Assembly (NCBI GenBank): GCA_963668625.2
Contig: CAXXKA010000008.1
Coordinates: 640,001-704,000 of the forward strand
DNA from: an uncultured candidate division Zixibacteria bacterium
Lineage (GTDB): Bacteria > Zixibacteria > MSB-5A5 > UBA10806 > 4484-95
Direction: 5' to 3'
DNA: 64,000 nt
Each line of letters starts with the position of its first letter. Positions within the stretch are counted from its first letter, which is position 1. The notes under the pieces were generated by a model. It did no database searches. It saw only the letters and a program-made list of their open reading frames with translations, and was not told the DNA's origin. Positions 1 through 64,000 of the stretch are shown piece after piece. A program made the position numbers and the translations under genes.

Positions 1-1
1 A

Positions 2-292
2 TTTTTCAAAGAGCGAAATATTCGGATCCACTATGTTGATTTGAAAGAAAAAGGTATCAGCCCCGGCGAACTTCGCAGTGTATGCAATTCCATCCCTCTT
101 GATGAGTTAATAGATCGCGCTGGTAAACAGTACGAGAAACGCAATCTCAAATACATGAAATTCGACATGGAGTCCGAGCTTTTGGATGACCCGCTACTGC
201 TAAAAACCCCTATCGTTAGATTCAAACAAAAAGCCACTATCGGGCACGATCCTGATACCTGGAAAATCTGGTCGGTCGAGTTGAAAGACTAA
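2..292 (+). CDS. ArsC/Spx-family protein, 5'-truncated by the window edge
   Basis: Frame is open from base 2 (FFKERNIRIHYVDLKEKGISPGEL...PLLLKTPIVR...IG), which is the ArsC-family pattern. Confidence 0.75.
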   Translation, partial: FFKERNIRIHYVDLKEKGISPGELRSVCNSIPLDELIDRAGKQYEKRNLKYMKFDMESELLDDPLLLKTPIVRFKQKATIGHDPDTWKIWSVELKD

Positions 293-293
293 T

Positions 294-1667
294 ATGGGTG
301 AACCGGATTTGAAAAAAAGGACAGATTACACCGAGGGTTCGATTGGCGGTTCTATTATTAAAATGGGATTACCCTCGATGGTGGGCTTTCTGTCGCATAA
401 TATATATCATCTTGCCGACACTTTTTGGGTTTCGCGCCTCCCTGAAAAAGAAGCAGGCGTCGCCGCCCTGACATTTTTCGGTTCGATTATGTGGTTTGCT
501 TTTACTTTCAACCAATTGGTGGGACCCGGCTCGGTAGCGATTATATCTCGGCGCTACGGTGAAAAGCAATTCGATTTAGCCGAGAAAGCTATCAAGGAAT
601 CGATTCTCCTGAAGCTGTTGTTCGGCGCTATACTCGGTGTTGTCGGGTATATATTCACAGCCGATATGCTGGCGTTAATAGGGGCCGAGGGTCGGCCGCT
701 GGAAATAGGTATTGAATACAGTCGGGTACTTTTCATTGGTTTTCCGGTTATGTATGCTACATACACCCTATATACGGCAATGAGAGGAATCGCCAACCCT
801 AATATGGCCCTGGTTCTAATGCTTTCCTCGAGTATCCTGAATATGGCTCTTGATCCTATATTCATGTTCGGCCATTTCGGTATGCCGGCCATGGGCATTA
901 AAGGCGCGGCAGCGGCCTCGGTTACCAGTCATGCGCTCACTTTTTTCGTGGGGATCGGCTTATTCTACGCGGATATCCCGAACGTGAAACTTCATATTCG
1001 CGGCAAAGAGAAAATGAGCCTGGTATCGATGTGGCAAATACTGAAAATAGGCGTTCCCACCTGGCTGGGAGATATCTCGTTCTCCGGGGCAAGGATGATA
1101 ATCACTCGGCTGGTAGCTCCGTTCGGCACGGCTGTGGTTGCGGCCTATGGCGTTGGCAATCAGATCACCTCGTTCGGGATACATATCCTGATAGGTATCG
1201 GCCTTGGCCTTTCCTCCCTGATAGGCCATAATGTCGGCAGCGGCAAAATCGATCGCGCCAAGAAAATCGGTGACCAGTCGATTTTGATCGGAGTCGGCAT
1301 CATGATATTTCTGGGCCTGATCGTATTCGTATTCGCCGGCGACCTGATAAGGATATTTTTCGACAACCGTGAGACTATCGAACATGGCAGAAGAATGCTG
1401 CGGATATTCGCCGCCGGCTTCCCGTTCATCGGTGTTTTTATCATGCTCGAGGAGATTCATGTGGGCGTCGGCTTGAACTCTCCGACCATGGTGTTCAATA
1501 TCATCCATGCCTGGATTCTGGAGGTAGTACCTATTTATCTCCTGACCGTGTATTTCGGTTTTTCGGAGATCGCTATCTGGTGGATAATTTCCGGGGCAAC
1601 TTTTATAATCGCTATATCGTTCTTTATGTATTATCAACGCGGCAAATGGTTAACACATAAAGTATGA
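294..1667 (+). CDS. MATE family efflux transporter
   Basis: 457 aa, about 12 TM; motifs LADTFWVSRL, NMALDPIFMFG..MGIKGAAAAS, FGTAVVAAYGVG. Confidence 0.9.
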   Translation: MGEPDLKKRTDYTEGSIGGSIIKMGLPSMVGFLSHNIYHLADTFWVSRLPEKEAGVAALTFFGSIMWFAFTFNQLVGPGSVAIISRRYGEKQFDLAEKAIKESILLKLLFGAILGVVGYIFTADMLALIGAEGRPLEIGIEYSRVLFIGFPVMYATYTLYTAMRGIANPNMALVLMLSSSILNMALDPIFMFGHFGMPAMGIKGAAAASVTSHALTFFVGIGLFYADIPNVKLHIRGKEKMSLVSMWQILKIGVPTWLGDISFSGARMIITRLVAPFGTAVVAAYGVGNQITSFGIHILIGIGLGLSSLIGHNVGSGKIDRAKKIGDQSILIGVGIMIFLGLIVFVFAGDLIRIFFDNRETIEHGRRMLRIFAAGFPFIGVFIMLEEIHVGVGLNSPTMVFNIIHAWILEVVPIYLLTVYFGFSEIAIWWIISGATFIIAISFFMYYQRGKWLTHKV

Positions 1668-1692
1668 TTAAAATATCTGGCAATAGTAACCC

Positions 1693-2592
1693 ATGCATGA
1701 TTATTTAGGGCCCGCCGCCGCTTTATCGACGGCTTTCTGCTGGGCTTTTACCTCTCTATTTTTCACTATCGCCGGGCAGCGTGTCGGCTCGGTGGTGGTT
1801 AACCGTACTCGTCTACTGGTGGCGGTGTTTTTCCTCGGCATAACTCATGTCATTTTAATGGGTCAGATTTTTCCATTCGAGGCAAGTTTCCATAACTGGT
1901 TCTGGCTTGGCATGTCCGGCGTAATCGGACTGGCGGTGGGTGATGCCATGTTGTTTCAGGCATTCGTCGTTATCGGAACCAGGCTGCCTATTTTATTGAT
2001 GTCGCTGGCGCCGGTTATCGGCACTGTCGAGGCCTGGATATTCTTGAACGAGAAGTTAACACCCTTAGAGATACTTGGTATAGTCATAACCGTAAGCGGT
2101 ATTACCTGGGTATTGGCTGACAAAAACCGCGATATGAAATCGGCGGATAGGAAGAAACTGGCTATAGGCGTTCTGCTGGGTATCGGTGGCGCAGCCGGCC
2201 AGGCAACCGGCTTGCTGACCTCCAAAATCGGACTGGCTGGTGATTTCCCGGCGCTATCCGGTAATCTCATCAGAATGGTGGTAGCCGCCTCGGTGATGTG
2301 GTTGGCTACTATTTTCATGGGCAGGGCAAAATACACTATAAGCAAACTAAACGATTTGAAAGCGGTTAAAGCGATAATAGGCGGCGCTATATTCGGGCCG
2401 TTCGTTGGGGTGTGGATGTCTTTAGTAGCGGTGAAATATTCTCGTATAGGAATAGCCGCGACCCTCATGGCGCTCACTCCGATATTCACCATACCGCTAG
2501 TGCGTATCGTTTTCAAAGAGAATATATCCATTCATGCGATACTGGGGACGTTAATGGCAATTGCCGGCGTGGCTGTCCTGTTTTTGGGCTAA
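1693..2592 (+). CDS. DMT/EamA family transporter
   Basis: 299 aa, about 10 TM in two repeats (LAPV..IFLNEKL; LTPIF..VFKENI). Confidence 0.88.
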   Translation: MHDYLGPAAALSTAFCWAFTSLFFTIAGQRVGSVVVNRTRLLVAVFFLGITHVILMGQIFPFEASFHNWFWLGMSGVIGLAVGDAMLFQAFVVIGTRLPILLMSLAPVIGTVEAWIFLNEKLTPLEILGIVITVSGITWVLADKNRDMKSADRKKLAIGVLLGIGGAAGQATGLLTSKIGLAGDFPALSGNLIRMVVAASVMWLATIFMGRAKYTISKLNDLKAVKAIIGGAIFGPFVGVWMSLVAVKYSRIGIAATLMALTPIFTIPLVRIVFKENISIHAILGTLMAIAGVAVLFLG

Positions 2593-2704
2593 TCAAGCTC
2601 AGAATTGTTCTCTGTGGTGGAAATTTATTTCATATCCCGGCGCTTCGTATAGCCACTCTCTTTAAACCGACGTACTAAATAGACCGGTGCTTTTCACCAT
2701 TAAA

Positions 2705-2730
2705 AAAACCGCCCGTACACGAGCGGTTTT
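2705..2730. terminator. Probable bidirectional rho-independent terminator
   Basis: AAAACCGC-ccgtacacga-GCGGTTTT between convergent genes. Confidence 0.65.
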
Positions 2731-2750
2731 AGAATCTATTCTAATTCAGG

Positions 2751-3419
2751 CTAGAATTGATATTTCAACCCCAGACTGAGGCTATAAGCATATGAATCGC
2801 CGGACCATTTGTCCCATTCATAGATATAGGTAAACCTGTTCTCCACGTACACATCGATTTTGGTAAACAGATGGCTATCGAATCCCAGGCTAAAGAATGT
2901 TTGGCCTTTGGTATCAAGATAATTGTCAACCTTTACGACCTCCCAATAACCTGTACTGGGATCACGACGAGATTCCTCACGTCTTTCTTGCAGAAAATAA
3001 AATCCACCGCCGACGCCTGAATACAGATCAAGACCATCATTAAAAAGACTAAAGAATTTATAGCGGGTGAAAATCGAAAATTGCAGAGCTTGCTGATCAC
3101 GATTGAGTAAGCTGTCTTCCGTGATAACCGGCGTTCCGTCCAGCGTATCCGTATAACTGCCGGCGCGGATCAATTCGCCGGTAAAGGGATCGTTAAGATC
3201 GAAAGATCTCCACCATTTACCGACCTCGAAACCAATATCAAAGGTACCATCAGGATTGCCGAAAGATACTTTTATTCCGCCGCCAAAGGCTGCGCCGTTT
3301 GAGTCTGCTGGAAATACCGCAACACCATCAAAAGCTGTTTTCAAATTCCAATAATCTTGCGCCGATGCAGGTAGAGTCATCAATATAAGCAATGCTATAA
3401 CGATTAACGTTTTCCTCAT
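2751..3419 (-). CDS. Small outer-membrane beta-barrel protein
   Basis: Signal peptide (ASA|Q), amphipathic strands such as YSGVGGGFYF, and C-terminal LGLKYQF (BAM-type terminal Phe). Confidence 0.75.
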   Translation of the reverse strand: MRKTLIVIALLILMTLPASAQDYWNLKTAFDGVAVFPADSNGAAFGGGIKVSFGNPDGTFDIGFEVGKWWRSFDLNDPFTGELIRAGSYTDTLDGTPVITEDSLLNRDQQALQFSIFTRYKFFSLFNDGLDLYSGVGGGFYFLQERREESRRDPSTGYWEVVKVDNYLDTKGQTFFSLGFDSHLFTKIDVYVENRFTYIYEWDKWSGDSYAYSLSLGLKYQF

Positions 3420-3595
3420 TCTTTCATCTCCTTTAGCTTCACCAATAATTCATTGTCGCTAATATATATATTTCAAATCTAAAGGGCAAGATGCTATCTG
3501 TATTTTTGCAAAAATTTTCTGAGCTGCAGCATCAATAAAATACCCGCAATGCTATATTAGTGTTGATACAAATTAACCAGCCGTATATTCCTTAT

Positions 3596-4354
3596 TTACC
3601 TATTTCCAGCAGGTTTTTTTCGTTTAACTACGGTTTTATCAGTTCCCAGCAGTTTCATGAAAAACAACCGCCAGACTCCCAGCACAGCCTCATACACGAT
3701 CTTCCGGGACATCTTCGAGGTGCCCTCCTGGCGATCAACGAAAATAATGTTGATCTCTTTGATTCTCAGGCCGGCCCGCCAGATAAAGAAGCTCATCTCA
3801 ACCTGGAAACAATAGCCATTTGATCTAATTTTGTCGAGATTAAGCCTCTCAAGTGCCTCTCGGCGGAAACATTTAAATCCGCCGGTGGGATCCTGAACCG
3901 GCAATCCGGTGATTATCCGTACATAAAACGAGGCGAAATATGAAAGCAAAAGTCTGCTCATGGGCCAGTTGATAATGCTTATACCGTTGATATAGCGGGA
4001 TCCAATTACCAGGTCGGCCTCTTTGATAGCTTCTCTAAACCTTGGAATAACATTTGGATCGTGAGAAAAGTCGGCATCCATTTCCATGAGATAGCCGATT
4101 TGAGGTAACTCAAGACCATACTTGAATCCATCAATGTAGGCGGTGCCGAGTCCCATTTTCCCGGGTCGCCTGAGAAGATGGACGCGAGGATTTTGAGCTT
4201 TCAGACTCTCGACGATATCCCCGGTTCCATCCGGTGAGTTATCATCGACAATGAGCACCTCTATGTCATCACCCTGTTTTAAGACAACATCGATAATATT
4301 GCTGATATTGTCTTTCTCGTTGTAAGTTGGTATACAAACCAGAATATTGTTCAT
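3596..4354 (-). CDS. Polyprenol monophosphomannose synthase (GT2, DPM1/Ppm1-like)
   Basis: IPTYNE, VDDNSPDGT, GLGTAY, MDADFSHDP, DPTGGFKCFR, SNGYCFQVE. Confidence 0.92.
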   Translation of the reverse strand: MNNILVCIPTYNEKDNISNIIDVVLKQGDDIEVLIVDDNSPDGTGDIVESLKAQNPRVHLLRRPGKMGLGTAYIDGFKYGLELPQIGYLMEMDADFSHDPNVIPRFREAIKEADLVIGSRYINGISIINWPMSRLLLSYFASFYVRIITGLPVQDPTGGFKCFRREALERLNLDKIRSNGYCFQVEMSFFIWRAGLRIKEINIIFVDRQEGTSKMSRKIVYEAVLGVWRLFFMKLLGTDKTVVKRKKPAGNR

Positions 4355-5316
4355 CTGTACCTCGGCGAAAAAACATAATGTATTGCCCCAAATATAATCA
4401 ATGACCAGTAACTAATCAACCTATCTGCGATAACAATCGCGGCGGCGGCTTCCTGACTATATCCGGCCGGAATCAGCACCCCGAACATCAGTAATTCCAC
4501 CAGTCCCAGACCCGCCGGTGTTAATGGCAGGCTCATGATAATCAGGGCAGCCTGGGCAACGAATACCGCCAGCAGGAAATCGAACTGATAGCCCAGCGCC
4601 CAGGCAACGAAATACAGCCTCGCCGATTCGGAAAGCCAAATCAACAGGCTTTCAATCATAATAAACGGCGCCTGCTTGGGCGATCTGAAAAGCCCTTGAC
4701 GAAATGAATCGTAGTATTTCCTGATTTTTTCGGGCATCCATTTTTCCAACCAGTTGGCCCGCCATGAGAAAACGATAAATACTATTATGATACCAAAAAC
4801 CGCGATTAATCCGTAAGTCAGGCTATTTCTTATTTGCTCGGAAGCTATCCGATTCATGTAAATCAAACCGCCCAGCACGACTAATATAGCTGTCGCCGCC
4901 AGATCGAAAATACGCTCCGAGAAAAGTACACCCAGCGATAAAGAAAACGATACCTGCCGGTTTTTTTTCAGCAAGTAACATCGGTAAAGATCCCCTATAC
5001 GAGCAGGCAGGATAGAGTTGGCGAACCAGGCCATGAAATAAACCCTGGTAAGCTCCAGAACCGGAACCTCGATGTTAGATTCTTTTAACAACTTCCGCCA
5101 TCTATGGCCACGCATGGGCAAAAAACCATAGAACACTATCAGCGCTGCCAGCATCAGGAAAATGTTAGCGCTGCTTATGATATTTAATGTATCTTTGAAA
5201 TCAAAACGAGTCGTGAATACGTAAATGATAACCGCGGCAATCACGAAACCTATAAGTGTGTTAAAACGAAACAGCTTGCTTTTTAAATCTATTGATTGTT
5301 CGTTTTGCTCGCTCAT
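4351..5316 (-). CDS. Lysylphosphatidylglycerol-synthase TM-domain (UPF0104) flippase-like protein
   Basis: RW..LL, NSILPARIGDLYR, ERIFD, TPAGLG.VE, DRLISYW; 4-bp overlap with the GT2 gene. Confidence 0.85.
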   Translation of the reverse strand: MSEQNEQSIDLKSKLFRFNTLIGFVIAAVIIYVFTTRFDFKDTLNIISSANIFLMLAALIVFYGFLPMRGHRWRKLLKESNIEVPVLELTRVYFMAWFANSILPARIGDLYRCYLLKKNRQVSFSLSLGVLFSERIFDLAATAILVVLGGLIYMNRIASEQIRNSLTYGLIAVFGIIIVFIVFSWRANWLEKWMPEKIRKYYDSFRQGLFRSPKQAPFIMIESLLIWLSESARLYFVAWALGYQFDFLLAVFVAQAALIIMSLPLTPAGLGLVELLMFGVLIPAGYSQEAAAAIVIADRLISYWSLIIFGAIHYVFSPRYR

Positions 5317-5590
5317 TGATTACTAACTTTCCGTTAAAATGAAAAACTCTCGATACCCTCGTCTTTGATGATGAAGATAATTAATATCTTACGCTTTTCA
5401 AACTATAAATTTCCAAAATTATTGTATTCATATGAACAAAATTAAATACAGGCAACTATAATAATGCTAACATTGTTAACAATAATATGTTTTAATTTTG
5501 CTTAAAATTACCTCACTAAATAATGTTTAATCAAATCAGCCGATAAATTCAGAAGGAACTAAAAAGTATAATCAGACAGGAATACTGAAA

Positions 5591-6271
5591 ATGGGAAATA
5601 ACGATAGCCGAATATTCAGGGTAAAAGACTGTACACTAATCGTTCGTATGGGCGGAGTCGAACCGGCCATGAATTTGCGCGAATTCCGCGAACGTCTGAA
5701 AATATGTCCGCCGGAATGTTTATACCATCATTTCTCCGAAACGCTGATCCGGCCCACTTTCGACTATCCCGAATTTCGTAATGATTTTGCCATCTGGAGC
5801 TACAGGAGCTTGCGAGACAAGATCTTGGCCGAGCGCCTGGGGGTGATTAACCCGCATTCGTTTGCCAACCTCGAGGAACTCCGCCGATATCTCGTGGATG
5901 TTATTGATGAGCGACTGGATGAGATACATCACATCCCCTGGGTCGAAAAGGGTAATGAATTCAGGTTTTTACGGGCGGCAACGATAGTATTCGATACTGG
6001 TCTGGATTTACACGCGCCTATCGACTTGATTAAACATCTGCCGCAACTGAGCACTTCGAGTATCTACTATCATTTCATAGAGGCCAGGAGACGTACCGAG
6101 ACAAGTACCGATGATTTCACGGCCTGGCTTCAAACATTCGAAAATGCCCCGAAAAAATTGATTGATCTGCTGGCGGAGATCGATTTCTACTTTTTCAATT
6201 TAAGCGAATTGAGGGAAACCCTCATAGAAGAGACAGTCAATTTGGAGGAGGGAGATTTATTTTATGTCTAA
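5591..6271 (+). CDS. DUF5752 family protein
   Basis: Two internal repeats (LYHHF..NDFAIW / IYYHF..DDFTAW); typical neighbour of treT. Confidence 0.8.
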   Translation: MGNNDSRIFRVKDCTLIVRMGGVEPAMNLREFRERLKICPPECLYHHFSETLIRPTFDYPEFRNDFAIWSYRSLRDKILAERLGVINPHSFANLEELRRYLVDVIDERLDEIHHIPWVEKGNEFRFLRAATIVFDTGLDLHAPIDLIKHLPQLSTSSIYYHFIEARRRTETSTDDFTAWLQTFENAPKKLIDLLAEIDFYFFNLSELRETLIEETVNLEEGDLFYV

Positions 6272-7502
6272 CACCCTGGCAGAATACGAACCTATCGCAG
6301 GTAAATCAGCGATCTCCCAGCTTCAACAGCTTGCCGAAAGACTGCGGGGAGCCTCAGTCGTGCATGTCAACTCCACCCGTGAGGGAGGCGGCGTTGCCGA
6401 AATTCTCAATTGGCTGGTGCCCATGATGAATGAGTTAGGGCTTAACGCCTCCTGGGAGGTTGTTGAGGGTAATCCCGAATATTTCAATACCACCAAAGCT
6501 TTTCATAACGGCCTTCAGGGGAAAAGTGTGCTTTTGACACATAGTATGATATCAGCCTATGAGGAAACGGTAGCGGCAAATGCCGAACGCCTGCGCCAGA
6601 AATTGGAAGAGGCCGATTTCGTCATCATTCATGATCCTCAACCGGCCACGCTGTTCGATCTATGCCCGAATCGCAGGGGCAAGTGGATATGGCGATGTCA
6701 TATCGATGTCAGCAAACCGTATCGCAAGGTATGGAACTACCTGAAATCGAAAGTACAGCACTACGATGCCAGTATTTTCTCGATGGCCGATTTCGCTCAG
6801 CCTATGCCTCATCCTCAATTTTTAATCGCCCCCAGTATCGATCCGTTAAGCATAAAAAACTGTAGTTTGAATACTCGTTATATAAACAGCGTATTGCAGA
6901 AATATGAGATACCCTCGGGAAAACCGATACTCACCCAGGTTTCGCGATTCGATAGGTTTAAAGACCCTATCGGCGTGATCGAAGCTTTCAAAATATTGCG
7001 GCAGGGATTATCCGCCGAGTTGGTTTTAGCCGGCGGTGGAGCAACCGATGACCCGGAGGGCGCGGCCGTGCTCGAGGAAGTCAAGGAGGCGGCTGAGGGT
7101 GATGAAAGAATACACATTTTGTTTTTACCGCCGGATGCTCATAAAACTATCAATGCTCTTCAACGTGCCTCGACTGTTGTCATACAGAAATCACTACAGG
7201 AAGGATTCGGCCTGACAGTTACCGAGGCTCTGTGGAAAGGAAAACCCGTAATCGGCGGTAATGTAGGCGGCATTAGACGGCAAGTCTATAACCATCACAC
7301 CGGTTTTCTAGTTGATACTCCGGAAGGCATGGCAATAAGGGTGCGGTACCTGTTAAACCATCCCGGCAGAATGAAAACCATAGGTAAAACCGCCAAACAG
7401 TTCGTCCGGGAAAATTTCTTGTTAACTCGTCACCTGCGCGAATATTTGACATTGTTGCTGGGGCTTAATCAGGGCTTGAGCGACCACCTGATGGCAGACT
7501 GA
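6264..7502 (+). CDS. treT: Trehalose synthase TreT-like GT4 glycosyltransferase
   Basis: HVNST..GGGVAEIL, IHDPQP, WRCHID, QVSRFDRFKDP, QKS..EGFGLTVTEALWK. Confidence 0.85.
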   Translation: MSNTLAEYEPIAGKSAISQLQQLAERLRGASVVHVNSTREGGGVAEILNWLVPMMNELGLNASWEVVEGNPEYFNTTKAFHNGLQGKSVLLTHSMISAYEETVAANAERLRQKLEEADFVIIHDPQPATLFDLCPNRRGKWIWRCHIDVSKPYRKVWNYLKSKVQHYDASIFSMADFAQPMPHPQFLIAPSIDPLSIKNCSLNTRYINSVLQKYEIPSGKPILTQVSRFDRFKDPIGVIEAFKILRQGLSAELVLAGGGATDDPEGAAVLEEVKEAAEGDERIHILFLPPDAHKTINALQRASTVVIQKSLQEGFGLTVTEALWKGKPVIGGNVGGIRRQVYNHHTGFLVDTPEGMAIRVRYLLNHPGRMKTIGKTAKQFVRENFLLTRHLREYLTLLLGLNQGLSDHLMAD

Positions 7503-7506
7503 TTAA

Positions 7507-8277
7507 ATGAAAGTTTTAAATCGAAAAGTAAATCTCGATAAGTTTTATAGCTCCTTGAAATCCAGTAATTGCAAGGTTCTGCTTCTGGATTATGACGGCA
7601 CCCTGGCGCCATTCAGGAAAGAGCGCGATAAAGCTTATCCTTACGAGCAAATACCGCCAATTTTGGATGAACTGATCGAAAGCGATAAGACCAGGGTGAT
7701 ACTAATAAGCGGTCGGACGATCGAGGATCTCAAACCGCTTCTAAAACTAAAAAGATTTCCCGAGATATGGGGATCGCATGGCTGGGAGCATCTGGCGGCG
7801 GATGGCACATACACGGCGTTCGAGCTCGATAGTAAGATGCGCACGGGGCTTGCCCTGGCGGGCAAATGGATCGAGAGGCAGGGGTATGGCGAGCGGGTCG
7901 AACTTAAACATGGCAGCTTGGCGGTTCACTGGCGAGGGCTGAGTAACGAGGAAATATTAACGATTAAAAACGATGTCGTCGATAACCTGTTTCCGATTGC
8001 CAGAAGTTCATCGCTGGAGCTAAGGGATTTTGACGGAGGAATAGAACTTCGCGCTCCCGGCAAAGACAAAGGCCAGGCCGTGAAAAAAATCCTTTCGGGT
8101 TTGCCCGATGCTGTGGTATCATATTTAGGGGATGACTTAACGGATGAAGATGCGTTTCGGGCGCTCGGAGGTTCGGGGCTCAGTATTCTGGTTAATTCCA
8201 ATAAGCGCCCGACCCTGGCTGATGTTTGGTTAAAACCGCCCGATGAGCTTTTGGATTTCCTTCTGGCCTGGAGATAA
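7507..8277 (+). CDS. otsB: Trehalose-6-phosphate phosphatase (HAD)
   Basis: LLDYDGTLAP, ISGR, GSHG, DKG, YLGDDLTDEDAF. Confidence 0.92.
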   Translation: MKVLNRKVNLDKFYSSLKSSNCKVLLLDYDGTLAPFRKERDKAYPYEQIPPILDELIESDKTRVILISGRTIEDLKPLLKLKRFPEIWGSHGWEHLAADGTYTAFELDSKMRTGLALAGKWIERQGYGERVELKHGSLAVHWRGLSNEEILTIKNDVVDNLFPIARSSSLELRDFDGGIELRAPGKDKGQAVKKILSGLPDAVVSYLGDDLTDEDAFRALGGSGLSILVNSNKRPTLADVWLKPPDELLDFLLAWR

Positions 8278-8334
8278 TCAGGTTAAGGCTTCCCGATTAA
8301 ATCTTTTAAGATCGTTTATTAAGGATGTGAGAAA

Positions 8335-9798
8335 TTGAAATTCACGCGCAAACATACTCTTCACGATAGAATTGGCGGTCGACGACTTCTGGTTGTTTCC
8401 AATCGATTGCCTGCGGCTGTCGACAAAACCGATGACGGTTGGAAAATAAGGCCGGCCACCGGTGGTCTGGTTACCGCACTGGCGCCGATCATGAAGCAAA
8501 ATCACGGCCTATGGATTGGCTGGCCCGGCAGCGCCACCGGTATCCCCTACGAACAGCTATTGGATGAATTCAGCGAAAGTTATGATTACGCTTTGAAACC
8601 CGTGCTACTTACGGAGGATGAGCTGGAGAAATACTATTACGGTTTCTCGAATGAGACGATCTGGCCGCTTTTTCATGACCTCCTGGGGTATTGCAAATTC
8701 GATATCGAGAACTGGTTGGCATATAAGAAAGTGAATCAAAAATTCGCAGCGGTTGTCGCCGAATCTATTCAACCGGATGATTTCATCTGGATACACGATT
8801 ATCATCTAACGTTGGTAGCCCATTATCTCAGGGAACATAATCCCGGCCTGAACCTCACTTTCTTCAATCATATACCGTTCCCCTCTTACGATTTATTCCG
8901 TCGTCTGCCCTGGCGAGAGGAGATGATAAAGGGAATGATCGCTTATGACCTGATCGGTTTCCAGACCCTTCGTGACAGGCGTAATTTCGTGCAATGTGTC
9001 AAGAGCATTCTTCCCCGCGCGAACGTGAAAATAAAAAGGCGTTACTCTCTGATTTATCTGGATAACCGGGTTATTAAGGTAGGAAATTTCCCCATTAGCA
9101 TCGATTTCGATGAGTTTAACGAACTGGCTAAAACCAGAGAGGTTTCCGATGAAGCCTGGATATTTCACGAAAAATTCGGCCGCCGCAGCATAATACTTGG
9201 TGTCGACCGTCTGGACTATACCAAAGGTATTCCCGAACGGCTGCTGGCATTCGAGCGAGCGTTGGAAAAATATCCAGACCTTCACGAAAACTTGAGTCTA
9301 TTCCAACTTCTGATACCCAGCCGCACGCCCGTTCCCGAATACAAGAACTTGAAAGAGCAACTCGATACGCTTGTCGGTCGAATCAATGGCCGGTTCTCCA
9401 CGCCGGGCTGGATACCTATCCATTACATGTTCAGGACACTGGATAGAATCAAGCTCTCCAGCACGTATAAAGCCTGCGAGATTGCCCTGATCACACCTTT
9501 AAGGGATGGTATGAACCTGGTTGCTAAAGAGTATTGTGCCAGTTCCATAGATAACGAGGGTGTACTGGTGCTAAGCGAATTTGCCGGCGCGGCGGAACAG
9601 TTGGAGGATAACGCCCTAATCGTTAATCCGTACAACATCGATGAGACGGCTGATACCATTTATCGCGCATTCACCATGCCTGCCGAACAAAGGCGGGCGC
9701 GTATGGCGAAACTGCGAGCCGACATAAAACGCACTGATGTTCATACCTGGGTGAAATGGTTTATCGAATCATACCAGGACGGACGAATAGGTAATTAA
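8335..9798 (+). CDS. otsA: Trehalose-6-phosphate synthase (GT20)
   Basis: [50 protein letters not shown]. Confidence 0.95.
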
Positions 9799-9835
9799 AT
9801 AACCTCCACCTTAAAAATGAATCGAGATTAATACT

Positions 9836-10585
9836 TTGAGTAAAAGTTCACCCGGCAAATTGATCATAGGCCTGTTATTCTGCTTGATAGTATCGTTGGT
9901 CGGTAATATTCATCTTTTTTATCGCGCTTTCGATTACCGCGAGGGCGCCAACGAGTGGCTCGATAAATACACCGACGTTGTCGAGGAATATTCGAGTTTA
10001 AGCGCATATCATGAGGCAAATAAACCATTGCAATCCGATATCGTGGTTGATAATCGAATCGTGTTCTACGGTACGCAGGTTATAGAACGCTGGGATGTTG
10101 GCAAGTATTTCCCCGACTACGAGGTGATTAACCGAGGCGTGAATGGCCAGTGGGTTTCTGGCTTGCTGTTGCGTTTCGGTCAGGATGTCGTTTCTTTGAA
10201 ACCGGAATATGTCGTTATCGAGGTAAGCTCGTATAATCTTCGGCCCCGGTTTTCGCTTGAGATGATTCAATCACATGTTAAATCGATGGCTGATATCTCG
10301 CGGAGTAACGGAATACAACCCATCCTTACAACTATGATTCCTCAACGTTCCGGTTATGATGATTTTGGCGAGTACTCTGTCATGAAAACGCTCGATCGAT
10401 ATAATATCTGGATAGCCGATTTCTGCCGCGATGAAAATATCTCCTGCCTGGATATGAATGGCATTCTTTCAGATAAAGATGGCTACCTGAATAATGAATT
10501 ATCTTTCGATGCCGTCGACCCGAACGAGCGTGGTTATGAATTAATCTCGAAAGCATTAGGCCAAATGTTAATACGAAAAAAATAG
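9836..10585 (+). CDS. Membrane-anchored SGNH/GDSL-fold protein with degenerate catalytic residues
   Basis: N-terminal TM; INRGVNGQ..LLLRF.QDV; block I reads GTQ instead of GDS, block V reads DAVDPN instead of DxxHPN. Confidence 0.75.
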   Translation: MSKSSPGKLIIGLLFCLIVSLVGNIHLFYRAFDYREGANEWLDKYTDVVEEYSSLSAYHEANKPLQSDIVVDNRIVFYGTQVIERWDVGKYFPDYEVINRGVNGQWVSGLLLRFGQDVVSLKPEYVVIEVSSYNLRPRFSLEMIQSHVKSMADISRSNGIQPILTTMIPQRSGYDDFGEYSVMKTLDRYNIWIADFCRDENISCLDMNGILSDKDGYLNNELSFDAVDPNERGYELISKALGQMLIRKK

Positions 10586-11053
10586 GATATTTTTAAAGGC
10601 GACCGGAGTTATCCTCTAACGTACTGAATAATTTGATACATATCAACATTATCATTATCCGAAAGGAAAACGTATTAGAGCGATGATTCAAGATGAAACA
10701 TGATTGTTTTTAAAGTCGGCTTGAACGAGTACGATATTTTCAACAAAAGACGTTTGTTGAAATAAGCGTAATCTTTTAATTATCAAAAACTTATGTTAGT
10801 GCTTTTCTATGCAGTGGAATCTCTGGAAAAGTTATCACTGAATATCTGCAATTTACTTATTCCCAACTGTTTAAAATAGCAATTGCCTTGATGGAATTTG
10901 TGTATCTTTAATTGCCGTAACGAAATAATCTAAATATTTATCCGATATATCATAATACGAATATCTTTCATCGAGTGCGAGGGTATTCCGAATCTCTCGT
11001 GTTCAATGTCTATGACTGCAAACGTTATTATCAATATAAAGAAAGGGTCAGCA

Positions 11054-12748
11054 ATGAGGTTCAATATCGATAAGATACAACGAGAATGGCTGGCTACTGT
11101 AACCACTAAACTTCTCTTAGCTATAATCCTTCTGGTAGGCGCCATCTCTATATTTATTTATGTCTTCTTCCCCGACCAGCTCGAAAATCAATCATACAGA
11201 CTTCTGGGAGAAAAAGCCGAGGGAATTTCCGGTGTTACAGCCGCAGCGATATCGGGTTCGCTTCAAAATAATGATAAGCAGTACATCGATGATATCCTGG
11301 CGCAAACCGCAGGTCTCGAGGATTTGAAATATGCTGTCGTGCTAGATAAAGATATGCAGGTATTCACCTCGGTATATTTACCGGTCGCGGAAAAATACAA
11401 TTACTACGTTCAGCAATCATACAAATCAATTTCCAGTGATGATGAAATATTCACGGTAAAACGTAATATCGTTTACGACCGGGAGAAGATCGGCACGTTG
11501 TATATGGGATTTTCTCTGGAGGACGCTAACGCGAGCATCTCCCAGAGTTATAAGAACGCTACCGGTATCGCGATGCTTTTTATTGTGCTGGGAATAATCG
11601 CGGCCCTTATAACAAAGGCGAGAATTGTCACGCCGATTAAGGTATTGAATAAAGCTATACAGGATTTCGCGGCCGGAAATCTCTCTCGACGTACAGATAT
11701 GCGCAGTATGGATGAGATAGGCGAACTGTCTCGTTCCATAAACGCGATGGTCAATAATTGGGAAAGTACCCAGCAGGAGTGGGGTATCCTTAACAAAGGA
11801 CTGGAACAGCGCGTCTCCGACAGAACCCGCGAGTTGGAGGAGGAGATAACCGAGCGTACGAGAGCCGAGGAGGAACTGCGTTTCTATATGACCAAGCTGG
11901 AAAACTCTAACCGTGAATTACAAGATTTCGCTTTCGTTGCCTCGCACGATTTGCAGGAACCATTGCGTAAGGTTCAGGCATTCGGCGATCGCCTGAAGGC
12001 TGCCTGCGGCGATGAGCTTTCTGAAAAAGCCGCCACCTATCTAGACAGGATGCAGTCTGCCGCCGGCAGGATGCAGGTTCTGATAAAAGACCTGCTGACT
12101 TTCTCGAGAGTCACCTCGAAGGCCCGCCCGTTCGAGCCGGTCGAGATGAATACGATCGCGAATGAGGTATTGTCCGATCTCGAGGTAAGTATCGAACGTC
12201 TGAAAGGCAAAGTCGAAATAGGCGAGATACCCAATATTCAAGCCGACCCCATGCAGATGCGCCAGTTATTCCAGAACCTCATAGGCAACGCCCTGAAATT
12301 CCACAAGGAGGGCGAATCACCGGTAGTGAAAGTGTACGCCGAACTGCTGAAAGGCAGAAGGCTCGGCGAACGCGATGGCAGGGAATTTTGCCAATTGGTG
12401 TTCGAGGATAACGGTATCGGTTTCGATGAGAAATACACCGAAAAGATTTTCGCGGTGTTCCAACGCCTTCACGGAAGATCGGAATATGAGGGTACCGGCC
12501 TGGGTCTGGCTGTTTGCCGTAAGATAGTGGAACGTCACGGTGGCTCGATCATCGCCAAAAGCGAGCCCGGCAATGGCGCTAAATTCTTCATTACGATGCC
12601 GGTAACTCAGGATGAGCCGCAGGTTCAGGAAAAGCAACCGGTATGCGATTCTCCCGAGAATGATGATAATAATCAGGCGGGTGTTGATGATAAAAAGATT
12701 ACCATAAACCAGGGCATGGAGACGAGCTTCATGGTACCGTGTCCATAG
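11054..12748 (+). CDS. Membrane sensor histidine kinase (2 TM, HAMP, HisKA-HATPase)
   Basis: ASHDLQEPLRK H-box, QNLIGNALKF, DNGIGF, GTGLGLA; start codon uncertain (11006-11054). Confidence 0.92.
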   Translation: MRFNIDKIQREWLATVTTKLLLAIILLVGAISIFIYVFFPDQLENQSYRLLGEKAEGISGVTAAAISGSLQNNDKQYIDDILAQTAGLEDLKYAVVLDKDMQVFTSVYLPVAEKYNYYVQQSYKSISSDDEIFTVKRNIVYDREKIGTLYMGFSLEDANASISQSYKNATGIAMLFIVLGIIAALITKARIVTPIKVLNKAIQDFAAGNLSRRTDMRSMDEIGELSRSINAMVNNWESTQQEWGILNKGLEQRVSDRTRELEEEITERTRAEEELRFYMTKLENSNRELQDFAFVASHDLQEPLRKVQAFGDRLKAACGDELSEKAATYLDRMQSAAGRMQVLIKDLLTFSRVTSKARPFEPVEMNTIANEVLSDLEVSIERLKGKVEIGEIPNIQADPMQMRQLFQNLIGNALKFHKEGESPVVKVYAELLKGRRLGERDGREFCQLVFEDNGIGFDEKYTEKIFAVFQRLHGRSEYEGTGLGLAVCRKIVERHGGSIIAKSEPGNGAKFFITMPVTQDEPQVQEKQPVCDSPENDDNNQAGVDDKKITINQGMETSFMVPCP

Positions 12749-12769
12749 GGTGATATGAAGGAGCATACG

Positions 12770-13267
12770 ATGAACGAAAACGGCAAACCGATTACGATTT
12801 TGCTGGCAGAGGACGATCCCGATGATCGTTTGATGGCGACCGAGGCTCTCGAGGAGAGCCGCCTTGCCAATGACCTGAAAATAGTCGAGGATGGCGAGCA
12901 GTTGATGGATTATCTTTATCAGCGAGGTAAATTCGCAAACCTCGAGGACTGGAATATGCCCGGCCTTATACTTCTTGATTTGAACATGCCTAAGAAAGAT
13001 GGTCGGGAGGCGCTCGAAGAGATTAAAGCAGATCAAAGATTACGACGCATTCCGATCGTGGTTTTGACCACCTCCGGCGAGGAGGAGGATATCTTTCGCT
13101 CTTACGATCTGGGGGTAAACTCGTTTATTACCAAGCCCGTGTCATTCGAGGGATTAGTCGAGATAATGAAAACCCTACGAATTTACTGGTTCGAAATCGT
13201 TGAACTACCCGGCAATAGAAGCGGAGAGGCGAATGGAAAACAGCATCATAAAAGTGCTGTTAGTTGA
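12770..13267 (+). CDS. Single-domain response regulator (Rcp1-like)
   Basis: LLAEDDPDD, LLDLNMPKKDG, VLTTS, NSFITKP; GAAGGAG RBS upstream of ATG 12770. Confidence 0.92.
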   Translation: MNENGKPITILLAEDDPDDRLMATEALEESRLANDLKIVEDGEQLMDYLYQRGKFANLEDWNMPGLILLDLNMPKKDGREALEEIKADQRLRRIPIVVLTTSGEEEDIFRSYDLGVNSFITKPVSFEGLVEIMKTLRIYWFEIVELPGNRSGEANGKQHHKSAVS

Positions 13268-15626
13268 TGACGATGAAGACGATTACCTTATAACCAGCGA
13301 CCTTATCGAGGAGATCGAGCGAACCAAATTCAAGATGGAATGGTGCGCCAGTTTCTTCGGGGCGCTGGAGATAATTAATCAGCATCGCCATGACGTTTAC
13401 CTTATAGATTACAGGCTTGGTCCGCACAGCGGACTGGAGCTAATCACCAAGGCCATAAACGAGGGCTGCAATGCGCCCATGATACTCCTTACCGGACAGG
13501 GTGATTCCGAGGTCGATATCATGGCCATGGAGGCGGGCTCTACCGATTACCTGGTAAAAGGTCAACTCGATTCGGCGATATTGGAAAGAACCATTCGCTA
13601 CGCGCTCCAGCGTAAACGCTCGGAGGATTTACAGTCTGCTTTATTTAAAATATCCGAGGCAACCAATCTTTCGCACAACCTGGAGGATTTACTCGCGACC
13701 ATCCACAAAGTACTGGGTACGTTAATCGATTCGACCAATTTCTGTGTGGCCTTGTACGATAAATCCTCGAAAGAATACTCGTTCCCGTATATGGCCGATA
13801 AATGCGCTATAGAGGAAAACGCCAACTCGATCCTCAAGAAGAGTCTCATTAATCATATTCGAAGGTGCGGTAAACCGACTTTACTCGAACGCAATTCGTT
13901 GAACGAAATCATCGCGGATAAAGGCGTGCAGCCGGGTGATGATACGCCGCTCATAAGTATCGGCGTCCCTCTTCACACCGCGCAGGGGATAAACGGCGTG
14001 GTAATGCTTCACAGTTACACCAACGAAAACCTGTATACGAAAAAAGATCTGGATTTGCTGGCTTTCGTTTCCGGGCACATCGCTATGGCGATAGAACGCA
14101 AAAAATCCGAAGCCGAGATCAAGGATCTGGCTAAGTTTCCCAGCGAGAACCCCAACCCGGTACTGAGAATTTCCAGCGAGGGAATAATACTATACGCCAA
14201 TAAAGCAAGTCTGCCGTTATTGGACGAGTGGCAAGCAGATATTGGCGACGCCATACCGGAAAAACTTCACGAGTGCCTCCTGGCGATTCTTAAAGAAGAA
14301 AATACCTGCGAGAAAGAGATATCGTTCGGTGAAAAATCATATGCTTTTACGTTTTCCCCGGCGATAGAGCAAAACTATATCAATATCTACGCCCAGGATA
14401 TCAGCGCCCGCAAGCAGGCCGAGAAACAACGCAAGAAACTACAGGAGCAGCTTACCCGGGCGGAGAGAATGGAGTCGCTGGGTGTACTGGCAGGCGGCGT
14501 AGCTCACGACTTGAACAACATCCTGGGGCCGCTGGTAGCTTATCCCGAGATAATAAAGATGAAACTCCCGCCGGAAAGCCCTATTCGGGATGAGATTTCC
14601 AAAATCGAGAAATCGGCGCAGCGGGCGGCGGATGTCGTGCAGGATTTGCTTACTATGGCTCGCAGGGGACGATATGATATGGCGCCGCTCAGTTTCAATG
14701 ATGTCGTAAATTCGTATTTACAGTCCACCGATTACAATAATCTTGAAAGCAAGTACGCCAGCACCAATCTTATCTGCAAACTGGATGAAAACATACCTCG
14801 TATAAACGGCTCAGCGCCGCATCTGTATAAAGTAATAATGAATTTGGTAATGAACGCCTGTGAGGCTATGCCGGATGGCGGCGAATTAATAGTAAAAACC
14901 GAATGTCACAACCTTGACCGCCTCAGCAGCGGTTTCAACAATATTAAAATCGGTGATTATGTCATCCTCACGATCAGCGATACCGGACACGGTATAACCA
15001 AAAAAGATCAGAGACATCTATTCGAGCCATTCTACACCAAGAAGAAAATGGGATCGAGCGGCAGCGGACTCGGATTGGCTATCGTTTATGGAGTGACCAA
15101 AGATCACAACGGTTACATCGATGTTATCAGTGAGATCGGACAGGGCACGGATTTTATCCTGTATTTCCCTGCCATCACAAATGATAATTTCTGCGAGAAA
15201 GAAAATCAAACCGTAACTGATATACATGGTTCAGAGAAAGTTCTGGTAGTGGATGATCTCGAGGATCAGCGCGAACTCGCTTCTCTTGTATTAACCAATC
15301 TAGGTTATGATGTTCACGCTGCAGCCAATGGCCATGAGGCAATCGAATATCTTCGTCAGCATGATGCCGATATCATTATACTCGATATGATAATGGAGGA
15401 TAATTTTGACGGTCTCGATACGTATCGTGAGATCATAAAAATCAAACCCGGCCACAAAGCGATAATTGCCAGCGGCTTCTCAGCAACCGACAGGGTCAAA
15501 GAAGCCGAACGGCTCGGCGTGGGTAAATATATTCGTAAACCTTATACGATGCAAACTCTGGGTATTGCCATTCGCGAAGTTCTTGATACTCCCAAAACAA
15601 GGCGACAGGAAACAGTGCACGCCTAG
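13233..15626 (+). CDS. Cytoplasmic hybrid kinase REC-GAF-PAS-HisKA/HATPase-REC
   Basis: N-terminal LLVDDDEDD, SENPNPVLR PAS, GGVAHDLNN, EPFYTKK..GSGLGL, C-terminal VVDD...LDMIM..KP; GGAG RBS before ATG 13233. Confidence 0.92.
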   Translation: MENSIIKVLLVDDDEDDYLITSDLIEEIERTKFKMEWCASFFGALEIINQHRHDVYLIDYRLGPHSGLELITKAINEGCNAPMILLTGQGDSEVDIMAMEAGSTDYLVKGQLDSAILERTIRYALQRKRSEDLQSALFKISEATNLSHNLEDLLATIHKVLGTLIDSTNFCVALYDKSSKEYSFPYMADKCAIEENANSILKKSLINHIRRCGKPTLLERNSLNEIIADKGVQPGDDTPLISIGVPLHTAQGINGVVMLHSYTNENLYTKKDLDLLAFVSGHIAMAIERKKSEAEIKDLAKFPSENPNPVLRISSEGIILYANKASLPLLDEWQADIGDAIPEKLHECLLAILKEENTCEKEISFGEKSYAFTFSPAIEQNYINIYAQDISARKQAEKQRKKLQEQLTRAERMESLGVLAGGVAHDLNNILGPLVAYPEIIKMKLPPESPIRDEISKIEKSAQRAADVVQDLLTMARRGRYDMAPLSFNDVVNSYLQSTDYNNLESKYASTNLICKLDENIPRINGSAPHLYKVIMNLVMNACEAMPDGGELIVKTECHNLDRLSSGFNNIKIGDYVILTISDTGHGITKKDQRHLFEPFYTKKKMGSSGSGLGLAIVYGVTKDHNGYIDVISEIGQGTDFILYFPAITNDNFCEKENQTVTDIHGSEKVLVVDDLEDQRELASLVLTNLGYDVHAAANGHEAIEYLRQHDADIIILDMIMEDNFDGLDTYREIIKIKPGHKAIIASGFSATDRVKEAERLGVGKYIRKPYTMQTLGIAIREVLDTPKTRRQETVHA

Positions 15627-15700
15627 GACTATCAGTTTTACGATACAATTTAATTTTCACATAATTTCACTAGTATCCGGCCTTTGGTTAAAGGCTCGCC

Positions 15701-15807
15701 TCAGGATGTCGTACCTTCCATCCTGAGACATCGCGCTGGGATTAGTCGTAGAGATATATAGGTTCCTTCTTACATCAGAAGGATATGTCAGGATGAAAGC
15801 GGAGCGC
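15701..15807. repeat. Palindromic ~107-bp TCAGGATG/CATCCTGA-type repeat; its inverted copy at 51522-52902 is interrupted by IS4
   Basis: The reverse complement matches gcgctccg.tttcat.ctgacatatcc (51522) and actaatccca..cgat..ctca.gatgg.aggt.cga.atcctga (52857-52902). Confidence 0.65.
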
Positions 15808-15812
15808 ATAAA

Positions 15813-15970
15813 CAGACTGATTCCTTCGTCCATTTCACTCTATCGTAACGGCACGAATAGGGATTTTTCCAACAACCCCCCGATTTGGGAACCAAACGTA
15901 TAAAAAAAACCTCAAAAATACTACATAAACAAAAGGGAGTCTCGAAAAACTCCCTTTTGTCATCAGTCTG
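15813..15970. mobile_element. IS1182-type right-end remnant (possible MITE)
   Basis: acaaaagggagtctcgaaaaactcccttttg(t/c)catcagtctga is shared with 42021-42063; 9-bp IR cagactgat (15813)/atcagtctg (15970). Confidence 0.6.
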
Positions 15971-15992
15971 ACCCGGCATTTTCATGCCGGGT
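15971..15992. terminator. GC-rich hairpin between convergent genes
   Basis: ACCCGGCAT-tttc-ATGCCGGGT; no clear U-tract. Confidence 0.45.
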
Positions 15993-16048
15993 AATGCTGC
16001 ATTGGTGCGGAATTTTAGGCTCCCCTCCTGAATTTGCTCTCTTTTTGG

Positions 16049-16408
16049 CTAATTCTCCAGATGTGCTAAGTCAAAGTTGCTAATCATGTTGTTGATTTGT
16101 AAGTCTAACAACAAATCCAAGCAAGCTACTGTACCTTCAGCCTGATACGTTTTAACCCCATGTTTAAACACCAAAATTGAAGGAACATGAAAACGTATTT
16201 CGTTCTCATCAGCGAGCCACCTGTTTGAGTCGTAATCCAGCAGCATCAATTTCACACGACCACTCGATTTATTAATGAAATTCCGTAACGCCGGTTGAAC
16301 CATATAAAACGCCCCATTCCAACCGGTTCCCAGCGCGACACAGACAATCTCATCATTCGTGTTTATTCGCCGATCAAAGTCTTTTTTTGAAATAGTCTTG
16401 AAATCCAT
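16049..16408 (-). CDS. Thioredoxin-fold protein lacking CxxC (119 aa)
   Basis: GWNGAFYMVQP at the WCGPC position, VPSILVFKHG cis-Pro loop; GAGG RBS before ATG 16408. Confidence 0.65.
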   Translation of the reverse strand: MDFKTISKKDFDRRINTNDEIVCVALGTGWNGAFYMVQPALRNFINKSSGRVKLMLLDYDSNRWLADENEIRFHVPSILVFKHGVKTYQAEGTVACLDLLLDLQINNMISNFDLAHLEN

Positions 16409-16448
16409 TAATTTTACCTCATAATTTTCTTTATTTTCTATAATTAAT

Positions 16449-16464
16449 TGCAATGATTATGCCA
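16449..16464 (-). promoter_or_regulatory. sigma54 (-24/-12) promoter
   Basis: Minus strand TGGCATAATCATTGCA has exact GG-N10-GC spacing, about 40 nt upstream of ATG 16408. Confidence 0.8.
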
Positions 16465-16502
16465 CAAACGCAAAAATATATTCAAATACTCAATCTCTTA
16501 TT

Positions 16503-16515
16503 TATCAACACGTTA
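16503..16515. promoter_or_regulatory. IHF-like site
   Basis: TATCAACACGTTA fits WATCAANNNNTTR, about 40 bp upstream of the -24 box. Confidence 0.55.
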
Positions 16516-16631
16516 CCATTAGCACACAGCATATGTCATATAATTACTGAATTATGTCTAATTCCCAATATTTTATAAATGATCATAGTGATCGGTGTGC
16601 GAAATCGCTCCGCATAACATAACCTATTTAT

Positions 16632-16644
16632 TATCAATATATTA
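16632..16644. promoter_or_regulatory. Second IHF-like site
   Basis: TATCAATATATTA fits WATCAANNNNTTR, but the region is AT-rich. Confidence 0.4.
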
Positions 16645-16712
16645 CATGAATAAATTCGGATGATTTGATATAGATACTTAATTTTTAAGAAATCCCAAAA
16701 TAATAGGATAAA

Positions 16713-19700
16713 CTAAGATGGCCGTTTAATTCCCAATTTTTTCATACGGGCTTCCAGAGTGGTGGGTTTTATTTTCAATATCTGTGCCGCACCATCTTTG
16801 CCACTAACTTTCCAATTGGTTATTTTAAGAGTTTTCAGTATATGTTCTCGCTCCAATTCCTCCAGCGAGGAAATATGGCTGGGACTGACTTTAACGAAAG
16901 CCTTGGTTTCCCATTCCCCCAGGTCGAGTTGATTGCCTTTACTGATAATGACCGCTCTTTCGATAACGTTCTCCAACCCACGGACGTTACCCGGCCAATC
17001 GTACTCCTGAAGACGAGTCATAATATTTTTGGGAATTTTATCTATTTTCTTGCCGATTTTCTGGCAATACTTTTCGTTGAAATGTTTCACTAAAATAGGA
17101 ATATCATCGTGACGTTCCCGTAATGGTGGTACGAATATTGGGAAAACATTCAGCCGATGGTATAAATCCAGGCGGAATTTACCATCCTCAACCGCTTTAT
17201 CCAAATCCCTATTAGTCGCGGCAATCACTCTGACATCAACTTTAACCGTTTTTGTGCCTCCGAGACGTTCGAATTCCGATTCTTGCAATACTCTCAGAAG
17301 CTTGACCTGGAGATCAACCGGTATATCGCCTATCTCATCCAAGAATATCGTGCCACCATTGGCCAGATCAAATCGACCCTCACGGCGGGATACGGCGCCC
17401 GTGAAAGCTCCTTTTTCATATCCGAACAACTCGCTTTCTATAAGTGTGGCGGGCAAGGCAGCGCAGTTAACCTTAACCAAAGGCCGGTTGCGGCGATTAC
17501 TCAAATTATGTATTGCCCTCGCGAACAACTCTTTACCTGTGCCCGTTTCGCCTAATATAAATACCGTGCTGTCGGTACCGGCAACCTGTTCCACTTTATG
17601 AAGAGCCTTTTGTAAACTCTTACTACTACCGATGATTTCGTGGAAATTATGCTCTAATTCTATTTCTTTTTGAAGGTATATATTTTCCTGTTCGAGCCTG
17701 TTTTTCAACGCCTCGATTTCGGCATAAGCGTTTTTAAGCTCTTCTTCATCTCTTTTACGCTGGGTGATATCAAGGGCGGCGAATGTCACTCCGCCAAGTA
17801 AATCACGGGTATCGACAGGCGCCACGCATAAAAGGATATCGATTATATCTCCGTTTTTACATCGCCATTTGGTTTCAACCGTTCCGATACCTTTCTTATC
17901 CAACTGCTTTTCTTGCTTTTCGCCAACCCACTCGTATTCATAATGGCTCGGATACAAAAATTCGGTATTCTTGCCTACCATTTCCTCGTTCGCATAACCG
18001 GTCATCTCACATAAAAATTCATTAGCGCTTAATATCTGACGGTTGGAAACAAGGCCGATACCTATCGGAGCCGCTCGGAAAATACTCTCTATACGGGCTT
18101 TGCTTCGCTGAATTTCTTCCTCTGCTTTCTTTCTGCGGGTGAGATCCGAACATATACCGGCATACATAGTAACTTTGCCGCCATCGTCTTTAATCGGGAA
18201 CCCTCTTTCATGTATCCAGCGTACGTTACCATCCGGCTGCACTACTCGGTATTCATGAGAGTACGAGTTGCCCTCCTCCATTTGCGCACTGACAAATATA
18301 AGCGTTCTTTCCCTGTCATCGGGGTGAATAGCCTCAATCCATTCATTGGGGGATTTTTCCAAATTTAAGCGAGGGCGTCCCCATATATTATCATATTCAG
18401 GACTGATATAAATTATATCTTTTGTATCGACCGACTCCAGCCAAAACACATCCCTGATTGTCTCGGCAACTAGTCTGAATCTCTCCTCGCTTTCCCTGGT
18501 CTGCTTTTCCGCCTTCTTCCTGTCGGTAACATCACTTATAATAGCAATAATACTTTCTACTTCTCCATTATCGTTCAGGAGAGGTGTGGCATTTATGGAT
18601 AAATACATCAGTTTGCCGTCGCCATGTTGAATACAGTGTTCGATATCGAATACAGTTTCTTTGGTACGCAATACTTTATTAAACGGCAAATCCTCCTCCG
18701 GGAAAGGATTGCCTTCGCAATCGGTAATTCGCCATTCCGGTGAATTGTACTTCAATTTCATTACTTTATCGCGTTCCAGCCCGAGAATATATTCAGCCAT
18801 CTCGTTAGCGAATATTATTTCGCCTCCGGTATTCATGGTAACTATACCAATGGGGCTGGTTTCGTTCAGGCGGGAGACGAAGTCTTTTTCTGCCTTGAGA
18901 GCATCCTCGGCTTTTCTGCGTTCGGTTATATCCTCTCCCGAGCTTAAAGTGCCGGTAATTTTACCGTTCTGATCTTTAAGGTAAGTGTTATGCCAGGCAA
19001 CGAGTCTCTGATCATTATCTTTAGTCTTAACATGATTTTCAAAATACGCGTAAGCCTCGATCCGACCCTCCATGATATCCTCAAATACCGACTTAACCTG
19101 TTCTATTTGCTCTTCGGGAATAACCGTATCGAACCAGTTTGTCCCCATCAATTCTTCCTCGGTATAACCCAGAAGGCTACAGCCTTTTTTATTGATCAGG
19201 TTAATAATACCATCGGAGGATATAGCGACCAGCACCGTTTCTGCGATATCGAGATATTGTTGAGCCTTATCTCTTTCGGCCTTTATCCTGCGTTCGGCGG
19301 TCTTAACTTTGGTAATATCCTCGAAAGATACCGCCAGCTTGTCTCCGGGAATACGAAATGCCCTTACCCGGTAATATCCCGCAATCCGATCATCCCGATA
19401 GTACCCGTCCTCGATTTCAAGCATCTTGCCTGTTCGAGCGGCATCCATGTATATATCGGTTAAACCTTCCTCGCGGGCGTTTATCCATACCTCATCGAAC
19501 TCTTTACCTGCCATTTTCTCGATATCGATACCGGTCAAACGTATAGCCTCCGGATTGGCGCTTCGTAAAATAAGTTTATCCGGAGCCTGATATTCGTAGA
19601 TGAAGAAACCGATTTGAATCTTACGGATCATATCGGCGGAAGTCTGGTAGCTAGTCAGGAGATCGATCTCGGCCTGTTTGCGTTCAGTTATATCCTGCAC

Positions 19701-22700
19701 GACTCCGTATTGAGCAACAACCTCACCGGCCTCATTGCTCGCAGGATAAACCTCGGCATTAAGATATCTTACCTCACCGTCTTTGCGAATAATCCGGTAT
19801 TCCCGCTTAAAATGTGTATTTTCCTTTTGCACGTTTCGGTCGATTTCTAAAAACTTTTCTCTATCGTCGGGGTGGATTGCAGACATGAAAAACTTCATGT
19901 CAGGTTCTATCTCGCCAGGCTCATATCCGAGTATTTTATATGCCTCATCCGACCATTTTAGAATACCGGTAGATAAATCACGATAGAAACTTCCGACATG
20001 CGCTATTTTCTGAGACTGGGCAAGCATCTCGCGATTTTCAATCAAGGCAAGTTCAGCAAGTTTACGTTCGGTGATATCCATAATCGTGCCAATTAAGGTC
20101 ATCGGTTTACCACTACTATCCAACCTTGGCATTCCTCGTCCCCAAACATACCTGATTTCACCATCGGGCATTACTATTCTATGCTCAAAATCAACAGTTT
20201 CACCTTTTACTAATTTTTCTCTGATTTCATCCATGTAAGCGATATCATTCGGATGAACATGATCCCTCAGAGTATCTTTGTCAAAGGCTGGATCTCCCGG
20301 CTCGAATCCATATATCAGGTATAATTCATCCGTGCCAATTATTTCACCGGTTATGACATCTATCTCCCAACTTCCCAGATGGGCTAGTTTCTGGGCATTG
20401 TCAAGCGCCTGGCGGCTCTGGCGAAGTTCTTGTTCGGCAAGTTTGCGTTCGGTGATATCCATGACCACGCCGATTAGCCGTTTGGCTTTGCCATTCTTAT
20501 CGCGTTCGGCATCCCCATATACTGCTACCCAATGAATCGATTTATCCGGCCAGATAACTCTCATTTCTATGTTGTGTTCTTTACCATCCTCGACACTGGC
20601 CCTTACGTTTTCTTGCCAATATTCGAGATCATCCGGGTGTATACTGCCGGCAACCTCTTCAAGAGTGCCTTTAAATCCTTCAGATTTCAATCCCCAGGTT
20701 TCTAAAACCTCATCAGACCAGAATATCGTGTTTTCTTCTATATTCCACTCCCAGGTACCTATACCGGACACCTGCTGCGCCAGTCGATACCGTTCTTCGC
20801 TTTCGCGCACGGCTTCCTCGGCCTCATGAAGTCCGGTTAGATCGTTAACCAGGGAATAAAATCCCTCTAGCTCGCCTTTTTCATTCTTTGCCGGAATATA
20901 ATCCACGCTGACATGTTTGATTTCGCCCGAGGGTAAATTTACCATATCGTAAAAATGAACAGTCTGTCCCGAGAGTGCCTTCTGTTGTTGTTCCCTCATA
21001 CTATCGGGAATAAATTCTCCAATAATCTCCTCGACTGTTTTACCGAGAATCTCCTCTTTAGTCTTATTGAACCATTTACTATAAGATGCATTACAAAATT
21101 GATAACGACCGTTCTTATCAATAAAGGTAATCAATGACGGTAAATTATCGGTAATCTCTTTAATAAGCCTCTCACTCGCGTCCAGTGATTTCTCGGCGAG
21201 CTTAACATCCGATATATCGATTTGAATGCCCTCAAGCATCTCCAGTTCGCCGTTTTCATCGAATATTCCCTGGCCTTTTTCCCAAATCCATTTTATCTCG
21301 TCATCAATCGTCATGATCTGGTATACCAGTTCGAACGATTCTTTCTTTTGGATGGCTTTTTGAACGTTATCCCATACCTGGCCTCTATGTTCCGGCAATA
21401 TCAAGTCGTTCAATTGAACTCGACCTTCAATGAAGTCCTGCGGTGGAATTCCCGTTAAATCTTTTATACCCTCACTATAGAAAATCATGGTCCAATTTCT
21501 ATCGTTCAGGCATTGGTATACCGCCCCCGGTAAGTCGTACATCAATCTCGAAAGCTGTTCCTGGCTTTTCCGTATACGTTTCTCTTGCTCGTATTTCTCG
21601 GTCACGTCCCTGAACACCATCACAACACCGACTATATTATCAAAGCTATCTTTAATTGGCGCGCCGCTATCGGCAATCTGATATTCGGAGCCATCTTTTG
21701 CAACCAGGATGGTATCGTTGGCCAACCCGATTATCTTCCCGCTCTCCATCACTTTTTCGACTGGGTTCTGGCAGGGTTCTCCTGTTTTACCGTTACATAT
21801 ATTGAAAACTTCATTCAACGGATTGCCTACCGCCTCATTAATATCCCAGCCGGTTAAGCTTTCGGCTACAGGGTTCATCCTTATTATTAAGCCGTTGATA
21901 TCCGTGCTGATGACGGCATCTCCGATGGAGTCCAGTGTAATACGAAGGTTTTCCTCATTTTCCAGCAGTTGTTGCTCGGCCGCTTTTCTCTGTGTTATAT
22001 CCTGTACAGTGCCCCTTATTGATACTAGCGCACCACTGTTATCATATACTCCCTGGAATGTGGATGAGTAATAACCGATGCTGCCATCGGGGCGCAGGAA
22101 CCTTTGCTCATAGGACCCCTGGTTTTTACTTTCAATGGCTTTCTGTATAAGTTCTTGATCTCTTTTGTTTTCTTCCGGCCATGGAGATAAAGAGAGAATC
22201 GAGTCAATCTGCGGGGTAAACTCATCCGGGTTAAGCTGGAAAATTTTAAATACTTCCTCCGACCATTGAACATCACCGGATTTGACATCCCAGTACCAAT
22301 AACCGAGATTTGCCATTTGCTGGGCTTCACGCAATTTAGCTTCGTTCGTACGTAAGGCCTCGTTTACTATTTTTCTTTCGGCTATCTCCCAGGCCAGATT
22401 GGCCAAAAGCGATACGGCCTCCACATCCTGCTTGATATAATTAACCGGCTTGTTGCCGATACCGAGAATGGCTTTGATTTTATCGCCTCGGATTACCGGC
22501 ACAACCAACTCGCGTATCACTTCGGCATGTCCCTCCGGCATGCCTTTGCGATGCGGCAATGAGGCGTAATCGTTATGGATCACCGGTTTCAGTTCTCTAA
22601 CACAGTCCACCCATACACCGGCTTCACTGATATCGTAGTGTAATCCCTTACCCTCGGCCGTGCAAAATTCCGTTTTTGTTCTGGTAGACCAATCCTGAAG

Positions 22701-25403
22701 ACTGAGTGTAACCTGATCCTCCTCGACAAAATGATAAAAGCCGACACGGCTATCGGTGAGTTTTTCAGCTTCGTTTAAAGTCTCCTCGAGCAATTCCGGT
22801 AGTGTATGCATCTCGGCGAATTGCAGGAGATGCAACCTGGAGGAGTTAACGGCCGAATTACGTTTTCGCTCGGTTATATCGCGAAGAGTCGATCTGCTGA
22901 AAAGTATAGTATCATCTTCGTCACGCACTGAGGATACGTTCAGGCTGACATCCAGAACCGAGCCGTCTTTTTTCAGAAGCTTCAGTTCTTTATCGATGAT
23001 AGTACCGTTTTCCGTGAATTCATTGAAAGCCTTCTCCACCTCACCAAGGCAGTCGGGATGATAAAAATCGAATACCGGCCGGCCGATTATTTCCGCTTTG
23101 GTATGGCCTAATGTATTTGCGAGCGTGCTATTACAACCCTCGATTAAAGAGGTCCTGGCGTTTACCGTTACATACATGTCTGGTGCATTCTCGTAAAGGT
23201 CTATATACTTCGCCTCCGATTTCCTTAAAGCCCTCTCTGCGTTTTTGCGTTCGGTTATATCCCGGCATACCCCCACCATCCTAACCGCTATGCCATCCTG
23301 CGACCTGGTTATCGCGCCGTTCAAGAGTACCCAACGCGTCTCGCTATTGGGCAACAATATGCGATGTTCAATGAGATAGGTATTTCCCCAGCCGGGTGAT
23401 TCGATAGCCTCCTGTATATGTTTTTGGACCCAGTCTGTATCAGCCGGGTGAATAGCGTCACGGTACGTTTCATACCGACCATCAAAAGTACCCGGTTCCA
23501 GGCCGAATATCTCCTCTATGCGCATATCCAAGACTACATCACCCGTAATAATATTCCATTCCCATACGCCGGATTTTGATCCCTCGAGGGCAAGTTTCAA
23601 CCGGAGTTGAGATTGATTCTTTTCGGTAATATCCCGGCAGGCGCCAATCCATTTCACAATCTTACCGTCTGATTCGATTTGAGGGAGGCCATAGGTTGCC
23701 AGCATACGCCAGCTACCGTTTTTGTGCAATATCCGATACTCATGCTCGATCGCGGCAGTTACGCGCACGCTATTACCGGTTGCTCTTTCCAGAGCCTCCC
23801 GATCAGCCGGATGCATCAGTTTTCGCCACTTATCTATGGTATCCGGAATCTCATCTATTTCATATCCCAGTATATTCTCCAGGCCTCCGTACCAGGTCAG
23901 GGAATTTGTTTTAACGTTCCATTCGTAGATAACATCGGAAACCGCACGGGCGGCCAACCTGAACCGTTTCTCCGCTTGTACTCGCTCGGTGACATCTCTA
24001 TCGATTCCCCGATAGCCGGTGACATCATTGTCGTCATTCAGGATCGGCTCGCCGCTGGATTCCAGGACCACCGGATATCCCGATTTATGAATGAATATAC
24101 TTTTATAATTCATGAAAGGTTTTTTAGCCGTCTTGAATTGATTGAAGTCAACTTTCACTTTTTCGGAATCAGTCGAGGGCATGAACTCGAATGGTGTTTT
24201 GCCGATAATTTCAACTGGCTCATACCCAAGCAAGTCTCTCACCCTCGGGCTGACATAAACGTACACGCCCTCGGAGTCGATTTCCCAGATAGTATCACTC
24301 GTATTTTCGACCAGCGAACGGAACCTCTCCTCCGATTGCATCAATAAATCCTCGGAGTGTTTCTGTTGAGCGATTACCTGTTCGAGTTCGACCGTATATT
24401 TTCTCAGGTTTTCGTGTAGCAGGGCGTTTTGAATACCAATCGATATATGGTTTGCTATGGTTTCCAAAAATATCGAGCGCTCCTTGAAATCGCGGGGAGT
24501 CGACGAGGCTATACCCAGAACACCGATAACATCGGCATCACGTTTTATGGGAATCGCAGCGAAAGATTTCAATCCTGTTCTCTTGCACTCATCCAAAGTG
24601 CATCGTTCGTCCCTGTCGATATCATACGAGTAGATGGTCCTGTCCTCGGAAACCGCCAGGCCGCACAGGCATTCGCCCACTTTATGAACAGGTGTGTTTT
24701 CATGCCGATATTTTTCATTATGTACGTATGAATTTCTCAGCACGAGGTTATGATCTTCTTTCATGAATATCATTATCAAATCGGGTAATAATATTTTATA
24801 AATTCTTCGTGTGGATTCCTGCAGCACTTGTTCCAGTGAAAGAGTCGAATTAACGCGGCGACTTATATCGTTGAGAGAGCTTATCTCATCCAGGCTGTTC
24901 CTCAAGGCTCTTTCGATTTTTTTACGTTCGGTGATATCGCGAAGTATTGCCAGTAAATAGTCCTCCGAGCCGTACCTCACCCGATTGAGATTCACCTCCA
25001 CATCGAATAATGTGCCATTCAGTTTCGTGTGCTGCCATTCGAATAGTATTGTTCCGGTATTGAAAGCTGTGTCGATTCTTTCCAGCGCTCCCTCTTCGGA
25101 GTTGCTACTGTCGAGTTGGTATTCCGGTGAAAACTCGGAGGGCTTTTTATTTATAAGCTGTTCCTTGGTGCAACCGAACATCTCCAGCGCTTTACCGTTG
25201 CAATCGATAAACCGATAATCATCTATGAGAATAATAGCGTCATTGGCCGCCTCGAGAAGTGTAACATAGAAGGCCGCCCTATCATCGGGAACACCCTCGG
25301 GATTAACCAGGCGGGCATTCGTTCGCTCGAGGGTTTTTAGCTGATCCTTCAGGATAGCTAACTCGAGTTCAAGCTTTTCTATCGTTTCCTTGGGGCCTCT
25401 CAT
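16713..25403 (-). CDS. Giant multi-PAS/GAF sigma54-dependent activator (FhlA-like AAA+ and Fis HTH)
   Basis: About 17 PAS/PAC units ending in D(I/V/L)(T/S)xxK-like motifs and 2 GAF; GETGTGKE, ESELFG, GAFTGA, FLDEIG, RVIAATNR, WPGNVR, C-terminal HTH. Confidence 0.95.
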   Translation of the reverse strand: MRGPKETIEKLELELAILKDQLKTLERTNARLVNPEGVPDDRAAFYVTLLEAANDAIILIDDYRFIDCNGKALEMFGCTKEQLINKKPSEFSPEYQLDSSNSEEGALERIDTAFNTGTILFEWQHTKLNGTLFDVEVNLNRVRYGSEDYLLAILRDITERKKIERALRNSLDEISSLNDISRRVNSTLSLEQVLQESTRRIYKILLPDLIMIFMKEDHNLVLRNSYVHNEKYRHENTPVHKVGECLCGLAVSEDRTIYSYDIDRDERCTLDECKRTGLKSFAAIPIKRDADVIGVLGIASSTPRDFKERSIFLETIANHISIGIQNALLHENLRKYTVELEQVIAQQKHSEDLLMQSEERFRSLVENTSDTIWEIDSEGVYVYVSPRVRDLLGYEPVEIIGKTPFEFMPSTDSEKVKVDFNQFKTAKKPFMNYKSIFIHKSGYPVVLESSGEPILNDDNDVTGYRGIDRDVTERVQAEKRFRLAARAVSDVIYEWNVKTNSLTWYGGLENILGYEIDEIPDTIDKWRKLMHPADREALERATGNSVRVTAAIEHEYRILHKNGSWRMLATYGLPQIESDGKIVKWIGACRDITEKNQSQLRLKLALEGSKSGVWEWNIITGDVVLDMRIEEIFGLEPGTFDGRYETYRDAIHPADTDWVQKHIQEAIESPGWGNTYLIEHRILLPNSETRWVLLNGAITRSQDGIAVRMVGVCRDITERKNAERALRKSEAKYIDLYENAPDMYVTVNARTSLIEGCNSTLANTLGHTKAEIIGRPVFDFYHPDCLGEVEKAFNEFTENGTIIDKELKLLKKDGSVLDVSLNVSSVRDEDDTILFSRSTLRDITERKRNSAVNSSRLHLLQFAEMHTLPELLEETLNEAEKLTDSRVGFYHFVEEDQVTLSLQDWSTRTKTEFCTAEGKGLHYDISEAGVWVDCVRELKPVIHNDYASLPHRKGMPEGHAEVIRELVVPVIRGDKIKAILGIGNKPVNYIKQDVEAVSLLANLAWEIAERKIVNEALRTNEAKLREAQQMANLGYWYWDVKSGDVQWSEEVFKIFQLNPDEFTPQIDSILSLSPWPEENKRDQELIQKAIESKNQGSYEQRFLRPDGSIGYYSSTFQGVYDNSGALVSIRGTVQDITQRKAAEQQLLENEENLRITLDSIGDAVISTDINGLIIRMNPVAESLTGWDINEAVGNPLNEVFNICNGKTGEPCQNPVEKVMESGKIIGLANDTILVAKDGSEYQIADSGAPIKDSFDNIVGVVMVFRDVTEKYEQEKRIRKSQEQLSRLMYDLPGAVYQCLNDRNWTMIFYSEGIKDLTGIPPQDFIEGRVQLNDLILPEHRGQVWDNVQKAIQKKESFELVYQIMTIDDEIKWIWEKGQGIFDENGELEMLEGIQIDISDVKLAEKSLDASERLIKEITDNLPSLITFIDKNGRYQFCNASYSKWFNKTKEEILGKTVEEIIGEFIPDSMREQQQKALSGQTVHFYDMVNLPSGEIKHVSVDYIPAKNEKGELEGFYSLVNDLTGLHEAEEAVRESEERYRLAQQVSGIGTWEWNIEENTIFWSDEVLETWGLKSEGFKGTLEEVAGSIHPDDLEYWQENVRASVEDGKEHNIEMRVIWPDKSIHWVAVYGDAERDKNGKAKRLIGVVMDITERKLAEQELRQSRQALDNAQKLAHLGSWEIDVITGEIIGTDELYLIYGFEPGDPAFDKDTLRDHVHPNDIAYMDEIREKLVKGETVDFEHRIVMPDGEIRYVWGRGMPRLDSSGKPMTLIGTIMDITERKLAELALIENREMLAQSQKIAHVGSFYRDLSTGILKWSDEAYKILGYEPGEIEPDMKFFMSAIHPDDREKFLEIDRNVQKENTHFKREYRIIRKDGEVRYLNAEVYPASNEAGEVVAQYGVVQDITERKQAEIDLLTSYQTSADMIRKIQIGFFIYEYQAPDKLILRSANPEAIRLTGIDIEKMAGKEFDEVWINAREEGLTDIYMDAARTGKMLEIEDGYYRDDRIAGYYRVRAFRIPGDKLAVSFEDITKVKTAERRIKAERDKAQQYLDIAETVLVAISSDGIINLINKKGCSLLGYTEEELMGTNWFDTVIPEEQIEQVKSVFEDIMEGRIEAYAYFENHVKTKDNDQRLVAWHNTYLKDQNGKITGTLSSGEDITERRKAEDALKAEKDFVSRLNETSPIGIVTMNTGGEIIFANEMAEYILGLERDKVMKLKYNSPEWRITDCEGNPFPEEDLPFNKVLRTKETVFDIEHCIQHGDGKLMYLSINATPLLNDNGEVESIIAIISDVTDRKKAEKQTRESEERFRLVAETIRDVFWLESVDTKDIIYISPEYDNIWGRPRLNLEKSPNEWIEAIHPDDRERTLIFVSAQMEEGNSYSHEYRVVQPDGNVRWIHERGFPIKDDGGKVTMYAGICSDLTRRKKAEEEIQRSKARIESIFRAAPIGIGLVSNRQILSANEFLCEMTGYANEEMVGKNTEFLYPSHYEYEWVGEKQEKQLDKKGIGTVETKWRCKNGDIIDILLCVAPVDTRDLLGGVTFAALDITQRKRDEEELKNAYAEIEALKNRLEQENIYLQKEIELEHNFHEIIGSSKSLQKALHKVEQVAGTDSTVFILGETGTGKELFARAIHNLSNRRNRPLVKVNCAALPATLIESELFGYEKGAFTGAVSRREGRFDLANGGTIFLDEIGDIPVDLQVKLLRVLQESEFERLGGTKTVKVDVRVIAATNRDLDKAVEDGKFRLDLYHRLNVFPIFVPPLRERHDDIPILVKHFNEKYCQKIGKKIDKIPKNIMTRLQEYDWPGNVRGLENVIERAVIISKGNQLDLGEWETKAFVKVSPSHISSLEELEREHILKTLKITNWKVSGKDGAAQILKIKPTTLEARMKKLGIKRPS

Positions 25404-25587
25404 GTATGCACCTCTTCAATTTATTGAGCCAATTTTCCGATATTATCAGGAACGCATTTTCCCCCTGTCGACAAAATCTAAATAAATGACTAAATATAAA
25501 TACCTGGTATAAATGATAATTATAATATTAATTTCAAATCTCCTCAGTTCCCTTTAAAAGGCAAATATTTTGCCCCGACCTTTTTTA

Positions 25588-26916
25588 TTATTTAATCAAT
25601 ACCAGCGCCTTTCTCTCATTCCCGGATGATGAAATTAACTCGTAATAGTATACGCCGCTGGATAGTCCGGAAGCATTGAAAGCGATATAATGTACACCCG
25701 GTTGATAAAGGCCATCAGCGGCGGTCGCTATTTTTCTTCCCAGCGAATCGTATATCTCCATCCTGATATAATCTTTTTTCGGCAGGTCGAACCTGATAGT
25801 GGTTTCGACATTGAAAGGATTCGGGTAGTTTTGATATAAAACAACCCTATCGGGCAATGCACGATCGGTAAAGTCATCTATTGAGGTCTGCTCCAATTCG
25901 ATAATTTCAACCTGTTCGAGATCGTCTTGTCCCAATCCGAGTCTTACTGCTCTCTCAATTGTCGGCTCGATCCACTCGGGATCGAAAGTCTCATCATATT
26001 GGGAAAGCAATTGCGCGCAGTAACAATCGACCGCTATTATATCGCCCCCCAGGATAACTTTGCCGCAATCCCTGATCTCACCACCATGGCTTCTGAGCGG
26101 CCCGTTTATGGCCATCACCTGGCGAGCATCAACGATTGTCAACTCGGGATTAACCAATCCGGCCATTTCCGAAAGCGTGGTCAGAAATTCATACGAACGA
26201 TCATTGAAGTTATGAAGATACCCGCGGGTCTCCTGTCGGTTCGGGCCCGCTACCGCTCCCACATGATGTTTGATTGCGCATGTCATATAACCTGCGTAGT
26301 GACGCTTTAGCGCGCAGAGATTTATCAATACCGGAGTATCGTAAATATCCGACCAAACCTTGAAATCCGGCACTTCCGAATCCCAGCTATTCCGTCTGAC
26401 ATTATAGGTATCCTCGAATAAAAGCAGGTTAGCGCCGGCCCCGGTAACCGCCTCCTCGATTCCCAAATAATCGTAAATATATTGGTTATCGGAGCCCCCG
26501 GAATCCCCGACATTTATAACGCCCGAGGAAACAGCTCTCACGGCTTCAATCGTTGATACGACTGAGTCGACATCCGAAGTAGTAGGATATGCCTCGGGAT
26601 ATACGCAATTAGGTTTAATAAGTACACTCTGGTTACTATCAACGAGCCGATCCAATCCACCCAGCGCCGCCAATCCGGTTTGAAGCATACGTTGATAATT
26701 ATCACCTGAAACACAAACTACAATAGGACGGCCATCTGTTGTCACGTAGGGATTGGGTATACGTTGGCGGGGTTCCAGAGTGGCCGGAGAGGCATTCAAT
26801 AACTTGCTAAAAGGATAAAAAGAGAGAAAAGAGGCAGTACTACTTAAAAGCCTTTTAATGAATCGACGTCTATCAATTGTCGACTTAAGCATAGGATATC
26901 CTTTTTTCATTAACAT
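25588..26916 (-). CDS. DUF362 protein with Tat signal and C-terminal YPNPFN sorting domain
   Basis: DRRRFIK Tat motif; VLIKPN, LKRH..MTCAIKHHVG, DIIAVD; LYQNYPNPFN...LSSGVYYY; start may be 26892. Confidence 0.8.
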   Translation of the reverse strand: MLMKKGYPMLKSTIDRRRFIKRLLSSTASFLSFYPFSKLLNASPATLEPRQRIPNPYVTTDGRPIVVCVSGDNYQRMLQTGLAALGGLDRLVDSNQSVLIKPNCVYPEAYPTTSDVDSVVSTIEAVRAVSSGVINVGDSGGSDNQYIYDYLGIEEAVTGAGANLLLFEDTYNVRRNSWDSEVPDFKVWSDIYDTPVLINLCALKRHYAGYMTCAIKHHVGAVAGPNRQETRGYLHNFNDRSYEFLTTLSEMAGLVNPELTIVDARQVMAINGPLRSHGGEIRDCGKVILGGDIIAVDCYCAQLLSQYDETFDPEWIEPTIERAVRLGLGQDDLEQVEIIELEQTSIDDFTDRALPDRVVLYQNYPNPFNVETTIRFDLPKKDYIRMEIYDSLGRKIATAADGLYQPGVHYIAFNASGLSSGVYYYELISSSGNERKALVLIK

Positions 26917-27044
26917 ACAACGGATATGTCTGATATTAGTATAACATGTTAAACAGGGAGTAGCAAGAATTTAATATAACATTGTCTTCGATATAAACCA
27001 GATTAACCTTGCAGAATATTAAATGAGTTTCTATTTTCCAAAAC

Positions 27045-28382
27045 ATGGAGCTATTCGATAAAAAGAAATCATCCGAGAAACCGAAACCGCCTTTAGCAGA
27101 TAGAATCAGGCCACAAAGCCTCGAGGAATTCGTCGGCCAGGAGCAAATATTAGCGCCGGGCAAACCTCTGTACGAGTCGATAACTGAGGATCGTGTTGGT
27201 TCTATAATACTCTGGGGACCTCCCGGCACCGGTAAAACGACCTTGGCTCGGCTGGTCGCAAAATATTCAAAGGCGGAATTCGAACCGTTCTCGGCGGTGA
27301 TATCAGGAATAAAAGAGATTAAAGGCGTAATAACCCAGGCTAAAAGACGACTCGATTTTGACGGCCGTTCAACCATTTTATTCATCGATGAGATACATCG
27401 CTTCAATAAAGCTCAACAGGATGCTTTCCTGCCGCATGTCGAGGCCGGCACGATAAGTTTGATAGGCGCTACCACGGAAAATCCTTCATTCGAGGTGATC
27501 TCGGCGCTTCTCTCCAGATGTCGTGTATATGTTTTAAATCAGCTCACTGACACTGACATAGCCACGATTCTCAACCGGGCGGCCTCCGATAGCGAACGTG
27601 GCCTCGGTGAGATGAAACTCCGATTCGAGGACAACGCGATTGACCATCTGGCCGGGATGGCCGGTGGCGATGCTCGTATGGCGCTTAATTTGATCGAGTT
27701 CGTAGCCGAAACGGTTGACCCCGATGATGAAGGTATGCGCCTGGTGACGATTGAGATAATTAACGATGCCGTACAGAAAAAATCACTGCTTTACGATAAG
27801 CAGGGTGATCAGCATTTCAACTTGATCTCCGCCTTGCATAAATCGCTGCGAGCCTCGGATGCCGACGCCGCATTGTACTGGTTGTATCGCATGATGACCG
27901 CCGGTGAGGACGCGCTCTATATTATCCGGCGAATGATTCGTTTCGCCATCGAGGATATCGGCCTGGCCGATCCGCGCGCGCTCCAGATTGCTTTAGCCGC
28001 CAAAGACACCTACCATTTCCTCGGCTCGCCCGAGGGTGATATTGCCCTGGGACAGGCGGCGGTTTACCTGGCGCTGGCGCCGAAATCAAACTCGGTATAT
28101 AACGCCGAGAAGACCGCGAAAAAATTCATCGAGAACAACCCCGACTACCCGGTGCCTATTCAGATAAGAAACGCGCCTACCGGCTTGATGAAAGATTTAG
28201 GCTATGGCCGGGATTACAAATACGCGCACGATTACGATGACGCATTCGCCTACATGGAATACCTTCCCGATGAGATAGCCGGCAGACGGTTTTACCATCC
28301 CACCGACAGGGGCCTGGAAAACAAGCTGAAAGAGAAACTCGAATGGTGGCTGAGAAAGATGGCGGAGGAGAGAAGGAAGTAG
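27045..28382 (+). CDS. rarA: Replication-associated recombination protein A
   Basis: [50 protein letters not shown]. Confidence 0.95.
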
Positions 28383-28387
28383 AAATC

Positions 28388-29440
28388 ATGTCGAAACGTA
28401 AATTGAATAAACTGTTAAAACGTGCGGTTAATCTTCCCCATGGTTTCGATCTCGCACGCTACACCTTCAATAAAATCCAAAGCACGAATTTCAAACTGGC
28501 TAAATCGCTGAAAGTCTCTAACCCCTCATCGGTAATGATAGAATTAACCAACCTATGCAATTTAAAATGTATTACCTGCGCCAGAGAATACGAATACGGC
28601 GCAGCCATGAAAAAAGGCATGATGGACTTCGGCCTGTTTACGAAAATAGTCGATCAGCTATATCCATACGTCGATTCGATAGGCTTGACCGGCCTGGGAG
28701 AGACACTGCTTTATAAAAAACTGGTTGATGCCGTTAAATATATTCGAGACAAGAGCAATGGCATTATTATCTTTATCTCGACCAACGCTCATGTTAACGG
28801 CATAGAGGAAATCATAACTCCGCTTGCAGGTCAAATCGATACGCTGCAAATTTCCATAGACGGCGTAGGTGACATATACGACTCTATAAGGAGCAAAGCC
28901 GATTTCGATTATTTACATACCAATCTGAATAGAATCACGAAAATCGTATCGGGTACGCCAACGGACTTGATGTTCAATGCCGTAATTTTCGAAAAGAATT
29001 ATCACCAGATGAAAGACTTGGTTGAGTTGGCGTCATCTCTTGAAGTAAAGTATCTTTATTTCAATACCATGAACTTGGTTTCCACCGATTGGGATACCGG
29101 TAATTATGAGTTTTATGGAACCGAGCGATTTAAGACCGAACTTAAAGCGGCGCAAAAGCTAGCCCTGGCCAAAGGTATTGAACTTTCAACATTCGATTTT
29201 AATACTCCCCCCGGTTTCAGGAAATGCGGCTTCCCCTGGAATCATTTCTACATTAGCTGGGATGGTTATGTGGTACCTTGCTGTGCCAAACCATTTCCAC
29301 TCGAGATGAATTTCGGTAATGTTAATGATAAACCGCTATTGAGCTGCTTGAATAGCGAAAGCTTTCAAGATTTCCGAAAATTATGGCAACAAAATATCAC
29401 CCCGGATTTTTGCAAAAAATGTCATATGACGGAGTTGTAA
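28388..29440 (+). CDS. Radical SAM protein with SPASM/twitch domain
   Basis: CNLKCITC; C-terminal CGFPW...VVPCC...FGN...CKKC. Confidence 0.88.
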   Translation: MSKRKLNKLLKRAVNLPHGFDLARYTFNKIQSTNFKLAKSLKVSNPSSVMIELTNLCNLKCITCAREYEYGAAMKKGMMDFGLFTKIVDQLYPYVDSIGLTGLGETLLYKKLVDAVKYIRDKSNGIIIFISTNAHVNGIEEIITPLAGQIDTLQISIDGVGDIYDSIRSKADFDYLHTNLNRITKIVSGTPTDLMFNAVIFEKNYHQMKDLVELASSLEVKYLYFNTMNLVSTDWDTGNYEFYGTERFKTELKAAQKLALAKGIELSTFDFNTPPGFRKCGFPWNHFYISWDGYVVPCCAKPFPLEMNFGNVNDKPLLSCLNSESFQDFRKLWQQNITPDFCKKCHMTEL

Positions 29441-29459
29441 TGTAAGGAGTCCGGTTACG

Positions 29460-29960
29460 ATGCCAATAAAACCGATCCTTCAACTCGGCAATCCCGATCT
29501 CTACAGAACCAGTGAGTTAATCGATCACCTGGAGCTCGAGAGTATTAAAACCGTAGTTTCCGATCTTCACGATACCATGATGAATTTCCGTGCTCGCTAT
29601 GGAGTAGGCAGGGCTATAGCCGCGCCACAAATAGGCGTGTTCAAACGTCTGGTGTATGAGCATATCGACTCACCGAAGGTGTACATCAACCCGATATTGT
29701 ATGGCGGCAGTGATGAGCAAATTGAGCTCTGGGATGAATGCATGAGTTTCCCCGAGTTACTGGTAAGGGTCAAACGTCACAAAACGATTCGTATCACCTA
29801 TCTTGATCTTTGCTGGCAGGAGCATAGTGAATTGCTGGAGAGCGATCTATCCGAGCTACTGCAGCACGAGGTCGACCATCTCGACGGCATCCTGGCGATA
29901 AAGCGAGCGATAAACCATCAGGCGTTCGCGTTAAAAAGCAGGCAAGAGCCGATTGGCTAA
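29460..29960 (+). CDS. def: Peptide deformylase
   Basis: AIAAPQIG, DECMS (EGCLS variant), QHEVDHLDG. Confidence 0.88.
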   Translation: MPIKPILQLGNPDLYRTSELIDHLELESIKTVVSDLHDTMMNFRARYGVGRAIAAPQIGVFKRLVYEHIDSPKVYINPILYGGSDEQIELWDECMSFPELLVRVKRHKTIRITYLDLCWQEHSELLESDLSELLQHEVDHLDGILAIKRAINHQAFALKSRQEPIG

Positions 29961-30090
29961 CATCACCTGTAGTTGCGAATATCCATTGTATTTCCCAGTT
30001 ATTCTGTGTGGAAAACGTGTTGACTATTTGTGGTTGCACTCTCGTTTCTTTTCTCGTAATATACCACCACGCAAAACAGGAGTACAGTTC

Positions 30091-31335
30091 ATGGCAAGTA
30101 ATCTGAAAAATAAAAATATACTAATCGGTATCTCAGGCGGTATTGCCGCTTTTAAAATTTGCGAATTGTTACGGATGTTTGCCAAGGAGGGGGCATCCGT
30201 ACGTATCGTAATGACCGAGGCGGCAACGAAATTCGTCACACCACTGACATTCTCGGCGCTGGGCGCAGAATCGGTCTCCACCAGCATGTGGGATCCGGCC
30301 CGTGACAGCCTCGAGCATGTTAACTGGGCGGATTGGGCTGATCTTTTCATAGTGGCCCCGGCTACCGCCGATATTATCGCCAAGATGGCCGCCGGCATCG
30401 CCGATGATGTATTATCCACCCAGATACTGGCTTATGACGGCCCCAAACTGATCGTGCCGGCGATGAATGTCAAGATGTGGCGTAATTTCGCCACCAGGAG
30501 AAATGTCAACGAGCTGGCGGATCATGGGCACGAATTCATCGGCCCCACCAAGGGACATCTGGCAAGCCTGATAACGGCCGAGGGCAGGATGGTCGAGCCA
30601 TCCGAGATATACGATAAGGCCATAGCCATGCTATCGGTGGCGAAAACACCTGCCGGTAATACCTCCGGTGACTTGTCGCGCAACCGTATCCTTATCACGG
30701 CCGGCCCGACACTCGAACCGCTCGATCCGGTCCGGTTCATCTCCAACAGGTCATCAGGCAAGATGGGCTACTCTATCGCGGAGGCGGCGGCAGGTCGCGG
30801 CGCCAGAGTTACGCTTATCTCCGGGCCTACAGCTCTCGAAAAACCCGCCGGCGTCGATCTAATCCCGATCGAAACGGCCGACCAGATGATGAAAGCGATG
30901 CTGGCTAAATATCGCTATATCGATACGATCATCATGGCCGCCGCGGTTGCCGACTACAAGCCTAAAGTTTTCAGCCGTCAGAAAATTAAGAAAACCGATA
31001 CCGAGCTCTCACTGGATTTGAAACAAAATCCCGACATCATTCGAGAGCTAAGTAGAAAGCGCGGTCGCAAGGTACTGGTAGGGTTCGCTCTAGAAACAGA
31101 AAACCTCGAGGCCGCCGCTAAAAGAAAAATGCTCGATAAAAAGCTCGATATGATAGTTGCTAATAATCCGACACAAAAAGGCATCGAATTCGGTTCGGAC
31201 AACAACCGGGCGACTATCTTTATCAAGGGCAAGCAGATGATCAAACTGGATACTATGCCCAAAGAAGAGCTGGCGAATATCATCCTCGATGAAGTAGTAA
31301 AGATTCACAAAAGTATCAAAGGCAAACGTAAATAA
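30091..31335 (+). CDS. coaBC: Phosphopantothenoylcysteine decarboxylase/ligase
   Basis: GISGGIAAFK, APATAD, PAMN, TAGPT.E.LDPVRFISNRSSGKMG, AAAVAD, VGFALET; AGGAG RBS before ATG 30091. Confidence 0.95.
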   Translation: MASNLKNKNILIGISGGIAAFKICELLRMFAKEGASVRIVMTEAATKFVTPLTFSALGAESVSTSMWDPARDSLEHVNWADWADLFIVAPATADIIAKMAAGIADDVLSTQILAYDGPKLIVPAMNVKMWRNFATRRNVNELADHGHEFIGPTKGHLASLITAEGRMVEPSEIYDKAIAMLSVAKTPAGNTSGDLSRNRILITAGPTLEPLDPVRFISNRSSGKMGYSIAEAAAGRGARVTLISGPTALEKPAGVDLIPIETADQMMKAMLAKYRYIDTIIMAAAVADYKPKVFSRQKIKKTDTELSLDLKQNPDIIRELSRKRGRKVLVGFALETENLEAAAKRKMLDKKLDMIVANNPTQKGIEFGSDNNRATIFIKGKQMIKLDTMPKEELANIILDEVVKIHKSIKGKRK

Positions 31336-32057
31336 TGTACGACAACGTGCAATCTTTAATCCATCGCTTCCTGCAACAGCGGGCGGAGATGGGTGAAAAA
31401 GCAGTTTATAAACCTTTTGATTCCGAAATGCCACAGGTTCAAATAATGCAAGAACAACCGATTGAAAGCTCGAAATCAAGTATCGAATATTTTATCGATA
31501 CGAAAACGCTAGAGCAACTTTACGACACTATTCACGATTGTAAAAAATGCGCGCTGGGCGATTCGCGCAACAAGTTCGTGTTCGGGGCGGGCAATCCTGA
31601 CGCCGATATCATGTTCGTCGGCGAGGCCCCCGGAGCCGAGGAGGACAGGCTGGGCATACCGTTCGTGGGACGCGCCGGCAAACTACTCGATAAGATTTTA
31701 GCGGCGATGGAGCTATCTCGTGATGATGTCTATATCGCCAACATACTCAAATGCCGTCCGCCACAAAACCGCGATCCTCAACCCGAGGAGGCACAAACCT
31801 GTGAGCCGTACCTTCACCAGCAAATAAAGCTGATCAAGCCGAAAATTATCTGTTGCCTGGGAAGGATATCAGCCCAACGCCTTCTGCAAACGAATATGAG
31901 CCTGGCCAAGATGCGCGATATCTGGTTCGATTACCAGGGGACGTTGCTGATGGTTACTTACCATCCGGCGGCGCTGCTGCGTAACCCCAATTTTAAACGC
32001 CCCACCTGGGAAGACATGAAGAAAATGATGGCGAAATTGAAGGAGTTAAGTGACTGA
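31335..32057 (+). CDS. Family-4 uracil-DNA glycosylase (4Fe-4S)
   Basis: [38 protein letters not shown]. Confidence 0.93.
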
Positions 32058-32059
32058 CG

Positions 32060-33406
32060 ATGGCCGAGACAACCGAGAAAATTCCACCACAGGCGCTGGA
32101 GGCCGAACAGGCGGTATTAGGCGCGATGCTTCTCTCACGGGAGGCAATCGATATAGCTATAGAGATATTATCCGATAGCTTTTTCTACCGCCCGGCCCAT
32201 CGCAAAATATACAAAGTCATTATCGATCTTTACGATAAAAACGAACCCGCCGATCTGATCACCGTTTCCCACGAATTAAATAACCGTGCCCAGCTCGAGG
32301 ATGTCGGCGGACGAGCTTACCTGGCCAGCCTGACCGAGGCTACGCCGGGTATCGCCAATATAGAACATCACGCGAATATCATCATAGAAAAAGCCACACT
32401 AAACAGGTTGATCGAATCGGCCAACACCATCCTGACAAAGGTATTCGATCAAACACAAAACGTTGATGATATCCTGGATTCGGCCGAGCATGAGATATTC
32501 TCTATCAAGGAGGAGAAACTCAAAGGCACGTTCGTACCGCTCGGGGATATCCTTCCCGGCACGTTCAAAGATATCGAGATGTACGCCCAGCACGAGGGGC
32601 ATCTTACCGGCGTGCCCAGTGGTTTCAAGCCCCTGGATGACCTGACCTCGGGATTCCAGAAATCGGATCTTATCATCGTAGCTTGCAGGCCATCTGTGGG
32701 TAAAACCTCACTGAGTATGAATATCGTCGAGCACCTGTCGGTTGATAATAAAATACCGACTATCATATTTTCGCTGGAGATGTCCAAGGAGCAGTTGGCC
32801 CAGAGACTATTGTGCTCACGCGCCCGTATCTCCTCGCATCTGATGCGTACGGGCAAGCTGGCTGATGAGCAATGGACCAATCTTTCGATCGCGGTCGGCC
32901 CTCTGTCGGAGGCGCCTATTTTCATCGATGATACCCCCTCGATGACGGTGCTCGAGATGCGGGCCAAGGCCAGGCGATTGAAAGCGCGTGAAAATATAGG
33001 ACTGATAGTAATAGACTACCTTCAGCTTATACAGGGCCCCAAACGCGCCGAAAGCCGTCAGCAGGAGGTTAGCTATATCTCGCGTTCACTCAAAGGTATG
33101 GCCAGGGAGTTGGGCGTGCCGGTGGTATCGTTGTCGCAGCTATCTCGTCAAGTGGAATTGCGCGGTAAGGATGCCAAACCCCAGCTTTCGGATTTACGTG
33201 AGTCGGGCAGTATCGAGCAGGACGCGGATGTCGTGCTATTCATTCATCGCCCCCGTGATGATGACGGCCAATGGGGTACTGATGCCGAGATAATCCTGGC
33301 CAAGCAACGTAACGGCCCGACCGGGAAGATCGACCTGGTGTTCGTAAAGGATTTCTCGCGCTTCGAGCTACGCGAACTATATCATGGTTTCCCCGGGGAT
33401 GAGTAA
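32060..33406 (+). CDS. dnaB: Replicative DNA helicase (no intein)
   Basis: PPQALEAEQAVLG, RPSVGKT, FSLEM, IDYLQL, LSQLSR, DLRESGSIEQDAD, KQRNGP. Confidence 0.97.
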   Translation: MAETTEKIPPQALEAEQAVLGAMLLSREAIDIAIEILSDSFFYRPAHRKIYKVIIDLYDKNEPADLITVSHELNNRAQLEDVGGRAYLASLTEATPGIANIEHHANIIIEKATLNRLIESANTILTKVFDQTQNVDDILDSAEHEIFSIKEEKLKGTFVPLGDILPGTFKDIEMYAQHEGHLTGVPSGFKPLDDLTSGFQKSDLIIVACRPSVGKTSLSMNIVEHLSVDNKIPTIIFSLEMSKEQLAQRLLCSRARISSHLMRTGKLADEQWTNLSIAVGPLSEAPIFIDDTPSMTVLEMRAKARRLKARENIGLIVIDYLQLIQGPKRAESRQQEVSYISRSLKGMARELGVPVVSLSQLSRQVELRGKDAKPQLSDLRESGSIEQDADVVLFIHRPRDDDGQWGTDAEIILAKQRNGPTGKIDLVFVKDFSRFELRELYHGFPGDE

Positions 33407-33914
33407 CCGCTAAACGGTTATCATCATACGCTGTTACCAATCCCACATAAAATACACGGTAGTCCTCCAAGAGTGATTGACATCCAGCTTTAGTATATTC
33501 TCTTTGGTTTGCTAACAACGGATATCTATTCTATCATGGCGGATGCTATAAATAAGCTTATTTTCAATCTTAAAATAATCTAAAAGTCACTTCCTTAGCG
33601 GTCACATTCGGTATGGTTTCCGCTCATAAAATTTCGTATCGTATCGCCATGTTCCACGAGGTCAAAATTACCTTTTCGGGCAATTCCGATCAAATAAAAG
33701 AGAGTCCAGACCCTATTGTCCGACAATTCATACAGGGGCGTGTGAAAGGTTCTTTAGCTACCATTAAGCCTTAAGTATTTAACGCTTTAGCCGACTAATA
33801 ATAAAAAAGTTGGAAACAATGTAGAAAAAGGTATTTACAATGGCTGAAGTAGAGACTATAATGCCTCCGGAAACCGAAGAAAAAGATTTTGACGAGCCGT
33901 CAGGGCGGAGGGAC

Positions 33915-34943
33915 ATGTCCTGGTTTAATTTTCTTTCCAATGACATCGGAATAGATTTAGGTACAGCAAATACATTGGTATACGTTCGCGGATCCGGAAT
34001 CGTTTTGAACGAGCCTTCCGTCGTAGCTATCGAAAAAGACTCAGGCAAAATTTTAGCTGTTGGAATCGCGGCCAAGGAGATGATCGGTCGTACACCGGGC
34101 AGTATAGATGCTATCAGGCCGTTGAAAGACGGCGTAATTGCCGATTTCGATATTACCGAACGTATGCTTTCGGATTTCATCAAGCGAGTCGTAAAACATC
34201 GCTACCTGATGAAACCGAAAATCGTGATCTCCGTACCTTCGGGAATTACCGAGGTGGAGAAACGTGCCGTACGTGATTCAGCCGAAAATGCCGGCGCTCG
34301 AGAGGTTTATCTCATACAGGAGCCGATGGCGGCCGCTATCGGTGTCGGCCTACCGGTCGATCAGCCATCCGGTTCGATGATTATCGATATCGGCGGCGGA
34401 ACCTCGGAGATCGCTGTAATCGCGCTTCACGATATCGTATCCAACACCTCCGTGCGTATTGCCGGTGATGAGTTGGATGACGTTATCGGGCAATATTTCA
34501 AGAAAAACTACAACCTTCTGATAGGCGAACGTACCGCCGAGCAAATCAAACTCAAAATTGGTTCCGCATATCCTATGGATAAAGAGGAATCGATGGAGAT
34601 TAAGGGTCGTGACCTGGTTGCCGGCGTGCCTAAAACTATGAAAATTACCTCCTCGCAAGTACGAGAGGCGATTTCCGAACCCGTGGATGCCATTATCGAT
34701 GCTGTCAGGCTGGCGCTGGAACAAACACCGCCGGAGCTGGCCTCGGATATCCTCGATCGGGGGATTATCTTAACAGGTGGCGGCGCTATGATTCGCGGCC
34801 TGGATAAAAGGCTCAGGCAGGAAACCAATCTGCCGGTTATAGTCGCTGATGATCCATTGACTTGCGTGGCACGCGGTACGGGCATAGTTCTGGAAAACAT
34901 GACGAAATATCAGAAAGTTCTCTTGAAATCTCGTCGCGATTAG
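33915..34943 (+). CDS. mreB: Rod-shape determining protein MreB
   Basis: IGIDLGTANT, NEPSVVA, EPMAAAIG, IDIGGGT, LTGGGA; GGAGG RBS before ATG 33915 (alternative start 33840). Confidence 0.95.
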   Translation: MSWFNFLSNDIGIDLGTANTLVYVRGSGIVLNEPSVVAIEKDSGKILAVGIAAKEMIGRTPGSIDAIRPLKDGVIADFDITERMLSDFIKRVVKHRYLMKPKIVISVPSGITEVEKRAVRDSAENAGAREVYLIQEPMAAAIGVGLPVDQPSGSMIIDIGGGTSEIAVIALHDIVSNTSVRIAGDELDDVIGQYFKKNYNLLIGERTAEQIKLKIGSAYPMDKEESMEIKGRDLVAGVPKTMKITSSQVREAISEPVDAIIDAVRLALEQTPPELASDILDRGIILTGGGAMIRGLDKRLRQETNLPVIVADDPLTCVARGTGIVLENMTKYQKVLLKSRRD

Positions 34944-35059
34944 AAAGCAATCCCGGCAATAATAGAATAGTTATTGATTTGGGTGAAGTGTTAAGTAATA
35001 ATTAAGTTTTTAACTTGACACCGGGCTTTAAATCTATATTTTCGTAGAGTGATTTTTCT

Positions 35060-35131
35060 GGGGGTGTAGCTCAGTGGTAGAGCATCTGCCTTTTAAGCAG
35101 GTGGTCGAAGGTTCAATCCCTTCCACCCTCA
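35060..35131 (+). tRNA. tRNA-Lys (TTT), CCA not encoded
   Basis: GGGGGTG/CACCCTC acceptor stem, GCTC/GAGC D-arm, TCTGC-CTTTTAA-GCAGG anticodon arm, GAAGG-TTCAATC-CCTTC T-arm. Confidence 0.95.
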
Positions 35132-35600
35132 CTTGATTTCCAACGAGTTACATGGATTTTAAAACACATCGAAAATCTACTATGTATTATTATGTCACAA
35201 GACTATTGTAATTAGCTATAACAATCCCAACTAGCTTAGTGCCCCGAATTTAAATGATACCAGAAAACACCACAGATCAACCGCGGTTGTTACTGTATTG
35301 TTGACGCAATAGAAATTCAGGCTATAGATATTTCTAAAGTTACGACTTCCGGATTATATGCTTACTTAAGCGTCCGAGTACAAAAAAACCACCAGACACT
35401 AATCTGTAATAATAGCAATATGTTATAGGATATAGCGTGTCTGGTGTTTTGGCTGGTTATGTTAGAAAAATGTTAGAAATCGAGGTTCATTACGGTTAAC
35501 TAAAATAAATCATATTGCTAAAAATATCATTTTCAAATGCAAGTAATTGAGAGCTAAATTCGCTTTTAAATAGTATTTTATCCATAATACTTAAACTATA

Positions 35601-35628
35601 TTGACAAATAGGTGTAATATATTATTAT
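35601..35628 (+). promoter_or_regulatory. Putative sigma70 promoter
   Basis: TTGACA-N16-TATTAT upstream of the GGAG RBS and ATG 35674. Confidence 0.5.
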
Positions 35629-35673
35629 AATGTTAATTATAAACAGATTGGGAATTTTACCAGTGGAGTATGT

Positions 35674-37197
35674 ATGAAAACAATTATAACAGCCATCTTC
35701 ATACTAAGTTTGGCATGTTTTTGTTATGCCGATGAGGAACTTGCATTAGTTGATATTATAAGTTTTACAGATTTGGATACCGATGCAGAAATCACCTCGA
35801 TTAATAATGTAGGTGATTTCAATGCTGATGGCTACGATGATTTATTGATCGGTATTTACCAGGGGCCTACAGCTACCGATTTTCGTGAAGCAGCCTTTCT
35901 GTATTATGGCGGGCCTATTTTTGACACTGAACCTGACTTGATTTTCAAAGGCGAACCAAATGCTGAATTTTGCTACCCCGATGTTACTGCAGGCTTTGGC
36001 CGAAGAGCCTGTGGTTTAGGCGATTTCAATGCTGATGGTTATGATGATATAGTAATATCAGCTTCCGGGTTGTGTATTGACGATTTATATCAAGGGCGAT
36101 TATACTTTTACTTCGGATCACCTGAACCAGATACTACTATTGATTTAATAATCGATGGTGAAAGGTATAGAGATTTTCTTGGACGTTATTTAATCGCGGG
36201 TGATTTCAACGGAGATAACATTGGTGACTTATATACCTGCACTGATAACAGTTACTATGGCCCACAGGTGTTCATCTATTTGGGCAGCGATTCTCCTAAT
36301 AATACTCGTGATTTTATCTATGATTATTCCTATCAAGAAGTATACCTTGAAGGAATTGGGGGTGGATTTGATATAAACGGTGATAGTTGTGATGAATTTA
36401 ATTGGAATATTTATTTAAATGATTTGTATTCAGTATATTTAAATTTAGGATCAGATGAACTCAACTTAGAACCTGATTATCGATTCGATAATGTTTTATT
36501 TATAGGGGACATATCTTGCGATGGTATTGATGATTTCATAATGCACAATTCAGAAAATGAATATTTTCTTTATTTAGGGGGAGATCCGGTCGATATATTG
36601 CCCGATTTTTATATGTGGACAGAGAATTATTTTCAATGTAATCCCTTTGTTTGTGAATTGGCAACTGGGGATTATAGATTAATTACCGAGGATTTTATGA
36701 ACACCCAAATATCATGCTATAATATAGGTGTACCATTTAATACAGAGCCATGTGCTAATTATAATTACCACCAATCCCGGTGTATAAGCTACCCTTTAAG
36801 TATTGGGGATATTAACGCAGATGGATTAAATGAATTCTCCATAAATTATGTAACAGATTCTCTTCAAGATATGATTTATTTATATTCAATGTCAACAGTA
36901 AGTATTGGCGATTATTATAGCCATATTCCTATGGATAAAGAATTGATTTCCTGCTATCCCAATCCATTTAATTCATCAACAATTATAAGTTACTCATCAT
37001 CGGAGGGAGGTGATATAGGAATATATGATATTACAGGTAGATTGGTCAAAAGCTACCTGATGGGGGATTTGAAGGAGGGGAATATAATCTGGGATGGTAC
37101 CAATTATCAAGGTGATAAGGTGTCATCCGGTATATACTTTGTTAAATTACAAAGCCTTCAAAGTTCAGTTTCCACTAAACTAATATTTATGAAATAG
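35674..37197 (+). CDS. Secreted FG-GAP (integrin-alpha-like) repeat protein with YPNPFN/FlgD-Ig C-terminal domain
   Basis: Signal peptide; GDFNADGYDD twice, GDFNGD, DINGD, GDINADG; CYPNPFNSST...WDG...SSGIYF. Confidence 0.85.
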   Translation: MKTIITAIFILSLACFCYADEELALVDIISFTDLDTDAEITSINNVGDFNADGYDDLLIGIYQGPTATDFREAAFLYYGGPIFDTEPDLIFKGEPNAEFCYPDVTAGFGRRACGLGDFNADGYDDIVISASGLCIDDLYQGRLYFYFGSPEPDTTIDLIIDGERYRDFLGRYLIAGDFNGDNIGDLYTCTDNSYYGPQVFIYLGSDSPNNTRDFIYDYSYQEVYLEGIGGGFDINGDSCDEFNWNIYLNDLYSVYLNLGSDELNLEPDYRFDNVLFIGDISCDGIDDFIMHNSENEYFLYLGGDPVDILPDFYMWTENYFQCNPFVCELATGDYRLITEDFMNTQISCYNIGVPFNTEPCANYNYHQSRCISYPLSIGDINADGLNEFSINYVTDSLQDMIYLYSMSTVSIGDYYSHIPMDKELISCYPNPFNSSTIISYSSSEGGDIGIYDITGRLVKSYLMGDLKEGNIIWDGTNYQGDKVSSGIYFVKLQSLQSSVSTKLIFMK

Positions 37198-37236
37198 TTG
37201 ATTAGGTTCAGCTATTATTTTTCAGGGGGGAAGTTA

Positions 37237-37359
37237 GTGTTACACAAGTTTACATTTGTGTCCTTCATGGTTGTGCTTATTACAAATATGGTATTTGGTA
37301 TAAGCCATACTGTTAATTTTAACGAAACAGGTAACCCACCAGTATGGTGGGCAAGCTAA
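37237..37359 (+). pseudogene. 40-codon ORF with signal-peptide-like start, apparently truncated by the direct repeat
   Basis: AGGGGGG RBS + GTG; MLHKFTFVSFMVVLITNMVFGISHTVNFNE then reads into the repeat at 37325 and stops. Confidence 0.45.
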
Positions 37360-37449
37360 AGCCTCACAGCCATATATAATTGAGCACTAAACTAAATACA
37401 GGCTAATCTTTAATTATTGAAAGACAACTAGCTGAGCAGGGATTCGAAC
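37325..37449 (+). repeat. Direct repeat copy 1 (pairs with 41238-41362)
   Basis: 103 bp with 2 mismatches plus a diverged tail of about 22 bp; contains the CCCACCA-gta-TGGTGGG hairpin. Confidence 0.9.
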
Positions 37450-38162
37450 AGGTGGTGAGGACATGTTTCATCAAAGCGGCATATAGAAATACTGAATATA
37501 GCCGTAATTGTCACCTGGCTCAGAATTGGAATCTAAAGATAATTATAGGGTTAGGATAATTGGCAAGCTAAAGCGTGTTTGTTAATAAAACTGTTTCAAA
37601 TTAGTGAATAATAAGAAATTCAGCCTATTATTTCATGCTTCTAATGAAAAAGCTGGCAAAAGTCGGGGGTTTATAGCGGGGGTTGGTATTATTGATAGTG
37701 CGAAGATGTTATTCAAGTCAATGGCAATTTACTATCGTGATTCAGTTAGTTACTAGTAACTAATCAAGAATTAGGCTGTTATGCTGGTTGTAGGATTAAA
37801 ATGATTGTTGAGCAGCTTAGTCGCATACTCTTAAATTGTTATCTATTGGCAGGAAACTTATAATCGGTCCTTACTCAAAAAGGACTGATATAAATTATAT
37901 CAGCAAGATCGGGATTTAAAGCCAGTAATATTGAATCAACTACTTATCCCAAGTTGAATTCAAGTAATGAATATTATTTATCTTTTCTGAGTTATTTTAG
38001 TAAATTTATTCTTTAAAGTATATTCTGTTGATCAATAAAGACTTAAATTTGATTAAACTCATGCTTCCACTACTAGAATACACTGACCAGGTACCTCGGC
38101 AGTTCCCCTTTTATTGATAAAAGCGGTTACTAATGTATTACCGTTGCGATTTAATTTAACAA

Positions 38163-38343
38163 TAATTCTATAATAAATAACTTGGCCTGAAAGTCAATAC
38201 TGATTATATAAAACAAGGATTTTTAGCTTAAGTATTAGATGTTCGTTTTGGCTTAAAATCTTGGATTAGTTTAAAGTTTAGAAATTTGTCATATAATTTT
38301 AAGATTATCTAGTGGAATTTAATCTTGGAGGTGTAAGTGAGTA
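38163..38343 (+). repeat. 181-bp leader duplicated at 39845-40025
   Basis: taattctataataaataacttggcc...ggaggtgtaagtgagta; only 2 differences seen. Confidence 0.92.
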
Positions 38344-39560
38344 CGGGAATAATAAAATTTAACCGGCTACTTATTAGCATAATAGTGATATTGCTAGTGC
38401 CTACCTGTTATGCTCAGGTTATTTCGATCGAGGAATACCTGAATTCGGCAATGGCTGATAAGCAGTCTGGGTTAAAATACTCAAAGGACTTTGATGGTAA
38501 TTATTATTCAACATTTGTTACAAGAGAATATGTTGCTATTCGAGAGCAAAGTCTTTACCCCAAAAATGTGGATAAAGGCCAAATGGAAAACATTTACAAA
38601 CCACATAAAATAAGCTTCCTATCAGGGGAGAATAAACTCGCCGAATTAGATTTAAATGGTGAAAACTACATGGTTAAAGGAGTTATTAAATCAGAAGATG
38701 AGGATTTATTCATATATACTTCCAGGGTAGATGGAAAATACTGTTCTAGTATTCGTAAACTTGACGGCAGTTTGATTAGCATCCTAAATTGCCCGCCCTT
38801 TGTTACATGTTCTCCGGGGGGTGTATATTATTATAACTCTCGTGCCAATGACGGATTGAGTATTTACGACGAGTATGGTAATTTTATTTTTGCTATCCCA
38901 TGTATTGGGAGTTATTCTGCTAAAGCAGTATCAGATTCTCTAATTTTAGTTTTGGATGCAAACAGTTTATCGATGTGGGATATTTCCTATAAGAGTGTCA
39001 TTTGGAAAACTGAAATTCCATCACCATCATTTAAGCTTTCAGGCAATTCCATTATCAAATTCTCATTACTTCACAATATTATTGCAGTAAATGGATTGTA
39101 TGGATGTTACTGTTTTGATTTTAACGGTAATTTCTTGTGGCAAAAAGAATATGATTCCAATCAGGAACGACTGCAAATGTTAGGTATTTCTTCATTTAGC
39201 GGTGAATTAGTCACCATCAGGCAAGATTACAATCTAAAAAACTCAATTATTGAGTTTTTTACTGTGGATGGGAAATTAAGAACAAATAAAAAAATGAATT
39301 GGATTAATTCGCAAAATGCGTTTCGGGAATGGGATAAAGACCTTTTAATATTTGAGGATATCATTATGGTTCCTTGCATTTCAGGGAATTATAATACTCG
39401 AGACTATTACACAAGTATAATAACCTTTGAAAATGATGAACCCCAAATTACCAATATTGCGGGCTTCTGGTATTTTCTTGAATCTAAAACAGGAGAAACT
39501 CATATAGTTGGCTTTTCCCCAGATGATAATAAGATAAAATCATTTAAAATCGTACTATAG
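38337..39560 (+). CDS. Secreted hypothetical protein, probable beta-propeller (paralog A)
   Basis: GGAGG RBS + GTG, signal peptide CYA|QVISIEE, beta-rich sequence with CSPGG.YYY and DFNGNFLW. Confidence 0.75.
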   Translation: MSTGIIKFNRLLISIIVILLVPTCYAQVISIEEYLNSAMADKQSGLKYSKDFDGNYYSTFVTREYVAIREQSLYPKNVDKGQMENIYKPHKISFLSGENKLAELDLNGENYMVKGVIKSEDEDLFIYTSRVDGKYCSSIRKLDGSLISILNCPPFVTCSPGGVYYYNSRANDGLSIYDEYGNFIFAIPCIGSYSAKAVSDSLILVLDANSLSMWDISYKSVIWKTEIPSPSFKLSGNSIIKFSLLHNIIAVNGLYGCYCFDFNGNFLWQKEYDSNQERLQMLGISSFSGELVTIRQDYNLKNSIIEFFTVDGKLRTNKKMNWINSQNAFREWDKDLLIFEDIIMVPCISGNYNTRDYYTSIITFENDEPQITNIAGFWYFLESKTGETHIVGFSPDDNKIKSFKIVL

Positions 39561-39611
39561 AAAGAGTAATAAGTTATGAAACATAATAATGCATTGACAC
39601 TGATCTTTCAT

Positions 39612-39709
39612 CTCGTTGCGAAGCGCTGCTTCGCAACGTGGCTTGTTTGCCGGCAGAATGCGCATTCTACATGATTCAAGAAGGTTTCCAAGCAGCGCTT
39701 GGAAACCAG
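39612..39709. repeat. REPIN-like triple-hairpin element, copy A
   Basis: CGTTGCGAAGC-gct-GCTTCGCAACG ... AGAATGCGCATTCT ... GGTTTCCAAGC-agc-GCTTGGAAACC; similarity to copy B extends to about 39780. Confidence 0.85.
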
Positions 39710-39831
39710 AAAACCAAGCCTAACATCGGCAGGATATGTCAGGATGAATGATACGCTGAATAAAATAATTATATCGGAAAATATTTCTCATTAACAATTC
39801 CAAGGAGAAATTTAAAATTTAACGAAAAACA

Positions 39832-39844
39832 CCGGACACTAGTG
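39832..39844. mobile_element. Solo IS4-type terminal inverted repeat
   Basis: CCGGACACTAGTG is identical to the IS4 right end at 52831-52843. Confidence 0.7.
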
Positions 39845-40025
39845 TAATTCTATAATAAATAACTTGGCCTGAAAGTCAATACTGATTATATAAAACAAGG
39901 ATTTTTAGCTTAAGTATTAGATGTTCGTTTTGGCTTAAAATCTTGGATTAGTTTAAAGTTTAGAAATTTGTCATATAATTTTAAGATTATCTAGTGGAAT
40001 TTAATACTGGAGGTGTAAGTGAGTA
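39845..40025 (+). repeat. 181-bp leader, copy 2
   Basis: Near-identical to 38163-38343, with the same 1682-bp offset as the two ORF starts. Confidence 0.92.
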
Positions 40026-41239
40026 TGAAAAGAAGAATTCGATGTTGGGTACTGATTTGTTTTACATTGATATTGCTAGTACCAGCATGCTATGCCCAAG
40101 TTATATCAATTGAGGAATTTATTCAGTCAGCTATGGCTGATAAGCAGTTAGAGTTAAATTATGCGATCAATACAGAAGGGGTTTTTTACGCTGCTATTTC
40201 AACTGATAACTACATTATCTTTGAAGAAGCCAAATTATACTCTCGAACATCTCAGGCTCATGGTGATGTAAGGATCAGCAAACCCCATAAGATTCATATT
40301 TTATCAACAGAAAACAGTATGACTGAATTTAATCTAAATGGAGAAAACTATATCGTTCAAGGATTATTTACAGCAGATGACGAAGACTACTTTATTTACT
40401 CTGCTAAAATGAATGATAATTTTGGGGCGCAATTATATTCAATTGATGGTATTTTTATTCGTACATTAAATTGCCCTGCAAATGTAAAGTGTTCTCCAGG
40501 TGGTAAGTATTATTATGAAGAACGCGGACAGATGGGATTTGGTATATATGATGAGCTTGGTAACTTTAAATTCAATATAAACTGTTTGGGGGAGTTTTTC
40601 TCTAAGGCAGTATCTGACTCATATCTCCTTGTTTTAGATGCTAAATCCCTAGCATTGTGGGATATTAATTCAAAGCGTATAGTATGGAAATCTGATATCC
40701 CAAACACTTCATATAAAATCTCAGGATTATCGATTATTTCTTTCTCTGAACAACATGATTTAATATTATTCAATGCTTATGACGGTTGTTATTGCTTTAA
40801 TTTCCATGGTGATTTTTTGTGGTTTAAGGATATTGATAGAAACTATAGCCGGTTTCAAACGTTTGGAATATCTGAGTCAAATGGTGAGATTATGGTTCTT
40901 ATAGCAAACAGCGCTATAATGGACTTGGAACTTAACATCTTTGACAAGAATGGCAATCTGAACAAACAAATCCCCTTACAAGTTCAAAATTCTCAAGAAC
41001 TACTAGGAGCTTGGGATTCTGAATTAATGGTTTATGATGATTATATTGTTATACCCTATATTACCGGTCACCAAAATGATCGGAAGTGTTATTCAAGTAT
41101 TCTGGCATTGAGTGATAATCAACTATCAATATATAATATTTATGGTTTTTGGTATTTACTAAAGATCAATCAAAATCAATTGTGTTTTATCGGCTATGAA
41201 TCTAATCAAGAATCCATAAAATCTTATGGCATTCGATAA
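40019..41239 (+). CDS. Secreted hypothetical protein, probable beta-propeller (paralog B)
   Basis: Colinear with 38337-39560 (QVISIEE, SAMADKQ, KPHKI, LNGENY, LNCP..V.CSPGG, KAVSD, GCYCF, GFWY) but heavily diverged. Confidence 0.75.
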   Translation: MSMKRRIRCWVLICFTLILLVPACYAQVISIEEFIQSAMADKQLELNYAINTEGVFYAAISTDNYIIFEEAKLYSRTSQAHGDVRISKPHKIHILSTENSMTEFNLNGENYIVQGLFTADDEDYFIYSAKMNDNFGAQLYSIDGIFIRTLNCPANVKCSPGGKYYYEERGQMGFGIYDELGNFKFNINCLGEFFSKAVSDSYLLVLDAKSLALWDINSKRIVWKSDIPNTSYKISGLSIISFSEQHDLILFNAYDGCYCFNFHGDFLWFKDIDRNYSRFQTFGISESNGEIMVLIANSAIMDLELNIFDKNGNLNKQIPLQVQNSQELLGAWDSELMVYDDYIVIPYITGHQNDRKCYSSILALSDNQLSIYNIYGFWYLLKINQNQLCFIGYESNQESIKSYGIR

Positions 41240-41362
41240 ACAGGTAACCCACCAGTATGGTAGGCAAGCTAAAGCCTCACAGCCATATATAATTGAGCAC
41301 TAAACTAAATACAGGCTAATCCTTAATTATTGAAAGACAAGTAGCGGAGCAGGGACTTAAAC
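41238..41362 (+). repeat. Direct repeat copy 2, ending in a reverse-strand tRNA 3'-end-like fragment
   Basis: Matches 37325-37449; reverse complement of 41341-41369 is GTC-CGGGG-TTTAAGT-CCCTG-CTCCGCT-AC. Confidence 0.85.
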
Positions 41363-41365
41363 CCC

Positions 41366-41412
41366 GGACTTCGTCCGCCCAGCGACTCATGCAAATGGCT
41401 TTTTGAACAACC
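41366..41412. repeat. MITE right-end fragment shared with 53765-53811
   Basis: ggacttcgtccgcccagcgactcatgcaaatggctttt..aacaacc is present at both loci. Confidence 0.8.
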
Positions 41413-42062
41413 CCCTAAGGAGAAGACACCTGGGACACGTACGATTATACAGAGCCTTACCGATCCTAACAGCGGTTACATGTGTCGTGACCGCAAGGGC
41501 GAAGGTTTTTGCTATCTTGATCATGTTACCACCGACAGTAAACAGAATATAATAACGGATGTTTATGTAACACCCGGTAATGTACACGATTCGGTTCCTT
41601 ATTTAAAGAGGTTGGATTATCAGATAGAAAAGTTCAATTTTGGTGTTGGTGGCGTTGGTCTGGATGCCGGTTACAGCACGACTCCTATTTGTAAGGGGCT
41701 TGCTGATCATCAGATATTCGGTGTGATTCAGTATGCTAGAGTACGTTGTAAGGGGCTTAAGTATCAGAAGCGTCATTTTAAATATAATTCTACGAAAGAT
41801 GTTTATATTTGTCCGGAGGGTCATGAGCTTTGTTAGAGGTATTAAAAAGGTCACCGAACAGTGTTTGATGACTGCCATTGCCATGAACATAAAGAAGATA
41901 GCCTGTTGTTTTCATTATGTTATCTATTATTGGTTGAAAACTCGGTTAAATCCGGCGTTTTGATTTCAACAACTCGATTCTACGCAATCTAAATTAACAA
42001 TCCTTTAAAATATTACAAAAACAAAAGGGAGTCTCGAAAAACTCCCTTTTGCCATCAGTCTG
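41413..42062 (+). pseudogene. IS1182-family transposase remnant (5'-truncated, internally deleted) with right end
   Basis: SLTDPNSGYM..GFCYLDH..IITDVYVTPGNVHDS..GLDAGY..YICPEG, then a jump to RGIKKVTEQCLMTAIAMNIKKIA; ends ...gccatcagtctg. Confidence 0.85.
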
Positions 42063-42063
42063 A

Positions 42064-42083
42064 AGGGAGCATTGCTGCTCCCT
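42064..42083 (-). terminator. Hairpin downstream of the C25 peptidase gene, abutting the IS1182 end
   Basis: AGGGAGCA-ttgc-TGCTCCCT. Confidence 0.5.
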
Positions 42084-42109
42084 CGTAAATATCAATTCAA
42101 ATCAGTTTT

Positions 42110-45100
42110 CTATTTAACCATAACCATCTTACGAGATTCCGTGAAATCATCGGCGGTAATCTTATAGAAATATATGCCGGTTGCGTATGGTGAGGCATTC
42201 CAGATCACGCTGTGATAACCGGCCGGCATCGCCTGATCCACGAGTGTTTCTACCTTACGTCCGAGTATATCGTAAATCTCCAGCTTAACCGGCGATTGCT
42301 CGGGCAGGTTGAAATTAATCGTGGTTTGAGGATTAAACGGATTGGGGTAGTTTTGCATAAGCTCATAAGTTAGCGGCAAGGCATTTTCGCCATCATCGAT
42401 ATCCGTAGGCTGAGCCGGCAAATAAGCCTCGTTAGAATAATTGCTTTCGGTGTCGCCGTCGTATATGGCGGTAATAACGTAGTAATTTTCACGGGTAGGA
42501 ATACATTCCTCATCCACGAAAGAAAGCTCGGTTATTAAAACGTCATTAACCGGCGTATCCCCGTATTGGGCTGGCTCATCGTTTCTGTATACGTTGTAAC
42601 CGTCCGGAGTTATACCCTCCGGAGCGACCCAACCGAGAATTACCTCGGATTGATTTACCAGTTCGACATCCAGATTGCCGGGAACCGGGTAAGGATTATC
42701 GGCCGTGATTTTAATATCATCGACGAACCATCCCTCCTCGGGAACACTGCCATCCGAGCCGAAACGGAATCGTATGTTAGCTGTTTCATTGGCGTAATCG
42801 CCGAGATCGAAAGTGATTTCCCGCCAGTTGCTCGTGCCCGAGAAAATCGGGGTTTCGGCGCTGAACGGTCCCGGAGTTCCGCCAATCCGTACGAAATATG
42901 GGTATCCGCCAACCGGGAATATCTGCTCCCAGTTTTCGCCGCCATCGATACTGAGCTCAACCAGGCCGCCATCATAAGCGTAGCTGGGATAGCTCGTGCT
43001 GTACTCGGCTCTAATCCACTGCCAGTATTTCAGAAGGCAGTTTTCGTTTAGATTGAGTTCCGACATTTCCAATCCGGCGTCGAGAAGATTGGCGTAGTCG
43101 CCCGATCCCTCATCGCCGCATTTCCAGCTATACTGACCGGACTCCGTATGATTGCGTTGATCGCTCAAATGCCATTGATCCAAGAATCCGCTCGAGATGT
43201 TAGAATGTTCCCAATCGCTCACGCCGCTTTCGAATGATTCGCTCATTCCACCGACAAGCATAGTAAAAGTCATACTGCTAAAATGGCCGTTGGAGGCATC
43301 CACTGAAAGCGTGAAACTAACGTCTTTTGGTATGGGACAATCCTCACTGACCGTTAGCATGCAGGCTGAATTTAAAGAAGCCTGCCCGCCCGGAGCTATT
43401 GGCCCACCGGGAGCGCCGTTGCCGGTAATCGTGATATTAGGATCATTGGTAAACACCAGCCCGTCGAACTCACCCAATTCACTGCTGCCTGAATTAAGAA
43501 TGCTGGGATTGAATTCAATGGTTTCGCCGGGATCGATAATACCGTCGCCGTTACCAGCCATATCATCGATGGTACATGAGACAAACGATGTAACAGGGGC
43601 GTGGGCAACCAGGTTGATCGTCCGTGTCCACGGATCCTCGCTGCCATCGGCGTACATCTCAACCTCTATACCGATATTATGCATATCCGGGCAATTAGGC
43701 GAGATACTAATAGTATAGCTATCCTCGCTCATGCCTGTTTCACCCGGGGCCATATCACCGAAAGAAGCGGTATTATCGATTGTGAATACATACGGATCAT
43801 CGCAGGAGATTAAAGCATAAATGTTATCCGCGTTCTCGCTACCGACATTCTCCAGGGTCATCCACAGCTCGATAGTCTCACCGTAATCCAGTATGCCGTC
43901 ATCATTGCCGCCGAGTTCATCATCGATTTCGTAGTTTTCATATGCAATATAAGGACCTTCAGGAGGAACTACGTCGATAGTAGTTTCATACATATCGAAA
44001 TTATGCGCGGTTGCTACGAGGTTCAGCTCCGTGGTATCATCCAGGCTGCCGATAATATCGATCGTAACTACGCCGGACTCATTGGTGAGGCCCCGGCCAA
44101 TACAAACGCCATTTTGAGATAGGGCGACACGGGCTCCGGAAATAGGATCGTCATCGCTATCGGCTAAGGTTACGGAAAAATCCTCCATACCGATCAGGAT
44201 CACATTGTCGTGACCGGCTGTCATCGGTACCGGCGCGGCCAACCACAGATCTAGTGTCGGATCGCCGAACAGGTTTGAGCAATAATGACACCAGCGGTTT
44301 TGCGCGAAATCTATATATGGTATATTATCCAGCTTGGCGTCGCTCTGGGTTTCGCCAACCCGAGTGATATTCTCATCAAGCATGGCATCGAAAAATTGTC
44401 TGTCGTAATACTGGGATGAGCCGTTGGTGCTGTCAACATCGCCCCAACCGTAGCGGCTGTTAGTTACCAGAATAACCGGGCCGTTCTCGATCGTGGTCCA
44501 GACCTCGGATATGCAATCCTGGCCGTAGCTTCCGTAAGAATCGCGGTTATCGAATGCACCGCAGTAACAGCCCTGCGAGTAAACGAGATAGTAACCATGG
44601 GTAACGCCGTCATTGGTGAAATTGTTATCGTTGATATTGCTATTATACAATTTCATCATGTAGGTATTATTGGCGTGTCCCAGATGGTTTACCAGTCCCA
44701 TACCGGCATTCAATCTCGGTACGAGATCGCCCAATGGGCTCCAGTCGCCGTTTAGATCATACAGCGTATCCTGATCGAAACCATAGCGTGGGAATCCCGC
44801 CGTATGATATCCCCAGGCATCCGATCCACAGCGTATTTCCTCTTTATAGGCTCGTCCCCAAACCTCCCAACCAAGGTCCTCACCGGTCATCAGGATATTG
44901 TTAACATCCTCGGCCACTGGCTGGTATTGGTACAAAATGGTTTTATTGATGAAATTTTCGGCCTCTGTCGGCGAATCTACCGCCATTCTTCCGATATAAA
45001 CCTCGCCGGCTAAATCGGCCTCGTCGGGCTCTCCCCAGCGGTTATCGCCATCTTGGTTCCAGGAGCCGTCCAGCCCGGCAAAATATATATCCGCCGGAAC

Positions 45101-46039
45101 ATCAAACTCATCCTCATAGCCACCTGCGTCATCGTATAAACCGCGATGAGGTACCAGCTCGGTATCGCCGGCCAGGAGCACGTATTCAACCCCGTGATTC
45201 TGGTACTGATCGATAATACAGTTCCTGATCATATCCTGCTGGTCACTACCGGTATATTGGCCGTAAATATCTGAAACCAGCATGATCTCGGTAAGGAAAC
45301 CGGTACGATTCTTATACGCGGCCAATTCCTCGAACGAGCTTTGCAGCGACTCCTCGGTGATAATCAGGTAATCATAATTACCGTCATCATCGACATCCAG
45401 AGAGGTTTGACCGTAGTATGAATTTATCGATTCGGTGTTATCTATATAACCGGTCAATTTCCGGTTGGTTTTACTATCGGTTCTTAAAAACATGCGATAG
45501 GCATCGTTGGCTTTCGCTGATGGCTCGGTTATGATATTAACCTCGATTTGCCTGTAATAATAAAGCTCGCCTGTTTTGGGATAGTACTCGAACGGACAGA
45601 CATTGAAATAAGCGATACCATGGCCGCGGAAAAACTGGGTGCTCAATCCCTGCTCCATTGTCGACGGGTATTTGCTATCGCTTTGGTAAACCGACACTAG
45701 AGGCTCGGTGCGCTCGAATGGTCCGGCGTACCCGATAGGGTATTGCCTGTTGGCCGGCGCGATATCGTAACTGCCCTGGACTTTCACCCTGTCGCCCAGC
45801 ACGTACTCTATCCTGACTGCCTCCTCACCCGCCGGTAGAAGAATAGACATTGCCTGACGGGGAAGCGGCGGTTCACCCGGGTTCGAGATAGTAAGGCATC
45901 CCGGAAGTGTAACACTTGCCAGGTTGTCAGCCTGTTTGATCTCTGGTTGATCGAAGTAAAGGGTTCTGCTAACCTGGCCTGCCGAAACGATGCCGGCCAT
46001 CATGCAGATTAATCCCAAAATAACCATCAGCTTGCGCAT
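42110..46039 (-). CDS. Secreted gingipain-like C25 cysteine peptidase (propeptide, C25, Ig-like, FN3, YPNPFN CTD)
   Basis: PGEPPLP propeptide, DYLIIT, YVLLAGD, IGRM, NHLGH and SQGC catalytic motifs, NLFGDP, QNYPNPFNP CTD. Confidence 0.9.
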   Translation of the reverse strand: MRKLMVILGLICMMAGIVSAGQVSRTLYFDQPEIKQADNLASVTLPGCLTISNPGEPPLPRQAMSILLPAGEEAVRIEYVLGDRVKVQGSYDIAPANRQYPIGYAGPFERTEPLVSVYQSDSKYPSTMEQGLSTQFFRGHGIAYFNVCPFEYYPKTGELYYYRQIEVNIITEPSAKANDAYRMFLRTDSKTNRKLTGYIDNTESINSYYGQTSLDVDDDGNYDYLIITEESLQSSFEELAAYKNRTGFLTEIMLVSDIYGQYTGSDQQDMIRNCIIDQYQNHGVEYVLLAGDTELVPHRGLYDDAGGYEDEFDVPADIYFAGLDGSWNQDGDNRWGEPDEADLAGEVYIGRMAVDSPTEAENFINKTILYQYQPVAEDVNNILMTGEDLGWEVWGRAYKEEIRCGSDAWGYHTAGFPRYGFDQDTLYDLNGDWSPLGDLVPRLNAGMGLVNHLGHANNTYMMKLYNSNINDNNFTNDGVTHGYYLVYSQGCYCGAFDNRDSYGSYGQDCISEVWTTIENGPVILVTNSRYGWGDVDSTNGSSQYYDRQFFDAMLDENITRVGETQSDAKLDNIPYIDFAQNRWCHYCSNLFGDPTLDLWLAAPVPMTAGHDNVILIGMEDFSVTLADSDDDPISGARVALSQNGVCIGRGLTNESGVVTIDIIGSLDDTTELNLVATAHNFDMYETTIDVVPPEGPYIAYENYEIDDELGGNDDGILDYGETIELWMTLENVGSENADNIYALISCDDPYVFTIDNTASFGDMAPGETGMSEDSYTISISPNCPDMHNIGIEVEMYADGSEDPWTRTINLVAHAPVTSFVSCTIDDMAGNGDGIIDPGETIEFNPSILNSGSSELGEFDGLVFTNDPNITITGNGAPGGPIAPGGQASLNSACMLTVSEDCPIPKDVSFTLSVDASNGHFSSMTFTMLVGGMSESFESGVSDWEHSNISSGFLDQWHLSDQRNHTESGQYSWKCGDEGSGDYANLLDAGLEMSELNLNENCLLKYWQWIRAEYSTSYPSYAYDGGLVELSIDGGENWEQIFPVGGYPYFVRIGGTPGPFSAETPIFSGTSNWREITFDLGDYANETANIRFRFGSDGSVPEEGWFVDDIKITADNPYPVPGNLDVELVNQSEVILGWVAPEGITPDGYNVYRNDEPAQYGDTPVNDVLITELSFVDEECIPTRENYYVITAIYDGDTESNYSNEAYLPAQPTDIDDGENALPLTYELMQNYPNPFNPQTTINFNLPEQSPVKLEIYDILGRKVETLVDQAMPAGYHSVIWNASPYATGIYFYKITADDFTESRKMVMVK

Positions 46040-46559
46040 GCTTGTATCTCCTTTCGATATGTTTACGGAGCTAATATTCTAAATATAACAGAATTTGATA
46101 CAATTTCCATACCAAAATGGCTAATTGCTATCAAATAAGCCAAGCCTATATTAGCTAAAGAATTAACAGAAATAAATCGGTACGAAAAAATAATTTTGGT
46201 AAGGAATTTGTGATTAATAATAACATCAATACTATTCGCTGATAATTAGCGTTATAAACATATACAATTGAACAATTTATGTTACCATTAATAACTAAAA
46301 CATATTCGCTAAATTGGTTAATTTCTAATAAATAAACTGTGTTGTTTCTGATCTCAAAGTAGCGTAGCCCGAAGGTCTTATCATATATATTATTATGACA
46401 GTCAATATCCCTGACAACACCTTGCCGGTCAAGACTTGATATAACTGAAAGCATAAGGTTTGAATAAACAATTAATGATATATCAAGGTAATTCTTCTCG
46501 GAATATCAATTAGCTGCAAGTATATTCAGGCAAATTCAATCTAATATTAAAGCAATGGG

Positions 46560-47339
46560 GTGGATTTGAAAGAAATACGAAGGGATTCTAAAATAGGTCT
46601 GGCGCTTGGTGGGGGCGCGGTTCTCGGTGCTGCTCATATTGGAGTGTTGAAAGCGCTCGATGATTACGATATCAAGCCAGCCTGCATAGCGGGCACGAGT
46701 ATAGGCTCGTTCGTCGGAGCGCTTTACGCGTTCGGTAAATGCTCTGAAGAGGTAGAAAAAATCGGGCTGGATTTGAAATGGCTGGACATATCGGGGTTAT
46801 CCCTTTCTCATTTCGGTTTATTATCCAATAAAAAGATGGCTAAACTTCTAAATGAAAATATCAGCGAGGCATTGTTCGATCAGGCCTCAATACCGTTTTC
46901 CGTGATAGCCACCGATATTTCCAACGGCGAGAAGGCTACCCTTAGCACCGGCAGTGTCGCCTCGGCTGTCATGGCCAGTACCTGCATTCCCGGAATATTC
47001 AAACCGGTTGAAATTGGGGGCAGGCTTTTAGTTGATGGCGGTATAGTCGAGAACGTGCCGGTCTCTCCACTCAAAGATATGGGAGCCGAAATTATCATCG
47101 GTGTGGATTTGATCTCCGGGTTATCACATAAACGACCGCATAACATTATCGAGGTACTGCTTAATTCATTCATGTTCGCCCTGCAAACGGCATCCAAGAT
47201 TCAGACCGAGGCGGCGGATATACTGATAAAGCCGGATTTATCGGCATTCAATATGGTCGATACCGACCAGGCGCCGAAGTTGATCGAAGAAGGTTATGAT
47301 GAGGCGATCTCGGTGCTGAACGAATACGTTATAATCTAG
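46560..47339 (+). CDS. Patatin-like phospholipase
   Basis: GGGAVLG, GTSIG, DGG. Confidence 0.9.
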   Translation: MDLKEIRRDSKIGLALGGGAVLGAAHIGVLKALDDYDIKPACIAGTSIGSFVGALYAFGKCSEEVEKIGLDLKWLDISGLSLSHFGLLSNKKMAKLLNENISEALFDQASIPFSVIATDISNGEKATLSTGSVASAVMASTCIPGIFKPVEIGGRLLVDGGIVENVPVSPLKDMGAEIIIGVDLISGLSHKRPHNIIEVLLNSFMFALQTASKIQTEAADILIKPDLSAFNMVDTDQAPKLIEEGYDEAISVLNEYVII

Positions 47340-47391
47340 GGTAAATTTTGACCTTGAAACAATTCCATATAGGACTATAACTAAATCGTAT

Positions 47392-47808
47392 TTACTGAAG
47401 GTTTCTATAGTAGTGAAAGCTGGAAAGCAATAATGCCGAGCCGATCGCGATATAGAATGGAGCTAGATATATTTTCGGGATAGGCGAGTGACGAAGCCCG
47501 TAGCCCATAGATATCATTATCAGCACGATAAAATAGCTTCGCTTATCCTGGAAAGCGAACAGGCAAACTTTGTCTTTACCCGGCGCCTGGGCATGGATTC
47601 TGTTCAAATTCTTTTTAGCCAGTTTGACAAACTGCAACCGGTATATCGCGAAGCCAAGTGTAATACCGATGGCTATCGATAGCAGCCAGTTACCGGAGTT
47701 AATATATATCCACATACCGGCGACCGTAATCAGCGCGACTCCGACTATACTCCAGAGCAGCCCGGCCAGGAACACCAGCATTTTTCTATTTACAGCAGGT
47801 GTATTCAT
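47392..47808 (-). CDS. Conserved 4-TM membrane protein
   Basis: Four hydrophobic segments; LAGLLW..VG, FAFQ..SY...MI.MG..LRH. Confidence 0.7.
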   Translation of the reverse strand: MNTPAVNRKMLVFLAGLLWSIVGVALITVAGMWIYINSGNWLLSIAIGITLGFAIYRLQFVKLAKKNLNRIHAQAPGKDKVCLFAFQDKRSYFIVLIMISMGYGLRHSPIPKIYLAPFYIAIGSALLLSSFHYYRNLQ

Positions 47809-47925
47809 TTGGGTGATATAATAAATCTAGAAGAGAATGGCAAGTTTAACCGCCGATGTTAAGTTGACAACTCGTTACATTGAGATGCCAGGCGTAAGAA
47901 GTCTTTAATTCCACCCCTCTGTTGC

Positions 47926-48921
47926 CTAAAACTTCTTCTCATGCACATGACAGTACGGTGTCTTGCCGTTGCCCTCGTAGTAATCCTGATGGTAATCCTC
48001 GGCGGCATAGAATTCGCCCGCTTTCTCAACCTCGGTGACTACCTTATAGCCTTTTTCTTTGAGTACATCTATCAGCCTATCGGCGGTAAATTTCTGCTCG
48101 GCGCTGGTATAGAATACCGCCGAACGATACTGCGGGCCGATGTCGGGCCCCTGGCGGTTCTCCTGGCCGGGATCATGTATCTCGAAAAAGTACTTGGCCA
48201 ACTCCTCGAACGATATTTTCGCCGGATCGAATTTTACCTCAACCGCCTCTGCATGGCCGGTGTTTTCGTGGCATACTTGATAGTATGTCGGGTTCTCCAC
48301 ATGTCCGCCCATGAATCCGGAACGGGCATCGATGACACCATCTAGTTGCTCCAATAGATACTCGACTCCCCAGAAACATCCACCGGCAAAATAAGCGGTT
48401 TCCACTTTACTCTCGGTGATCACTGGCGGAAGCTCCTCGTCTTTTGGCACGAAACTCAGAGATATCGAATTCACGCAGTGACGGACGTTTTTATCGGTGA
48501 AATGCTCACCCTCGAATACGTGGCCGAGATGGCCGCCGCAATTAGTACAGGTAATTTCCGTGCGATGACCATCGGCATCCAGGGTATGCCTGACCGCGCC
48601 GGGAATCTCATCATCGAAACTGGGCCAGCCGCAGCCGGAATCGAACTTATCGGTGGAGTGATAAAGTGGAGCGTTGCACTGTTTACAGATAAACGTACCG
48701 TTATCCTTGAAATGCTCGTATTTACCGCTGCCGGGACGCTCGGTACCTTTATGTACGATAACTCGCGCCTCCTCCGGGGTTAACTCGTTATATTTCATTT
48801 CGCTACTCTCCCCCATATCGTTGTCGGCGTATGATGATTTCTGTGATATCGTCAATCCGATGAATACCGCCAGTATTATCATCGCTATGCCTAATCCTGC
48901 CGAATATGTTTTCATGTTCAT
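47926..48921 (-). CDS. msrAB: Exported methionine sulfoxide reductase MsrB-MsrA fusion
   Basis: Signal/anchor; GTERP, SGCGWPSF, GHLGHVF, RHCVNS (MsrB); FAGGCFWG, AEDYHQDY (MsrA). Confidence 0.92.
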   Translation of the reverse strand: MNMKTYSAGLGIAMIILAVFIGLTISQKSSYADNDMGESSEMKYNELTPEEARVIVHKGTERPGSGKYEHFKDNGTFICKQCNAPLYHSTDKFDSGCGWPSFDDEIPGAVRHTLDADGHRTEITCTNCGGHLGHVFEGEHFTDKNVRHCVNSISLSFVPKDEELPPVITESKVETAYFAGGCFWGVEYLLEQLDGVIDARSGFMGGHVENPTYYQVCHENTGHAEAVEVKFDPAKISFEELAKYFFEIHDPGQENRQGPDIGPQYRSAVFYTSAEQKFTADRLIDVLKEKGYKVVTEVEKAGEFYAAEDYHQDYYEGNGKTPYCHVHEKKF

Positions 48922-49110
48922 CTCCTTATTAAGGCATTGCTGTTAGTGTAAACAAAGAATCGCGGCGTAATTGTTTCCACTATGACGGGAAAATGTCATA
49001 ATTACAAAAGTTAAACATTTATTGTCACAGTAACAACATAGCCGTTGATTAAAATGGCTTTACGATGAATTATAAAATATCAATGATGATCGAAGATTTT
49101 TAACCGGCAG

Positions 49111-49836
49111 GTGAATATGACATTCAAGAATTCTTACGAGGATATAACCCGGGCCGAATCGTATGCCAAACTGGAATACCCCGGTACTTACTATCTGGCA
49201 TTTCGGGATATCCCCGGGTTTCTAAATATGCATGTAATCGGCAAACAGTCGCTCGATTTCGGCTGTGGTACCGGACGGTCTACCCGTTACCTTAAAAGCC
49301 TGGGATTCGATACGATCGGAATCGATATATCGAAGGAGATGCTGGCCATTGCCCGCCGTCTCGATAGCGAAGGGGAGTATCTGCTGGTAGATAATGGAGA
49401 CCTAAGCGCGCTCGAGGGCAGAAGGTTCGATCTTGTTTTCTCCTCATTCACTTTCGATAATATTCCCTCGATAAGTAATAAGATTGGTTTATTTGCGCAG
49501 TTCAAATCTATGCTGAACGAAAACGGAGTCATGTTGAACATGGTCTCCACACCGGATATGTATTTGAACGAGTGGCATTCGTTTTCGACAAAAGATTACC
49601 CGGAAAACCATCGGGCCAAGGCCGGTGATATTGTCAGAATTATCACTACCGCGGTTGAGGATAAACGTCCGGTGGAGGATATATTGATGACCGATGAGGC
49701 GTACCGCGAGGTATATGCTAAAGCCGGTTTAACGGTTATAGAAACTCACAGGCCTCTCGGTAAAGCACATGAGCCATACGACTGGGTGAACGAGACCAAG
49801 ATTGCTCCCTGGGCGATCTATATATTAAGAGCATAG
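49111..49836 (+). CDS. Class I SAM-dependent methyltransferase
   Basis: LDFGCGTGRS, GIDISKEML, FDLV. Confidence 0.88.
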   Translation: MNMTFKNSYEDITRAESYAKLEYPGTYYLAFRDIPGFLNMHVIGKQSLDFGCGTGRSTRYLKSLGFDTIGIDISKEMLAIARRLDSEGEYLLVDNGDLSALEGRRFDLVFSSFTFDNIPSISNKIGLFAQFKSMLNENGVMLNMVSTPDMYLNEWHSFSTKDYPENHRAKAGDIVRIITTAVEDKRPVEDILMTDEAYREVYAKAGLTVIETHRPLGKAHEPYDWVNETKIAPWAIYILRA

Positions 49837-49884
49837 ACGGATATCCGTTAATATCGAATCAGTCTGTTAGTAGGTTTCGGATAG

Positions 49885-51210
49885 CTAATTACCAACTCGT
49901 TTCTGGGCCGGGTAGGTATCGCCATCGCTGTCCAACTCGTAAAGCTCGACTATTTCCCCGTATATATCCCTGACGAATTGAACCCTGTATTTGGCGTAAT
50001 TCTCCTCAGCATATTTAAAAAGATCATTCCCCATAGGAACAAGCTCGTGATAGCCACCTCTGCCCCATGTATAAAATATTCTGTTGCATTTAACGGTGAT
50101 CGTGTCACTTTCGCCATAAACGCCTGCATATTCTAACAAGATTTCGCTATCTATAGTCACCTGGTTCATATCGCTCTCATAGTAAGTCATCGTCCATTCC
50201 AACAGATATCTCGTATCCTCGGCTTCCTCGGATTCGAGCAGATATTTGCATGCCTCAAAGTTGGCAACGATAAAGGCCTTATCGGTTGGAGTCTCAATAT
50301 CCGGTATTATCCCATTAATATAATTTGTTTTGGAGTACGGATTGATATCACTGGTGTACGGTACTTTCATATTGATTCCGAGTTCGGGGAAACTCATATA
50401 TTTAACCGAATGCGCCCCGCCTTTGGTTTTCTGGCCAATAATAGTCGCTTTGCCCAGTTGCTGAAGTTGATATGAGAACGCCTCGGTGGCCGAATATGAA
50501 AAGCCGCTCAGAAGAATATACACCGGAATATCAGTAAGCTTTGGCCCGGCTACGCTCTCCATTGTCCAGACTTCCTCGGTAGTATTGGTCGAACGGGTGT
50601 AAATATCGGTCAGATGCGTCCGCTTGTCGAAAAGGTAACTGCATAACAATATTCCCATATCCGTATCACCGCCTCCGTTCAAGCGAAGGTCAAAAATCAA
50701 GGCATCACAGTTAGCCACGAAATTCATTGCCGCAATCGCCGTTGCTCCGGCGCTCTTCGGATTATTAAAAGTAACGAGTTCGATATAACCGATATTTCCC
50801 GGCAGTATCTCTACTTTATGAAAGCCAAAATTATCCTCGGGGGAACCAAGTTTTGTTTCATGCGCCAGGTCATCGGGTATTTTCTCGTATGGATAAATCT
50901 TAATATGATGATCGTTGGATATCTCGCGCAGGTCCGAGGTCAATTTTGCCGTGAGCTCGGGAATTTCCGTAAGACTATCGTATTCGTACCTTCTATATTT
51001 ACCATTAATGTAATCGGTCATCGAAACAGCTACATCCTCCAAAGGATATAACTCATTAAATACCTTATCTATTTTACTAATAATCGCAGAACGTTTTTGG
51101 TTGCTCAGAATGGTATCGTCGGAGCTATAGTCATTTTGCGATAAAGCCGGAGTGACCAGAACCGAAAATACCAGGATTAGATAGGCTGCTAATTTTAATA
51201 ATCGATACAT
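49885..51210 (-). CDS. Secreted S41-family peptidase
   Basis: Signal peptide; LPGNIGYI, DLRLNGGG, YSATEAF, IIGQKTKG, GIIPDI. Confidence 0.9.
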   Translation of the reverse strand: MYRLLKLAAYLILVFSVLVTPALSQNDYSSDDTILSNQKRSAIISKIDKVFNELYPLEDVAVSMTDYINGKYRRYEYDSLTEIPELTAKLTSDLREISNDHHIKIYPYEKIPDDLAHETKLGSPEDNFGFHKVEILPGNIGYIELVTFNNPKSAGATAIAAMNFVANCDALIFDLRLNGGGDTDMGILLCSYLFDKRTHLTDIYTRSTNTTEEVWTMESVAGPKLTDIPVYILLSGFSYSATEAFSYQLQQLGKATIIGQKTKGGAHSVKYMSFPELGINMKVPYTSDINPYSKTNYINGIIPDIETPTDKAFIVANFEACKYLLESEEAEDTRYLLEWTMTYYESDMNQVTIDSEILLEYAGVYGESDTITVKCNRIFYTWGRGGYHELVPMGNDLFKYAEENYAKYRVQFVRDIYGEIVELYELDSDGDTYPAQKRVGN

Positions 51211-51377
51211 GGTAGTTCACCTTCTCCGTGGTTAAATATTAGTACAAGATTTATATTCATATTTATCTTACGAAAACAGGTTTCCAAAGTAACAAAATAA
51301 TATTAGCTAGAGAAATAATTCTATTTCATGATAATATTATTTCAACTAGCTACGAACTTACGGATTATCTTTCCCTT

Positions 51378-51474
51378 CTCGTTGCGACGCGCCGCTTCGC
51401 AACGTGGCTTCCGTGCAGGAAGAATGCTCATTTACATGACTCATGAAGGTTTCCAAGCAACACTTGGAAACCAG
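51378..51474. repeat. REPIN-like element, copy C (degenerate)
   Basis: ctcgttgcgacgcgccgcttcgcaacgtggctt...ggtttccaagcaacacttggaaaccag. Confidence 0.8.
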
Positions 51475-51577
51475 GCGGAAAAGATTATTCTATGAAATTA
51501 AATGGCAATAGTGTCAGGATGGCGCTCCGTTTTCATACTGACATATCCCGGCGTGGTAAGATATAACTATATATTAA

Positions 51578-52843
51578 CACTAGTGTCCGGGCTTTGAGGC
51601 TGGCTTGACAGACCTCCTATAATAAGGGTGTAAACGCTAATTATAACACCTTTGTTTACAGGAGGTTAAAAATGCAAGGGAAGGTTACAATACTTCGCCA
51701 GATAACGCAAATGATTTCTCGATACGATTTCCAAAAAGCAGTTTCGACTGGCAAAGGGCGGCATTTCACGGTTTCTTTCGGCTACTGGTCGCACCTGGTG
51801 GCGATGATATTCGGGCAATTATCGGAGCAGCAATCGCTGCGTGATCTGGTCTTGAATCTTTCCCGTCAGGCGCATAGGTTTTACCATCTGGGTATGTCAA
51901 AGATACGCCGTTCGACTTTTTCGGATGCCAACAATCATCGGCCCTCGGCAATATACGAGAACTTGTTTTACATATTATTGAATCGTTACGGTTGTCATTT
52001 TCAAGGCAAAAACCGGAAGCTGGGGAATAAATTATACTCAGTTGATTCGACGGTCATAGATTTGTGTCTGGGGTTATTTTATTGGGCTAAATTCAGAACG
52101 ACCAAGGCCGGTGTCAAGCTTCATGTCAGGTTAAACCATGATGGTTACATCCCTGATTTTGCGGTTGTCACCAATGCCAATATTCATGATTCCAGAGTCA
52201 GGAAGATGTTCAATTTACCGGCTGGCAGTATCGTGACTTTCGACAAAGGCTACAATGACTACAGTCTTTTCAAGTTATTAAATGATAAGGGGATAATCTT
52301 TGTCACGCGGCAGAAGAATAACGCTAAATACAAAGTAATCAAACGGTGTAGAACTAATCGTAAGCAAGGAGTCACCTCCGATCATTGGATTGAATTTACC
52401 GGTTTTTACTCCAAGCAAAAATGTTCGATTAGGCTGAGACGAATCCGTTATATCGATAAAGAAACCGGTAAAGTTTATGTATTCCTGACCAATGATTTCA
52501 AACATGCCGCCTCGACTATTGCCGACATTTATAAGCAGCGCTGGCAGATAGAATTGTTTTTTAAAGCGTTAAAACAGAACCTTGTGATCAAGACTTTCTG
52601 GGGTACCTCCAAGAACGCAGTATATTCCCAGATCTGGGTGGCTTTGATAATCTATTTGTTAATGAGCGCGCTGAAATACAAATACAAAATATCGGCCTCA
52701 GTTGGAAAGTTAATTCAGAGAATCCGGTCATTCGTGTTTGAAAAAGATGATGTCCTGAGATTCCTTAAAGACCAAATACCAATCCCAATACAAATCGCTC
52801 AAACATCTCAAATTAACCTGTCCCTAAAGGCCGGACACTAGTG
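51578..52843 (+). mobile_element. Complete IS4-family insertion sequence (1266 bp)
   Basis: TIR CACTAGTGTCCGG / CCGGACACTAGTG; 9-bp TSD ATATATTAA at 51569-51577 and 52844-52852. Confidence 0.93.
51672..52841 (+). CDS. IS4-family DDE transposase (DUF4372 + DDE_Tnp_1)
   Basis: SLRDL, RSTFSDAN, VDSTVI, KLH, FDKGY, FLTN, YKQRWQIELFFK (YREK); stop codon lies inside the right TIR. Confidence 0.95.
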   Translation: MQGKVTILRQITQMISRYDFQKAVSTGKGRHFTVSFGYWSHLVAMIFGQLSEQQSLRDLVLNLSRQAHRFYHLGMSKIRRSTFSDANNHRPSAIYENLFYILLNRYGCHFQGKNRKLGNKLYSVDSTVIDLCLGLFYWAKFRTTKAGVKLHVRLNHDGYIPDFAVVTNANIHDSRVRKMFNLPAGSIVTFDKGYNDYSLFKLLNDKGIIFVTRQKNNAKYKVIKRCRTNRKQGVTSDHWIEFTGFYSKQKCSIRLRRIRYIDKETGKVYVFLTNDFKHAASTIADIYKQRWQIELFFKALKQNLVIKTFWGTSKNAVYSQIWVALIIYLLMSALKYKYKISASVGKLIQRIRSFVFEKDDVLRFLKDQIPIPIQIAQTSQINLSLKAGH

Positions 52844-52920
52844 ATATATTAACATAACTAATCCCAATCCGATACCTCAAGATGGGAGGTTCGATATCCT
52901 GATTTCACTCAAATTAAAGA

Positions 52921-52933
52921 CCGGACACCAGTG
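52921..52933. mobile_element. Solo IS4-type end (1 mismatch)
   Basis: CCGGACACCAGTG. Confidence 0.55.
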
Positions 52934-52982
52934 ATATGAGGTTAGTATAAACATACGAACTATCTTCGAAAATATTTCCCGA

Positions 52983-53345
52983 TTAATAATTATGCGTGCC
53001 GATCACCACTTCCTTATCGAAATTCTCTTTGATCAGGTTGGTGATCTTGTCGAAATCAAGCGGGCAATCGCCTGTTTTCTTGGCTTTCACCACGCATGTT
53101 CCCAGATGGATGATATCGTAATTTCGATCGATACCGGCCGCGATTTCATTCATCAGTGTAACTTTGGGCATTATAAGCCCAGGGCAGTCGCCGCAGTTTC
53201 CCAGCGCGATAAGCTCGAGTTCGTCATCATCCTTGTACCGGGCGAACTCGCCCTCGCGAAGGCTGATTGCTTTGAGACATTTCTCGCAGGCTATACAGAG
53301 CTGATCCTGGATCCGCTTGCAGCCGACGATAGCTATCTTTGCCAT
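52983..53345 (-). CDS. CGGC-domain metal-binding protein
   Basis: CIACEKC, CGDCPG, HLGTC, CP, GTH; AGGAGG RBS. Confidence 0.85.
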   Translation of the reverse strand: MAKIAIVGCKRIQDQLCIACEKCLKAISLREGEFARYKDDDELELIALGNCGDCPGLIMPKVTLMNEIAAGIDRNYDIIHLGTCVVKAKKTGDCPLDFDKITNLIKENFDKEVVIGTHNY

Positions 53346-53484
53346 AATATTTCCTCCTGTTATCCCATCGATATATGAAATTGAATATACTAAAAATAGT
53401 TTACGACTGGTAGGAAAAATATAAGTAAACTACCATCGGCCACAGGTCTGGCGGCTTTTATCCTGCAGGCTTAAGCCGGCTATA

Positions 53485-53508
53485 TCATCCTGAACTTGAT
53501 TCAGGATC
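53485..53508. repeat. REP-like palindrome
   Basis: tcATCCTGAActtgaTTCAGGATc. Confidence 0.55.
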
Positions 53509-53666
53509 CGGGGGCTGGGGAAGAGGTGTGCCGGTTGCAAAACTCCGATTTTGTAACCCATAATATTATGAAAACTTCGTTTTGTTTCCCCTTCATATAA
53601 ACTAACTTAATAGAAATAAGGTCTAGGGTTATAAAAAGAAGTGGCCGTACTGGTTTACCTCCTCCG

Positions 53667-53812
53667 GGCTTGTTGAAAAAGTTCATGTTGGATGACGGTG
53701 ATGGCAGGAATCCCTTCCTGCCACCTGAAATCACGCAGTATTTCGCCGGGAAAGGATGAACAAAGGACTTCGTCCGCCCAGCGACTCATGCAAATGGCTT
53801 TTCCAACAACCT
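53667..53812. mobile_element. MITE-like element with imperfect TIRs
   Basis: ggcttgttgaaaaag ... cttttccaacaacct; internal hairpin GGCAGGAA-tccc-TTCCTGCC; 3' part repeated at 41366. Confidence 0.6.
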
Positions 53813-53898
53813 CCTACGAGGTAAGAACTGATATAAAATAGTGCCGCTATTGAGAGAATCGGTCGTTACTGTTGATCGCCACTGTCCGGCCTTTCCAT

Positions 53899-53996
53899 CT
53901 CGTTGCGAAGCGCTGCTTCGCAACGTGGCTTGTTTGCCTGCAGAATGCGCATTCTACATGACTCAAGAAGGTTTCCAGGCAGCGCTTGGAAACCAG
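53899..53996. repeat. REPIN-like element, copy B
   Basis: Nearly identical to 39612-39709; similarity continues to about 54066. Confidence 0.85.
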
Positions 53997-54066
53997 CGAA
54001 CTAAACCTAACATCGGCAGGACATATCAGGATGTATGATACACTGAATATACAATTATATCGAAAA

Positions 54067-54633
54067 TTATCGCTTGGTATAAACAGCCTTGCCCATAACT
54101 TGCCAGGTTTTACCGCCATCGAATGAATGCTCGAATAACCAATCGAACTTGTTTTCGGTCTGGTTAAAAATGGTCACCCGTGAATGAAGTTTCTGTCCGG
54201 CCCAGACCTCTTTGCCGGAGGTTACCATCTTACCCTCCTGGTATTTGCCGGTATAAAATGACATCTTACCGCCCATCGAATCGATCCAGAGATTTTGCCA
54301 CTCGTTTGTATCACGGTCATAACTTATCATCATGAAACCATCGAAAGGCATCCCCAGCATTTCGCCCTTAAACCGGCTCTCGATCGCACAACCATCCAGG
54401 GTGTATTTATACATAGCGCTACCCCGGGTTTTATTCCATTTCTCGGGATTTTCCATATCGGCCCATTCCATATCGCAATCCCATTGCCCCTCCATGTAAG
54501 CCAGTTCTTTCATCTGAGCGGGCGCTCCCATCTCCATTGCCGCCATCTCATTTTGCTCGTGGTTATCACCGATTGCCGCTGAGAAGCTGATTCCTGCGAT
54601 TAAAACCAGTGTTAAGATACTTCTGATGACCAT
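54067..54633 (-). CDS. Secreted DUF1579 family protein
   Basis: Signal peptide; L..MEGQW, GMPFDG, YD...WQNLWIDSMG, S.DGGKTW...YTK. Confidence 0.8.
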   Translation of the reverse strand: MVIRSILTLVLIAGISFSAAIGDNHEQNEMAAMEMGAPAQMKELAYMEGQWDCDMEWADMENPEKWNKTRGSAMYKYTLDGCAIESRFKGEMLGMPFDGFMMISYDRDTNEWQNLWIDSMGGKMSFYTGKYQEGKMVTSGKEVWAGQKLHSRVTIFNQTENKFDWLFEHSFDGGKTWQVMGKAVYTKR

Positions 54634-54686
54634 CTCTTGCTCCTTCCGTAAGTGAATAATTAGTTTATGTTAATCGAGTTAAGATT

Positions 54687-54709
54687 GATGTTAAAACATC
54701 TTTAACATC
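54687..54709. promoter_or_regulatory. Candidate operator in the divergent promoter region
   Basis: GATGTTAAA-acatc-TTTAACATC (9-5-9 inverted repeat). Confidence 0.4.
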
Positions 54710-54914
54710 CACCGGGGTTTCCTAAAAAATTCTATTTTCTTGACTAAATACCCATAAAATGGTTAGATAAAAAACCTATGAATACCATATACGAATATTT
54801 CAATTACCCCGTAGACTCGATCAGCAGGATCGCCAATATAGCATGCCCCAAGACGGCTGTAAATAGAATAAACTATGATACATTTAAAATAATAACAAAA
54901 AGAAAGAGGTACTC

Positions 54915-56141
54915 ATGAAACAAAAGATCCTTTATGTGATACTTTTGGTGATTCTACTCTCGTTGGGCTCTTTCGGTCAGGAGACCACCCCGGTTGCGGA
55001 TGAAAGCTCTCCGGCCGAGATGATCCAGGTTCCGACCGTAGCCCCGCCGGGTGAGGTGATCGCCAAAGACACACCTAATGATGCAGGCTCATCGATAACT
55101 ATCAGGTGGGAACGCTCGCCCGATGATATCGCTGAGACCCCCGGGTTTGCAGGTTACGCGATCCTTCGCGGGGAATCTCCCGAGGGGCCGTTCGAGCAGC
55201 TCGGCGAGACCACCGCCGGTGGGGATGAGGATAACCATGACTACAAAACCTATCTCGACAACAACGCTTTGGATGGCGTGAAATACTGGTACGCTATAGA
55301 TGCCAGAGCCGGGGATCAGATTGCCCGGGCAATCACGAGCACGCCGGTGACATCCTCACAACAGTGGTTCAATTTCGGCCTGACAAACATGTTTATCGCC
55401 ACCGCGTTTCTTATCTCGGCGATACTGTTCTATATCACCAGCGCCAAATCGGGCAAGAAACTGTACATCCGTAAAATAGCCGGTTTGGAGGCCGTCGATG
55501 AGGCGGTTGGCCGTGCCACCGAGATGGGCAAGAAAATATTTTTCATACCGGGCACTCAGGATATGGACAACGTCCAAACTATCGCAGGAGTGACTATTCT
55601 CGGCCGTGTTGCGCAGAAAACAGCCGAGTACGAAGCTCGTATCGATGTGCCCGTGTCGCGTTCGCTGGTGATGGTAACCGCGCGAGAGGTGGTTAAAGAG
55701 GCGTATCTCAACGCCGGCCGCCCCGATGCTTACTCCGATGACATGGTGTACTATCTCACCGATGACCAGTTCGGTTACGCCGCCGGTATCGATGGCTTGA
55801 TCGTTCGCCAGAAACCGGCCACCATCTTCTATCAGGGGGCGTTCTACGCCGAATCGTTGATTCTGGCCGAGACCGGCAACTCTATCGGCGCTATCCAAAT
55901 CGCCGGAACGGCTATGCCTTCGCAATTGCCGTTTTTCGTGGCCGCCTGCGATTACACCCTGATCGGTGAGGAGCTGTTCGCCGCCAGCGCATATCTCTCG
56001 CGCGAACCCAAGCTCCTCGGCTCCCTGAAGGGTCAGGATCTGGGTAAGCTCGCAATCATTACCGCGTTATTGTTGGGATTCGTAATCCAGGTGTTGGGAA
56101 TATTCAATTTCGCAACCCTATTCGATGTGTCGGGAGGTTAG
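54915..56141 (+). CDS. Signal peptide + FN3-like + TM + DUF6754-domain protein
   Basis: DTPNDAG..ITIRW..GYAILR..YWY; IRKIAGLEAVDEAVGRATEMG, AESLILAE.G, QIAG, DYTLIGEELFAASAYLS, GSLKGQD. Confidence 0.8.
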   Translation: MKQKILYVILLVILLSLGSFGQETTPVADESSPAEMIQVPTVAPPGEVIAKDTPNDAGSSITIRWERSPDDIAETPGFAGYAILRGESPEGPFEQLGETTAGGDEDNHDYKTYLDNNALDGVKYWYAIDARAGDQIARAITSTPVTSSQQWFNFGLTNMFIATAFLISAILFYITSAKSGKKLYIRKIAGLEAVDEAVGRATEMGKKIFFIPGTQDMDNVQTIAGVTILGRVAQKTAEYEARIDVPVSRSLVMVTAREVVKEAYLNAGRPDAYSDDMVYYLTDDQFGYAAGIDGLIVRQKPATIFYQGAFYAESLILAETGNSIGAIQIAGTAMPSQLPFFVAACDYTLIGEELFAASAYLSREPKLLGSLKGQDLGKLAIITALLLGFVIQVLGIFNFATLFDVSGG

Positions 56142-56144
56142 GCT

Positions 56145-56798
56145 ATGAAACGTGAAGTTCCATTACTGATTGCCGGTATAGTCGGATCGGTGCTGGTTAT
56201 ACAGTACTTCATCCCGCATACCCCGTTCGGCACATTAAACGATGTTTTCTCGGACTGGTTCTCTATCATCCAGGCAACCGCTATCTGGCTGGGCGCGCTC
56301 AACCTCATAAAGGTTGCCGGTGATAAAGTGTATAAACGTCAGAAAGACTGGCCATACTCGTTAATAGTAATTGTCTGTTTCTTGATAATGGTCATCGTCG
56401 GCTTGTTCTTCTCCGGCGGCACTCGTTTCCTTGATCCGGGTACGCCGTTTTCGACATTATACGATTATGTCTACTCACCACTCGTGTCAATGATGTTCGC
56501 TTTGCTGGCGTTCTTCGTCGGTTCGGCCTCGTACCGGGCATTCAGGGCGCGCAATAAGGAGGCTACCGTACTGCTGGTGGCGGCATTCCTCGTGATGCTC
56601 GGCCGTGTGCCGCTTGGCGATATGCTGACAGGCTGGCTGCCTCATTCTCTGCAAATGTCCAACGTGGCGAGCTGGATTATGAACGTACCCAACCTTGCCG
56701 GTCAGAGAGCTATCATGATCGGTATCTCGCTGGGTATCGTCTCCACTGCGCTGCGCATGATACTTGGCATCGAACGCTCATACCTGGGAGGTGAATAA
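56145..56798 (+). CDS. Uncharacterised polytopic membrane protein (DUF6754 operon gene 2)
   Basis: 5-6 TM; FALLAFFVGSASYRAFRARN.EA, MLGRVP, WIMNVPN.AGQRAI. Confidence 0.8.
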   Translation: MKREVPLLIAGIVGSVLVIQYFIPHTPFGTLNDVFSDWFSIIQATAIWLGALNLIKVAGDKVYKRQKDWPYSLIVIVCFLIMVIVGLFFSGGTRFLDPGTPFSTLYDYVYSPLVSMMFALLAFFVGSASYRAFRARNKEATVLLVAAFLVMLGRVPLGDMLTGWLPHSLQMSNVASWIMNVPNLAGQRAIMIGISLGIVSTALRMILGIERSYLGGE

Positions 56799-57652
56799 TG
56801 GCTAACGGTGTGAAAAACTTCCTGGAAAGAATGATGGGAATAGACCGTCGGGTGATCTTCCTGCTTATTTTCATTGCGCTGTCTATCCCGATGTTTATCA
56901 AGTTCGATATGGAAATCCCGACCTCGCCCGAGGTAGAACTGTTGGTTGATACCATGGAGAAACTGCCAGACGGCGCCAAGGTGATGGTCTCGCTTGACTA
57001 CGACCCCAGCTCCGAACCGGAGCTTCAACCGATGGCAGAGACATTCCTTCAATATGCTTTAAAGCGCAATTTCAAGGTTATCTGTATCGGTTTATGGCCA
57101 CAGGGTTCCATACAAGCCGAACGTGCCCGTCGAGTAGCCGAGGAAGTATCGGGTCGGCCGTTCGAGTACGGCGTTGATTATATCAACCTCGGTTACCAGG
57201 CAGGTAACGAGCTGGTTATTCAGCGCATGGGCTCCTCCATACCGGCGATGTTTCCCAACGATAATTTCGGCACGCCCGTCGATCAATTCCCGATAATGCA
57301 GGGCGTGAAGAATTTCTCGAACATCGATTACGTGTTCAATCTCTCAGCCGGTTATCCCGGCACGATTGAGTGGGTACTGTTCGCGGCCGATAAATTCGGC
57401 GCGATAGTCGGCGCGGGTAATACCGCCGTGCAGGCCCCCTCGGTATATCCTTACCTCGGCAAGCAACTTCGTGGGCTGGCCGGTGGCATGAAAGGCGGCG
57501 CCGAATTCGAGATACTTACCGAGTTCCCCGGCCGGGCCGTAAAATACATGGTCGGCCAGACATTCGCCCATACCGTGATCGTACTGTTTATCATCGTCGC
57601 GAATATTGCCTTCTTTGCCACACGCGGTAATAAGAAGGGAGGCGTACTATGA
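56798..57652 (+). CDS. Uncharacterised membrane protein: TM + soluble domain + TM (operon gene 3)
   Basis: DRRVIFLL; DYDPS...EL.PM; YGVDYINLGY.AG; GGMKGGAEFE; TAATG coupling to gene 2. Confidence 0.8.
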   Translation: MANGVKNFLERMMGIDRRVIFLLIFIALSIPMFIKFDMEIPTSPEVELLVDTMEKLPDGAKVMVSLDYDPSSEPELQPMAETFLQYALKRNFKVICIGLWPQGSIQAERARRVAEEVSGRPFEYGVDYINLGYQAGNELVIQRMGSSIPAMFPNDNFGTPVDQFPIMQGVKNFSNIDYVFNLSAGYPGTIEWVLFAADKFGAIVGAGNTAVQAPSVYPYLGKQLRGLAGGMKGGAEFEILTEFPGRAVKYMVGQTFAHTVIVLFIIVANIAFFATRGNKKGGVL

Positions 57653-58344
57653 TTACTTTCTGGACATGGATCGGCGCTATCCTGACACTGGGTATACTTT
57701 CGTTCTTGTACAAGGATAACCCGTTTTACAAAGTCTCCGAGGCTATTTTCATGGGGATATCCGCCGGCTACTGGTTCGTTTCGCTGTGGTTCCAGTCGTT
57801 CACCCCGAAACTTCTCGATAACCTCGGCATACGCAAAATGCTGGGCGCGGATGTTGATAACGGCGCATTGCAGAACGTTTTTAGCGGCCACTACGATGAA
57901 CGTATCTGGTATGTCGTAGCGGGTATACTGGCAATCATGATGTTGTGTCGCTTGATCCCCAAAGTCGGCTGGATATCGCGCTGGCCGCTGGCGTTTATCG
58001 TGGGTACGACCTCCGGCGTGTATCTCACCCGTTACCTGGCATCCAACGCGCTGGCACAGATCAACAACACGCTGAAAGTGTTCATCCCGCTTGGCGCGGA
58101 GGGCTTTTTAAGCTGGGCCAACCTGAACTACTTCCTGATTCTGATAGGTGTGCTCACGGGCCTGATATATTTCTATTTCTCCAAGGAGCACAAGGGAATA
58201 ACAGGTGGAGCGGCCCGTATCGGCATTTATTTCCTGATGGTGACATTCGGCGCGTCATTTGGCTACACGGTGATGTCGCGTATGTCGCTACTGATAGGCC
58301 GGCTCGATTTCCTATACAGCGACTGGCTGCATCTGATAAAGTAA
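57649..58344 (+). CDS. Uncharacterised polytopic membrane protein (operon gene 4)
   Basis: About 6 TM; SFLYKDNPFYK..E.IFMG.SAGY, SRWPLA, YFYFS, LMVTFGASFGYTVMSRMSLLIGR; ATGA coupling to gene 3. Confidence 0.8.
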   Translation: MITFWTWIGAILTLGILSFLYKDNPFYKVSEAIFMGISAGYWFVSLWFQSFTPKLLDNLGIRKMLGADVDNGALQNVFSGHYDERIWYVVAGILAIMMLCRLIPKVGWISRWPLAFIVGTTSGVYLTRYLASNALAQINNTLKVFIPLGAEGFLSWANLNYFLILIGVLTGLIYFYFSKEHKGITGGAARIGIYFLMVTFGASFGYTVMSRMSLLIGRLDFLYSDWLHLIK

Positions 58345-58350
58345 AACGAT

Positions 58351-58389
58351 TCAACACGAAGGTGCCGGGCAAAAAGCTCGGCGCCTTTT
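58351..58389 (+). terminator. Rho-independent terminator of the DUF6754 operon
   Basis: aaGGTGCCGGGC-aaaaa-GCTCGGCGCC-TTTT. Confidence 0.75.
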
Positions 58390-58427
58390 CCAATCGCTAG
58401 CTTTGCGTAAATAAATTAATGACCACC

Positions 58428-58577
58428 CGTAGGGGCGTATCGAATACGCCCTGAGGCAGGGGTGGGGCATTTTAATAATATCATAAATAGTAAGATGCCA
58501 AGCGTAGGGGGCGATCTAAAACCGCTCCGTATCAGCATGGCAACCAACCCGGGCTGGTCTTAGACACAGCCCCTACG
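58428..58577. repeat. GTAG-type REP cluster
   Basis: cGTAGGGGCGTATcgaATACGCCC, and cGTAGGGG...GGGCTG..CAGCCCCTACg as an inverted pair. Confidence 0.7.
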
Positions 58578-58601
58578 TAATCTGCTAATAAGGGCGAAAC
58601 C

Positions 58602-60464
58602 ATGACCGAACCAAAAACCTGCAAATACGATGGCTGCAACGAGCCGGTAAACTCCCCTCACGATGAGGAATTCTGCGTTTTCCATGCATCCGTGGAGAAC
58701 AAGGGGATTAGTGTTGAGGAGTTTAATAATAAGATATTTGAGAGAATTGATGATATTTTTAAACATAATAAACATGAGCAAAATGATAAGGATAAGAAGT
58801 ATTTTGATTTTGAAGGTTTTATATTCCCCGGCAATATAGATTTTGGTGATTATGAAAGGATATATAATAGTAAATTGAATTTTAATCACCATGCTTATTT
58901 CACGAATGCCCAATTTTCAGGAGATGCTTCTTTCATAAATGTTCAATTTTCAGAAGATGCTGATTTCTTGGGTGCCATTTTTTTAAAACGTGTTTATTTC
59001 ATAGGTGACATATTTTCAGGAAATTCTTATTTCATAAATGCCCAATTTTCACGAGATGCTATTTTTAGGAATGCCCAATTTTCAAGAGATGCTGATTTCA
59101 CGAATGCCCAATTTTCAGGAGATGCTTATTTCAAGAATGCCCAATTTTCAGGAGATGCTTCTTTCAGTGATGCCCAATTTTCAGGAGATGCTGATTTCAT
59201 GAATGCCCAATTTCCAGGAGATGCTGATTTCAGTAAAGCCCAATTTTCAAAATATGCTTATTTCATAAATGCCCAATTTCCAGGAGATGCTTCTTTCTGG
59301 AATGCCCAGTTTTCAGGAAATGCTTATTTCAGTAATGCCCAATTTTCAGGAGATGCTTATTTTCATCAAACTCATTTTGATGGCACAATCCTGTCTAATG
59401 ACTTAACAATTGAAAAAAAAATTAGTTTTGCTAACATTACCATGTCTGATAAGGCTCGTTTTTATTTAAGAAATCCAATATTTAAACCTGCGGGATATGT
59501 CAGTCCTAAGATAATATTCGATTCTATACAATTTAATCCCTTCGCAGTTTATTTTGGAGATATAAATTCTAATGATAATATCAATGCTTGTTTGCTATTC
59601 CGCTACTGCCAACTAAAAGATGTCTATTTCACAAATAACGATATGTCTCTATTCTCATTTTACAAGAGCTCTTTCGATGAAGCCCGATTTATATCAAGCA
59701 AATGGGGATTAGTTAACGATAGAATCCTATGTTTCCCATTCAAGAGACAGAATATTATCCCCGAAGAGCATTTCTTAAAGCAAGTAAATGAATTAAATGA
59801 TAACGAAGAACAAACTAAGCAACTCAGAAAAGCCTACAAAATAGAGGACTTAAACTCCCCCCTCGATATCGCCTCCCTGTACCGCCGTATGAAAACCGCT
59901 CTGGATAACACCAAAGACTACGAGCAATCCGGCTGGTTCTATTTCAATGAACTCGAGATGAAACGTCAGGCTTTAGAGGATGAGATTGAAACTAGCGAAC
60001 CTAAATGGAAGATCTTCAGGTGGCAACCATTTATATGGTTAAATCAACAACGCAAAAAACTTTTCAGCCGATATATACTCTATTTCTCCTACAAGGTGTT
60101 CACCGGTTTCGGGCAAAAACCAATGTGGTCTTTCTGCTGGTTCATGTTTTTCACGGTGTTTTTTTCATTCATTCATCTACTTACAGGCTTAAGGAATGAG
60201 GCCTCCGGTATTGAGGATATCAAATACTCGTTGTCATCACTATATGGCTCTTTGGCCAACGGTTATTTCTGGAGTGATTTTCTCGACTCATTCATCTACA
60301 CGATATCACGCGTATTACCTGTCAGCTATGTCTCAACATCGCCCTCGGACTGTTACCCTCTAACATCACTGGGGAAAATAGCCTCGGTATTCAACTCGGT
60401 AATACTTATCATTCTGATAATCTTCATCGGCATAGGTCTCAAACGCCATTTCCGGAGATTTTGA
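58602..60464 (+). CDS. Pentapeptide-repeat membrane protein
   Basis: N-terminal C..C..CxxH, about 15 11-aa repeats (DAxFxNAQFSG), YRRMK..GWFY..E.EMKR, two C-terminal TM segments. Confidence 0.85.
   Translation: MTEPKTCKYDGCNEPVNSPHDEEFCVFHASVENKGISVEEFNNKIFERIDDIFKHNKHEQNDKDKKYFDFEGFIFPGNIDFGDYERIYNSKLNFNHHAYFTNAQFSGDASFINVQFSEDADFLGAIFLKRVYFIGDIFSGNSYFINAQFSRDAIFRNAQFSRDADFTNAQFSGDAYFKNAQFSGDASFSDAQFSGDADFMNAQFPGDADFSKAQFSKYAYFINAQFPGDASFWNAQFSGNAYFSNAQFSGDAYFHQTHFDGTILSNDLTIEKKISFANITMSDKARFYLRNPIFKPAGYVSPKIIFDSIQFNPFAVYFGDINSNDNINACLLFRYCQLKDVYFTNNDMSLFSFYKSSFDEARFISSKWGLVNDRILCFPFKRQNIIPEEHFLKQVNELNDNEEQTKQLRKAYKIEDLNSPLDIASLYRRMKTALDNTKDYEQSGWFYFNELEMKRQALEDEIETSEPKWKIFRWQPFIWLNQQRKKLFSRYILYFSYKVFTGFGQKPMWSFCWFMFFTVFFSFIHLLTGLRNEASGIEDIKYSLSSLYGSLANGYFWSDFLDSFIYTISRVLPVSYVSTSPSDCYPLTSLGKIASVFNSVILIILIIFIGIGLKRHFRRF
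58890..59384 (+). repeat. Coding tandem repeat, about 15 x 33 bp
   Basis: Unit gatgct-nnn-ttc-nnn-aatgcccaattttcagga. Confidence 0.85.
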
Positions 60465-60685
60465 AATCACTGCCTTTTCCGTGAAAAAACAAATCTTTTT
60501 ATCTTAATTAACATACTCGCCATTATCCTTCCCTCCGGAACGATTGAAACAACCTTTTTCCAATCATAAACATGCTTGCACTATCGCCTTACGCCCGGCT
60601 TGATTATACTGACCAATTGCTTAATTATATTCGACTGAATAAGTCCGAATACAGGAATAAGTAACAGGGGGAAATTTTACTAGCT

Positions 60686-62290
60686 ATGGATATTTATAAA
60701 AATATTATTAATCCTATCAGTACCGGCGACGATTCGAATTTCAGCGCTGAATCGGCAGTCGATAAAATCAACAGGCCGTATATCGAATTTTTCAATGCTG
60801 TCATGGATGGGCTCGGTATAATCGATGAGCATAACAAGCTGGTACTATGCAATCCTGCTTTCGCTAAAATATTGGATATGGATAGCCCGTCTCAGATAAT
60901 AGGAAAAAACGTATTTACTTTTCTGGATAAAGACCAGAAAGCCGTATTCGAGGATAAAATAAAATCATGTCGCGAGGGGAAATCGTCACGGTTCGAACTT
61001 AGAATAACGACAGGCCAGAGGAATATCAAATTCGTCTATGTCTCGATTACACCCAGGTTCAATAAAAAAAGAAAATATATCGGAGCGATCGGAGATATCA
61101 CGGATATTACCGAGATTAAGGAAATCGAACATGCCTTGAGAGACACCGAGCGGCGCAATCGCAGCATCATGGATCACATAGCATTAGGTATTTCACTGAT
61201 AGGCCCGGATATGCGAATAATTTCCATGAATAAAAAAATGCAAGAATGGTTTCCTGATGTCGACGAGAATAAACATCCTTTATGTTTTAAGGCTTATAAT
61301 AAACCTTGCCGGGATGAAATTTGCAGCCATTGCCCGACAGTGAAAGTATTCCGCGATGGATTGATTCATCAAGCGGAAATAGAGACGCCCGACGGAGATG
61401 ATATTATTAATTTTAAAATTACCGCCTCACCTCTAAAAGATGAATACGGGAACACCTACGCGGCTATCGAAACGGTCGAGGATGTTACCGAGACTATTAA
61501 AAACCGGCAGGTGATGATTCAATCGGAGAAACTGGCCTCGCTGGGAACGCTGGCGGCTGGAGTCGCACACGAGTTGAACAACCCTATAGGCTATATCAAC
61601 TCCAATCTCAGGGCCATGTTAAAATACCTGGTTAAAATCACGAATGTTTTCGATGATTTCGAAAGCGTAACGAGTGATAACATAAAGTCCATGAAAGAAA
61701 TCCTGGTGGATTTTAACGATGCCATCAACGAATCACTCGAAGGCGGTGACAGGGTAAAGAAAATAGTATCGGATTTAAAGAACTTCACCCGCATGGAGAA
61801 ATCCGGAAAAGAGTATGCCGATATCAACAGCGGTATCAAAAGCACTTTGAATATTGTCTGGAACGAGCTCAAGTACAAATGTAAAGTAGAAACCGAATAC
61901 GGAGAACTTCCCGAACTATACTGTATACCCGGCCAACTGAACCAGGTGTTTTTAAACCTGCTGGTGAACGCCTCCCACGCCATAGTTGGTAATGAGGGGT
62001 TGGTGATAATCAAAACCTGGGCGGACGAGAAGGCCGTATATGTCTCGGTTAAGGATAACGGCATCGGAATACCTCCAGAAAAAATAAAACGTATATTCGA
62101 GCCTTTCTATACCACTAAACCTGCCGGTAAAGGTACTGGTCTTGGTTTGAGCATAGCATATGATATCGTGAAAAAGCATAAAGGCATAATTGAAATTAAA
62201 ACCAAAGTTGGTGTGGGTACGGAGTTCCTGGTTATTTTGCCTTTGGACGGATTGCTCGATGCTAAAGAAGCGGTCGCTGAGATGGTATGA
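60686..62290 (+). CDS. Cytoplasmic PAS-PAS histidine kinase (NtrB-like)
   Basis: SEKLASLGTLAAGVAHELNNP, QVFLNLLVNA, DNGIG, FEPFYTTK..GTGLGL. Confidence 0.92.
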   Translation: MDIYKNIINPISTGDDSNFSAESAVDKINRPYIEFFNAVMDGLGIIDEHNKLVLCNPAFAKILDMDSPSQIIGKNVFTFLDKDQKAVFEDKIKSCREGKSSRFELRITTGQRNIKFVYVSITPRFNKKRKYIGAIGDITDITEIKEIEHALRDTERRNRSIMDHIALGISLIGPDMRIISMNKKMQEWFPDVDENKHPLCFKAYNKPCRDEICSHCPTVKVFRDGLIHQAEIETPDGDDIINFKITASPLKDEYGNTYAAIETVEDVTETIKNRQVMIQSEKLASLGTLAAGVAHELNNPIGYINSNLRAMLKYLVKITNVFDDFESVTSDNIKSMKEILVDFNDAINESLEGGDRVKKIVSDLKNFTRMEKSGKEYADINSGIKSTLNIVWNELKYKCKVETEYGELPELYCIPGQLNQVFLNLLVNASHAIVGNEGLVIIKTWADEKAVYVSVKDNGIGIPPEKIKRIFEPFYTTKPAGKGTGLGLSIAYDIVKKHKGIIEIKTKVGVGTEFLVILPLDGLLDAKEAVAEMV

Positions 62291-62293
62291 ATT

Positions 62294-63880
62294 ATGAACG
62301 ATGACAAACCGGAATCGATGAAAGAAAGCAGCTGCCAGGAGTTGTTCAATGCGATTTCCGACGGTCTGGCTTTTATTGATAGCAGTGATAAATTAGAATA
62401 TTGCAATATCGCCTTAGCCGAGTTCCTCGAGTTCGATGAGCCATCCGAACTGATCGGGCGAAAGCTTACCGAATTTTTCTCAAGCGATAAAGCCACCGAG
62501 CTAAGTATATTCGATAGGTTACGCGATGGTGAAAAATTGAGGTACGAATTTATCGTCAAAACCGGCAAGGGGAACAAGAAATATGCCCTTATCGCTCTAA
62601 CGCCGCGCTATGATAACCAGGGGAAATATATAGGATGTTTCGGTGATATTACCGATATAACCGAGTTAAAAATCATCGAAAAAGCCTCGCGGGAATCAGA
62701 GGCGAAATATAAGACACTGGTGGATAATATCGGAGTGGGAGTCGCCGTTATCGATAAGGAAATGAATTTGTTATCGGTAAACAAATTTTTATATGATGCC
62801 ATCCCCAACCTGGAGGTTAAAAAGAATTGCAAATGCCATAAAACATTCATCCAGCCTCCCCGCGATTCGATCTGCGTGAATTGCCCGGCAATAAAGGTTT
62901 TCGAGGATGGTAAAACGCATCAATCGATAGTCGAAACACCGACATCCGCCGATGTGAAAAGCATTAGACTTGTAGCTACCCCGCTGAGGAATACCGCCGG
63001 TGAGATTTACGCGGTAATCGAAACGGTCGAGGATATCACCGAAATTCAACGAGGCCGGGAGCAGTTGATACAATCGGAAAAATTGGCGGCGCTGGGTACG
63101 TTGTCGGCCGGAGTTGCTCATGAAATCAATAATCCTATGGCTTACATCAACTCCAATCTGATAACGATGCAGAAATATATAAAGAAAATCGATTCCTATA
63201 TAGAAAGAATATCATCCAACCGGGATGACGCCTATGAGAAAATCAAATATATACTGGAGGATTTTCAGGACGCCGTAGATGAGTCGCTCGAGGGGTCTGG
63301 AAGAGTTAGGAAAATAGTTGCCGACTTGAAAAGTTTTACCCGTCTGGATCGCGTTAAAACCGAGTATGCCGATATCAACGAGGGGATAAAGAGCACCTTG
63401 AACATAGTCTGGAACGAGTTGAAATACAAATGCAAGGTAGAAACCGAGTATGGCGATATTCCGATGCTATTTTGTAATGCAAATCAGCTCAACCAGGTAT
63501 TTTTAAACATTTTGATGAATGCCGCTCAAGCCATCGAGAGAAATGATGGATTAATCATGATAAGAACTTGGTGTAATAGTAAAGCGATTCATGTCTCATT
63601 CAAAGATAACGGCAGCGGTATGACCGAGGAGGTGGCCGCCCGAATATTCGAACCTTTTTTCACCACCAAGGAGGTAGGTAGGGGAACCGGTCTGGGTATG
63701 AGCCTGTCATTCGATATCATAAACAAGCACCGAGGTATCATAGAGGTTAGTACCAAACCGAACGAAGGTACTGAATTCGAGATAGTATTGCCACTGGATG
63801 GCTTAAAGCAGTCAAATGAACAATCCGAGGCGGGGGATCGGTCTGATTCTGAAATAAATGTCAGAGAAGCTGCAAATTAA
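62294..63880 (+). CDS. Cytoplasmic PAS-PAS histidine kinase, tandem paralog
   Basis: GVAHEINNP, QVFLNILMNA, DNGSG, FEPFFTTK..GTGLG; colinear with 60686-62290. Confidence 0.92.
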   Translation: MNDDKPESMKESSCQELFNAISDGLAFIDSSDKLEYCNIALAEFLEFDEPSELIGRKLTEFFSSDKATELSIFDRLRDGEKLRYEFIVKTGKGNKKYALIALTPRYDNQGKYIGCFGDITDITELKIIEKASRESEAKYKTLVDNIGVGVAVIDKEMNLLSVNKFLYDAIPNLEVKKNCKCHKTFIQPPRDSICVNCPAIKVFEDGKTHQSIVETPTSADVKSIRLVATPLRNTAGEIYAVIETVEDITEIQRGREQLIQSEKLAALGTLSAGVAHEINNPMAYINSNLITMQKYIKKIDSYIERISSNRDDAYEKIKYILEDFQDAVDESLEGSGRVRKIVADLKSFTRLDRVKTEYADINEGIKSTLNIVWNELKYKCKVETEYGDIPMLFCNANQLNQVFLNILMNAAQAIERNDGLIMIRTWCNSKAIHVSFKDNGSGMTEEVAARIFEPFFTTKEVGRGTGLGMSLSFDIINKHRGIIEVSTKPNEGTEFEIVLPLDGLKQSNEQSEAGDRSDSEINVREAAN

Positions 63881-64000
63881 TACTTTCAATATGGTATTTG
63901 ATGAACCCCACATGCCGCGTGAATTCTTGTATGAATCAGGCTATGTAATCGGATAATCATTCCCCTCGGGAATCGGCTTACCTAGATGACGGCACATAGC

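Follow-up and report, generated by a model that had tools for sequence, protein, structure and literature searches.

The Four-Gene Cassette

All positions given here refer to the window, by which we mean the whole 64,000-nucleotide stretch of DNA that was analysed, from an uncultured Zixibacteria bacterium. Its forward strand carries four coupled open reading frames with the following layout.

54905..54909, forward strand: Shine-Dalgarno-like AGAGG 5' of gene 1, read from the sequence
54915..56141, forward strand: gene 1 (g1), 408 aa, signal peptide-FN3-transmembrane helix (TM)-DUF6754-TM
56145..56798, forward strand: gene 2 (g2), 217 aa, six-TM protein, N-in
56798..57652, forward strand: gene 3 (g3), 284 aa, TM-periplasmic Rossmann-like alpha/beta/alpha domain-TM
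57649..58344, forward strand: gene 4 (g4), 231 aa, about six-TM protein, N-out
58358..58389, forward strand: 13-bp terminator-like hairpin with a short U run after it, recognised by folding energy against shuffles

The four coupled genes closed by a strong terminator, which had been noted in a preliminary description of this DNA, are confirmed. The hairpin has a folding energy of -25.7 kcal/mol (z = -5.3) and none of 200 shuffled sequences was equally stable. A promoter for the cassette was not established, with six promoter-like sites found against 4.7 expected. Genes for C25 and S41 peptidases are also present in the window. Apart from the recurrent neighbours described below, the genes that flank the cassettes are lineage-specific and include those for T9SS-tailed proteins, AsmA-like proteins, OMP barrels, transglutaminase-like proteins, aroK/aroB, acyl-CoA dehydrogenases, and DUF4388; these were set aside as unlinked.

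Domain Composition and Topology

The g1 protein consists of a signal peptide (aa 1-23), a periplasmic FN3 domain (aa ~40-150) recognised by both sequence profile and fold, a TM (aa 157-177), a cytoplasmic Rossmann-like DUF6754 domain (aa 178-372), and a second TM (aa 376-397). It is a member of Pfam DUF6754 (PF20539), matching positions 2-256 of the 257-position model with 408.2 bits (E 1.5e-122; gathering cut-off, 27 bits), and the remaining five DUF6754 copies of the genome score 355-409 bits against the same model. No Pfam or NCBIfam family was matched by g2, g3, or g4; a profile search of the PDB gave no significant match for g2 or g4, and g4 met only unnamed clusters, and no family, in the ESM Atlas. 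Conserved positions are a cytoplasmic S-x(3)-R-x-F-R motif and a C-terminal ER-x-Y-x-G motif in g2, H258 and N269, both invariant, in the second TM of g3, which follows the Rossmann-like domain (aa 38-255), and the invariant N24, E31, G201, and F204-G205-x-T207-x-M209-x-R211 of g4.

The earlier statement that no known transporter signature is visible holds, in that neither the soluble domains of g1 and g3 nor the membrane proteins g2 and g4 matched a known transporter fold or family. The unit does not qualify as an ABC or other P-loop-driven transporter: none of the four matched an ABC or AAA family in Pfam or NCBIfam, and the genes that recur beside it encode the ASKHA ATPase and p375 described below and not a P-loop protein. 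The PADLOC anti-phage defence models gave no matches for g1-g4, p375, or the ATPase.

Family-wide positive-inside counts are consistent with the topology originally predicted, in which the soluble domain of g1 is cytoplasmic and that of g3 lies outside. The g1 cytoplasmic domain has the highest mean pairwise identity, 0.65, followed by g2 and g4 with 0.46, the periplasmic domain of g3 with 0.40, and FN3 with 0.29. Conservation is therefore strong on the cytoplasmic face of the cassette and declines towards the periplasmic face, which is variable and has binding domains that can be swapped. Ectodomains are exchanged between relatives, and include FN3, BamB-like propeller, and FG-GAP domains: among the long DUF6754 proteins (n = 509), many have several FN3 domains or BamB-like PQQ beta-propellers, and one g2 contains an FG-GAP insert. 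Because few charged residues are conserved within the membrane (H258 and N269 of g3, E31 and R101 of g4, and K378 of g1), no obvious ion or substrate path can be named.

The layout of the cassette might suggest a self-contained, ATP-independent secondary transporter in which g1/g3 and g2/g4 are inverted paralogues and which imports peptides or amino acids captured by FN3. In line with this idea, there is no ATPase gene within the four-gene unit, g1 and g3 are both TM-Rossmann-like domain-TM proteins but differ in the side of the membrane on which the domain lies, the N-termini of g2 and g4 are inside and outside, respectively, and the window contains the peptidase genes mentioned above. However, the proposed paralogy finds no support in profile comparison: hhalign probabilities were 1.0% for g1 versus g3 and 0.6% for g2 versus g4 with 6-sequence alignments, and 3.1% and 0.5%, respectively, with 73-94-sequence alignments. 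A very remote common origin of the g1 and g3 soluble domains may be conceivable because both are Rossmann-like. Beyond the peptidase genes in the window, a peptide or amino-acid cargo finds no support, and no linkage between such genes and a cassette was seen at the five other cassette sites of this genome or elsewhere. Furthermore, the FN3, BamB-like propeller, and FG-GAP ectodomains are macromolecule-binding scaffolds and not solute-binding folds. Together with the tight co-occurrence of the cassette with a cytoplasmic ATPase pair (see below), these findings make such a transporter very improbable.

Conservation and Distribution

That the four genes form a conserved unit, as had been proposed, is well founded: of 73 related loci under about 15 phylum labels, 71 retain the order g1-g2-g3-g4, and the distance matrices of g1-g4 from 61 cassettes correlate with r values of 0.77-0.85, against a permutation maximum of 0.14. 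At least 24 of the 73 loci contain a second or third cassette, complete or in part. Six DUF6754 cassettes are present in the genome of the window. DUF6754 was found in all 151 sampled genomes of its own phylum, the Zixibacteria, with 2-10 matches each and mostly 4-6, and the membrane module there falls into about five old paralogue lineages. Elsewhere it is patchy, occurring in 34 of 121 sampled Planctomycetota and in many other phyla. The preliminary description placed this cluster in diverse anaerobic bacteria and archaea; presence in archaea was not seen here, all labelled loci being bacterial in a search that was not aimed at archaea.

A full-text literature search found no paper naming DUF6754, PF20539, PF13941, or TIGR01319. 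The literature on GlmL, ASKHA proteins, and glutamate mutase yielded nothing relevant to the cassette system, and nothing relevant to the cassette was found in the Zixibacteria literature among the matches listed.

The Linked ATPase and p375

Two soluble proteins recur with the cassette. The first is an ATPase of ~620 aa, a GlmL/MutL-like member of the ASKHA (actin/Hsp70-fold) proteins that is single-copy in the window's phylum. It covers the whole Pfam MutL model (PF13941, E 2.9e-126) and has ~130 extra C-terminal residues. In six sequences from at least four phyla with 64-81% identity, the stretches D-x-G-S-T-T-T-K, D-I-G-G-A-T-T-D, and G-S-G-G are invariant, and we take these to be the ASKHA phosphate and adenosine motifs. 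Among its relatives, only the GlmL proteins of glutamate mutase operons have been studied, and these are thought to be enzyme accessory proteins and not motors (Pfam/NCBIfam descriptions). The linked ATPase is not a GlmL equivalog, as it scores 223.6 bits against the 475-bit cut-off of the NCBIfam equivalog model and does not lie with mutase genes; against the GlmL family model it scores 167.8 bits (cut-off, 204).

The second is p375, a 375-aa soluble protein with a barrel-sandwich-hybrid N-terminus and a KOW-like C-terminus. It has no assigned Pfam family; its N-terminus scores 24.7 bits against RnfC_N, below the cut-off of 25.6, and E 0.008 against NQRA_N, and in the ESM Atlas it meets only hypothetical clusters labelled 'RnfC barrel-sandwich' or KOW. 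Neither p375 nor the ATPase had a significant match in a profile search of the PDB. Open frames of 995 and 991 aa were considered as ATPase-p375 fusions and rejected, since the ATPase lies in a different frame. In the window's genome, the neighbours of the ATPase gene are p375 and an inserted methyltransferase gene. In some lineages, the operon also encodes a small protein of ~100-160 aa, which has a basic tail and a single hydrophobic stretch.

An actin-fold protein might form polymers beneath the membrane, with p375 linking it to several membrane modules whose ectodomains hold the wall or outer membrane, which would make this a cytoskeleton-like or anchoring system. The cross-phylum identity of the ATPase is at a level typical of cytoskeletal or chaperone proteins, a weak match to the MreB-like C-terminal domain in Pfam (E 0.0054) is seen, many membrane modules accompany one soluble pair, and the ectodomains are protein-binding scaffolds. 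However, the MreB-like match is below threshold and the GlmL/hydantoinase branch is not known to polymerise, and we assign little probability to this idea. Slightly better placed, but still improbable, is a membrane-anchored enzyme complex that makes or modifies an envelope polymer (glycan or lipid), in which nucleotide-activated precursors would be bound on either side of the membrane by the Rossmann-like domains, with the ASKHA protein serving as a kinase or activating enzyme and not as a motor.

Association of the Cassette with the ATPase Pair

In the window's own phylum, p375 is present in 149 of 151 genomes, nearly always as a single copy. In at least 48 of these genomes it is separated from a DUF6754 match by no more than ~6 kb, among the 150 of 729 DUF6754 matches listed. 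The order mutL-p375-g1-g2-g3-g4 is found in loci labelled Acidobacteriota, Fermentibacteria, Aegiribacteria, Phycisphaerae, Planctomycetota, and Gemmatimonadota, and adjacency of cassette and pair recurs under at least seven phylum labels. Single-cassette genomes have the full system in one operon, comprising the ATPase, p375, g1-g4, and in some lineages the small protein. Five genomes of other phyla contain p375 and DUF6754 together, adjoining in three. Among the Acidobacteriota, DUF6754, p375, and the MutL-like gene each occur in 3 of 101 genomes, the same three, and are contiguous in each. Among the Planctomycetota (n = 121), DUF6754 was found in 34 genomes and p375 in 32: 31 have both, 3 have DUF6754 only, 1 has p375 only, and 86 have neither. 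The four exceptions may be assembly gaps; in G352, which is among them, the cassettes lie on a short contig. These co-occurrence counts are drawn from related genomes and are not independent.

Among the 73 loci, p375 was found in 20 and the MutL-like gene in 19, and among the 48 loci with at least 3.5 kb upstream, p375 was found in only 13 and the MutL-like gene in 14. None of the six cassettes in the window's genome adjoins the pair, which lies ~150 kb from the window cassette, with the small protein on another contig. A search of one entire genome each of Poribacteria and WOR-3 showed the pair at a large distance from the cassettes, and other loci with these two labels have no p375 or MutL-like gene within a flank of ~6 kb. 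The nearest relative of the window cassette is a p375-adjacent cassette of another locus (L027), with 86, 82, 73, and 72% identity for g1, g2, g3, and g4, respectively. The window cassette is the orthologue of the cassette normally beside the soluble pair, and a rearrangement moved the window copy ~150 kb away.

The location of most cassettes in multi-copy genomes away from the pair, as in the window's genome, and the 13 and 14 of 48 loci mentioned above would fit a cassette that acts alone, its link to the pair being due to common inheritance or to joint transfer on one island. However, in two phyla where the system is patchy, presence and absence match near-perfectly (Acidobacteriota, 3 of 3; Planctomycetota, 31 of 35), and adjacency recurs under at least seven phylum labels. 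We consider a cassette acting alone highly unlikely; judged from genomic association, the cassette is probably a functional partner of the ATPase/p375 pair. The cassette co-occurs with, and often adjoins, an ASKHA ATPase and p375 across phyla, and therefore the earlier proposal of an ATP-independent complex is unlikely.

Comparison with Known Systems

The cassette and its pair exhibit similarities to several known systems, but there are also significant differences. In ECF-type ABC importers, an energising module is common to several membrane units, and likewise one ATPase/p375 pair appears to serve typically 4-6 cassettes here. However, no sequence or fold relation exists, the ATPase is of the ASKHA fold and not P-loop, no ABC or ECF family was detected, and each membrane unit consists of four proteins, with large domains both in the cytoplasm and outside. 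Type VII ABC systems (MacB, LolCDE, and FtsEX) pass cytoplasmic ATP energy to the periplasm (mechanotransmission). Similarly, g3 forms a hairpin of two TMs around a periplasmic alpha/beta domain, the cassette is genetically linked to a cytoplasmic ATPase, and the clients are likely outside the membrane; in this case, however, the ATPase is not ABC, and a second hairpin protein, g1, has a cytoplasmic domain. Pfam gave no match to the FtsX or MacB periplasmic-domain families, which are also absent from the g3 structural neighbours listed. The resemblance is functional only.

With regard to Na+-NQR and Rnf, the N-terminus of p375 resembles the RnfC/NqrA barrel-sandwich hybrid domain, and g2 and g4 are two six-TM proteins of ~200-230 aa with opposite orientation, as are the six-TM proteins NqrD and NqrE of Na+-NQR. 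Unlike these complexes, the cassette system has no conserved cysteines or cofactor motifs. Membership in Rnf/Nqr was rejected, as g2 and g4 do not match PF02508 and p375 is below the RnfC_N cut-off; hhalign probabilities against the genome's RnfA/RnfE-family protein, which does match PF02508, were ~1% for g2 and 0.5% for g4. The window's genome also has ordinary Rnf genes of its own. The GlmL/MutL accessory protein (PF13941, TIGR01319) shares the whole MutL model with the linked ATPase, but the constant neighbour here is p375 and not mutase genes. Finally, SecDF/RND-type proteins have a large soluble domain between two TM helices, beside a further helix bundle. The cassette shares this layout, but without a family or fold match, and its soluble domains are Rossmann-like, with one facing the cytoplasm.

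Proposed Function

Overall, the reading that we favour, with a probability of about 0.45, is that g1-g4 may constitute one membrane module of a larger multi-component system with a shared ASKHA ATPase/p375 unit, acting on envelope macromolecules. According to this scheme, the ATPase and p375 would form a shared energising module, for which an invariant acidic face on the cytoplasmic Rossmann-like domain of g1, with E313, E319, Q328, D346, E352, and E353, would be the docking site. Movement driven by ATP would be transmitted by the helix bundle of g2/g4 to the periplasmic domain of g3 and the FN3/propeller ectodomain. The ectodomain end would then move or remodel an envelope macromolecule, by translocation or mechanotransmission, with a different client for each paralogous module. 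That the cassette is specifically an ATP-coupled trans-membrane transport or mechanotransmission machine is a tentative proposal, held with some reservation. The broadest form of the proposal is doubtful: it would see here a trans-envelope machine of a new class, driven by an ASKHA ATPase and not by a P-loop NTPase or ion gradient, in which one ATPase/p375 pair is shared by up to ten four-protein modules with interchangeable FN3, beta-propeller, or FG-GAP ectodomains for different envelope macromolecules, as a core function of Zixibacteria that is widespread in other, mostly uncultured phyla.

Concluding Remarks

About 26 genes of a 4.3-Mb genome (six four-gene cassettes and the soluble pair) belong to a system without an assigned function. 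In Acidobacteriota, Planctomycetota, and Gemmatimonadota, versions of the system that form a single operon lend themselves to addressing this function by heterologous expression. If the link to the ATPase is functional, an ASKHA-driven membrane machine would join the short list of ways in which bacteria energise inner-membrane and envelope work. In addition, it would provide a purpose for a large 'GlmL-like' family, which is now annotated by analogy to a helper of a B12 enzyme.

Organization and Conservation of the Cassette

The four coupled genes headed by DUF6754 (PF20539) in the window are followed by a hairpin, which has a short U run and is not among the listings of a simple terminator scan of the + strand.

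The cassette and its hairpin in the window
54915-56141, + strand: g1, ORF of 408 aa
56145-56798, + strand: g2, ORF of 217 aa
56798-57652, + strand: g3, ORF of 284 aa
57649-58344, + strand: g4, ORF of 231 aa
58358-58388, + strand: 13-bp hairpin, -25.7 kcal/mol, z -5.3 (0/200 shuffles as stable)

Reading of the sequence at the junctions bears out the 3-nt gap, TAATG overlap and ATGA overlap of the preliminary description, and GGAGG or GGGAGG lies closely upstream at each of them. The g1 protein consists, in order, of a signal peptide, an outside FN3 domain, a TM helix, an inside alpha/beta domain and a second TM helix; g2 is N-in with six TM helices; g3 is N-in and C-in, with an outside alpha/beta domain between two TM helices; and g4 is N-out with about six. 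The motifs quoted in the preliminary description are likewise upheld as invariant or nearly invariant columns in alignments of 73-94 homologues. Directly downstream of the cassette, a gene (58602-60464, +) encodes a pentapeptide-repeat protein of 620 aa whose C-terminal part is hydrophobic, and no such protein was seen next to cassettes elsewhere.

Each of the six DUF6754 genes of the source genome stands first in a g1-g2-g3-g4 cassette. One of these cassettes (B) has an additional ORF between g2 and g3 (locus L007, 6961-7635, +), encoding about 200 aa with a hydrophobic, signal-peptide-like start and matching no Pfam family. With identities of only 32-57% among them, the six copies are old paralogues, and in a tree of the DUF6754 domain they fall into separate old clades. 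The nearest relative of the window cassette is at locus L027 (86, 82, 73 and 72% identity for g1 to g4). Within the phylum, DUF6754 occurs in 151/151 sampled genomes, with 2-10 matches each, mostly 4-6.

With each GTDB species represented by a single genome, scanning gave 607 confirmed relatives, from which 73 loci were kept, with record labels of Zixibacteria, WOR-3, Stahlbacteria, Poribacteria, Fermentibacteria/Aegiribacteria, Cloacimonadota, Phycisphaerae/Planctomycetota, Acidobacteriota, Latescibacterota, Eisenbacteria, Edwardsbacteria, Coatesbacteria, Gemmatimonadota and Armatimonadota. The neighborhood is conserved: by HMMs for g1-g4, 71 of the 73 loci have g2 following g1. A single full cassette was seen in 39 loci, and a second or third one, partial or complete, in at least 24. 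The order is broken at L069 and at L020, a Zixibacteria chromosome in which DUF6754 shares one frame with an S49 (SppA-like) peptidase domain (5935-8340, +) and g2-g4 are absent downstream; this is a single case, with the protease joined on the predicted periplasmic side. The distance matrices of g1-g4 correlate at pairwise r of 0.77-0.85 over 61 complete cassettes, all with four called genes and with cassette B not counted, and the permutation maximum is 0.14 (n = 300).

Membrane Proteins and Their Ectodomains

The cassette had been proposed as an ATP-independent, self-contained secondary transporter built of inverted paralogues, g1 with g3 and g2 with g4, and this model remains a rival to a larger system; profile-profile comparison gives no hint of either paralogy. 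No relatives of g2 and g4 were found in PDB, Pfam or the atlas, and all 120 of the g3 homologues among the matches listed are unnamed or "hypothetical." Kinship of g2 and g4 with Rnf/Nqr was tested and not found; the source genome has ordinary Rnf genes.

Mean pairwise identity drops outward from the cytoplasm, from 0.65 in the g1 cytoplasmic domain through 0.46 in g2 and g4 and 0.40 in the g3 periplasmic domain to 0.29 in the FN3 ectodomain. The part of g1 preceding the TM helix ranges from 85 to 302 residues in 76 aligned proteins, and many of the 509 long DUF6754 proteins (>=715 aa) have multiple FN3 domains or BamB-like PQQ beta-propellers. Some g2 proteins also reach about 600 aa, namely those of loci L031 (10938-12722, +), with an FG-GAP repeat insert, and L048 (4167-6017) and L075 (7153-8949), in which no domain was recognized. 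FN3, BamB-like PQQ propeller and FG-GAP ectodomains are macromolecule-binding scaffolds. An envelope-polymer enzyme complex is a rival reading of the system.

Peptides or amino acids had been proposed as cargo in view of the secreted peptidases nearby. These are indeed present in the window, where a T9SS-tailed FG-GAP protein was grouped with them, but they show no linkage to cassettes elsewhere.

Secreted proteins of the window
42110-46039, - strand: gingipain-like C25 peptidase with T9SS C-terminal sorting domain
35674-37197, + strand: FG-GAP protein with T9SS tail
49885-51210, - strand: S41 peptidase

The window also encodes a 2896-aa sigma-54 activator (16713-25403, -) with an unusually long sensory array of at least 11 PAS and several GAF domains, followed by AAA+ and a Fis-type HTH. 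A stretch at 36001-42000 has a GC content of 0.33-0.36, against about 0.45 elsewhere, and two ORFs within it (407 and 406 aa) match no Pfam family.

A Conserved ATPase/p375 Pair

The system extends beyond the cassette. Two recurrent neighbors emerged when flanking ORFs were clustered, a protein of about 620 aa matching Pfam MutL (PF13941), of the GlmL-like ASKHA branch, and p375, a soluble protein of 375 aa that belongs to no family. The former, 64-81% identical across phyla, has the invariant stretches D-x-G-S-T-T-T-K, D-I-G-G-A-T-T-D and G-S-G-G, which we take to be the phosphate and adenosine motifs of an ASKHA ATPase; it scores far under the NCBIfam GlmL cut-offs and has about 130 additional C-terminal residues. 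An actin-like anchoring system is a rival reading of the system. For p375, whose family counts 991 representatives at E <= 1e-30 in a 50%-identity library, there are sub-threshold RnfC_N/NqrA_N barrel-sandwich matches and a weak one to KOW.

When the 73 loci were rescanned with HMMs, 20 had p375 and 19 had the MutL-like gene; in the 48 loci whose upstream sequence extends to 3.5 kb or more, the counts were 13 and 14, respectively. The order mutL-p375-g1-g2-g3-g4 occurs under the labels Acidobacteriota, Fermentibacteria, Aegiribacteria, Phycisphaerae, Planctomycetota and Gemmatimonadota and at several unlabelled loci, and the window's DUF6754 copy falls within the clade of cassettes that adjoin p375 elsewhere. 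Whole-genome search found p375 in 149/151 genomes of the phylum, nearly always as a single copy, the two others being 96-97% complete; among 150 of 729 DUF6754 matches listed, at least 48 genomes have p375 at a distance of about 6 kb or less. Outside the phylum, both genes were found in five genomes (adjacent in three), and five more have p375, one by a weak match.

Mere co-inheritance of the cassette and the ATPase pair is a rival explanation on which two samples bear, their counts being given without a statistic because the genomes are interrelated. DUF6754, p375 and the MutL-like gene each occur in 3/101 Acidobacteriota, in the identical three genomes and contiguous in all three. Among 121 Planctomycetota, DUF6754 occurs in 34 and p375 in 32 (31 with both, 3 with DUF6754 only, 1 with p375 only and 86 with neither). 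This matching patchy pattern is hard to explain other than by a functional tie.

A seventh component may be a small protein of about 100-160 aa, with one hydrophobic stretch, a lysine/arginine-rich basic tail and a conserved LT.PAI.FLES.KPLSF stretch, encoded immediately before the ATPase in nine or more loci.

Loci of the small protein
L087 1429-1908, + strand: small protein of the source genome
L056 9528-9902; L059 9476-9826; L088 1854-2261; others: small protein in further loci

Scattering in the Source Genome

The components are dispersed in the source genome, with the ATPase and p375 genes at about 545-550 kb of contig 8 and the small protein gene on contig 6. The first two, contiguous in other genomes, are split here by a gene for a class I methyltransferase with a zinc ribbon (L084 8751-9707, -).

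Cassettes of the source genome
Contig 8: 695 kb (window), 767-778 kb (three in tandem), 1,147 kb
Contig 6: 575 kb

A roughly 196-bp repeat is dispersed (window 53877-54072, 39606-39784 and 51371-51474; L084 8352-8547); one copy closely precedes the window cassette, and another, 92% identical, lies beside the p375 gene about 150 kb off. The repeat may mark the rearrangement that parted the cassette from the ATPase pair. The cassette is also preceded, at a distance of about 2 kb, by an IS4-like DDE transposase gene (DDE_Tnp_1 and DUF4372; 51672-52841, +).

Perspectives

The apparent sharing of modules recalls ECF importers, and the putative passing of cytoplasmic energy to a periplasmic domain would recall MacB/FtsEX-type systems in function; the N-terminus of p375, along with a pair of small six-TM subunits oriented oppositely, is reminiscent of Nqr/Rnf. 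Tests of membership failed for P-loop-driven transporters, secondary transporters of inverted repeats, Rnf/Nqr, GlmL (for the ATPase) and PADLOC defence systems, no FtsX or MacB periplasmic-domain family appeared among the Pfam matches, the literature searched returned no paper naming DUF6754, PF20539, PF13941 or TIGR01319 and nothing related on GlmL/ASKHA, and the g3 homologues lack informative names; for these reasons we rate the system as categorically new. DUF6754 itself already has a catalogue entry as a family of unknown function, and what the system does might yet fit a known functional class.

Overall, the data support a system of several components: one highly conserved ATPase/p375 pair in the cytoplasm, tied to a single membrane module of four proteins or to several such modules, whose outward-facing parts have diversified. 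We infer all physical contacts among these proteins, and docking likely takes place on the g1 cytoplasmic domain, at its invariant acidic face. The pair would be a shared source of energy for work that is done at the inner membrane or beyond it and that may be translocation of, or mechanotransmission on, envelope macromolecules.
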